A DNA stretch of 57,497 bases, filler included, from Sphacelaria rigidula (GCA_964200075.2; 6 parts of 6 records of this genome joined end to end with filler, not necessarily neighbours in it), one strand, 5' to 3'. Positions 1 to 57,497 are shown, counted from the first letter of the whole stretch. Made by a program: numbers and translations. Notes: generated from the sequence alone by a model not told the origin.

Positions 1-11919: not shown

Positions 11920-13395
11920 GAGCCTCATACACGAAGGAAACCCAAACTCGGCGATCTTTGATCAAGTCAGACGCCGCCCCCGAATAGCATATGCAGTGTG
12001 GTGCCACTGTACATGCCAACAACATAATAACCTCATCTATCAACGAACCATCTTGTCCTCTGGACGGATAGGCCCACATCTTTTCATCGCGCCCAACAAG
12101 GCACACAACGGATATAAAAATACACAGACGTTGAAGGGAGTGTCCTTCGTATATGAGGCTCGCCATCGCCAGTCGCCGACGAAGCAAGCATAATATTAAC
12201 GTTGTAAGACGGGCCTCACGAAAGCCTCATACACGAAGGAAACCCAAACTTGGCTATCTTTGATCAAGTCAGAAGCCGCCCCCGAATAGCATATGCAGTG
12301 TGGTGCCACCGTACATGCCAACAACATAACAACCACATCTATCAACGAATGATCTTGTCCTATGCAGGGATAGGCCCACATCTTTTCATCGCGCCCAACA
12401 AGGCACACAACGGATATAAAAATACACAGTCTTTGAAGGGAGTGTCCTTCGCATATGAGGCTCGCCATCGCCAGTCGCCGACGAAGCATGCATAATATGA
12501 AGGTTGCATGACGAGCCTCACGAGAGCCTCATACACGAAGGAAGCCCAAACTCGACAATCTCTGATCAAGTCAGAGACCAACTCCGAGTAGGATATGCGT
12601 TGTTGCTACGGTACATGCCAACATGACTTAATCTATCGATGAATCATGAATCATCTCGCCCTATGGGGGTATAGTCCCAATTCTTTTCATCGCTAAAATA
12701 CCCCACGCAACAGATAGCAAATATCAAGAACTTGAAGGGAGTGTCCTTCGCATATGAGGCTCGCCGTCGCCGATCGCCGGCGAAGTAGCAAGCATAATAT
12801 GTATATTCTTAGATGGGCCTCGCGAGAACCTCATACACGAAGGAGATCCAAACTTGACAATCTTTGATGAAGTCAGGGGCCGCCCCCGAGTAGGATACGC
12901 GTTGTGTTGCTACGGTACATGCCAACATTACCTAATATATCGATGAATCATCTTGCCGTATGAAGAGATAGGCCCACGCCCACATGTGTTCGTCGCGTTC
13001 TGCAAGGCACGCAACGGATATCAAAACATAACAATCGCGAAGGGAGTCTCATTCGTATATGAGGCTCGCCCTCGCCAATCGCCGGCAAAGCAGCCAGCAT
13101 AGTATTTATATTCTTGGATGGATATCATGAGAGCCTCATACACGAAGGATATCCGAATGTGGCAGTCCTTGATCAAGTCAGAAGCCGCCCCCGAATAGGA
13201 TATGCGTTTTTGCTACGGTGTACGCCACCACAACCTAACCTATACAGATGAATCACCTTGCCCTACGGAGGAATAAGCCGACATCTTTTCATCGCCTTCT
13301 GCAAGGCACGTAAGGGATATCAAAATACAAAGACCTCGAAGAGAGTCTCCTTCGTATATGAGGCTCGCCATCCCCAGTCGCCGGCGAGGCAAGGG
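11920..13395. repeat. Tandem array of five ~302-bp units
   Basis: Units start at (g)agcctcatacacgaagga near 11920, 12222, 12524, 12826 and 13131. Each also contains the inverted motif tccttcg(t/c)atatgaggctc. Confidence 0.95.
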
Positions 13396-13470
13396 CATTC
13401 CAAACTCGAATAAGAGATTAGGCGCCGACAAGGTATGGCTTGCTGAAACATATGTTCGCATGGCCGAACT

Positions 13471-16400
13471 ATGGTAAAGCTAAAGGATGTCACACCCCAA
13501 TACGTATTTGATATCACCCAGGACTGTGGGGCGAGACCGACGTCGAGTAATGGGGAGGACATCAGCATGGAACCTCGAAAACTCACTGTACAAAGCCGTA
13601 GACGCATTTCTCAACGCCGTGGAGTCAGAGGAAGAGTAGAAGTGGCTGAATACAGAGGCGATATGCGACGAAATAAGGGAGCTCACGAGGTCTCTCCTCC
13701 AGAAACACCCGCGGTTTGTGAACTTGATTGTCCCAACCTGGCGACTGACAGAAAGAGGAGGAACGGTGATAGCTCGATAAGCGACAGCATCCGTGAACTT
13801 TGGGCAAAACTGTCCGAGCCAGATGTCGTCACCCCTGAGGGAGGAAGGCAAATCCGCAGGTCCGTTTTAGGCGCTATGTGCGGGAATCCACAACATATGC
13901 AGATGCCAGAGAGTTCATTGGAGGACACCTGAGCCGAGAAGCGTTTGATGGCGCGAAGAGGAGGCGAGAGGATGCAATGGAAAACGGAGAGCCGCATCGC
14001 ATGTGAGTCACGATGACTGAGGTGGATATCGATGATGCGTATACGAACAGTACTCCCTCCCATAAGTGCCACGGGCAGACGCACTCATCACAACATCCAC
14101 CAATCTGAAGACGGAATACTTTCATGAACGCTCAGTCGCGATGATGCGTCGGCTGCCGAGCATCCCGTGTGTATGAAAATAGACTCTGATGCGTATCCAC
14201 CCCCCTCGCGTATCCGGCACCCACCTATGCCATGCTGCCGTCTCCCAGCGCGTCCGACAGGAAGCCGCGATCAGATCGACTGGAGGTCACGCGTCCCCAC
14301 GCACTGGTCTGGATTGAGAAACGGATCACATTTCACACCCAGCCGTCTCCATGTGAGGTGAAATGGAAGCACGACTATTCACCCGGCAACCACAAACGCT
14401 CAGACGCAGACCATTCGCTGGATTGCGTTAAACCCGAGCTATGCTCTCGTATGCCTGTTCGGTACTTGATGGGCACGAAGCTGAAGCTCTACGACGACAT
14501 CATGGCAGAGATGGAAGAGGCGGTGAGACAACATGTGCCACACAGGTGTCGCATAGGAGTTTATGCGTAACCATGGGAATTGCTCGACAATATAGACGAT
14601 CGCATCGTTGTTCATACTATACTCGGGAAAACATATCCTCTACCCCATCCATGACTGCGGGACGCTAAAACCTCCCGCAATGGGCAGGCGATGACACCTC
14701 GCTCTAGTGAATGTTTTCATAAGTGAATCTCGTCCTAATCGTCGCTCTCCTGCCCGTCATACACGTAGGAGGTCCCCAGCGAACACAGATGTGCAGCTAA
14801 TGCCATGTGCAGTATTGGTGTAAGAGTATCGACATAGGAATACACGCTTGCTCATCCCCTTCCAGGACAACAGGGAGAGAGCGTGAAGCTCAAGGGGAAA
14901 ATATTATTATGATTCTGGTTTGTCATCAAAGACGGGCGTTTTTCTTCTGCATTTGTGCACCCTCGCTCAGTTTCAAACGGGTGCAGTGGAGGTGAAGAAC
15001 ATCAGTCGAAGAGCCTTCGACGACTTGATCCCCTTCTACGTTATCGACCAGTCCAATCGATCGTGCCTGTGCGCCACCTGCTACAAGGCTCGTTACCATC
15101 GCTCTGTACGACCTGTGGCCTACGCTTCATGAAGGACTCACCCCCGATTCCGCTTGCACGTGCGAATGCAACCTCTGCAAGGATGGCGGGTGTGTGGATT
15201 ACCTCCCATACACCTCACGTAAATCCATCCACGGCATGGCCAACTTCAGCGAGAAGCACATGTGCAGTAAGGAGTATCTGTACACCTCGCGTGACGGAAT
15301 GCGAGTGGAAGCACACAAGTCGACGTGCGCAGGTGGGAGCTGGATCGAATGCACTAGGATGAAAAATGTGTTCTTCGGGTGCCCACGACACAAGGGCGGG
15401 ACATCGGGGGAGGCTTCGGCCGCTTCGGACGCAAACTCGAGAGGAAGGCCGGCGCCCGGAGAGATCCCGTGGAATATGTACACCGATGTAAACGAGAGAG
15501 GTTTGGCGACGACGGCGATAAGGCGTCCGAACAACCGCCGGGAGGGGGGAGCCGAGCACGCCGACGCCGAGTACGACCCGCGAGCGAGATCGAACCCGAG
15601 GAAACGACAGGTTTGAATTTAAATGATTAAAGGCTACAGGCCTTGCGACATCCAACTTTTCACAACGAAATTATGCAGAGTGGCAACAATCTGAGGGAAA
15701 ACGAATGCAATCTGGGGAGCCATTGATGTTCTCAGAAGAAAGCCTAATCACCACGGGAGTTTTTTTCAACACGCAACAATTACCACCACAACGGGACAGA
15801 GAAGCCTCAAACGGAGTTCGCAAGGCATTACATCGTCACACATATACTGTGGACGTCATACAGGTAGGAGGCTCCAAATGGGAACGATCCCGACCACGAT
15901 ATGCAACCTCTACCATCGCGTGAGAATCTCGTTGCGTGGTCAATCTCGCACGACATACCGTCCGAAGTCAGCGACGCTGACCCATGGGGAAAGGAAACAC
16001 CCCCATCTTGAGGTCGAGACTCCGAATATACTATGTATCACGTGTTAACTTTCGTGTTGATGAGGGCGAGCGCTAAAGACACACGGATCACCACCACCCA
16101 ATACAGCGCGCCCGACCAACGGTACCCTCACCCCCCCCCATAATTGCTCCGTCTCGAAAGGGATGCGTGGTCAATGGTCAAATGACTAAGGCAAGCAACA
16201 AATGAGTACGCCCCCCCCCCCCCATAATTCCCATCCTGAACCGTCGCTCATTATCCTCCACAGGCCGTCGCGGAAAAAAGAGGGTCAGTGGACGATTTCA
16301 TGCTGGAGTTTAAGGAGATATTTTACCGGTTCATCATGCACAGAATACAATACAAAATGCAGCCCATCGCCTTCAACGACAAGAAGCACACTTTGAAGGA

Positions 16401-19060
16401 CGGAGAAGTGCTGTTGATTGTTGACTTCCAGGAACGACTGCAAGTGAAGCAACAAGACCAAGTTCAGAGCCAACACTGGAACCACGACGCGACGACCATT
16501 TTTCCCTGCTATATCTTGTTTAGATGGGGTGGGCGTGTGTGGGCGTACTCGTTCATCATCTTGAGCGACGACATGGCTCAAGATAATGCATGGGTACAAA
16601 ACGTATTGTCGAGTTTACTGAGCGAAGACATCCCGGCCTTACTTCGGAAGATCGGGGCGGTTTCCATGACCACCGCCACCCTACTCAGCGACAACTGCTT
16701 CAAGCAGTTCAAATGTCGTTACCATTTCGGTTGGGTTGGAGGTGCCATGATACTCGTCCTAGGCGAGGGCGGAGTGACCACCGAAAACAGAGTACACATC
16801 GAACACCATTATTTCGGTCCGAGCCACGGGAAGAACTCCTCGGATAGCGAAGGTGCGGAAACGAAGAGATACGTGCGGACTATGGTGAACAACCAGCAGT
16901 GAACCGTGGTGTCGAACTCGGAGGATACGTGCCAGAAGCTAGAGAAGGGGCTAGGCTTTTTCCTTCGAGAGGCTACCACCGAAGAGTGCACGACGTTTTT
17001 CGAGACAAGGAATGGTGAGGGCGGCGGAACGGAAGAGTTGTGCATGACAAAAGTGAGTCGTAGCCTGAGCTATGCGCGCGGTACGTATTCCTCATGCCAT
17101 TCGGTGTTTGCATGTTAAGGCCTGTGAGGCACACAGTACATGGAAAGTCCGACCCTGACCGTCATATATGTAGGAGACCCAATAAGTGATGAAGAGGCCG
17201 GTGCACTGATTCGCGTGCTTTTTCTCCCCCCCCATCCGCCCTAAATGACAAATGAGTACGCCCCCCCGCCCCCCGCCCTCCTAAATGAGGAGTAGGAACG
17301 GTGCTCCGTATCGAAAGGGATGCGTTGTCACTGTCAAACGACTAACGCGAAAAAGGAATGGGTACGCCCCCCCCTGACGCACATGAACTTGGACATCACA
17401 ATCTCAGATCGGCGTGGACTGTGCACATCTCAATAATCATCTTCCTTGCATGCTTCTACAGGGATTCTGCGCGCGTTCGCTTCAGCAGTTACAGTTGTGT
17501 TTGTCGGTAAAAACGATGTCACAGCGAACGCGCACGGGACCCCTAGAGGAAGTAACGCGCGAGGGAGGTAAGTATTGGGATCTGCGAAGTCTCACGTCTA
17601 CGCCTATATGAGGTCGTGGTGTCCAATTTCGTGTGCTTCAGGGGCGGAGGGGAAGGGGGCGACAAAAAGCACGCGGATCCGTGCGTCAGCCTCCTCGTGG
17701 TACCCCTCACCCTCATCCGTTCTTGTGCCTCATACGTATATGAGGGTTAGGGTCGGAATTTACATGCATTGTGCGCCAACGGGCAGTCTTCACCATTGCG
17801 CCTGGTTCACTAACGCGTATCCCGCCCACCTACTCCGCTTCTTTACAGACGTGGATCGGCGAGGGGCGAAGCACACCGCAGCAGAAGACGTTCCTACTCA
17901 CGAAGCAGGCGAACACCCTTCTCGGAAGACAGTTTTCTGTTTGTTGGTGAAGAAGACGTGACACCTGCTGTGCGCCAGGCGGCCCGGTCGGTAGCAAAGG
18001 AAATCGAAGTCTCAGGATGCCAAGCTATTGGTAGGGTAGCAGCAACGGGCACACCAGGCATCATCGCTGCCTACCAGCTATCTTGCTTGTGAGTTCCCCC
18101 AACAACAGACGAATTCGCCAAGCTTTTCCGATAAATGGATATACCTTCACTTCCGGGATTGTTATCGATGGCAACGTCTCCGAATACACCCCTAACAACT
18201 GCTTCTCCCCCCCCCCCACATCTACGCGGTTTCCCGTACAGCTGCGAAATGTGCCTCGATCGGCACCCAGAGTGGGGTCCTCTCATCCGCCGCGGGATCA
18301 TGTCCGGACCATCCAAATACAGCAGAAAAGAGGTCGGCGGAGATGATGATGAGAAAGTCAGCGCCAGGGAATACCACCTGTGTCAGCTGTTCGACCATCT
18401 CCCGGAACGCCTGCCCTATGGATCTATTGCTCTTATTCGAGTCGACCCCGCGCAACACCGGGGTCGGGATATAGTGCCAGTGCTGGTAGCCCGGAAAGCG
18501 CCGAGCCCGTGGAGTTCGTCTGACAACTCACACGAGGACATGTTCTCCAACGGAGACACGATTCTGTGGATGGTTGATCTTGAGCGGGCCGCAGAAACGG
18601 AGTGTGTTCATTACGCGGTTCCGAATGAGGTTACCGCCGACGCGAGCATACGGGCGGTCCCCCTCAGTTGTACAGCAGGATTGGGACAAGGCCTCGGCGG
18701 GTACATGGAATCGGTAGCAATGCAGGACGGGGGGAGCAATCATTTCAAATTACGAGATGACGGAGTCGCGAATGCACGCTCGAATGTTGTTCTTTTCTCG
18801 ACAAATCCCTTATCCGCCGACAGCGACTTTGAAGCTGAACCGCTTTCCAACGAGGATATCCGCCGGTGCCCAGTACGACCCAAGCTTTTCAGCATTGGAA
18901 CAGAAGTCGAAAAAAAGTTCATAGGACCGTATCCGTCCTAGGGTGCGAAACTATGGAGGGTCAAGAAAACGCTTAGAGCCAGTGTCACTTCGGTTCAAAC
19001 AGACCGCAAGTCGAGACGTCACAGATACAAACTGCATTGGGAGGGGGAAGCAAGCCTTCT
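13471..19060 (+). pseudogene. Intron-split Sola2-like DDD transposase gene, decayed (exons ~13471-14002, 14249-14522, 14971-15610, 16264-17052, ~17462-17567, ~17850-19060)
   Basis: Core motifs IVDFQE..QDQVQSQHW, ILSDDMAQD, LSDNCFKQFK and HYFGPSHGKNSSDSEG..TKR. Upstream RKPRSD, LYDD..ISRRAFDDLIP..RSCLCATC and Cys clusters; downstream YSCVC. The first three introns are GT..AG and phase-consistent. Lesions include frameshifts near 13920 and 15090 and a TGA at 16900-16902. Confidence 0.8.
16146..16223 (+). mobile_element. Short LINE 3'-end fragment in a transposase intron (others at ~17290-17375 and 24340-24389)
   Basis: Encodes APSRKGCVVNGQMTKASNK* followed by gtacgccccc, matching the ORF2 end of the LINE at about 28915-29010 (minus strand). 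Confidence 0.8.
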
Positions 19061-19063
19061 TCT

Positions 19064-19101
19064 GAGTCATCCTACGATAGGGGGGGGGGTATTTTGGGCC
19101 A
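19064..19101. repeat. Terminus of a dispersed repeat, also at 57426-57463
   Basis: gagtcatcctacgata(g)n.tattttgggcca is present at both sites. The first copy truncates the transposase tail and runs into a gap. Confidence 0.75.
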
Positions 19102-19339
19102 NNNNNNNNNNNNNNNNNNNNNNNNNNNNNNNNNNNNNNNNNNNNTTAATTAATTAANNNNNNNNNNNNNNNNNNNNNNNNNNNNNNNNNNNNNNNNNNN
19201 NATCGTTTGACGCTTTGCCATTTTTTTGTGTACATCTTCACGCCATCGTCCTAGGTCCGAAAACGGGGGTCACTCGAAAAGGATACATTTTCTTTTTTAA
19301 TTTTTCGTTTGTCGTACTTTGAACCCCCCCCCCCCCCCC

Positions 19340-19614
19340 TCGGGATGAGTCCGTGGTCTCAGGGGATCAACCCATGTCTCCCCGGTACAAGCCTTGCATT
19401 TTGGTCTCGCGGATTGGGTCATGACTATCAGCACTCCCGCACCGTGTCAACTCACGTCAAACCAACTCAGCCAACTACTTTGTTTACTCACGTTCTCACG
19501 TTTTCCACGGTAGAAATCAGATACCACGAAAAAAACCCCAACGTATCGGGAATCGAACCCTCGTTCTCTCCACCCTACTGCCGACAGTCATACCATGACA
19601 CCACCGCGGGGCGC
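19340..19614 (-). mobile_element. tRNA-derived SINE, family B
   Basis: Minus-strand A-box-like GGTGGTGTCATGG and B box GGTTCGATTCC. The body (gcgggagtgct..atgacccaatccgcga.accaaa) is shared with 45200-45490. Confidence 0.7.
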
Positions 19615-20016
19615 AGTGGCTGATACAGTACAAGCCTTCTTCACTGTGACGTTGCTACTCGTTAACAAGACAAATCCAAAACGAATATATATACATATGT
19701 TGTTCAGTTTCACCGTCATCTGAAGCAAAGAAAACGAACATACATCACCCTTCCGACAGTCAAGACAACCCGTGCGTGATGAGCATCCTAACTGGGACCA
19801 AAAACGTCATCACCACGATATCACAAAAACATCTACATGGGCGTATAGCTCAACACTCATGTGACACGCAGGCCAACGAGAATGACTTCATACGAAACAA
19901 TCTAGGGGAAAATGACGCCTCTTCGATCTCCTCCCTCGATACCGGTACATTTTTGGTACGTTCCAACTGCTGTAACGGGGCACACACTCAAGTCAAAGTC
20001 AAATACCTGTCTTTTC

Positions 20017-20047
<31 letters not shown>

Positions 20048-20282
20048 ACACCCCACCCCACGCCCCCTCCCCCCACCAGCNNNNNNNNNNACACCCACCA
20101 GCAAACCCCCCTCCCCCCTCCTCCCCCCCCCCCCCCCCCCCACACGTACCCAGCTTGTCTGGACGTTCACCTCTACGCAAGTGTGTTTGTAAACAAAACG
20201 CCAGCCATACATCAACTTGTAAGAAAATATTATTTTCTTCCCTGTTTGAATCCACCCCGGAGTATGAAAGGAAGTACGTTCC

Positions 20283-23200
20283 CTACTTCTTCTCCAGAAG
20301 GGCATTCTGGTAAGCGACAATTTTGGGTTCGGATGAAACTCGCTCGACCAGAGAGGTCAACAGCGGATAATCGTCGACGATGGTGGCCGGGATGCCGTCC
20401 AACACGCCCTTCTTCATCCACACCAAGCGACAAACCACCGCGATGTCTCCAATAGACAGCTGAAGGACACCATTGAACACGACAAGAAAGAAACAGAGTC
20501 AAACCAGCCGAAAACGACAACAAGGGGTATACGAAGGGGACAGAGACAGGGTGGGCGGACGGATGGGCTACAGACATCAACCAACAGTCAAAATATTTAC
20601 GTCACATATAGTATACGAGTATATACCTGGAACTTGGCGGTAAAGTTGCTACCACTGTCTCAACAACTGCTTCGGAATCTGCGCCAAGCCTCCGGAGTGT
20701 TACCAAGTTTTGAAATACGAGGAAGCTTCCAGATCCAGTTAATGCAAGATGAAATACAAGGAAGCCCCTCATTTTTGACGACAAAAACTTTCTGGGGCTG
20801 CAGTACTCCGCTGGACAAATAGCCTATCTGATACGCATTGTTGTTTGGCACGAGGAATCCAGCCGCACAGCAACAGCCGGGAACCAATCAGCTCTCCACA
20901 GAGCGGACGCAACATCACAAGCTCACGCACAGAGCTGTTCCGCGTAATTTGTCCCCCATAATGGAGCTCTACCCTCGTGCGTGACTGGTAACCGACCTTG
21001 TTTCCCGCAAAGTATTCACCCCCCGCACTCTTGAGCATCTTCTCCAGATTGCCCAGCCACCTCGGGAGAAAGTTTTCGGTCATCTCCTTTCGCAGTGCGG
21101 CCTATCCAATCATGCAGAACGGAACGTTTGGAAACGTCGTGGGCAATGGATGATCAGGGCAGGGAAATCTCCGCATGTGGCAAGTACACCGCGGGTGTCA
21201 TGTCGCTAATTCAGTACCGCTACAGTTTGAGGGTGCGAAGCGCTGGGATCTCCGTGTGCCGCACAGTCTGAGTGGTTATAGGAAAACGTCGGGCGAGAAC
21301 ACAGTAGCAAACAGACACGCACACACACAAACACAGAAGACAGCGAAACGCATGGCGGATCGCACCCGCCCAGTACCACACCAAGTGGCATACGCTCAAA
21401 TCTGCCCAGTAAACATCTCCAGCGGTTGCTGTACATCGACGACTGCGATCTCATCAAATGTCACAAGTTCTAAGACTCCGATTTTTTTATTGGGAAAGGG
21501 GTCGGTAATTTTGTGCTTTAACGCTGTGTATCTCTCGAGCCGGTCGCCCCGGTGGCTCAGTTGGTAACCTCGAAGCCTCCCGACGGTTGGGTCGTGGGTT
21601 CGAATCTCGGGGCGATCTGGGATTCCTTCTCACGCAGTGCCCAACAGTGGAGAGCGACTATGTCGTGGGTACACAAAATTCGGCTCAATGGTCGACGAGG
21701 AAAAGAGACTGCTGAACCCCTCTCGCGATAAAAAATGAAGCCAAGCACCGCAGAAGGAGGGTGGAAAACTAAAATAAACAAAAAAGAGAAACTCCTGTGT
21801 TGGGTTTCCTCCTGTGTGACCCCGGCTGGTGCGCCCACATGTACCGAGAGGTGTAGAGCGGTGTCCAGCGTGGATGGGACGGTAACACACATGTCTCCCA
21901 ACGATCTCCACAGTGGCATGTTGCTCGAACCGCTGCCGCCTTTTCCTAGAAGAGATGAAGCACGTCGCAATATCAAGTCTACCAAAACCATTCCCTCGAG
22001 TATTTTCCATTTGCACGGTACCATGGGGCTCAACCCGGATGGTGGGCGACGAACCCTGTTTTTTCGGGATAATCTCAACGCAATTCCCCGAGGATACATC
22101 TTGAACCAACCACAACAAACCAGGGAGTGAGATCTTCCTCTTCTTCGCTACCCTCGTATGAGTTTACCGGTCTGTTGATCCCTACGACACACACAAGAGG
22201 GTTGTTCATCTCGTACGTATGCCGTACCACAATAAGACACAATCAAAACGAAAATCAAGACAGGGGTTGTGCCCTGACCTTCTCCTCTTCCGCCGCGAAC
22301 ATGGTGGGGCGGAGCTGCGTGTGATGGTCGCCTACCGCCTCGACTGCGGCGTCGGCGAAGGCGGCTTGGATGGCATCCGTGGGGTAGAGGTCTGTTGTGT
22401 ATTCGTAGGTCACAAAAGGTCACAGGTATGCACCATACAGCAAGTCGATAACGAAAAGTCCATCAGTCGAAGAAATGAAGAAGGGGGCGAGGAATGGCAA
22501 GGCGTGGGGATGAGGATAACGGATACAACGGCAGAGATCGACCATTGTGGAAGCTGCAAGGTACAACCCACCAGTACCAGAATATAAGACCTGAACTTGC
22601 TGCTCCCTCTTCAGCACTTGTCAAGCGACCACCCATCATTGACCACAGGATACACTTTCACACCACACGCAGTGCATGGGACAAGGCCATGCCATTCATT
22701 TCAGGGCAGTGTTCCAACAGCGGCATCGAAGGTGCTTTCGACGGCTGCGTAAATCGTGTTGTACGTGTTCCCCCGTTACGAAAGGCGCACCGTAAAATCA
22801 TGCCCTCGACAGATGGTGTGGTAACTATGCATCGAACCTCTCTCAACAGGAACTCTAAAAAGTAACGATAACGGCGGGTTTTCAAACACTTTGCCGATGT
22901 TATTGTCGTCCGTGTTCCGGCAGCACTGAACGACCGGGCTGACATTTACCATCTATACGTCCAGTGTGGCCAATGCTCAGCTTTTTGGCTCGGGGAAGAG
23001 TACTGCAGAGGGATGGTGTCGAGTGATCATAAAACAAGGTGTCGTTGACAAGCGAGATTGGAAAATGGAAAACGGACGAGCACACAGATGCCCCCCACAC
23101 TTGATTGAAAAGATGATGCAGATCCTGAAGCAACCATTCGTGTGTTGGAGTAAAACAAGCGACTCATTGTAGTAGCATAACTATGACGAGCTCAGATCCG

Positions 23201-26200
23201 CCGAATACCCGAAGGTACACGCGTTTCTGGCTTCCAAGTACACTGGAGGATCACGGTGACGGGCTGTTACCTCCAAGCTTGCCCACGTAACGCAGCTGAG
23301 CTGTACTCTGGGGAATGACGACGCCGTCCACCTCCAGGATGGGCAGTTGGTTGTACGGCAGAGCTGTTTTTTTTTTGTGATCGATATTAAGGTTGCGGGA
23401 CGCAGGGCAAAATAGTGACACACACGAAACGAGACGTCAAAATAACAGCAGCGCACGACGTAGTATCGAGTAGGAGAAACAACGTCAGATGCAATAGCTC
23501 AGAACTAACCGGGGAAAAAAGAAAATCACCACCATGTTCACATCCTTTCATGGCGATGGTGAGAACATTTCATTAACAATCAGGTTGTACTGACCAATCA
23601 ATGTATCTTTCCTCCCCATTTCGGGAGAGTCAGACCCTATTACTGTACGGATCCCCCTCAGACACGACAAAAATAGTTGTTATTGGATTCGCAGTTGCCG
23701 AGAGCTGAGTAGACATTCGCGGCCACCAGGACGACCAAAAGCAACAGCTACGCTGATCGATGTCAACTACGTAGTATTGATAGTATAGAGAGAAATCGGC
23801 GCGGGAAAAAAACTGCCGAGCGACGAACGTACGGTATCTATCACTGACGCATAACTGCCCATCAACTGGCTCTAAGAGGTATATCGCTTCAATCGGTGAC
23901 GCGAACTGTTTTTCTAAACGTTAAACGTTTTTTTTTGCTTTTTCGCGGTAATCGTTGCCGCGGTCCCGAGAAATCAAGGGAGTTGCTATATTTGCCTCGT
24001 ACTTTTCCCCGTCGGATTGGGATAAAAATGTTTCGCTTGGGATGGGAATGGCAATTCCAGCTTATCGAGGTAACATCAAGATATTTCCGTGGGGGGAGTG
24101 ATAAATATATGTATATGTATATATATTATACTCTTCCCCTTGTCACACAGATAAAACCATTTTCCACCCAACAACCATTCCCGTTCCATCCTCAAACAAA
24201 CATCAAACCGGATTCTCGAAAATTAATTAATTAATTATCTTCATTATTAGCGCCCCATCGTCTCGAAAATAAAAAGCCACAAAACAAATAAAAACGGAGT
24301 ACAGTTGGGCTTCCCCCCCCCCCCCCCCCCCCCCCCCCCTGGTCAATGGTCAAATGACTAAGGCAAGCAACAAATGAGTACGCCCCCCTGGGATCAAAGT
24401 TAGCCCCAACCCCCTAAAGCAACGAAAAACCCATCCCATTTCCCATCCATTTTAGTATACATGATTTTCCAGTAAGAGTGAAAAAAATTACTGTGATACT
24501 GTACTGCTGCTGTAAAAATACCGCCGTAAAAGTATCCCAAGAAGTCACTTGGAATTTAGTGTTAGGTTGGGTCGGCACTCATGAATTTTAGTGTTGGTTT
24601 GGTCGGCACTTCTCACCCATTATTGTTGTCAAACGGTAAAAGCTGGAGCTACCCGGAGCTACCCCACGATCCACTCCCAAGACACCTGTTTGAGACTGTA
24701 CTGTATGCCCTCCAAATACTTAAACCTTTTGGAACTCACAATGGAAAATTGATAATTTGCAATTGACGGTTTTTGAGCAAGATATGGTTGATTGCTCACA
24801 GCTCAGACGCGAGAATATTTGCCCACTGCGTATTTTTCAGACCCATGCAGGTGACAAGTGGAACAAAAAAAGAAGGTTTCTCCTATTTAACGATGTGCCG
24901 TACCAGACACGGGAACCCATTAATGTTTTTTCAATGGAATGTTTTATATTGTTTTGCTAATTATTGTCGATGGATACAATTGGACACACTCCATCCGTTG
25001 CGTGGTATGATTGGACGGACCTCACCCGACCTCTGCAGGGAGGACAAACTTTCTGCACCCGCCGCGTGGGCTACTGGATTCGAGATCTTCTTCGTTTTTC
25101 CATTTTGACAATGATTGCCGTCGGCCTTTCCTGTTTCCATATTTTCCTCTTTGTCAAAGCTTTTGATAATAAGGCGTTCGACCCGGGGACAGGAGGAGAG
25201 GGTTCCAAAAGGGTTAATACCGTTTTCGCAAGACTCCCACCATCAGCACGAAATCCGTTTCAATTGCCCGTGTTTCGCCAAAATTAAAAACCAAAGTATT
25301 TGCACTGGTGGATGCCCGCGTAAGGTCAGCACACGAAAATAATTATTGCACTTTCGATCAGTAGCTTTGCCTTCGGGATTTTTTACCGCGGCTGGACCAT
25401 CCGCAGTGAAACTTGGCGCACTAGTCTGACACAACACCTGCAGGCAGCATGTGAAACAATCGGCGGCACGTTCAGGCCGTGCACAAAACGAACAAAACGA
25501 TCAGCGAATTCGGGCAATACCGCCCTCGAAACGGCTTTCCCGCAGACCAGACTGTGTGCACCGTGAGTGCATGCACACCTGGAGACGCCGGTGCACCATA
25601 CCTTCCACGTCATGAACAGCTAGGCGGCTGCTGCGCCGGCAAACAACATCGATCTGTACTGGGAAACCCTGTGGAAAATGATCTGCACAGAACTCCTTTA
25701 CATTACTCGTGGTCCTTCAGTTCGAGAGGCACCGTCGTACACGCGCCGCCAGGGCTTCAACGCACTGAAACTTCGGGCCATATATCATGTCACGCAAAGT
25801 TTTCAAGTCTATTTTGTTGAATCATGGGTTGCGTATTGCAGGAGTCTCAACGATATTAACCCTTAGACCGCGAGGATAGTCTTCCGTTGAATCGGCATCG
25901 ATTTCAAGTGAAAAAAAAAGTATGCATGGTCAGGAAGACTAACCTCGCGGTCTAAGGGTTAAAAGGAGATCAGATTTTGTTACAAAACGTTCACCGTTGA
26001 TTTCTGTTCGAGGACAAAGCACCATGCATGAGGCAATCTAACACGGGATTGCAAAAAATTAACGTAAGACAACTAAGGCGGGACTTGACAAACTGCGGAC
26101 GGATTCGTTTTTGAAGATAGGCGAGGCAGTAGACTTGTAACCGGCGTTGTGCTACAAACGTTCATGGTTGACAGTATTTGATTTGGGTGTGTACGACGAG

Positions 26201-27108
26201 AATCGAATCTTTAGTAGGGCTGACAGTCCCGTGTGCTCCTGGCGTGCGCATAACGCGTTTTCGTTGAAATTAGTGTGCCACAGGGGCCGATTTGGTCCAC
26301 CAGGGCTGAGAGTCCCGTGTGCTCCCGGCGTGCGCAGAACGCGTTTTCGTTGAAATCAGTGCCACAGGGGCCGATTTAGGGTCTACCAAGGCCGCACTTT
26401 GTCGAAGGAATGCTTTGTACCGCCCTTGCCCGAGGGTTCTCGGAACTAGCCTCGAGCGAGGCCACAAATCACGGCCGGGAAGTGCATTTGCCTTTACTTT
26501 CTGAGAATATTTCGACGATGTGTTCCCGAGTTTCATTCTAAAAAAAAAAAAACTCAAGTTGTACAATCCGATCCCGCGTTGGCTGCAGATTCATCTTTCA
26601 ACTGGATCCTGTAGAACAGTTGAAGGTTACTTCTCCAAGACAGTGCGTGTACTGTCTATGCAGACTCAATCCGGGCTACTGCACTGTTGCACGTACTGTA
26701 GGTGAATGGGGGCTGGCGTATGGAAACATACATTCGTTCGCGATCCGACTGATACCGCTGACCAAAAGCCCGATCCAGCACACAAGATAAGACGCAGTTA
26801 CCAAATGGATCCTGTGGTGACTGCTTGCCGAATGAAATTCTGTGCGCTACATGACAACAGTTATAATAGTTCGTCGTCCACATGCCCGCACAGCCGACGA
26901 GACGACTGAAGCTTTCTCAGCAGACAGAGGTTCTGAATATTCAAATAAAGAGTGAAACGTGAATGAACTTACTCGGCTTCACTGCCCCAAACTCTTCCTT
27001 GGTGATGCGCTTGTCCTCCCACTCAAGACCAGACAGCGCAAGTGCCCATCGGATCTGCTCCGCTACCGCGGGGAAAGGGAAGTAGGTGAGAGTCAACTTG
27101 GGCGCCAT
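20283..27108 (-). CDS. GST: Glutathione S-transferase, sigma-like, 207 aa; exons 26973-27108, 23271-23363, 22279-22391, 20997-21101, 20283-20459
   Basis: All introns are GT..AG and the exons total 624 nt in frame: MAPKLTLTYFPFPAVAEQIRWALALSGLEWEDKRI...LPYNQLPILEVDG..IPQSTAQLRYVGKL.DLYP...YFAGNKLSIGDI...GVLDGIP...YPLL. Catalytic Tyr, QLP cis-Pro, QS and SxxD motifs are present. Confidence 0.96.
21541..21891 (+). mobile_element. tRNA-derived SINE, family A, full length, in GST intron 3
   Basis: A box GGTGGCTCAGTTGG, B box GTTCGAATC, a body shared with four other copies, and a short (CA)n tail. Confidence 0.9.
25860..25958. mobile_element. 99-bp piggyBac-type MITE with TTAA target-site duplication
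   Basis: ttaa|cccttagaccgcgagg...cctcgcggtctaaggg|ttaa. Perfect 16-bp TIR, extendable to about 26 bp with one mismatch. Confidence 0.92.
26150..26450. mobile_element. MITE-family copy (inverted relative to 55981-56277) with an internal ~85-bp tandem duplication
   Basis: agggctga.agtcccgtgtgctcc.ggcgtgcgca.aacgcgttttcgttgaaat occurs twice (about 26216 and 26301). It matches the reverse complement of 56070-56210. Confidence 0.8.
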
Positions 27109-27524
27109 GATGTTTTGCGTCGTCCCTGTGTCTGTTGCGGTCGTGATGTTGCTGCTGCTGTCGCTGCTTTCTGGCTCGTTCAGTAGGGCAGATGACTGGG
27201 ACAGTGGCGAGGAGTAGTAGCCGGTTTCGATGACGATACTTCTTTGAATGAAGTGTGTAATGGGGTGTGTGTACCGTAGTGGTAGCGCTGCGGTCGGTAT
27301 CGGGCGGAGTTTCCGCTGTTTCTTGCGGCGGATTTACATGGGATGTTGTTTTTCGGAACGCCGGTGCTCCAAATACATACCATTACTATTTATATTATAG
27401 CCACCGCTCCTGGCGTTTGGTGTAACAAACCGGGAAGATATGGCCACCGATGTGCCGACGACTAGCCCCTGGCACCAAATCGTCGAATAGGGTCCTTCTT
27501 CTCACATGTCAGATGCATCTCAGC

Positions 27525-27875
27525 CGATCGCCACGGTGGCTCAGTTAGTAACCTCGAAACCTTCTGGCGGTTGAGTAGTGGGGTTCAACTCCCGTAGCTA
27601 TCTGGGATTTTTTCCGACACCGCATGCCCAACAGTGGAGAGCGACTATGTCGTGGGTACACGAAAATTCGACTCAACGGTCGACGAGGGAAAGGGAATTA
27701 ATGCTGAACCCCTCTCGCGATGAAAAATAAAGGCAAGCACCCCAGAAGGAAGGTGGGGTACTAAAAAAAAAAAAGAGAAAAAGCTTCTACGTTGACCTTC
27801 CTCCTGTGTGACCCCGGCTGATGCACATACTGAAAGGTGTAGGCTGGCGCCTAGAATAAATGGGCGACAACACAC

Positions 27876-27947
<72 letters not shown>

Positions 27948-27955
27948 CACACATA
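27525..27955 (+). mobile_element. tRNA-derived SINE, family A, with long (CA)n tail, ~420 bp upstream of the GST start
   Basis: A and B boxes, conserved body, (CA)n at 27869-27955, and a possible catct(ca) direct repeat at the flanks. Confidence 0.9.
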
Positions 27956-27959
27956 CATC

Positions 27960-28044
27960 TCAAACTCGAGGTTCCCGCAGGTTCCCGGTATATTCATATT
28001 TGACTGTAAATTACTCTGAAATATACCAGGAACCTCGAGTTTGA
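27960..28044. mobile_element. 85-bp mini inverted-repeat element
   Basis: Perfect 16-bp inverted termini tcaaactcgaggttcc / ggaacctcgagtttga. Confidence 0.65.
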
Positions 28045-28489
28045 TATTTATCAAGGGGATTCCCGCCCTTTTCAAAACCTCTTTTGGCAGGGCATTGGCG
28101 CTATAACGACCAGTTCTGAGTCCTATCGTGAATCGTGAAGCAATTTTGGACAGATCGAACCTTCGATCTGCACGCCGGGTCAGAAATGCGGCGGGTCTGG
28201 AAGTGGCCGTTAGTCTAAGGTCTCTCTGTCATCTGTAATGCCACAGATAGGACGCAACAAGGCGTCACGACACTTACACACCCAGCCCCGAAAAAACTCG
28301 CACAGACACCCGCCATTCGCGCGCATTAGTTTCACCGCTACAGTAGCCCTTGCTAGTCTACATACGGCAGTCTTAATTTGTTTGACCGAAATCCGTTCTG
28401 TATTGGACGAATGGCGGCGGCGTGCGTGTCAACAACAACCGAAAACGCATCGTTGCTGACCGTTTGTAAGCGTGTACAACGATAGTAAT

Positions 28490-28634
28490 GTCGCCACGGT
28501 GGCTCAGTTAGTAACCTCGAAACCTTCTGACGATTACGAGTAGGTCGTGGGTTCGAATCTCGGAGCGATCTGTTTTTTTTTCTCACACGATGCCCAATAG
28601 TGGAGAGCGACGATGTTGTGGGTACACAAAATTC
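28490..28634 (+). mobile_element. tRNA-derived SINE, family A, 3'-truncated
   Basis: gtcgccacggtggctcagttagtaacctcgaa...gggttcgaatct...gtggagagcgac.atgt.gtgggtacacaaaatt. Confidence 0.88.
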
Positions 28635-28802
28635 CACAGGCACCGTAGGTAAGGTACCGTACCGAGCGTACCCCCGGTATTTACCGGGGTATCCCATACC
28701 NNNNNNNNNNNNNNNNNNNNNNNNNNNNNNNNNNNNNNNNNNNNTTAATTAATTAANNNNNNNNNNNNNNNNNNNNNNNNNNNNNNNNNNNNNNNNNNNN
28801 CA

Positions 28803-30790
28803 ATGAGTGGCGTGTTTTACAGCGTCATCGTCAACCGACGCCAACGCCATAGGGGGTCTGCCTTTACAAAGCCGGGACGGGGTACATCAGGTTGTCGCCG
28901 GACCAGGCTACTAGGGGGGGGGGGCGGAGGGAGGGGGGGGTACTCATTTGTTGCTCGCCTTTGTCGTTTGATCACTGACCACGCAACCCTTTCGACACGG
29001 AGCGCCGTTCCTACTCCTGATAGAGACACCTCAAGCATTTGGGCGCTCATTACGTTTCTTCTATCAAAACCTTTAACATATAATTTACCCGTCCTGTTTC
29101 GCTCTCTGTGACTACCATCTATTTCCTAGTATGACCACCATTTCCTCCCTACTATTCAATAGTGCATGAAACGATTTCATGCCACCTTTGTTCACGCCTC
29201 GCATTTCCCCCATTAGCACGTCCCGTTCCTTCTTGTATAGGTCACATTCTGTCACTTTATGAATTCTGCTCTCCATTACTTTGCCACAGGGGCGATTCTG
29301 TGCATCTTATTCCCCCTTCACTCGAAAACTGGTGTACCTCGTTCTTCTTTCTGGCAGGTCCAGGCCCCCCACCCGAAATCGCAGTTTCAATCTTTTCGCC
29401 GCGTCCATTGGGCCATGCAGATATGTTTTCATCTCTATCCCCTCTCTCAACCCTTCTTGTATCTGTACATGTTCTTCCTCGTCTACTTTCCGTCTTGGCG
29501 TTGCTTTTCTCCTTACATCATGCTTTAGTTTTGTACCCGCCGCATTTACCTATGGACATTATCTCATCTCGGTTCCCTCCTATCTGTTCGCTTCCTGAAC
29601 AAAAGAGAGGCTGTGTGGTCCGTCCCGGCATGTCACGTCAGTGGTCTCCGGAGCTCCCTGCCCTCGCAAGCCTCACTGTTCACCTGTCAACCTTTCCTTC
29701 CATAATCGATCGCGTCGGGACTCGAACCGCATATATTTTGTTCAAGGAGCGAGCAGTTTACCCATTAAACCAATGAGCGCTGACTGGTTTGATGAGTAAA
29801 CTGTTCGCTTCCCGAACAATATCTTCTTCCATAGGTTTTCGACTACTCTATCCCATCTTGGTCCAGCCTGCCCTTTCGTCATTTTCTTCCATATAACCAT
29901 ATCAACTACAGCTGGCAATCTCTTTTTTCGCATGTTCTTTACGCTATATTGTCCTTTCAATTCCCTCATGTCTCTGTTTTGAGTGGGTACATTCTCAATT
30001 ATACTCTCAATGCTATGCTTCTCGTCGTTTTCGAGGATCCAAGTATTTTCTTAGCTGCTGTCACCTGTAAATACGGGATTTTACACATTGGGGATTACCT
30101 TTGTTATTGGAGATGAGAACCCGGAGGATAGAAATATTCGTATCCACACCAGATCTTTGAAATGTAGTTCCACTCCTTCACCCACGGGTAGCTATTGACA
30201 ACTATTACACGACATATACATTTGGATCCTGATAACCGCCATGTTTGGGTTCTAGGTGAAAAAACAATTTCGGGAAATGTAGATGATCTGATCAGATCGC
30301 CGAAATTCCTCGAAATTGGTTTTTCACCTAGAACCACAACATTTCACTTATCGAAATCCAAATTCGTGTGGCGTGTAGTTGTTGTCAATAGCTACCAGTA
30401 AGTGAATAAATGGAACCGTATTTTGAAGATGTGGTGTGGATACGAAGATTTCAATTCTCTGGGTTTCTCATCCTCAATAAAGAATCTAACCCCAATATGT
30501 AAAACCCCGTGCTTGTACTCTTTACAACCTCTTCATCAACTCCACGTTTCACTCTTATAGTTCTCCTGCATATTCCAGCTTTGGTATAATCGCGTTCATC
30601 GAAATGCATATCTTAACCCCCGTACCTACGTACGAGTCTCTGAGGATCACGTTCATCCTGCTCACATGTGTCTTACCCTTTTTTATTACTTCATTGATGT
30701 GTGCATCCCAAGAACAGTTTTTTAATATCTCTACGTCAAGGTATGTATACTGGTCTACGATCGGCAGCTCCTCTGCTTCCCACTTTACAA
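28803..30790 (-). mobile_element. 5'-truncated, decayed LINE (ORF2 C-terminus plus 3' UTR), interrupted by insertions
   Basis: Minus-strand peptides ELPIVDQYTYLDVEILKNCSWDAH, IPKLEYAGE, KRLPAVVDMVIWKK..RWDRVVENLWKK, KTYLHGPMDAAKRLKLRFRVG.LDLPERR and GAPCRKGCVV..TKASNK*. The 3' UTR is also present at 38404-38490. Confidence 0.85.
30066..30517. mobile_element. Foldback MITE (~450-bp imperfect palindrome) inserted in the LINE; partial copies at ~37485-37685 and 38265-38299
   Basis: Arms pair along their length (acgggattttacacattggg / cccaatatgtaaaaccccgt; gtagctattgacaacta / ttgtcaatagctac) around the centre gatctgatcagatc at about 30292. Confidence 0.9.
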
Positions 30791-31039
30791 GAGGAGGTCT
30801 TCGAGCACAACAAGCCCTCTACAACCAGAACAGCCCTGGGTGTCTACAGGTGGATGTGCCCCCAGTCATCCATACTCCTCTTCAACATGCACAATGACCT
30901 GCAGAGATCAGGATCTTCATGTGCACTCATTCAAGGGCAGGTGGGGCCGGTAGAGTTTACCACTTCGCAGCGGTTTGTTTTTCCGACTTGGTTGTATTGT
31001 GAACACTCGAAATCCGGATCTTTGATGGGGGCTGCGCTC

Positions 31040-31298
31040 CTGGCGCGCTCCTAGCGTGCGCAGAACGTGTCTTTGTCTAAATCGGCGCCTCCGGCGGGGA
31101 TTTGAGGTCTGGCAACGCACACTTTGCCAAGGGAACACTCTGCACCCTTTTTGCCCGAGAATTCTCGGTATACCTTTGTTGGGGTGAGGATTAGGGCTGA
31201 GGTTAGGGTTTGATTTCTTCGATCAACTTTCCGAAAACGCTTTCGTGCTCCCATCCGTACCAAGCGGTAAACTAACCTCGACCGGGCAGAGTATACCC
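31040..31298. mobile_element. Repeat copy with degenerate TTAGGG-like tract, homologous to 56840-57030; lies immediately left of the Gypsy insertion
   Basis: cagaacgtg.ct.tgtc.aaatcggcgcct...caacgcacac matches the reverse complement of 56940-57010. Tract gaggattagggctgaggttagggtt. Confidence 0.7.
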
Positions 31299-34200
31299 TG
31301 TAGCCGAATGATATCAAGCCGTAAGGTCTCGGTAATATCTCATGTATGATTGGAGCAGTGGCAGGGGACAGGGGATCCTATCTTCGGAATTCAAGGCGGA
31401 TGTCAGAAGCGTACTCACGTATGTAGACGGCTGGAAAAAGAATCCGACGGTGGTGGTAAACAAGATATTTGATGCCGCTAACCACTTGAAGTTCATTGAG
31501 GCGCATGGCCGGCGCGATTTCTGCGGCGAGTGCAGGTGGTGCGCGCCGCAAACAACAGCAACAGAAACAGCAGCCGTATTCGCGAGCGTCGTCCACTCGC
31601 GCATGTTACAACTACGGCGACACCGGACACCTGATTAAGGATTGCCCCAAGCCTTGCGCTCAAGGTGCTGCTCAAGGAAATGCGCGAGATTCACCAGGAT
31701 CTCGCGGCGGTCGCCCGGTGGACGGGGCCGTGCCAACCATGGACGCGGCCGCGGCGGCCGCGGAAGCAAGCAATCGGCGGCGGAAGGTAGTTCCTCCGCT
31801 ACTGTTTCTTCGACTTCATCGTCAGTTGGTGACGCTGGATCTTCTGGTTCGTCCGTGTCGGGGCGGGCAGTGTACGCGGGAGGTGCAAATACTTCGGTGG
31901 GGAGTGCTGGAGCGAATAGTTTGCAACCCCTCAGCCAGGCAGGATCCGTGTCTGGTGTATCTCCTACTGCTGCGACGGCTGTAACAGCGCCGTCTGCACA
32001 TTCGGCGACGTGGTCTGGGTGGACCGCCGATCATCAGTCATCGATGCCAAGTACTGGAGCGCAGCCCCGGCGTCAAGTGACTCTTGGTACCGACCAGACT
32101 CTTGGTACCGACCACGGTTCTTCGGCAGGTGTGGTGCCTGTCGATCGCAACGCAGAGTGTTCACGCGAAGCTCTTTCCTTGCCTGGTTTCTTAGGTTCGT
32201 TCATGGCCCGCGTTATTCTGGATTCTGGGTCCGCGCTCAAGTCGATCGGTGTGGGGTTGCTGGAACAAATGTCTTCGCAGTTTGGCGGTGCTCAGCTGCA
32301 TCTTTCGTTTGAAAATGGATTGCAAACGACGCAGACCGCCATGGGTACTCGCGTGAAGGTTACTCATAAAACGGTGCCGATTGCTGCTAGCGTGCGTACG
32401 CCGTGGGGGGTGGTGGAGTTGAAGCCCATTACTTTCGTTGTCATGCCCGGTAGGGATAACGTGGTTCTGTTTGGGATAGCGACGATGAAGGATTTTGGAA
32501 TCGATTTGTATTCGCTGGCGTTGGATAAGTCACGCCCGCGTGCTGTGCCAGTGCAAAACGGCGTGGAAAATCTCAGCTACCATGCTGCGAGGCGTGTCAC
32601 AGTAACCATACGGTCGTTCTAGAGAGCAAATGAGGGGGAGGCTCTTCCGGATGCGGTGGCGGAGCGCTTGGGCGATCGGGGACCCGAAACCTTCATGGAT
32701 CCTGCGGAGGAGAGAGGTGCGAGAGAACGTGCGCTAGAGGACAGCGTGCAGCAGACCGAGCAGAAGGGCCTGAACGCCGATGGCGCACATCGTCTGCGTG
32801 ATAGTTTGGCTCGTCGCGTGGATACCTTCCGTCGTGCGCTGCGTGGTGACTCGCCAGTGCGCGTCGAGTCAACGAGGGTGCAGCTCAAGCCACAGGCGAA
32901 GGCTGTGAAGGCCAAGCCTCGCCGTTACGATCCGGTGAAGACCGGGTGGCTTGTTTCATGCATCGCCACTTTAGTGGCGTTTGATTTGTTGGTGAGGAAC
33001 ATTCAGGCTGTGTGGGCGAGTCCGGCTATTGCGGTGCCGAAGCAGGACACATTCTGTTTGGTCAGCGACTACCAGGCGGTGAACGCGCAGATGGAATAGT
33101 CTCCGGGGTGATGCCAAGCCAAGAAGACATGCGGGAGTTGCTGGGAGTCCAATGCTGACAAGCTGCATCTGCTCCAGGGGTATTGGCAGATGCCTCTTGC
33201 GCCGAAGGCTCAGGATATCTTCACGATCGTCACGCCTGACGGTTTGTTTACGCCTACTCGTGTCCTGCAGGGCGTGTTGAACGCCACGGCGTATCTCCAA
33301 GGTGTGCTGCCTGACATTTTGCGAGGTCTAAACTGTAAAGTGTGGAATGATGACGTTTTCTCTTCTGCTAAAACCGAAGAAGTATTGCTAGCTTTGCTTG
33401 ACGAAATTCTTGGCCGTCTGAGGAGTGTTGGTCTGTTCGTCGCTGCGCATAAGTGCACCTCTTTTGCCAGAGAAGTGGTAAGGTGTGGTAAGGTGAGGTA
33501 AGGTGTACTCCAAGGGTACTGGTTTGCATGATCCCGTCCGCATCCAAGGTTTAAGCAAAATGCGACGTCCTCAAACCGCTAGTGAGCTGATGGGTTTATG
33601 CAGGCGGTAAATTGGTTGCGAACTTCGCTCCCGGGGATGGGGGAAGTAGTGGCGCCGCTTCGTGTGTTTTTGGAACAACTTATGGTCGGGGCTTTGCGTC
33701 GGACCAAGCGGGTGGCACGTAATCGTATCATTCCGGAGGACGCTTGGACGGAGGATCGTGTGCGGGCATGACGTGCTGCGAAAGATTTGGTGGCGCACGC
33801 GGTGCTGCTTTGCTATCCTCGTCCATGGTGCGTTGTTCTGATGTTTCCAGATGCTTCGGATTTCCACTGGGGTAATTTTTTTAACGCAAGTGCCTGTCGC
33901 CGAGTTTAGAAGGGGCATTGCGCTCGAAAACATGTCACACGAACCGTTGGCTTTTCTGGGTGGTAGCTTCAAGGGTTCACAGTTGCGGGGGGCGACAGTG
34001 GACAAAGAAGGTTTCGCGACAGCCAATACATTTCGAAGGCTAGAGTACTTGCTTTGGGGTGGTGTGCGCATTTTCACCGATCATTGCAATCTGAATTACA
34101 TGTTTAATCCCGAAGACTGTGCCACATCGGGGACGAAGGCCATGGCACAACGGCTTGAAAATTGGCAAGGAGTGCTCGGCCAATATCGGTATGCCATTGA

Positions 34201-36164
34201 ATGCATTCCTGGAGAGCGCAATTGTTGAGGAGATTTTTTGTCTTGCTGGGTGAAGGTTCCTACCGTGCCTCTTCGTTTTTTTGCCGTGTACAGCCCGTGT
34301 GATGCCGATGATTCGCTGCTCTCGTTAGATGTCATTCGTACCGCGCAGCGCAAAACAGTCGGCAGCGGTGTTCATTCTCTTCCTACGACTTTCGATCAAG
34401 CTACCTTGACTGACGATGGTCTGTTTCGCGTGCGTGTTGGCAGTAGAGATGGTTTGTGGATTCCATCGGATAATAGGGGTCTACAGACTCGCTTGATGGT
34501 GTGCGCTCACATGCGGCCGGCTGGTCACCGTGGTGTGGCGTCGACTCTGTTTCGTTTGAAAGAATACTGTGTGTGGCCTCACATGGATTTCCACGTTCGC
34601 GAGTTCGTTCGCCAGTGTTTGCATTATGTAGACACTCGTGCTGGTGCGATTATACCTCGTCCGTATGTCGATACTGTGCATGGTACTGTGCCAGGTGAAG
34701 TTGTTCCCTTTGATTTTTTGTATGTCGGAAGCAGCGGTCCTAAAGGTGCTAATGGTTTGCCTGATGAGGATGGTTTTCGGTACGTTTTGGTCATCATGGA
34801 TAATTGGTCCAATTTGGTGTGGTTGGAGCCGACCGAGGCTTGCACCGCCGAGGTTACGGCTAAGCATTTGCTCCATTGGTGCAAGACTTTGGGGGTGTCG
34901 CGTGTGTGAATTAGTGATACCGCCACGCGCTTCAAGAATAGAGCAACCGCGCAGCTGAGCGCTGCGCTCAAGGTACAACATCAATTTGCTGTTGCGTGTA
35001 CCTCTTGGTCGAATGGTGCTTGTAAACGCATGGTTAAAGACGTTGTTCGTGCGTTGTGATCCATTTTGTCAGAACAAAGACGACCGGTGTCTAAATGGAC
35101 TGATGTTTTACCAGCCGCTCAGTTGGCGCTGAATACTTTTTTTCGTGAACGCTACCGTAACATTTCGTATTATGTGGTGTTTGGGCGTGCGCCGCGTACA
35201 GCGTTTCCGCGCTGGCTTCTGTCACTGGCGGTGAGTGGAACGTCGATGTCATGGATGCTGATACGTTGCGTGACAAGGTTTCAGGTGTGGTTGACGACCA
35301 AGTGCGGTTTTGTAACGAAGTGCAACCTGCTGTCGTGGTGTGTCGCGAAACCTAACGCAAGTTTGCTCAGGGCTAGGCTGTATTGCCCAAGTTTGCAGTT
35401 GGAGATTTCGTCTCGTATGCCCGTGTTCGTAGGCAAGGTGCGACGCCCAAGTATATGTCCACATGGACAGGGCCGTGGCAAGTCGTCGGAGCCGATCACG
35501 CTCACGTGTATTCGGTGCAGAACATTGTTTCGGGCGCCGTACACTCGACCCATGTCGCTCGTCATCACAGCGGAACAGAAATACATATTTCAGCATTCGT
35601 ATACTCAAGGTGAATGTCAGATGAATTCTTTGGTGCACGTCGCTGAGGATGACAATGGTGATGTCATTGTTTTGGTCGATTTGGATGGATGCTGTGCTGA
35701 CGAACGCACGTGGGAGTCTATTCGCAAGATTTATTCTTCTGCACCTGAATGTGTTTTGAAGGAACTGCGTTAACTGCGGTTGACTCGGGCGCTGCAAAGT
35801 AAATTAGCGTCGGAGTATGGTGTTTCTTTGTGATCTGGCGCATGCGATTTTGCCTTGGTTTTTGTTGCTTGTCACGTTCATTTGTCTTGAACTCGCTTTG
35901 AGGGTGCGGTAGCCAAATGATACCAAGCCGTAAGGTTTCAGTATCATCGCATGGATAATTGGAGCAGTAGTGGCAGGGGACAGGGGATCCTGGATTGATG
36001 GCCCTTTTCTGTGTGGCCTCTTGCCGTCTGGCTCGTGATCTGTTGAGGATCACTCCGTGATGATGACAAGTTAGAAGAAAGGACGTGTCGAGCACGAGGC
36101 CAGTGATACTGGAAGAGTCCCTTGCTGAAATTCCTCTTGTTCAGATCGTCTGGCAGAGGCTATA
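31299..36164 (+). mobile_element. Decayed Ty3/Gypsy chromovirus-like LTR retrotransposon with 4-bp TSD ACCC; 3' LTR 35908-36164; 5' LTR truncated (31299-31379)
   Basis: Domain order: Gag knuckle (CYNYGDTGHLIKDC), protease (VILDSGS), RT (WASP, LQGYWQMPL, VWNDDV), RNase H (FPDASD, IFTDH), integrase (H..GHRG, FDFLYVG, VIMDNWS), WTGPW, chromo-like (ERTWES). Termini accc|TGTAGCC and GGCTATA|accc. Many stops and frameshifts. Confidence 0.93.
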
Positions 36165-36406
36165 ACCCTGTATGTTGGTATTTTGATACATCAAACACGC
36201 CAGGAGCTGTTCGATGACCCTTCAGTGAAGAACTCTCATGGAGGAAAACGCTCTGTGCTCGTTGCGCTCACACCGCATGCCCACGTAAGCTACTGTAGTG
36301 GTTGAACTGTCTTGTACACTTACTTGCAGTGTCCTCTGTCCTGCATCTTTGTTTTACTGTACTCTCCTGTATTGTACTGACCTTGGGAATCCGTGATTTT
36401 CGATTT

Positions 36407-36510
36407 ACCCTTAGACAGCGGTGAGGGTAGTCCATCTGGATCACGCATACCTTTTTCAAGTCAATATTGATGCCGATTCTGCAGGTGACCTACCCTCGCG
36501 GTCAAAGGGT
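36407..36510. mobile_element. Diverged piggyBac-type mini-MITE (same family as 25860-25958); further ends at ~9885-9929, 56330-56402 and 56403-56782
   Basis: cccttagac.gcg...gggtagtccatctggat...gatgccgatt...gtgacctaccctcgcggtcaaaggg. Confidence 0.8.
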
Positions 36511-39219
36511 TGATTCACCAGTTATAATGACACTTTCTAGAACAGCCTCCCCACAGAAGTGGCTCGTTTGGGGAAATAAAATCTACACATGGATCGAAAT
36601 GAAAAAAATCTGGGGGCAATGAGCAGTTGGGAATTCGAACGTTTAGCTTCGTTTTCGCCTGTGTCGTCCATATGAGGCGCTTTATGCAGCCTAAAGCCAA
36701 ACATCAGGCGCTACTTGACCATTTTCTTCGCGACAGTTTTGGGCTAGTTTTGGGGAAGGCTAGAGTAGAAAGTGTTCAATACACCTTTCATCAGGTCTGT
36801 TTCAGTTCCTGAACCAGCTGCAGAATAAACACACCGTTGTATGCCAAAAGCAGTTTTAAATACACAATTATTGGACATTTGAGCCGAAACAGTCGATATG
36901 AAAACCGAACCACGCCAAATCGCCGGTGACGGAAACAATATGAGGGGGGAAATGTTCTCTCAGAATAGACTACACCACAAGCGCTCGTGATCCGAATGGA
37001 ACAAGATTCCCCATACGAACCACGAAGAGTTTGAAATAGTTACCCTAGGAGTAATCATATACAAAACCCAACCCAAAAGTGATCCACTGGAATACATGGA
37101 GATGTAGACTCTGGCCAACATTATTACCTGGGTTTAGGTGCAAGACTGCGGAACAAAGTATGTGCGTGTTACGGCTGGTTGATGGATGGCGGGTCTGCGA
37201 GTATGATCGGTGGACCCCGCAAGTATTTCATCTAGATTCTGCTTCTGCTCACTCAGTGGGAGAGAAGCTGGGATACTGCTCTCCGGTATAGTGAGCAGCT
37301 AAGACGAATGTATGAATGACCACAGCTGCTGAAGTCTGCGTGCCCAGAATGGGAGGAGTCTACGTAGCTTTCTGGTCTCGAGTGCATTACTCTATAATAA
37401 CATTCATTGGATGTGCTGAAAGATGGCCGACACATCAAGACAGAGGTCAGTCTGCAGGCCTGACCCGCTTGCAGCAAACATGGCCTAAATTTCTCGGGAT
37501 TGTGTTTTCACGTAAGACCCCAAAACTTCGCGGTTATCGGGATAAAAAAATGTATGACGCATAGTAGTTGTCAATAGCTACCAGTAGGTGAAGAAACGCA
37601 ACCATACTTCGAAGAACTGGTGGTATAGATACTTTTCAAAGATATAGATTTTGGTTTTTCAGGTTATCATCCTCAATGAAAAGCTCGATCCTCAATTCTG
37701 AGAATCGGCCGCTATCACCTGGGGTGCTTGCTGGGGTGGTGAGCGCCGGGTTCGGTGATATTGCTGAGAAGCAAGTGCTGTTGTGGTTGAGTGCTTGTTG
37801 AGGATGAGGAAATACGTTATAATTTGTATTCATGAATGACTTTGAGAACGATTGAAGCTTATTTTGGTTTTATTTGTAGTAATGTGTGGTTAATTGCTAT
37901 AGTTGAGGATTCGGAAATACATTATACCTCGTGTTTATGAATCGCTTTGAGAACGATTAAGGCTTGTTTTGGGGTGGTTTGCAGTCATGTTTGTGGTCAT
38001 GTGTGCGCATGAAGCATGTCGGTTGAGCGAGTATGATCGTATTTCTTGTGCCGAGTGAAATGCTGACGTACACGTGGATGTTTTGTATCTGTGTGTCGTG
38101 CAGCTCTGGTTAGCAGACTTGATGCATGGCGGCTTCTACAAAGAAGGACGTATTGTATGTGCCGGGTGAAATGCTGTCATTCCTCGAACTTTTACACATC
38201 AAGGATTGACCATTTTTTTTAAGATGAAACAGCCGATCATCTATGTTGAGGATGGTGCTTTTCATTTAGGATGAGAACCCGGAGGATTAAAATCTTCGTN
38301 NNNNNNNNNNNNNNNNNNNNNNNNNNNNNNNNNNNNNNNNNNNTTAATTAATTAANNNNNNNNNNNNNNNNNNNNNNNNNNNNNNNNNNNNNNNNNNNNC
38401 GTAGTGAGTGGCGTGTTTCATAGCGTCATCGCCAACCGACGCCAACCCCATCGGGGGTCCGCCCCTACAAAGCCGTGTGTGTGGGGGGGGGGCGGCAAGT
38501 ACCAATGTGTGAGTTTGCGGTCATCTACTTGCCCTTTTCGAATTCGTCCGTTCATGCCAGATGATATTCGTGAAAACTGTACATCTACGAACGTGGGTAG
38601 TATTCCACCAACACGCGAGAACTTTCAGCGCTTTTTCACGTAGTTGGGAGGTATTTTTACTAAGCACCGGTAACTTCCGAACATTTCTCAGCAAGAAATA
38701 TGGCAAAAAAAAAGAACTATACTCTACAGCGAGAGTAATCACATACAAGTATACCGCAAAAAGTAAAGCGTCTCTCTCTCTCTCGAGCAGACTTTGCTAG
38801 CTACCTCCTGTTGATCTGTTCTTTTGAAGACCCATAATAATTTTCGAGTGGTTGCTTGTTCCTATTGATTGTACTCGGCTGACGGATGGCGGAGTATATT
38901 TTGTTGCTGCGTGGTGCGTCTCTCCGGATTCGGGTGTTCAACAAGTACGCTACGGTGTACATTTTGTACATGGTTGGTCATTTTCCCCCTAATAATGATA
39001 GGAAAAAACATCTTCCGCGTCCCCTCGAACGCACGAACGAACAGTTGATGTAGTGCCGGTGATTTGTTTTCCGACACAACCTGCGATGGATGTTTTGATT
39101 CATATATTGTTTGGTGTCCCCTCGTCCTGAAAATTTTATTTTTGAAAGTAGTTGTTGTTCCAAAAAATCTTGCTGGCGTTTCTCAGACATACGTCAACAC
39201 CTCGCGTGTGTTGACGCGG

Positions 39220-39630
39220 CCATTCGGCTCCTCTTTGAAATGCCACTATCGCGATTATCATCCTCTCGAGGGTAAACTGATGCTGTGGAGGACAAAATAC
39301 CCTCTGGAGGACGTTTCCTCCCTGTGGAGTGGACTGTAAACGAATCCTGTAGGGAACATGTGGTGCTACAATGACTTCTGAGTTCTGAATCCCTCCAGAG
39401 CAGCAAAAACATGGTGCTCTGAAGTACGTGGTTTTGGTGGACGTCCCTCAAGGAGAAATATGAACAAAGTTCCTCTGGAGGAGAAACCGACGATGGCCTC
39501 CAGGGCACGTTTGCGACTGCAGATGACATAGCGGTGCAGTATGCCCTAGCGTGTAAGTATACCTCCGGAGTACGTACTACACCAAGCCTCTGGAGGATAC
39601 TTAAGTCCTAACCGCCTCCAGGGCACTTTA
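39220..39630. repeat. Cluster of ~10 degenerate CCTC(T/C)(G/A)GAGG-type quasi-palindromic motifs
   Basis: cctctggagg at about 39302, 39472 and 39587, cctccagggcac twice, plus cctccggag, cctccagag and cctctcgagg. Confidence 0.6.
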
Positions 39631-40815
39631 TTTGGGACACAAGCAATCTTGCAGTAGACCATCACGCCAGATATCACCCGCCGCGTTCACAGATCGAACA
39701 ATGCAAACCCCACACAACTCATTCCCAGATACTTACTCCCTGAACCCTGCAGCATAGAGCGCGAGTTGGACACAGGGATAGATACACATTGCAATGGTCG
39801 CGTGTTATGTATTTCTTGTCGTTGAAAACTTGAGCATCTTATTTCATAGGTCTCAAGTTCACCGTGTGTGGGAAGTTGGGGATTGGAGGTGTTTGCTATA
39901 GCACAGCGGTATAAAAACACGGGAATATCGTAATGAAGGCCGATCGGATTCTTGGGGGGGGGGGGGGGGGGGGGGGGGGAAAAAAGACGAAAGTTTCCAA
40001 AAAAAAATGTAGAGAACACAGAGAGAGAACAGAGCATGACTGTCGGGCGGGTGTGNNNNNNNNNNAGTAGTGGATGGCTGTAGTGATGCGGGGGGCGGGA
40101 GGGGGGGGGTGTGTGAAAAAGTAAGAAAAAAAACATCATTCCCAAAAAATAATGCTGAACCCTCCCAATGACGGAACACAGATTATGCTACAGCATGGTG
40201 CTTCCACAGAAGACTGACTATAGTAGTGCGGGCGCTGTGTCGGTGCCCAAGCTGTAGAGTATGGTTTGGTGGACGTTTTGCGGAGCACACACAGGCTGCT
40301 TGAGGTCGAGAAAAATGATATTTTCGTGGAACCGGGTCAGCTAGAGCAAGCTGCCCGATGACTGGAGGAAAAACCCCCTTCGTGGAAGTTGCGTAGACGA
40401 TCGGAGTCGCACAACCCCAGGAACGTGAGGAGCGTAGTCTTCACAAGTATTGGGATCAGAAACCGCAACCGTCCGCCCCATCAAGCAATTCGTGTAAAAG
40501 TTAGCCCACGGGGGTGCGGCGGTTCAGGGTAGATAAAATGAACGAGGACCCAGCTTCACGTCTTCCCTTGGAGGACTGCGTGTTGCTGGAGCCATAACAT
40601 AGTATGGTTCGTCCGATGGAGCGCATCGTGGTGTGTGGGCTCTAATGTTTCATTGGAGCCCCCCTCCTATCCCTTGCTGTCGAGGTTAATGGTCTCATGA
40701 CTACGGCATGTAATATCATGTGCACTGCTCCCGCGCCCGTCCCGACCCGTCCCTCCCGTCCCACCCCATCCCGTCCCTATTCCCCATCACTGATTGCATG
40801 TTGTCGACGATACAG

Positions 40816-43800
40816 TTTCTTGGGCGCGTACTGCCTACGGTCGCTGAGGCTCTGGATTTGGGGGCTGAATCCGAGCGCGGAGCTCCCGTCAGTCGAAGGT
40901 ATGTGTGTGGTACTGCACAGCTCGAGTGTCGGTCAGACATATTTCTGTTGTACATTGTCTAGACGCCTCACTATATTGTACAGCACAAAGCGTGTTGTAA
41001 ACACTTTTGTGTGATGGAATGCATATTTTTTTCTTGTGTCTGTGTGTGTCCTCTTTACTCGACCACGACTACTTGCGTCTGAGTCATATTCCATTTTGGT
41101 TTCTTCGACTCGGTGAAGCTAGGGCAAAAAAACATTAAACTAAAGCAGCGCGCCATAAGAGAAACAAGCACAGAGGGATTTTTTTTTCGAGGGAGTTCTC
41201 CTTTAATCCCTTCGAAGCGAGAACAGTTGAACACGCTTCGTGATGCCGTCAAACCCCAAACCTCAAGAATTCGACGCTTCAACACTACGCTTTAACATAG
41301 CCTCGCTCCCCATCAGATCCAAATGTTGGAACCCTCTTCAGTTCGAACAATCTTCACCACGGATGTTACACCACGTAGCGTGTAATACTACTACACATTT
41401 TTTCGCGGAAACGCTGGTCTTTCACTCTACCTGTGATGGGCTTGTGCCGGATGTATGACAAGCACGGGCTCACTGGGCAAGGCAAAGGGGCCAGACAATA
41501 GGTGGACAATCCAACCGTAGTCAAATCACCTGGCGGCTGTATCACAACACTCGGGCACTACCCTCGTGTCTTATGTGTCTAGAGGTATAAGAACATTCAC
41601 GCGTAGGTATGATGATATCTCTTCTCGATTACGTAGTCTTGGGTCTTCTTCGTATCCGATTCCTCACGCTCAATCACTCAGTCTCATATCAGACTTCGCT
41701 CGGGGATGTGGGTAGTGGCAGCCGGAGGGCTGTCATCCACGTTACTATCCCTGCTATATACAAGTTCACACTCGTATCTGACCAACTCTAAACAGACCTG
41801 CAGTCTTGAAATAGCCTGGGATGAAATCTATAGCAGGACTCAACGGGTCTCTGAGGCGGCATAACAACAGGCTGATACGCTCCTCTTGACACTAGCCCAC
41901 CCATACAAACCTTCACTGTATCACGGCTGCGAGAATTTTTCCTTAAGAGCAGCGAAAACTAAGGTTTTTCTTTACTCGTGAAGTCGTGAGCGGCTTATAA
42001 GGCACTCCTAAGGAAACACTCTCGTACCCACCTCAAAATAAGGGAAGCATATACTGCTTCGAGGAGCAGAACAAAACTGCTTCGAAAGGCGGGAGCACAA
42101 ACTGCTTCTGCGTGCTATCGACCAACGAAAAAACACAAATTGCTCCGGCGTCCTAGCAAAACAAAGAGGGAAGCCAGGGAGGTGCAACAGGGAGAAGAGC
42201 TTCTACCTGGGGGGTTCCAAAGATTAAACGGCATCATCAGTATGCGACCAACACATGTTGGTCGGAAGCAAGGGAAACAAGATATGAAAATCGGTGATCC
42301 AACGAGATCTAGCGCTAGCCAAAAAGGGGATACTAGAGCTTGAGTAGTCATAGATGGGCTCCTGATAGTCTCCGATCGTCGTCCGGTGTAGGTGGTTCTG
42401 TTGTGGATGGCGTAGAGTCGGGTCCTAGCGATCGGCGCAGGATCAATTGGCCCAAGGTTAGGGACGTCATGCCGTCGTCGGGGAAGATCCCGTCCTGGGC
42501 CACATATAGACCGACAACCCGATGAACAAGTCTGCACACCGACTCCCAGGCATCGTGGAAACAGTGAAGGTGGTTGGGGCAGTGGTATGGGCCGATGTAT
42601 TTGGCAGCGGTGCGTCTCCCAACCATGGGCCAAATGGTCCTGCACATGACAATCGGCGCAGGACCAGATCAACCGCGATATGTCACGTCTATCTATGATC
42701 TTTTGCGGCGTTACGTGCCGCTTATCACTCGGACCCGGACGCCGAAATTGCTGAGGACAGTCAGAATGACGAAGGTTGGACTCCAACGAGTGCAAACTGC
42801 CGTGGGAAGAAGAATAATAGGGGGGACGGCGATGACAACGGTGGAGGAGGCTCACGCCGCCATCATGGTGGAGCACGACCCCCCTCGAGCGGATCCGGAC
42901 CGAAGCGCCCGGGCCGCAATTCCTGCAGCCAGAACCCAAAGAGACCTGACGGCAGTTCTTCTGGATCTTCCGGGAAGTCTCGGAACCGGTCTGGCACAGA
43001 CCTGCCCCCTACGACCAAGAGGCAATACTACACATGCCCTTCGTACGGCTGCCGCAGCATGTGACGTTGCCCCCCTACGAGACCACACGAAGCAGCCCAG
43101 TGCAGGATACATGCGCGATTTTCATACCCGGCATTACGGTAGGAATATCGCCGGAGAGTGCGAAGACCCCATCGCACCGGCATTCGAAATCAGCTGGAGT
43201 TTTCCTTCCAGGCACACAACGCCTGGCAACGAAGAGGGCGCACGACAGCAGGCACAATGCTGGCAGGTGGCGGCATGTTTTTCCAGGAAATGCGGAAACA
43301 GCAGCAACAGCAACAGTGACAGCGACAGCAGCAGCGGACGTTTGTGACACGAGAGCTGGCGAGGCACAGGGAGTGAAATATGGGCGCTCGGGATGCCGAG
43401 TTGGTGTTTTGGCTGCGTGGTGGTGATTTTTAAGCAAATTTCTGTCATGCTAGGGCATACCCTGAGGACTTTTTTTCTTCTTATCCTCACTGTGTGAACG
43501 CCCCCGTGGTGGAGATTCCAGAATGCTCCCGATCGAGGGATTTGGTGCCTCGATTCGTGTTCCCGCGACGGGGCTTAGGACGATCGATCCTATAGACGAA
43601 CTGTACGTGAAAGCTTCGCTTTTTCTTTGCCTTGGTTAGTCAAAGCAGCAAATCTTCGCCAAACCCGACGCGGGGAGACGTCGGAGACCGGAGGAAAGGT
43701 GACGTGTCAATCGAAACCGGTCGCGGAGAAGAGAAGTCGATGTTAGTCGATCAGTACGGCGGGGGTGTGCAGCCTGAGAAAGACGTGTGGACGATACTCG

Positions 43801-46800
43801 GGGATGTGATGGCTTCGGTCCGGGCCGTGAAGAAACTGAGTCTTGCGAAACAAGGGCGTTCATGCTATTTTGTCGGTGCGGTGGCGAAAATACCGCTGCC
43901 GCAGGCGTGATGGAAACAGTCCATCTACTACGGGGCTCACGCCGGCCGGGGCCGAGACAATGACCCAGCTTCCACAACGCCACGATAGCTTTAGTACGGA
44001 ATGTAGAGAAGGAGAGCCTCCCGAAGCGTTGACGCTCTTGTTATGTTGTCGGCGCGGCGGCGGAGCCTTGCTGCCTCGTGCGTGTGGTGACAGGTAAAAG
44101 GCGCCATGGGAACCCCGGCCTGCAGGCGGCGACAGATGACGGAGCGTTAGCGTAGTGGTAGGTTGCGTTTCTTTCCCTGCCCCGCTCTCCGCCGCTGAAG
44201 CTGAGCGGAACTAGACGCTGTTCAACATATCACCGGTTTGAGAGCACGCCGCGCATGGGTATCACAACATCCGCCATACACGTGGCATTCGCCCACGGGC
44301 CCCCGACATCAAGCTCGACCACCCGAAGCTACGAAGTATATCGCCCAGGGTGATATGGAACTCAAGGTCGACTTTCTTCCTCTGTAAAGGACGACCCGGA
44401 TGGGTACCGTAGAGTGCGATGTATCCTACCCATGCTTGATGAGATTTTGGCGCCCGGAAAATGATCATCACCTGGGGTTGGTCCTTGGAGTAGGGGTTGG
44501 TGTGAAATGTACTCCAGCACCTAAAGAGCTGTGCGTCCAGGCGTAATACCAAAACTGGCATGAATATTTTCGCTCGTGAGTGTTTTTCGGGGGCGGGGGT
44601 GAGTTGTAGCGTACAATGGAAGTGAAGGTACCTAGCTAGCGGGAATAGTGGCAGGCGGGTGAAAAGCTTCAACGGTGGCTACAACGGGAAACCGCATCTT
44701 CACGATATCCCCCATGTCTGAGGTGTTGTCAGCATCATGTTCTCGCGGGCATACCCGAGGTATCGATTGCCGAAAATCTACGCATTCCAGCCCATCTGGG
44801 GTTAACGCAGCAAACCCCCGCGAATGCTCCGAGTGGCCGGGAATTCGAAGCTGCATCCGTACGCTACTCTAGCCAACTCACCTTTGACAAAACGAGTGAA
44901 GGTAAAGATTTCGAGACCTCAGATTGCGTTGTTTGCCTCACCATCGGAATCGTTCCGCGTTCTTCAGTTTGCGTGAGAAAGTTTCTGGTTGCGGTGGGTA
45001 GATAGCTATACCATTGACGCTTTCGGTGACTTGAGTGTTGATGGGGTAGGTGGACGGATAGATGGTTCGTGTGCCGTATTGCGTATTTTTGGCACGCGAA
45101 AAATTCGAGACGTGATTCTGCGAAGAAAAAAAATCGAGATTATAATTGTAACCAAGCTACAGACAAGAGAAACGGTTCAGTTTTTCCTGGCCACCTTCCC
45201 TCCTTCACCTCTACTCGGAATGTCCGTAGTCCCAAGAAAAGCGACCTAGCTCTCCCGCGGTGCATGTCTTACAGTTTGGTATCGCGGATTGGGTCATAAC
45301 CAAGCACTCCCGCGCGGCACGTCGAGTGTCGCCGATATTTTTTTTTCTTTCCTGCTCACGTCATCATGGTTTCAATGACAGACGCCAGATACATCCAAGG
45401 GGAATAAACAAGAAAGGAAATCCACACCTGCCGGGATTCGAATCCGCATTTTTCCTCTTTTCAATAAAACTCGACCGACCACCAGGGCGCGGCGGAACTC
45501 TCGTACTGCTGTCTTCTCCTCTCTTGTTGCATAACCTCTCCAGAGATACACGAGACGCGCGTGCTGCACGGCAGGATATACAACAACCACGTAGTTCCGT
45601 CGCAGATTGTATAGACTGTAGACAACAGCGTGCCAGCATGCCAAACTGCATCGTAGTGGTGCACAAGTGATTACTCACATAAATGAAGTAAAATTGTCCT
45701 CTCCACCTTTTCCTTTCGGGGGTGGCGAGGTACGAGCATTCTAGAATGGTTGTGGGTGGAGGGGGGTGTAGTCATGATCTTGCATGCCGTAGTCATGAGG
45801 CCTTTGACCTCGCATCCCTACAAAGTTGGGGCAGAGAACGCAGAGGTTCCACAGGATCAGGTATCGGGTTTACGCTCGAGGCACCGCTACTCGGCTATCC
45901 GCTCCCTCTCTGTTGCGTGCCAAATTCTACGGGAATGATTGTGCCCTTGTCATCACGCGGTAAGTCGCGGTGTTCGATAATTGGGGTTCAATCACGGATC
46001 AAGAGTGTTGTAGAGCATGTCGCGGTAACGTGCACCTCTGAAACCTTCACGTCGTCGTTGATCTCCTTCACTTATGCGGCCGCCACCGCTACGAAGTTGA
46101 CCGTCGAAAGCAAGGCAAGTGCAACTGTCAATTTTTTCTTGACCGTATGTTCGCCCTCTTCATCTTCCGCTATTTTTTATCCCACGAGATATTCAGGATA
46201 CGGGCAGTGTCGCTGATCAAAGGCGTGGAGAGTGGACCCGAGGGTCTGACCCTTATCTCAGACAAGATTCGCGAGGGCCTTCGAGGTGTCGTGCCCGTGA
46301 ACGTGCTGATGGGGGCTAACGTGGCGAACGAGGTGGCGAGGGACGAGCTCTGCGAGTCCACAGTAAGTGAAGGATGAACGGGGGTTCTCCTCAGAGTTAT
46401 TACTCGCAGCCGTCCTGCGAGCTTTCACAGGAGATCGTGTGAAATATTCTCGAAACGGTGGTTTGCTTGTTGTAGGTGCTTTTGGAAGCAGTCTATCTCC
46501 ATCCACTTTTTTTTTTTTTCATGTGGCTTCGATCAACCCCCGGTGTAATTTTGCGGGAGAGAAAAAATTGTTGAGCGGGCCGCAAAAATGGTTGTTGGCA
46601 GTAGCATATATGGATTGATTGAATGGCTGGTTGGTTGATTGATTGAGTGTCTCACATTAACGGATCCCCCAGGTAGTCATGATCCAGCCGTGGTCATTAT
46701 CCACACGACAGACGGTACCCGAGATGAAAAGAAAAGCGGAAACACTCGCCAAAGCAAAAAAGCAAAAAAAGCAAGTAGAAGAGACAAACACAGTATACTA

Positions 46801-47394
46801 AGAAGAATAAAAAACAAAGAAGGAAAAGAACGAAACGAAACATGAAAAACAAGAAGACCCCCTTCACCCCCCGTGACCCCGCTAGCAACGGCAGGTCGCT
46901 GCCGCATGGCTCCGGTGGAAAAGATCTTGCGCAAAAGCACACATTACGAAGAGTCATAATTTCACTGTTGCAGCCGTGACTGCCCACTATTGTATAAACA
47001 CTTGCGGTCATGATCCTTCTGACCTTCCCCTTTCCTCGGGACGACTTCGCAGTCTTGAGGGATCGAACCAGCTCACCGCATGGACGGCACGCTGTCACAT
47101 GACTTCAGATATCTTCAGCGACAACAAGAATACGTGGAAAGTGACACGTGGACGTGGGCGTCGTTTGATTGCTTTAGATCGTCTCAGCGTTCCGAGGGGG
47201 GTCTTCACATCGCATTTCCTCGTAACGCCTTCCTCGTCCTTCTCCCCTCGTGTTCCCTGTTGTTGTCGGTGTCCCAGTTAGGGTTGGCGGATCAAGACTA
47301 CTTGGTCTGCCGAGATGCGGGGCTGTCTGTATCGTCGGACAGCGATGCCGTGACCCTGAAGCGCCTGTTTAACCGTTCTACTTTCCGCGTTACG
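40816..47394 (+). CDS. GPD: Glycerol-3-phosphate dehydrogenase (NAD+), partial: internal exons 40816-40898, 46197-46362, 47278-47394
   Basis: Phase-consistent splicing gives [13 protein letters not shown]...[11 protein letters not shown]...LISDKI...[24 protein letters not shown]...[18 protein letters not shown] and LMGANxAxEVA are GPD1-family motifs. The 5' exons (GxGxxG) and 3' exons (GALKN) are not visible. Confidence 0.9.
41300..42800 (-). mobile_element. 3' fragment of a Gypsy element related to 47999-55706, inverted, in a GPD intron
   Basis: 41830-42115 matches the reverse complement of 54650-54950 (e.g. gcagcgaaaactaaggtttttctt). Purine tract on the minus strand near 41300-41312. Confidence 0.65.
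45200..45490 (-). mobile_element. tRNA-derived SINE, family B, diverged
   Basis: B-box-like GATTCGAATCC on the minus strand, with a body shared with 19340-19614. Confidence 0.65.
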
Positions 47395-47754
47395 GTGAGA
47401 AACCGTGACCCTTTCAGGCCTACGAACTTCGTCCCGAAATGTACTATTCAGCCCGTTCGAAAGGTTGCCCGCTACAGTACGTTGGTGCGTGGCAAATATC
47501 GTGAACGGTTGTAATGTTGTTCTCCTTGTCACGGTTGCTAACTATCCCGTCACAAAGCGGTTATTGAAAAAAGGGTTGGAAATGCCGACGCATATCAACA
47601 CAAGCCACATCCTACAACAATACCCATGCTGGCTTGACTGCCATCGCTACTGCTGCTGCTGCTGCTGCTACTGCTGCTCGCGGGCAGTCAGCGTGTTACT
47701 TCTTCGTCTCCGCCCGTCAGTAGTGTGGGGGCAGCAGACTCTCGATGTGTCATG

Positions 47755-47898
47755 AATGTGTGTGTGTGTGTGTTGTCGTCTCATCTATTCTGGCCGCCGA
47801 TCTACATCTCTCGGTATTTGTGGGCGCACCAGCCGGGGTCACACAGGAGGAAGGTCAACACAGGAGCTTCTTCTTTTTTATTTGTGTTCAGTACCCCA
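47755..47898 (-). mobile_element. SINE family A 3' end, cut by an assembly gap
   Basis: (TG)n tail plus caccagccggggtcacacaggaggaagg. Confidence 0.85.
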
Positions 47899-47998
47899 NN
47901 NNNNNNNNNNNNNNNNNNNNNNNNNNNNNNNNNNNNNNNNNNTTAATTAATTAANNNNNNNNNNNNNNNNNNNNNNNNNNNNNNNNNNNNNNNNNNNN

Positions 47999-50900
47999 CC
48001 CGGCACTATCCAGGAGCGTAACTGACGGCCGTTCATATCGACCCCCGTCTCGAACCTCCACACAATTTTCAACACAGCCCGCAGAGCCCGCGACTAAGAT
48101 TGTCCGCCCGGCCCTCCCGGCACTATGCAGGAGTGCAACTGACGGCCGTTTAAATCGACCCCCGTCTTCATCCCTCCACACACCGCGTAACAGTTGTGTC
48201 ACCCCGCGACTCAGATCTACACCCGGCACTGAACTTGGTCCTTTAGTACCGAGTATAAGTCTGAGGTGTGGGAAGACCAACCGCCAGTCCCTGAGGCGAC
48301 GGCTTCCCTCAGCGACCGCACGCACAGGTAGCAGCGAGCCTTTTTCAGCTGACCCAAGTGTTGCTGATTTGAACCCGACCACATCGGATCATGTAATTCC
48401 CAATCAGTTCGATCGGGCTCCTTCCCCGCGATTTTCAAGACGCACGGACCTACCTTCGGCCAGTTTTACTACCAACCGCCATATCTTCGGCTATGCCCCA
48501 ACAGCCAAGCTTGCCTACGGAAAGCAGCCCACAAGTTTCGCTCCGTCATGCCCCGATGCTGACCCCATCCGCGCAACTGGACGCAGTTATGGTTTCATCC
48601 CCAAATGTTTTGGAAGTTCCCCGACCTTTGTCACGGCGAAAGAGAAAGCCCCGTAAGCATGCCCCCAAGGACGCGCGCGCATCATTACGTACACCTTTTT
48701 CGAGCGGAAATCCTCGACCTCAATCTCTCCAAAATGCGACGACTTTGAGCTCGACGGCTCCATCAAGTATCCCGGAAAAAATAAAATCACATGATTCTGA
48801 TGGCACTACTTCTTCAATCGACGGCTCCAGCCCCGCACATCCTTGATCCCCACTTGCCGGTGATCCTGTCAATCAAAGACGATCATTTACGAGACCGCCA
48901 ATGACCGTGCCACACCTGGAAATAATATACTATCCACCCCCTGCTCTGATGAGACATCTGACCCACCGGCGGATCATCCGCCGTGCGTTTTTGCTGTCAG
49001 CCCCGCTGATCCTGACCAGTATACCTTGCCGGAACACGGTCCGGATCTTGTCGGTGGCAAAGTGTCTGTAGATCCGGCCACTTTCACTACTCGCGTTGCG
49101 ATCCATGCCGGTCCAAACGCTATCACGCCTACGAAATGCGTATCCTTGTTGGACAGCGGCAGCCCGCAAACATTTGTTCGAGAATCAACATGGAAACACA
49201 TGAAATAGACTGGCGCTGCTACTGTAGCTTGCGAAACCACCACCAAACCTCGCGTGTGGGGCAGTTTCGGTGATTCTGCCGCGCCACTGACGACACGAAA
49301 ATCCGTACGTCTCAGTGTGCAGTTCTTTCACAACACCACTCGGTCTGCCAGCCTGGCAGTCTGGGCATACATTGTCCCCGACAGCACAATGCATCACGCC
49401 ATATTATTGGGCAGATATAGCTATATGCGGTTTAATAAACGCACCTACCGCACGCTTCCACCACTAACGCCATATTCCACGCCGCGTGGATAATTCAACC
49501 TCGAGCACTTCGGTACTCTCCACGGCGCCCTAGCTTATCAGAAGAATCCTCAAGCAACCGGAGCTGCTTACCACCTACGAAATAATGGTAGCGTGGGTAT
49601 TACACTCTCCGACGACCCCCAACTTCTTGAAGTTGCACTAGTTCACCGAAATGGCATGCCAGCACTTACGGCCCATTATCTTGCTGAAATGTTACCTCGT
49701 ATTGGCGCACCAGCCGACATAGAACATTTTGTGTCGGCGGGACAACAACCCCTTCCCATTATGGACCATGCTAACTTGGAACCCGGCGATGTTTTAGGAA
49801 TCGCCGCTGCTTACCTGATGCACATCCCACTCGAGACGTGCGTCACAGAGCCTGCCGCCAAACGCCACATCTCCGGCGGAGTCAGTCCATTGTGTCGATG
49901 AACCCTATTTTGACCTTGCCTCCGCGACTACACCCCAGGTCCACACCGTGGATCCTGCCCAGTCAAATTCCGATCCTCCTGCTGAAGTGCTTCAACGCTT
50001 ATTACCAGATGCACGGAATAGTTTCTCGCACATGTGGAACCAACTGTCGCCACACATGCACGACATCAATTAAGACCGTCACGGGCCCGGTTGGAAACCG
50101 GCAGTCATCCAAGAACTCAGTGATGTCCTGCTACAGTACCAAGACCGATTCTCTCGATCCAAGACAGATTTTGGGCATTGCAAAACACTGTCCTTTGAGG
50201 TTACCCTCCAACCCGGTGTCTCGCCGATTTCTTCTCGTCCATACTGTACCAACCCAATCCTTACCGAGAAAGTTAACGCCATCTTGGATGCGTATTTGGG
50301 AGCAGGACTAATACAACATTCGTCCTCTCCTTGGGCCTCGCCACTTGTGGTCGTCCCCAAAAAGGATGGAAACATACGCATAACCGTGAATTATCAACGG
50401 TTGAACCGCGTCACTGTAGTCGGTAAAGCTTCCGATTCCCCGCATTGATGAAGTCTTAGACTCATTGGGCGAAGGGAAAATATTCAGCACCTTCGACCTC
50501 GCTTCTGGGTTTTTTCAGAATGCTATATACCCTGACACAGTCCCACTGACGGCTTTTTGTACCTCGTCCGGACTTTATGAGTAGCTTCGAATGCCACAAG
50601 GCGCCGCCACGGCCCCGGGATGCTTTCAACGCTTAATACAACGCGTCATCGAGGGCCTCGAGCACATCATCATGTACTTGGATGACGCTATCGTTTTCGA
50701 TGCCTCACCTATTGCACATACACGCACTACGAGAATTTCTCTCTCGCCTACGCACGCACGATTTGAAACTGCCTCCATCCAAAGCTCGCCTTGGCGCGAC
50801 TGACTTGGATTTCTTGGGGCATTCCATTTCGCCAGCAGGCCTGCATCCGGATACAAACAAAGTCAAGGCGATGACTGATTTGCCGATGCCAACTAACATT

Positions 50901-53900
50901 TTTCAACTTCGCTCATTGTTGGGTGGGCTATCCTACTACCGCAAATGTTTGCCGAATTTATCGAAACGGATTCGCCCCCTTACTGAGCTACTAAAGAAAG
51001 GAGCCGTGTTTTCTTTCACCACAGAAATGGAGAATATCACCCGCGAATAACTCAAGACGCTTACCGAAAAGCCCGTACTTTGCTTTCCTGATTGGGAGGC
51101 AGTACAAGATGGCTCCCGCCTTTTCCAACTCTATACTGACGCCAGAACAAATGGATTTAGCGGGGTTTTGAATCAACCTCAGGTTGATGGCTCAGTCCGG
51201 CCCATCCTTGATTTCAGCCGCGCTACCCTGCCTGACGGGGCGAATTGGAACCCGCTAGAACTGGAAGGTGGAGTAATCACTTGGACCATTAAGCGCCTTC
51301 GACAATATATGTTTCACGTGCCCTTCGAGATCTATACGGATCACGGAGCACTTGAACAACTCGCCAAGGTTAGTGAACACAACCCTCGTGTACAACGATG
51401 GTTGGAGCTTTTAAGAGCATACCAGAATACCATTAAGCACCGTCCAGGCAGAACCCACGGGAACGCGGATCTTTTTTCCCGCCTACCTCTGCCGCCTACG
51501 GCCGCAGCTTCCAACCCGGCTTGCCGTTTAACGGGACCCGATGAACCCGGACTTTACGCGATCAGACGTTTTTCAACGCCCGTTTACGCCCTCGACCTGC
51601 AATGCCCGGAAACCGGTATGCACATGGGAAGACCTCGCCCTCTACCATATGACGTCGTCTTGGGTGGGTTAAAGCCCACTACCTCCGACTTTGTCAGTAT
51701 TCGCACTTTCGGTACTCGCACGAAACTCTTCGCGGAGACACCTCCAGTCACCCACCTTATCTCCGATAACACGCGCTCCCGGTCTGCCGCCCGCACCACA
51801 CCGAGTGCCCCGCTGCCGCCAATAACACCTTCAACCTTCATGAGCCACCCCGCACAAGTTCCACGGTCCAACACACAAAGCTCCGCGAAAACCTGTGCAC
51901 CGTGCGCCACGCGCCGCGAACAATCTTCGCCGCGCACTGATACAACCCCGTCGCCAAGAACGGCGCCGCAAATATCTCCTACTTCCGAGCTCGGAACTGA
52001 CGACTCGTCTCCTGCTCCCGGGAAATATATTGACGTCGGCATTTCTGCCCCGTCGCCTATTCCCCCGCCGCCTGCCCTACCATGTTTGGTCGGCTCGCCA
52101 GCGGAAGGTCAACTACGCGAGTTTCTCGCCAGCTACTCCCATCGCGATTGGGCTCGCGAACAGAACGCAGAACCGGTATGTCGCGCAGTCATCAGGTACT
52201 TACCACTTGACTGTCCAGTCCCTTTTCCGTCCACACTTCTGGCCCCGGTTGGAACACTGCCACCACCAGTTATTTCTGACGTATACGAGCTCATGCGTAA
52301 AGGCACCCTTTTTACTACGGACGAAGGCGTGCAACTACTCGTACGTCGGCCCACGCCCTTGACAGGCGTAATTGCCGCCTCAACTATGGGACGCACCGCA
52401 CGACTTTTCAATGACGAACCAACGCGCATATATGTGCCATTACTAATGCGTCCCTGGGTCATGAAAGACTGCCACATAAACTTGTCATGCCACCGTGGCG
52501 TCACCCGCACCCCCGCGCTCTTGAAACGCTTCTACTGGTGGGTGGGCATGGAAATTTCAACCCGCTTCTGGATTCGGCGATGCATTAAATGCCAAGCCCG
52601 CAAAACTTCACGACAGACAGTGCGCTGGCCCGTCAATTCTATGGGACTCCCGGCCACCTTGTGTCCTTCGACTACTTTGGCCCTCTACCGACCACAGGTC
52701 GCGGCAACACCTATATTTTACTCTTCACTGACCGCTTTAGCCGCCACGCGTTCATGTACGCGGTAACCGCCGCAGATTTCACTGCCACCGGAACGGCAGA
52801 CATACTGGTCCATGAATACATTAAGCACTACGGCTGCCCAAAGCGACTACTTTCAGACAATAGTCAGCAATTTTGTTCAGACCTCTCTGACGAGCTTTAA
52901 AAGCTCCTGGGCATCCGCAAAATTGCCACGAGCGCCTACCACCCGAACGGTAATGGTGGTACCGAGAGAGTTAATCACACCATGGCTCAGATGCTCCCTA
53001 TGGTTGTCGATGGCCGCCAGAATGACTGGGACCTACAGCTCTCCCACATCATGTTGTCCTACAACAACCCGGTTAATGCCACCACAGGCCTTTCTCCGAA
53101 CGAACTCCATCTTGGACGTTACCCTCGGCTGTCCATCACCGTGTTTGAGCGCCACACGTTCGACGGACACCAGGGAGTGGATCAGGATCAGATATCCTAC
53201 AACGAGCTAACGCATGCACGGCAACACAAAGCGTTCACCCTCGTGCGCGAACAACACGCTATCAATGCCTCGCGCCTAGAGAGATCTAACACTGCTCTAT
53301 ACAACCTCATGCACAAACGCCCCAACTGGAAAGTTGGTGATTGGGTTTGGATCTACAACAGCTTGTCGAACATCCGCCAAGGCACCAGCAAAGCAGCCAA
53401 CGAGACAATTTTAAAGACAAAATTGTCCCTTAATTGGACAGGACCATTCAAGATCCTGACAGTCGGACCATCGTCATCATCACAGGATAATAAACCCGTT
53501 GGTGACAAACTGCTCTATCTCGACTTGCCTCGCGACTTCCAGGGCAAGGACACCAAGCCCCGCGTCTCCATGCACAGATGCAAACCCTGCACGAACCCGC
53601 ATGATACAAGCGACATGCCCAAGTACCTGCCGGCCGGACTCACACAGTATGTTCTCAACAGCTACTCGACCAAGTGCACGCCCTACCACGTTACAACCTA
53701 CGACGTGACGGAACAGCCCTTTCGGTTGGCTGTGTCCTCCATTTCCGGTCACCAGATAATCCGTGGTCGAGGAGGCAAGATCGCTGTCATGTATAAGACA
53801 CGCTGGCATGGTCTTCGGAGAGCGTCTTGGGAACGCGAATCCGACCTGCAATTGCACCCTCGTGCAACCCTCCTTTACTGGACGTAATCCCAACATCAGC

Positions 53901-55706
53901 ATCTTGCTCACAACAAGAAATATCGCAACATGCGCCGTGGCGCAGCAGCCCGCGAATTTCACCGCAATCAGGGACTACGCTTTGTCGCCGATGGTTACGA
54001 ACTTGTACCCTCCAAGACTGGTAAGACGAAGTTCTTCGCGAATCAGCGACTTCTGCCCAAGGGCAGCTACCTTTGGTTCAAAGGTAGCGACAACCTCTGG
54101 TGGTTGGGTCACATACATCGTGCGCTTCATCGATAACCCTGGACCCACACAGCTCAAGCTTCGGCCAGCGCTATACACCACCAGCCCATCTGCACCACGC
54201 GGATACTGGTGTCTCCAGCGCCTCAAGTCCAAAGGGCTTCGCCGCAGTCTCCAGCGCAACATCGACCACACCCAAGACGTCCACGCCCCGCTTTGAACCA
54301 CGCTTCTTTGTCGCGACTGTTGCCCCACCCCCATTTTTTCCCGTAAGCATTGTGTGCCCCCCCTTCTCCACCAGGATCCTCTTCTACGACACCACAACAG
54401 CGCGACCTACATCGGACGACGATCAAGAACTACTGACACGACCGCTATCTACGACTACTGGAGCCATAGTATCCCCTTCATCTGGCGCTCGATCTCGTTG
54501 GATCACCGATTTTCAGGTTTTCGATCTTGCAGTTTTTAGCACCTTTGGATTCCCCCAGGTTGAAGCTCTCCTCCCTGTTGTACCTCCCTGTTTTCCCTCT
54601 TAACTTTTGCTAGGACGCTGAAGCAATTTGTGCTTCTTCGTTGATCGCTAGCACGCCGAAGCAGTTTATGCTTCCGCGTTTTGGAGCAGTTTTTCCTGCT
54701 CCTCGAAGCAGTCTATGCTTCACTTCTTTTGAGGTGTGGGAGTGGGTACAGGATTGTTGGTACGGGCATGTTAGGTACGGGAGTGTTCCTTTAGGTATGC
54801 TTTAGTCGCTCATGACTTTATGCGTGAAGAAAAACCTTAGTTTTCGCTGCTTTGAGGACAAATCCTCGCAGCTGTAATGTAGGTTCGTCTGGGTGGGTTG
54901 GTGTCATGAAGACGCGTATTAGTCTGTTGATGCCGCTTCAGACCCGTTGTCGACTCTGGTCATGGCTTACTTTTGTTTCGGTAGACAAGACTACTGGTCT
55001 GTTCAGAGTTGGTCCGGTACGAATGTGAACCTGTACAAGTACAGGGATGATACCGGCTTTGGTCGCTGTTCTCACGACCAAAGCTCGCACCATCAATCAC
55101 TACCAACTGCTCCCCTCTGCTAGCCAGAAAAAGGAAGTCTAACCATCGGTGAGAGATATTGGCTGGTTTGGGTTGGATTGATTGAGTGGGTACTGGAGTT
55201 AGAATCAAGATAACCAAGAGAAGCGAAGAACCTATTCGCGTGAAACCTCGTCTGATATTTGGGTGCTGAGCAGGTTACACGGTATCTACAAGCTGTAGCG
55301 GCCTGACGGTTGTAAACTTGCCTGTCAAGCTAGTGCCTTGGGTTACAAGCCGTGTCCTTGCATTATACTACCGCTTGCTCCTCTTTCCAAAATTCCCTGC
55401 TCGCATATCTCCATCCTCCATCGATGTATGATGCACACCGACAGATTATAAAGGGAGAAGAGGTGCTGCTTTGTGTACCCAGAGAGACGCAGAAAACCCA
55501 GGGTAGAGAGCGTGTACTGGAATAGACATCATGGCGACTACATTATATTCTACTGTCTGCTAGTTGCGCTAAGTCTATCGGTAACGCCATGATATCCACT
55601 GTGCCATCTCTACAGCAAAGTGAGTTATGACCTACAGACAGGACGGTACACATGACAGTGTAGTATTGTACTGTATATACACGGAAGCCCAAATAATACA
55701 ACAGCA
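47999..55706 (+). mobile_element. Decayed Ty3/Gypsy LTR retrotransposon in a GPD intron; 5' end in gap; putative 3' LTR from 55464 to 55617 or 55706
   Basis: Protease LLDSGS; RT SPWASPLVVVPKKDG, FDLASGFFQ, MPQG, MYLDD; RNase H YTDA and YTDH; integrase CH..HRG..CIKC, FDYFGP, FTDRFSR, SDN, GGTER; WTGPF; chromo-like region. Polypurine tract aaagggagaagagg followed by TGCTG...CAGCA. ~118-bp tandem repeats at 47999-48230. Confidence 0.92.
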
Positions 55707-55980
55707 CAGTGCAGTCGTCTTATTCTCGGTCATCGCTGCGTTCATCCCTTCGTCCATCAGAATTTCCGAAGGATCAGATTTCACCAAAGCCCCGGGAAGC
55801 ATTATCCCTTCCTGCCGGCAGCTGTAAAATTTAAACCTTATTTGACCACCAGGGTGGGCACTTCTGAAGTGAAAATTGTACCGAAGAAGCAAAGAATCCC
55901 CCCTCGGTGTGGCACGTTCTCCGTGTTCTTTCGAACAACAGCGGACGGATGCTGTAGGGCTTCCGTAGTTGACCATCGTT

Positions 55981-56277
55981 GGGCTACGTTTTAGAATGGT
56001 TGACACAATCGTACAAGTATCGTTGCCCTTACCCTTAACCCTAACCCTAACCCCGACCCAACGCACACAGAGAACCCTCGGGCAAGGGCGGAACGTACAT
56101 TCCCTACGCAAAGTGCGGCCTTGGTGGACCCCAAATCGGCGCCTGTGGCACCGACTTCAACGAAAAACGCGTTTTTTGCGAGCACGAGGAGCACACGGGA
56201 CTGTCAGCCCCGATAAATTCCGCTTCTCGTGGTTCGTACTCAATTCGAGAAATATCAATCATTCTAAAACGTAGCCC
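55981..56277. mobile_element. MITE with ~23-bp TIRs and internal (CCCTAA)n telomere-like tract
   Basis: gggctacgttttagaatggttga / tcaatcattctaaaacgtagccc, with cccttacccttaaccctaaccctaacccc at 56026-56054. Confidence 0.85.
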
Positions 56278-56414
56278 GATGCCGGTAAACTGTACTGCAC
56301 AGGCGCCGATTTGGGGTCTACCCAGGCCGATCACGCATACTTTTTCAAGTGAACATTGATGCCGATTCAGTATGCCACCTACCCTCGCGGTCATAGTGTT
56401 AACCCTTAGCCCGT

Positions 56415-56689
56415 GATTCGGGGGGGGGGTGTTGTTGTCCCATTTGTTTTTGGTACTCCATTTTCTTTCTGCGGCGCTTGCCTCTCCTTTTTTATCGCGA
56501 GAGGGCTTCAGCAATCCCTTTCCCTCGTCGACCACCAAGTCGAATTCTGAATTCTGTGTACCCACGACATAGTCGCTCTTCACTGTTGGGCATGGTGTGA
56601 GAAACAACCCCAGATCGCTCCGAGATTTGAACCCACGACCCAGCCGTCAGAAGGCTGCGAGGATACCAACTGAGCCACCGGGGCGACCG
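56415..56689 (-). mobile_element. tRNA-derived SINE, family A, nested in a piggyBac-type mini-MITE
   Basis: Minus-strand A box GGTGGCTCAGTTGG and B box GTTCAAATC. Flanked by ttaacccttag (56399-56409) and by the rest of the MITE (56695-56782). Confidence 0.88.
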
Positions 56690-56848
56690 CCACGGTGCGG
56701 GTAGTCCATCTGGATAACGCATACTTTTTTCAAGTCAAAGTTGATGCCGATTCGGCAGGTGACCTACCCTCGCGGTCTATCGAAAAGAGACCTGAAAAAT
56801 GTTTGTAGATAAGAGTTGATGGGGAACATCATGGAATGTTACAAACTC

Positions 56849-56887
56849 ACACTAACACTAACACTAACACTAACACTAACACTAACC
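56849..56887. repeat. (CACTAA)n telomere-variant hexamer tract within a repeat copy
   Basis: About six tandem acacta/cactaa units. Confidence 0.9.
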
Positions 56888-57497
56888 TCGACCCGAGGCG
56901 CACGAGACCCTCGGGCGAAGAGGGTGCATAGTTTCCCCTAGGCAAGGTGTGCGTTGGCAGACTTCGAATCGTCGCGGCAGGCGCCGATTTCGACAAGAGC
57001 ACGTTCTGGAAGAGCTCGGTCCACTGCGCACCTACCCCAAAACATATTTTTTTCAGAACTTCATCAACTCTAACATCGAGTAGTCATCCCTGTCAACCGT
57101 TGTGTACGAAAATTTCACTAGGTCAACTGCTCTAAGGGTCAACGGGCCTCTTATCATGCTAGAAGCTAACGTGTCGTGTAACAATTTAAAAGGTGAATGT
57201 CACGCCGGTCGAAAACAACGGTCACTCTCAATCCTGTATTCAACTCTCAATCTCACGAAAACATTGTTGTACATGCATATTTTCGAAGTGAAGTGCAGGT
57301 ATAATGTAGCAGCGAGATACTCGCTTGCTTTGCAGACACGAGCGTGAGCTACGGCCCCTCCTGTAACGCCTACAGCTCGTGAAGTGGTAGGTTTATCTCA
57401 GTACATGACACTTTCTACGATAGTCGAGTCATCCTACGATAAGGGGGGGGTTATTTTGGGCCATTTGTTGCTCGAAATTTCGAGTCAGATCGTCGTT

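What the first reader, a model, noticed from the sequence alone, without database searches (positions are those of the whole stretch)
13471..19060. Intron-rich Sola2-like transposase gene with a long C-terminal extension
Seen: scattered ORF pieces join through canonical, phase-consistent introns (14003-14248, 14523-14970, 15611-16263) into one protein with RKPRSD, CxCxxC clusters and a DFQE / SDNC / HGKxxxD core. Knowledge: this motif set matches my recollection of Sola2-type DDD transposases. Inference: a multi-intron gene with several hundred extra C-terminal residues looks like a distinct stramenopile lineage, which single-ORF annotation would miss. This copy is dead (frameshifts, TGA at 16900).
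Basis: partly seen in the sequence, partly recalled or inferred. Interest (0 to 1): 0.75.

Follow-up and report, generated by a model that had tools for sequence, protein, structure and literature searches.

The report
Dead brown-alga DNA transposon transposase gene
This stretch is a broken copy of a six-exon gene for the DNA-cutting enzyme of a multi-copy "jumping gene" family of brown algae, probably of the little-studied Sola2 kind, so it is an ordinary mobile element with an unusually long, unexplained tail.

Summary
Window 13.7-19.06 kb (+ strand) is a six-exon pseudogene. Annotated Ectocarpus/Pylaiella proteins of about 1190 aa align to every exon (tblastn E 3e-30 to 1e-96).

The copy carries four frameshifts and two in-frame stops (TGA 16900, TAG 18939). 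Other copies in the same organism lack the frameshifts. The 3' end is cut at 19064 by an abundant short repeat and by the end of a 9.5-kb piece of the concatenated window.

The DFQE / SDNC / HGK..D core folds with pLDDT 94 into an RNase H-like catalytic domain. Its best structural matches are retroviral integrase (Z 11.7) and Mos1 (Z 9.6). The three aspartates are near-invariant in a eukaryote-wide family of 1235 representative hits. The gene is multi-copy within single brown-alga genomes, so it is a transposon and not a domesticated gene.

Sola2 membership is plausible. The evidence is the DDD triad, the absence of a Pfam family, 5'-GGC termini in relatives, and a curated Sola2-1_Ec32 family in Ectocarpus noted as having "possible introns". 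It could not be tested by sequence, because no Repbase references were available.

The C-terminal extension of about 330 aa is found only in brown algae here and has no known fold. Overall this is an ordinary element of modest interest.

The parts
13392..13725 (+). 5' region of the element (uncertain). The 302-bp satellite stops aligning at 13391. GGCGCC at 13422 is a candidate 5' terminus. There is weak N-terminal coding similarity in frame 2, with an in-frame TAG at 13637.
   Evidence: reading of ORFs against P0152; inference only
13726..14002 (+). Exon A (..IRELWAKLSEPDVV..EFIGGHLSREAF..). It has two private frameshifts, near 13730 and 13881.
   Evidence: tblastn; other copies carry +A after 13730 and +G after 13881 (table 4)
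14003..14248 (+). Intron 1, GT..AG, 246 nt, phase 2
   Evidence: a contig of another copy spans it (record 25)
14249..14522 (+). Exon B (ASDRKPRSDRLEV..HTQPSP..RYLMGTKLKLY)
   Evidence: tblastn E 3e-30, 63% identity to P0152 243-332
14523..14970 (+). Intron 2, GT..AG, 448 nt, phase 0
14971..15610 (+). Exon C: Cys/His cluster region (FYV.DQS.RSCLCATCYKA.., CTCECNLCKDGGC..). It has a private 5-nt deletion near 15091-15093.
   Evidence: tblastn E 6e-53 in two frames; other copies carry +A,+C,+CAC there (table 4); cysteine columns near-invariant
15611..16263 (+). Intron 3, GT..AG, 653 nt. It holds a copy of the abundant 78-nt repeat at 16146-16223.
16264..17052 (+). Exon D: RNase H-like DDD catalytic core. 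The aspartate codons are at 16423-16425, 16690-16692 and 16843-16845. TGA at 16900-16902 replaces a Trp found in homologues.
   Evidence: tblastn E 1e-96; phmmer 1235 hits; AF2 pLDDT 94; fold matches; conservation
17053..17848 (+). Intron 4, GTGAGT..AG, 796 nt. It holds diverged copies of the abundant repeat (17285-17374).
   Evidence: joins MTK|TWIGEG like P0152 VTK|TWIGED
17849..18088 (+). Exon E (TWIGEG..FLLTKQANTLLGR..AKEIEVSGCQAIG..YQLSC). It has a private 1-nt insertion near 17933.
   Evidence: other copies lack one base at 17933 (table 4); a contig of run X7 covers exactly 17848-18088 (record 29)
18089..18241 (+). Intron 5, GTGAGT..AG, 153 nt, phase 2
   Evidence: a DNA contig of another copy spans it (record 7); contigs of X6 and X7 begin exactly at 18242 (records 23, 30)
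18242..19064 (+). Exon F: CxxC, then the brown-alga-specific C-terminal extension. There is an in-frame TAG at 18939-18941. The exon is truncated at 19064 by the abundant repeat and by the end of the window piece at 19101.
   Evidence: tblastn E 5e-85 to P0152 839-1163

Best explanation
The region is a decayed copy of the transposase gene of a multi-copy cut-and-paste DNA transposon family of brown algae. When intact, the gene has six exons and encodes about 1190 aa. From N to C terminus the protein has a helical region, a Cys/His-rich (probably zinc- and DNA-binding) region, an RNase H-like catalytic core with a D-D-D triad (DFxE ... SD(G/N)C..Q(F/Y)K ... HGK...D), a short conserved CxCxxC module, and a lineage-specific tail of about 330 aa. 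By analogy with integrases and DDE/D transposases, the enzyme would bind the element's terminal inverted repeats, cut with metal ions held by the three aspartates, and reinsert the element; this mechanism is inferred and not shown. This copy cannot do that: it has four frameshifts and two stops, and its 3' end is interrupted. The superfamily is most probably Sola, group Sola2 (my estimate about 0.55 for Sola2, about 0.75 for Sola in the broad sense). Shown: gene structure, homology, fold, conservation of the triad, multi-copy state, decay. Inferred: catalysis, DNA binding, Sola2 identity.
For: Gene structure and homology: seven collinear tblastn segments, E down to 1e-96; homologues read across the joints. 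Family size: 1235 representative proteins at E<=1e-3, 86 at <=1e-10, 13 at <=1e-30. Triad: D54, D143 and D194 of the core are in the 'nearly invariant (90% or more)' list of the 117-sequence alignment. The third D is invariant in 56 of 56 and 20 of 20. Fold: AF2 pLDDT 94, pTM 0.87, with beta-beta-beta-alpha-beta-alpha-beta-alpha order. The aspartates follow strand 48-53, follow strand 137-142 and open helix 191-210. VIA-align gives SIV integrase Z 11.7 (rmsd 2.5, 110 aligned), ASV integrase 11.2, Mos1 9.6, Metnase 9.7, IstA 9.5, Sleeping Beauty 8.8 and Hermes 8.1. The same core is found in the full-length model. Foldseek top rows are all RNase H-like but weak (best E 1.4e-3). Multi-copy: 7 Pylaiella littoralis proteins in one 90% cluster, on 7 different contigs; at least 6 Ectocarpus siliculosus genes in 3 clusters. 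In the window's own organism, 5-15 distinct contigs cover single positions, and most differ from the window copy (table 3). Decay is private: other copies carry the compensating indels at 13730, 13881, 15091-93 and 17933 (table 4). Sola2 leads: Sola is defined by a DDD transposase and a 4-bp TSD (PMC10741241, passage read). Sola1-3 lack Pfam models (PMC5751038, passages), and here no Pfam family reaches threshold. [quoted passage not shown] Two of the three bivalve Sola2 consensi seen start GGCCTG / GGGCCA. Two metagenomic elements carrying this family's gene start GGCTC / (AT)GGCTA. The window has GGCGCC at 13422, just past the satellite.
Against: No Sola2 reference protein or motif description could be compared, so Sola2 is an inference by elimination. 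Ectocarpus holds at least three subfamilies of this gene at about 50% identity, but only one curated Sola-2 family and one Sola-1 family. At most one subfamily can therefore be Sola2-1_Ec32. The 21.5-kb Sola1-1_Ec32, or uncurated families, remain possible homes. A 4606-bp element leaves only about 1 kb for five introns, UTRs and TIRs around a 3.6-kb coding sequence. TIRs and TSD of this copy cannot be seen, because the 3' end is outside the window piece. A controlled scan for TSDs in 66 related loci gave counts that fall fourfold per added base, which is what chance gives. The one complete relative (L066) shows TAAT on both sides only if its left end is placed 4 nt outside the TIR. Foldseek E-values are marginal. 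The catalytic role of the aspartates is inferred from topology; no distances were measured. The 5'-GGC agreement rests on few elements, and a third bivalve Sola2 consensus starts differently.
Confidence: 0.8

Rival explanations
1. It is a DDD cut-and-paste transposase gene, but of Sola1, Sola3 or a not-yet-named superfamily (the 'DFAENY / SDGCA.QYK / HGKG..DG.GG' family partly covered by Pfam DUF7869), and not of Sola2.
For: No direct comparison with Sola references was possible. The only Pfam signal is a sub-threshold DUF7869 match: 4 of 20 relatives, best E 1.2e-4, below the cut-off of 26 bits. Ectocarpus also holds a Sola-1 family with a spliced transposase. Three subfamilies exist but only one curated Sola-2 family.
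Against: Sola1-1_Ec32 is 21.5 kb with AACCG termini and 282-bp TIRs. Sola-3 is associated with TTAA TSDs in the same annotation. The two relatives with visible ends start GGCT, like Sola2 consensi. [quoted passage not shown]
Confidence: 0.3
2. It is a pseudogene copy of a host gene family derived long ago from a transposase (domesticated), not part of a mobile element.
For: Annotated as 'conserved unknown protein' genes in Ectocarpus, with intact ORFs of 800-1190 aa in several species. It has a long lineage-specific C-terminal region. No TIR or TSD was demonstrated for this copy.
Against: Seven proteins at 90% identity or more lie on seven contigs of one Pylaiella genome. Many diverged copies exist in the window's organism, and most carry other letters than this one. 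The catalytic triad is retained. This copy is freely decaying.
Confidence: 0.07
3. The ORF pieces are chance, and the GT-AG joins are an artefact of looking for them.
For: None beyond the general ease of finding GT and AG.
Against: tblastn E values down to 1e-96 in collinear order; 1235 family hits; a confident fold.
Confidence: 0.01

Closest known systems
Sola2-1_Ec32, curated Sola-2 DNA transposon of Ectocarpus (Genome Biol 2025, PMC12477816, supplementary table read)
   Same: [quoted passage not shown]
   Different: 4606 bp is tight for a 3.6-kb coding sequence plus five introns. The window copy spans more than 5.6 kb, partly through repeat insertions in introns 3 and 4.
Sola superfamily, group Sola2 (type element Sola2-1_HM of Hydra; Bao, Jurka, Kapitonov & Jurka 2009, not held: known to me from recall and from passages in PMC3627910, PMC10741241, PMC5751038)
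   Same: D-D-D triad in an RNase H-like core; no Pfam model; wide eukaryotic spread; protein size range (an 888-aa Sola2 transposase is reported in Dictyostelium fasciculatum).
   Different: Sequence similarity to references untested; AT-rich 4-bp TSD (AWWT) and short TIRs not observable for this copy; six exons and a tail of about 330 aa not reported for Sola2 in the passages read.
Pfam PF25273 (DUF7869) proteins of animals
   Same: The same SDG..QYK / HGKG..DG region. The ESM Atlas places the core next to a DUF7869 cluster (score 0.94). 4 of 20 relatives match weakly.
   Different: The window ORF and all brown-alga proteins tested give no match at E<=0.1 to 1. Every match seen is below the curated cut-off.
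Retroviral integrase and Tc1/mariner (Mos1, Metnase, Sleeping Beauty) catalytic cores
   Same: RNase H-like fold with acidic residues at the equivalent topological positions; Z 8.8-11.7.
   Different: 9-16% identity; third residue is Asp, not Glu; a long N-terminal helix and a different zinc-cluster region; no sequence-level relation.
piggyBac transposases (the other DDD, 4-bp-TSD superfamily)
   Same: DDD triad, Cys-rich C-terminal module, 4-bp TSD class.
   Different: Pfam DDE_Tnp_1_7 does not match any protein tested. Ectocarpus piggyBac families are annotated separately, with CCCTT termini and TTAA TSDs.

Membership tests
Sola superfamily / Sola2 group | Transposase with a D-D-D catalytic triad in an RNase H-like domain | tested here: met
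   The three Asp are near-invariant. AF2 core pLDDT 94 with the Asp at the canonical topological sites. Integrase/transposase fold matches, Z up to 11.7.
Sola superfamily / Sola2 group | Significant sequence similarity to reference Sola2 transposases (Sola2-1_HM and relatives) | not testable with these tools
   No Repbase or Dfam library. Bao 2009 and Yuan & Wessler 2011 are not held. The Majorek supplement as held carries no Sola labels. Bivalve Sola2 consensi are cut at 400 letters.
Sola superfamily / Sola2 group | 4-bp target site duplication (AT-rich, AWWT for Sola2) | tested here: inconclusive
   The 3' end of this copy lies outside the window piece. One complete relative (L066) has TAAT on both sides under one placement of its left end. 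A scan of 66 loci gave chance-level counts.
Sola superfamily / Sola2 group | Terminal inverted repeats of the Sola2 type | tested here: inconclusive
   L066 has 28-nt TIRs, GGCTC..GAGCC. L019 has 29-nt TIRs, ATGGCTA... Sola2-1_Ec32 has GGCGG termini and bivalve Sola2 have GGCCTG/GGGCCA. The window has only a candidate GGCGCC at 13422 and no partner.
Transposable element (as opposed to host gene) | Many dispersed, closely similar copies within one genome; decay of individual copies | tested here: met
   (7 Pylaiella proteins on 7 contigs in one 90% cluster; at least 6 Ectocarpus genes). (several distinct contigs per position; private indels and substitutions in the window copy).
Pfam DUF7869 (PF25273) | Score at or above the curated cut-off (26 bits) | tested here: not met
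   No hit for the window ORFs at E<=1, nor for 10 brown-alga proteins at E<=0.1. Relatives reach 16.8-21.6 bits.
piggyBac | Match to Pfam DDE_Tnp_1_7 | tested here: not met
   Absent.

The most novel reading that the evidence does not exclude
Brown algae harbour their own lineage of Sola2-like DDD transposases. These are spliced six-exon genes that have gained a beta-rich C-terminal module of about 330 aa with no relative outside the group. Its last part (F..GT.VE..F.GP...W ... SRRH.YKL.W.G) could be a reader or targeting domain that steers insertion. The family may still be active in the window's organism, because other copies lack this copy's frameshifts and contigs of probable RNA runs end at the exon borders.
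Probability: 0.2. Interest if true: 0.45.

Novelty: new member of a known kind. Interest (0 to 1): 0.3.

Why it matters
Sola elements are among the least characterised cut-and-paste transposons. They have no Pfam model, no structure and no activity assay. This locus and its intact Ectocarpus relatives give a complete gene model (six exons, about 1190 aa) for a brown-alga family that the curated Ectocarpus library could describe only as an ORF fragment with 'possible introns'. They also give a high-confidence predicted catalytic core with its three aspartates. That helps TE annotation in brown algae, where such genes are deposited as 'conserved unknown proteins'. It also offers intact candidates for an excision assay. 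The window copy itself is dead and has no functional consequence.

Tried and rejected
1. Whole-genome search: no genome is held for this window.

2. Literature route to Sola2 motifs. Bao 2009 (DOI and PMC2727372) and Yuan & Wessler (PMC3093488) are not held. The Majorek 2014 supplement as held has no 'Sola1/2/3' label. 'DUF7869' and 'PF25273' occur in no held paper. Bivalve consensi are cut at 400 letters.

3. Profile search for named distant relatives. Cluster look-up of 10 distant hits gave no informative names.

4. Earlier scan notes. Two notes describe Sola2 in Naegleria and gave no sequence to compare. Nothing was found by place or by sequence.

5. Viral contigs: 24 pattern matches, none a relative.

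6. Prokaryote genomes: 8 loci, all in MAGs and mostly on short contigs, read as probable eukaryotic contamination. These say nothing on bacterial Sola.

7. TIR/TSD discovery in 66 metagenomic loci: IR pairs with matching flanks fell 460, 111, 34, 8, 2 for TSD lengths 2 to 6, which is chance. Boundary comparison of locus pairs gave one usable complete element (L066) and two left ends.

8. C-terminal extension: no Pfam family except a DUF7508 match in 1 of 4 members (E 1.4e-3, read as spurious); no PDB sequence match at E<=10; the Atlas gave only 'hypothetical protein' clusters; the AF2 model of P0152 is below pLDDT 50 over 907-949 and 959-1192.

9. RNA support: no RNA holder is listed. X6 and X7 are only guessed to be RNA and belong to one study. 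Their contigs also include unspliced stretches. The exon-border contigs are therefore a hint only, and the joints table was cut before those rows.

10. Depth profile: the summed contig depths are higher at both ends than in the centre (table 2). This would fit internally deleted copies, but the tool warns that contig depth cannot rank parts of a gene, so it is not used as evidence.

11. No second copy of the gene in the window.


Full report
**What the window is.** The 57.5-kb window is not one continuous locus. N(44)-TTAATTAATTAA-N(44) spacers sit at 9502-9601, 19102-19201, 28701-28800, 38300-38399 and 47899-47998. They divide it into six pieces of about 9.5 kb. The finding lies in the second piece and runs up to that piece's end. 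No whole genome is held.

**The observation.** The three proposed introns (14003-14248, 14523-14970, 15611-16263) have GT..AG ends.

A phmmer search of the 212-aa core ORF (16264-16899) against 1.84 billion representatives gave 1235 hits at E<=1e-3, 86 at <=1e-10 and 13 at <=1e-30. The closest named proteins are 'unnamed' or 'conserved unknown' proteins of the brown algae Ectocarpus and Pylaiella, at 52-67% identity.

tblastn of the 1192-aa Ectocarpus sp. 6 protein P0152 maps collinearly on the + strand:
- residues 157-201 on 13750-13884
- residues 243-332 on 14253-14522 (E 3e-30)
- residues 333-548 on 14971-15610 (E 6e-53, two frames)
- residues 548-810 on 16261-17052 (E 1e-96)
- residues 810-1163 on 17846-19064 (E 5e-85, two frames)

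I add two introns. Intron 4 is 17053-17848 (GTGAGT..AG) and joins MTK|TWIGEG, as in P0152 VTK|TWIGED. Intron 5 is 18089-18241 (GTGAGT..AG, phase 2) and joins LSC-F-CEMCL, as in P0152 FSC-Y-CAVC.

**Decay.** The frame changes are explained by four indels: f2 to f1 near 13730, f1 to f3 near 13881, f1 to f2 near 15090, and f2 to f3 near 17934. With these allowed for, all five intron lengths (246, 448, 653, 796 and 153 nt) keep the frame.

I laid contigs of four public runs of the same (coded) organism on the stretch at 85% likeness. Other copies carry +A after 13730, +G after 13881, +5 nt at 15091-15093 and -1 nt at 17933 (table 4). The frameshifts are therefore private to this copy. At many positions every contig (5-15 per position) has a different letter from the window (table 3).

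Two in-frame stops lie inside homologous sequence: TGA 16900 (a Trp in homologues) and TAG 18939. Homology stops at 19064, about 30 codons short of the homologues' ends. At that point an extremely abundant short repeat begins, and the piece ends at 19101.

**Other copies keep the introns.** Contigs from other copies span the following places (table 8):
- intron 1 (record 25)
- the donor of intron 3 (records 3, 11)
- the acceptor of intron 4 (records 6, 15)
- intron 5 (record 7, 24 nt shorter)

Contigs of two runs guessed to be RNA cover exactly 17848-18088 (record 29) or begin exactly at 18242 (records 23, 30), with further letters beyond. This fits splicing of introns 4 and 5. The runs are from one study, their nature is a guess, unspliced contigs also occur, and the joints table was truncated. 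I count this as a hint only.

**What the protein is.** No Pfam family reaches threshold for the window ORFs or for the brown-alga proteins. Distant relatives touch DUF7869 below its cut-off.

Alignments of 56, 117, 82 and 20 family members give the following consensus: C.C..H.N ... C......C....C..C ... H......Q ... DFAENY ... QDE.QSAHW ... SDDL.HD ... FSDGCA.QYK ... EWHFFA..HGKG..DG.GG.VKR. The three aspartates are at D54, D143 and D194 of the window core (nt 16423, 16690 and 16843) and are invariant or at least 90% conserved.

AlphaFold2 with the 117-row alignment gives pLDDT 94.0 and pTM 0.87. The element order is strand 48-53, strands 75-88 and 91-101, helix 108-129, strand 137-142, helix 152-160, strand 178-183, helix 191-210. 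This is the RNase H-like order, with the aspartates at the canonical sites.

- Foldseek against the PDB lists only RNase H-like proteins, at marginal E (best 1.4e-3).
- VIA-align against 48,161 chains gives SIV integrase Z 11.7 (rmsd 2.5, 110 aligned), ASV integrase 11.2, PFV integrase 10.9, Metnase 9.7, Mos1 9.6, IstA 9.5, Ty3 integrase 9.3, Sleeping Beauty 8.8 and Hermes 8.1.
- The full-length P0152 model is confident over residues 165-905 and low elsewhere. Its core gives the same matches.

The enzyme is therefore a DDD member of the integrase/transposase class. Catalysis itself is inferred.

**Transposon or host gene.** One 90% cluster holds seven Pylaiella littoralis proteins on seven contigs. 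Ectocarpus siliculosus has at least six genes in three clusters. Several Ectocarpus species each hold several members. Together with the many diverged copies in the window's organism and the free decay of this copy, this is the pattern of a mobile family and not of a single syntenic domesticated gene. No second copy lies in the window.

**Is it Sola2?** This is the weak point. Sola is defined by a DDD transposase and 4-bp TSDs (PMC10741241, passage). Sola2 elements of dictyostelids have 12-21-bp TIRs, AWWT TSDs and an 888-aa transposase (PMC3627910, passage). Sola1-3 have no Pfam model (PMC5751038, passages).

The curated Ectocarpus TE library (PMC12477816, supplementary table) contains two Sola families:
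- Sola1-1_Ec32: 21,549 bp, AACCG termini, 282-bp TIR.

All other autonomous DDE families in that table belong to superfamilies with Pfam models. By elimination, a DDD gene without a Pfam model in brown algae points to one of these two, and the annotation note fits the present gene.

Circumstantial support comes from element termini. Of the three bivalve Sola2 consensi seen, two start GGCCTG / GGGCCA and the third starts differently. Two metagenomic elements that carry this family's gene have TIRs starting GGCTC (L066; its left end is confirmed by a second copy, L060) and (AT)GGCTA (L019/L021). The window has GGCGCC at 13422, 30 nt after the flanking satellite stops aligning.

Against this: I could compare no Sola reference sequence. 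Three subfamilies exist in Ectocarpus against one curated Sola-2 family. 4606 bp is tight for this gene. The TSD evidence is one element under one choice of end (TAAT/TAAT), against a chance-level systematic scan. I put Sola2 at about 0.55 and Sola in the broad sense at about 0.75.

**The C-terminal extension.** The part of P0152 after about residue 860 matches only brown-alga proteins among 225 stored proteins. It also matches only brown-alga proteins in a region search of the 5.8-billion-protein collection, where 3 of 3864 candidates passed, all Ectocarpales. That search is limited to word-sharing proteins of 655-2086 aa.

A second subfamily (P0208) shares the first 235 residues. A third subfamily (P0156/P0158/P0221, about 800 aa) gave no match. 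The extension has no Pfam or PDB relative and was not confidently folded. What the extension does is unknown; a targeting or reader role is my speculation from its beta-rich prediction and terminal motif.

**Distribution.** 417 of 593 pattern matches in JGI metagenome contigs encode relatives. The window core itself hits 78 of the 88 loci fetched, at E<=1e-3. None was found in viral contigs. Eight were found in prokaryote MAGs, probably contaminant contigs. ESM Atlas neighbours are eukaryotic clusters (Rotifera, Arthropoda), some carrying DUF7869.

**Verdict.** This is a dead copy of a brown-alga DDD transposon gene, probably Sola2. It is of modest interest, because Sola-2 in Ectocarpus is already in print and this copy is non-functional. 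The complete gene model, the confident catalytic-core model and the unexplained lineage-specific tail are the useful outcomes.

Noticed in passing
window 9502-9601, 19102-19201, 28701-28800, 38300-38399, 47899-47998: N(44)-TTAATTAATTAA-N(44) spacers at about 9.6-kb steps. The window is six separate pieces joined end to end, so features cannot be followed across these points.
   Followed up: yes
window 16146-16223, 17285-17374, 19064-19101, 24340-24388, 28926-29003 (-), 57426-57463: A unit of about 78 nt ending in a poly-C run is extremely abundant in the organism's runs (summed contig depth up to about 1e6). It is often tandem there ('goes back 70-80' joints). Copies sit in introns 3 and 4 and cut the gene at 19064.
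   Followed up: partly
window 11921-13391: A 302-bp satellite of five units (77-100% identity to the reference unit) lies directly upstream of the transposon gene. Whether it belongs to the element is unknown.
   Followed up: partly
window ~10905-11912: An element of about 1 kb with long inverted arms (228 nt at 97%, extending to termini CAGTAACAC..GTGTTACTG) around a 466-nt centre. This is a foldback or non-autonomous TIR element. Its termini are unlike those reported for Ectocarpus Sola1 or Sola2.
   Followed up: partly
window 21536-21681, 27522-27665, 28485-28634, 56549-56694 (-): Repeat family with a tRNA-like head (GGTGGCTCAGTTGGTAAC ... GGGTTCGAATC), probably a tRNA-derived SINE. ARAGORN calls no tRNA in the window.
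   Followed up: partly
window 509-1006 and 4778-4903: Arrays with 9- to 12-nt periods ((GTTGTC)n-like at 4778-4903), partly complementary to each other (inverted pairs I23-I25).
   Followed up: no
proteins P0029, P0133 (relatives, not in the window): Two distant family members of 932 and 960 aa carry a weak OTU cysteine-protease match C-terminal to the transposase core (E 7e-4 and 7e-3, below the cut-off). This suggests other lineages add different C-terminal modules.
   Followed up: no
loci L081-L087 (MAGs labelled Sedimenticola, Dysgonomonas, 'bacterium'): Family members on contigs of 1.4-8.6 kb binned into bacterial MAGs. These are probably eukaryotic contamination of the bins. L083 lies on an 813-kb contig and would deserve a look.
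   Followed up: no
protein P0012 (relative, 1644 aa): One hit matched the core in 24 separate stretches and gave odd Pfam hits. It looks like a tandemly repeated fragment of the N-terminal part of the core.
   Followed up: no

Follow-up and report, generated by a model that had tools for sequence, protein, structure and literature searches.

The window analyzed here is a stretch of 57,497 nucleotides of Sphacelaria rigidula DNA, in which separate pieces of about 9.5 kb are joined by copies of a 100-base synthetic spacer (at 9502, 19102, 28701 and 38300, besides the copy listed in Table 1). The piece spanning 47999-57497 carries a degenerate Ty3/gypsy pol encoding, in this order, a protease, a reverse transcriptase (RT), an RNase H, a long Pro/Ser-rich spacer, an integrase, a chromodomain and a Tudor-like tail. 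As determined by tblastn and Pfam, the protease, RT, RNase H and integrase follow the Ty3/gypsy order and are colinear with a polyprotein of 1848 amino acids (P0158), residues 24-1834 of which align to 49023-54266; residues 250-2148 of a second polyprotein, P0168, align to 48960-54233. Pfam searches on the window ORFs matched RT_RNaseH, Integrase_H2C2 and rve. The pol has accumulated several frameshifts and two in-frame stops, and the stop in the integrase core is private to this copy: position 52900 is occupied by another letter in nearly all of the depth of three DNA sequencing runs, which makes the codon a sense codon in other copies.

Table 1. Positions of the element's features and of the adjoining spacer, counted from the first nucleotide of the window.
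Feature	Position	Strand	Basis or remark
Synthetic spacer N44-TTAATTAATTAA-N44	47899..47998	.	Joins two separate pieces of about 9.5 kb
Degenerate Ty3/gypsy pol	48960..54296	+	tblastn against P0158 and P0168; Pfam
In-frame TAA in integrase core	52898..52900	+	Private to the window copy
WTGPF (GPY/F-type) motif, integrase C-terminal region	53435..53449	+	Kept in alignment A2
Divergent chromodomain (three strands, one helix)	53732..53884	+	Aligns to P0013 residues 78-128
In-frame TAA between chromodomain and tail	53885..53887	+	A residue at this position in relatives
Tail linker	53888..54052	+	Mapped from the P0013 models; conserved in alignment A3
Predicted Tudor-like barrel, beta1 and beta2 (LPKGSYLWFKGSDNLWWLG)	54053..54113	+	Truncated by the deletion
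Deletion of about 32 bases, shifting the frame	54108..54113	+	Takes out the last part of beta2 and the loop to beta3
Predicted barrel beta3-beta5 (54114-54224) and C-terminal tail	54114..54296	+	Shifted frame, that of ORF 53760-54296
Repeat, probably 3' LTR	54383..55048	+	70% identity with 42416-41747, minus strand, of the preceding piece

Downstream of pol lies a repeat that is probably the 3' LTR, near the end of which, past about position 55033, read depth drops roughly ten-fold. This is the only LTR seen, as the piece begins at 47999 and truncates the element at its 5' end; neither direct-repeat nor sensitive blastn searches revealed a 5' LTR in 43000-49300, and tblastn found no second copy of the family's pol elsewhere in the window. 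The segment at 53700-54296 is best read as the 3' terminus of the pol of a Ty3/gypsy LTR retrotransposon that is present in high copy number and of which the window holds a dead copy. The first-pass annotation had further placed the element in an intron, after the donor of a glycerol-3-phosphate-dehydrogenase exon. This placement fails because the exon (ORF 46042-46377; Pfam NAD_Gly3P_dh_N) sits in the preceding piece, across the synthetic spacer, with no 5' LTR before that spacer.

The peptide strings previously read from this region are all present, WTGPF being followed by VSSISGHQ (53732-53755), SWERESDL (53825-53848), LPKGSYLWF (54053-54079), LWWLGHI (54095-54115) and, in the next frame, YIVRFIDNPG (54114-54143). 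The pol frame does run past SWERESDL as far as 54112, as had been proposed, and the ORFs at 52901-53887 (integrase) and 53888-54136 share one frame, but they are separated by an in-frame TAA at 53885-53887 that had gone unmentioned. The reported frameshift near 54112 is real and is caused by a deletion of about 32 bases, at which about 11 residues of the relatives are missing from the window copy. Contigs of sequencing runs X1, X3 and X6 (the last taken to be RNA only by guess) carry 30-33 additional letters exactly at this site, and loose ends occur at 54110/54111 in X1, X2 and X3. Within the tail, the linker comprises an Arg-rich helix (53915-53968) followed by a short strand and helix (53996-54031), and the shifted frame stops at TGA 54294-54296.

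Local phmmer comparison with the tail of an intact relative (P0005) yielded E-values of 8.6e-18 for one piece of the window (P0002, 53888-54133) and 4.2e-16 for a second (P0003, 54102-54293), the two matching successive parts of the P0005 tail. A word-indexed search with the chromodomain and tail region among proteins of 904-2580 amino acids returned nothing; an exhaustive phmmer search then succeeded. Among its 150 matches listed, the best stretch crosses the TAA (query residue 433) in 15, and 11 of these extend to residues 491-512. Besides the relative P0013 itself, 12 close and three distant proteins align to P0013 in one stretch from the chromodomain through the barrel, and these 15 database proteins always end 2-46 residues past the aligned stretch, at their C-terminus. 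Of these, six are polyproteins (1618-2170 amino acids) in which integrase, chromodomain and tail are unbroken, establishing that the tail is in frame with the integrase in intact relatives, as had been anticipated. Furthermore, Pfam domains for both RT and integrase are present in all seven tail-bearing proteins of 1016-3234 amino acids. Tail identity is 45-73% for the close relatives and about 20% for the distant ones, and the two groups of tails are related to each other (hhalign probability 81.9%, E 1.1e-5, 90 columns). Judged by these alignments, the tail is real coding sequence.

Structural predictions were obtained with AlphaFold2 for P0013 (28 sequences) and for its tail alone (19 sequences); the models therefore describe a relative about 50% identical to the window and not the window's broken copy. 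In them a chromodomain is followed by a basic helix and a barrel of five strands, with block-mean pLDDT of 81-97 over P0013 residues 71-250 and likewise of 81-97 over the chromodomain part. Residues 72-130 of P0013 are modelled as a three-stranded sheet packed on a C-terminal helix, the chromodomain fold, which superposes on the chromodomains of CDY1, Chp1 and HP1 with Z-scores of 6.7-7.1 and rmsd of 1.1-1.5 A over 50-55 residues (CDY1 6v41, Z 7.1, rmsd 1.5, 55 aligned; Chp1 3g7l, Z 7.1; HP1 1kna, Z 6.7, rmsd 1.1, 50 aligned). The proposal of a chromo-like domain behind the integrase is upheld. The Pfam Chromo model (PF00385) gave no match on the window ORF at E<=1, and in close relatives it scored 15.7-17.1 bits or did not match, against a gathering cut-off of 25.1 bits; in distant relatives it scored 28.6-36.1 bits, above the cut-off in five of five. 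In a HMMER alignment to MPP8 that is weak at its start, the Trp of W-K-G is the sole cage aromatic retained, with Leu at the cage position after it. By this one alignment, and with the three cage aromatics at the positions we presume for them, the chromodomain seems to keep just the central Trp.

Because the chromodomain outweighed the rest in the VIA second look at the Foldseek matches of the full model (273 amino acids), the tail was folded alone. In the tail-alone model, pLDDT is 89-97 over residues 31-130 (10-residue block means), and the five strands (68-72, 78-86, 92-97, 103-107 and 124-129; block means 92-97) form an SH3-type barrel of about 55-60 residues. The best Foldseek matches of this barrel are the Tudor domains of PHF19, PHF1 and MTF2 (probability 0.97-1.00, TM 0.59-0.64 on single-domain chains, rmsd 1.9-2.8), with identities of 27-32% to PHF1/PHF19 and 22% to MTF2. 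VIA-align superposed the barrel on the whole PHF1 (4hcz_A, Z 6.2, 58/58 residues) and PHF19 (6wau_D, Z 6.1, 55/55 residues) domains, and also on TDRD3 (Z 6.3) and Spindlin1 (Z 6.6). When 48,161 chains were searched independently of Foldseek, the best 50 included, as read from chain titles, about 36 Tudor, Agenet, SAWADEE, PWWP, chromo-barrel or Spindlin structures; a non-reader barrel, the TraI translocation-signal domain, tied at the top (Z 7.0). These fold scores are middling: no Foldseek E-value reached 1e-3, and all Z-scores are below 8, a level at which, as the tool warns, they may reflect a shared arrangement only. Aromatic positions of the barrel are conserved among 18 aligned rows, at position 71 in 16, at W78 in 17 and at F97 in 17.

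Pfam Tudor-type models matched none of the 19 tails at E<=1, and Agenet matched two of 19, with a best E of 0.0098 that falls short of its cut-off. PDB sequence searches, for which P0013 and the tail profiles A1 and A3 served as queries, returned only leads at E-values of 0.16-1.5 (the ASAP1 SH3 domain, Agenet proteins and the MPP8 chromodomain), and ESM Atlas scores of 0.75-0.78 were below the level reached by shuffled proteins one third of the time and were set aside. Taken together, the coding nature of the tail, the confident models and the Tudor best matches therefore support a Royal-family tandem, in which the tail is predicted to be a second module of this type, a Tudor-like beta-barrel directly behind the chromodomain. 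The first-pass annotation had pointed to AlphaFold and Foldseek as a check for a Royal-family fold, and the predicted barrel, with its whole-domain matches to the PHF1/PHF19 Tudors at Z of about 6, is in line with such a fold.

The same annotation had described the tail as PWWP/Tudor-like, and of this designation only the Tudor-like half is supported. Pfam PWWP (PF00855) gave no match at E<=1, either on the window ORFs or on the 19 tails. At the site of the PWWP motif, the start of beta2, the window and most close relatives read L-W-W-L and distant relatives mostly x-W-C-E; only the first Trp of the motif is nearly invariant. Behind the barrel the model places one short helix (133-140; block-mean pLDDT 57) and no confident C-terminal helix bundle. 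One ssDNA-bound PWWP chain, 6kco, ties with Tudors at Z 6.2. A PWWP identity of the tail is not supported by the HMM result or the L-W-W-L motif.

The nearest named relatives are Gypsy proteins of Ectocarpus sp. CCAP 1310/34, some of them with a NADAR domain. An N-terminal NADAR (139-153 bits) occurs in the tail-bearing proteins P0166, P0167 and P0168, from Ectocarpus and other sources, and P0166 combines it with RT, RNase H, integrase and tail. No NADAR was found in P0158 or, by Pfam and tblastn, in the window ORFs upstream of the protease, where the 5' part is short and degenerate. In the available portion of a 2025 study of Ectocarpus (PMC12477816), Gypsy lineages with chromodomain or Tudor fusions are described, the chromodomain lineages falling outside the chromoviruses; NADAR is assigned to a Gypsy-12_Ec32-like lineage with a "putative C-terminal chromodomain", and the supplementary table names readers for Gypsy-10 (TUDOR) and ECR-1 (CHROMO) only. 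P0166 fits the NADAR-plus-chromodomain description of the Gypsy-12_Ec32-like lineage, but that description, as far as the accessible text of PMC12477816 extends, includes no Tudor-like barrel after the chromodomain, and the window copy and P0158 differ from it in showing no NADAR. A chromodomain and a Tudor domain on one integrase are not reported in the same portion of PMC12477816, and our literature search, which covered sources other than subscription journals, found no description of a chromodomain-Tudor or chromodomain-PWWP tandem on a retrotransposon integrase.

Several established systems offer points of comparison. Chromodomain-bearing Ty3/gypsy elements include Tf1, MAGGY and the plant Tekay/CRM elements. 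Like those of chromoviruses, the reader of the window family is fused to the integrase C-terminus behind a GPY/F motif, with an expected role in tethering to marked chromatin; unlike them, the family adds a Tudor-like barrel after the chromodomain, and its chromodomain, in the window as in close relatives, has diverged beyond the reach of the Pfam model. Steering of integration to marked chromatin by a Royal-family reader, the functional analogy drawn earlier, is also the role of LEDGF/p75, the PWWP domain of which tethers lentiviral integrase to H3K36me3 chromatin. LEDGF/p75, however, is a host protein acting in trans through a true PWWP, whereas the reader of the window family is a cis fusion that resembles a PWWP neither in its HMM result nor in its motif. 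The Polycomb-like Tudors of PHF1, PHF19 and MTF2 are the best Foldseek matches, those of PHF1 and PHF19 with 22-32% identity and rmsd of 1.9-2.7 A, but they show no significant sequence-profile match to the tail, which has in addition a helix and connector at its N-terminus and a long loop between beta4 and beta5 and belongs to a retroelement protein rather than a host chromatin factor. In the available part of a MAGGY study, the chromodomain directs the element to H3K9me regions (bioRxiv 10.1101/2021.11.30.470311).

Several other explanations of the tail can be weighed against this evidence. The in-frame stop and frameshift in the window, together with the lack of a Pfam match, could be taken to mean that the text behind the chromodomain is non-coding 3' UTR with a chance PWWP-like look; this reading is refuted by its strong homology to the uninterrupted C-termini of many polyproteins in intact relatives, runs counter to the conservation between distant groups and the confident fold, and has practically no chance of being correct. 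It is somewhat unlikely, with a real chance of being right, that the tail is simply the published C-terminal Tudor of Gypsy-10_Ec32, with nothing new save another species. In both, the Pol of a stramenopile Gypsy element would end in a Tudor-type reader, and the 636-bp LTRs of Gypsy-10_Ec32 (PMC12477816, available portion) are close in length to the probable LTR of about 670 bp in the window. Yet that element, compared here by description only, forms its own lineage with no chromodomain or NADAR mentioned in the same portion, and the tail-bearing P0166, P0167 and P0168 carry a NADAR domain, which PMC12477816 assigns to the separate Gypsy-12_Ec32-like lineage.

The remaining alternatives accept the barrel and assign it another ligand. 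As a nucleic-acid-binding or otherwise non-histone SH3-type module, comparable to an integrase C-terminal domain or a DNA-binding PWWP, it would aid the capture of target DNA or cDNA. The top VIA rows include the TraI barrel (Z 7.0) and the ssDNA-bound 6kco (Z 6.2), the wide search also brings up KOW/Spt5 barrels, the barrel follows an Arg-rich helix and Tudor HMMs find no match; we nonetheless consider this unlikely, given that the structural neighbours are mostly readers of histones or methyl marks, that the Tudors of PHF1 and PHF19 have the highest identity and match along the full domain, that aromatic positions typical of reader barrels are conserved, and that the module adjoins a chromodomain. 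That the barrel binds methyl-arginine or another motif on a host protein, in the manner of TDRD3 or SMN, and so tethers the integrase through a host factor, appears quite improbable: these Tudors rank with the best matches (Z 5.3-6.3, rmsd 1.6-2.4), but their identity to the tail is 13-15%, against 22-32% for the PHF1/PHF19 Tudors, and the proposal comes with no candidate partner.

A dead Gypsy copy whose family carries an integrase-fused chromodomain-Tudor tandem that targets insertion is, as a whole, the explanation we favor, and we regard it as reasonably probable. Intact members would encode, in one frame after the integrase, the divergent chromodomain, an Arg-rich helix joined to a small connector of strand and helix, the five-stranded Tudor-like (Royal-family, SH3-type) barrel and a short conserved C-terminal tail. 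Riding with the integrase-cDNA complex, the tandem reader may dock on nucleosomes of a particular modification state, which would bias insertion to such chromatin by analogy with the chromodomains of chromoviruses. By its resemblance in fold, the tandem probably has a role in choosing the insertion site. In the window copy, the module would have been inactivated by the TAA at 53885 and the deletion of about 32 bases at about 54110, besides the other pol lesions. A sole hint of the H3K36me reading proposed earlier, which may steer insertions towards gene bodies, comes from the modelled barrel, as the PHF1, PHF19 and MTF2 entries nearest to it in sequence were solved with H3K36me3. More tentatively, and with doubts on our part, the tandem might be a bivalent, cis-fused reader of combinatorial histone state, in which the chromodomain, in a host lineage reported to lack H3K9 and H3K27 methylation, lost its usual ligand and the Tudor-like barrel took over or refined targeting; candidate marks would be H3K36me3, as for PHF1-type Tudors, or H4K20me3/H3K79me2, which cover repeats in brown algae.

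Readers fused to integrases are the clearest natural cases of retroelements picking their landing sites by chromatin state. Single reader fusions are already known in Ectocarpus Gypsy elements (PMC12477816, available portion); what would be new here is the combination of a chromodomain and a Tudor-like barrel on one integrase, with a tail that escapes the Pfam Tudor and PWWP models. The results also suggest that the Ectocarpus Gypsy lineage described with a putative chromodomain may hold an overlooked second domain. With such a tail, the repertoire known so far, of single readers, would gain a possible module of two readers; if bivalent reading proved true, the tandem would be a natural module of this type for targeting integration, of which no retroelement is known to offer a described example. 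The usual ligands of chromodomains are H3K9me and H3K27me3. Ectocarpus is described as having neither mark in the available portion of PMC12477816, so that the marks that guide integration in brown algae could be sought directly through the insertion pattern of this family.

An exhaustive phmmer search against 1.84 billion representatives was performed with the read-through translation of the Gypsy element, in which stops were written as X. In 15 of the 150 matches listed, the best stretch spans the TAA that follows the chromodomain (query residue 433), and 11 of these 15 extend to residues 491-512. P0005, an intact relative, has a tail that matched two pieces of the window (E 8.6e-18 and 4.2e-16) over successive parts, with approximately 11 residues missing at the window frameshift. 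The chromodomain-to-barrel region of the related protein P0013 aligns in a single stretch with 15 further proteins (12 close, 3 distant), in each case at the extreme C-terminus; six of them are polyproteins of 1618-2170 aa. In P0158 (1848 aa), protease, RT, RNase H, integrase, chromodomain and tail are uninterrupted, and RT and integrase domains are present in all seven proteins returned by a tail-only search among proteins of 1016-3234 aa. A distant metagenome group (P0041, P0043, P0044, P0050, P0119, P0160 and others) has a tail of 150-165 aa related to that of the close group (hhalign probability 81.9%, E 1.1e-5), and its chromodomain is Pfam-significant (28.6-36.1 bits in the five proteins scanned). 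These sequence comparisons indicate that the tail is coding, conserved and read in the integrase frame; the first-pass annotation had placed it in that frame, and P0158 and the six polyproteins bear this out.

Two gene models harbor the tail with no RT or integrase. In P0162 (310 aa) it stands behind half a NADAR domain, and in P0164 (612 aa) behind a long N-terminal region of low complexity that is rich in Ser and Arg. Both probably arose by deletion or are chimeric models; possibly they are domesticated copies instead.

To characterize the predicted fold, AlphaFold2 was run on P0013 (273 aa, 28-row alignment), yielding block-mean pLDDT values of 81-97 over residues 71-250. The model begins with a chromodomain (strands 78-88, 94-102 and 109-112, helix 113-128). 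Behind it, a long helix at 139-156 leads into a short strand and a helix, beyond which lie five strands. This chromodomain superimposes on those of CDY1, Chp1 and HP1 with Z 6.7-7.1 and rmsd 1.1-1.5 A over 50-55 residues. Modelled alone (153 aa, 19 rows), the tail reached block-mean pLDDT values of 89-97 over residues 31-130, and Foldseek matched it best to PHF19, PHF1 and MTF2 Tudor domains (E 0.014-0.09, probability 0.97-1.00, rmsd 1.9-2.8; 27-32% identity for PHF1/PHF19), ahead of Spindlin, TDRD3, PHF20L1, Agenet and two PWWP entries. Conserved aromatics occupy tail positions 71, 78 and 97 (16-17 of 18 rows). VIA-align gave Z 6.2 for PHF1 (58/58 residues), 6.1 for PHF19 (55/55), 6.6 for Spindlin1, 6.3 for TDRD3, 6.2 for one PWWP and 7.0 for the TraI barrel, values that are all tied within one Z unit and all below 8, where a match may mean a mere common arrangement. 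The tail is predicted to be a Tudor-like Royal-family barrel that is not assignable to one subfamily. The models thus support the Royal-family tandem proposed in the first-pass annotation, a chromodomain and then a Tudor-like barrel; its suggestion of PWWP membership finds no backing from either HMM or motif. Where a PWWP would carry a helical bundle behind the barrel, the model has a single short helix (133-140) in a block of mean pLDDT 57.

The window copy of the element is dead. All strings quoted in the first-pass annotation were located in the sequence. Past the TAA, the same frame runs through an Arg-rich segment and then LPKGSYLWFKGSDNLWWLG (54053-54109); the frame changes at approximately 54110, in agreement with the frameshift previously placed near 54112. 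Upstream, pol contains several additional frameshifts. RNase H is separated from the integrase zinc finger by a Pro/Ser/Thr-rich spacer of approximately 340 residues. A spacer this long is unusual in the pol of Ty3/gypsy elements, and P0158 has one of equal length (residues 825-1199).

Contigs from three DNA runs revealed a highly repeated family, with 5113-5899 pieces placed per run, and at position 52900 nearly all depth carries a different letter from the window. The window deletion is not common to those copies, since contigs of sequencing runs X1, X3 and X6 carry 30-33 additional letters exactly at 54108-54111 and loose ends occur at 54110/54111 in X1, X2 and X3. A hypervariable stretch separates the pol stop from the conserved portion of the downstream repeat; here contig depth is four- to five-fold lower and many contigs omit 101-151 bases or have indels. 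Other copies also show a tandem duplication of approximately 41 bases.

Features of the window and their coordinates.
Feature	Position	Strand	Remarks
Joining spacers, N44-TTAATTAATTAA-N44	9502-9601, 19102-19201, 28701-28800, 38300-38399, 47899-47998		
Further 10-N runs	20081-20090, 40056-40065		
RT and RNase H similarity, weak	32734-33453, 33935-34243	+	21-32% identical to the polyproteins that resemble the Gypsy element
Glycerol-3-phosphate dehydrogenase (NAD+) N-terminal domain exon	ORF 46042-46377, domain 46201-46368	+	Pfam NAD_Gly3P_dh_N, E 1.9e-08
52-nt direct repeat	47999-48050, 48116-48167		90% identical, 117 nt apart
Pro/Ser/Thr-rich spacer	51420-52440		ORF 51051-52766, residues ~125-460
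Second in-frame TAA	52898-52900		upstream of WTGPF
WTGPF	53435-53449		integrase frame
Chromo-like stretch (VSSISGHQ ... SWERESDL ... LLYWT)	53732-53884		integrase frame
In-frame TAA	53885-53887		directly after chromo-like stretch; absent from the first-pass annotation
Stop TGA	54294-54296		closes shifted frame YIVRFIDNPG ... GYWCLQ
Hypervariable stretch	54340-54493		
Repeat downstream of pol	54383-55048		70% identical to 42416-41747, minus strand
Tandem duplication in other copies	54539-54585		

The repeat downstream of pol is probably the 3' LTR. Its minus-strand counterpart had no pol-like sequence beside it by tblastn, and could be a solo LTR left by a related family. The RT and RNase H similarity in the fourth piece is a remnant of another, unrelated retroelement. 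The window consists of six pieces of approximately 9.5 kb and is no single genomic stretch, so that neighbourhood of features in different pieces is not to be assumed. The Gypsy element sits in the last piece (47999-57497), with its 5' end truncated by the piece boundary; the 52-nt repeat pair occupies the very start of this piece, upstream of the protease region. The sole host-gene fragment identified near the element is the glycerol-3-phosphate dehydrogenase (GPD) exon. The first-pass placement of the copy in a GPD intron is unsupported, because that exon lies in the preceding piece, across a spacer, and no 5' LTR was found before the spacer.

Among named proteins, the closest come from Ectocarpus sp. 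CCAP 1310/34. The available text of a study of Ectocarpus (PMC12477816, Genome Biol 2025) describes four Gypsy lineages, three with putative C-terminal chromodomains, among them Gypsy-12_Ec32 with an additional N-terminal NADAR domain; in the fourth, Gypsy-10_Ec32, the C-terminus carries a Tudor domain that is termed the first in any TE. NADAR is present in the tail-bearing relatives P0166, P0167 and P0168, and the window family thus resembles the NADAR/chromodomain lineage as published descriptions portray it. That lineage is presented in the available text with no mention of a second domain (PMC12477816); in the window family a predicted barrel follows the chromodomain. Possibly this barrel is identical with the Tudor domain of Gypsy-10_Ec32. 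A single chromodomain or Tudor domain on Ectocarpus Gypsy elements is already known from the same text (PMC12477816); our literature search found no other report of a reader tandem on a retroelement integrase.

Chromodomain and barrel follow each other in a conserved order at the C-terminus of integrase. Chromodomain-directed integration was reportedly described by Gao et al. 2008. By analogy with such integration in MAGGY, as outlined in the available text of bioRxiv 10.1101/2021.11.30.470311, the tandem would dock the integration complex on nucleosomes of a given modification state. Rival readings would have the barrel bind nucleic acid, or serve as a methyl-arginine or host-factor tether. 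As to the mark that would be read, similarity to PHF1-type Tudors is a hint of H3K36me3, a mark named in the first-pass annotation. In Ectocarpus, according to the available text of PMC12477816, H3K9me and H3K27me3 are absent and repeats are marked by H3K79me2 and H4K20me3, and it is therefore plausible that the tandem reader has a non-canonical ligand.
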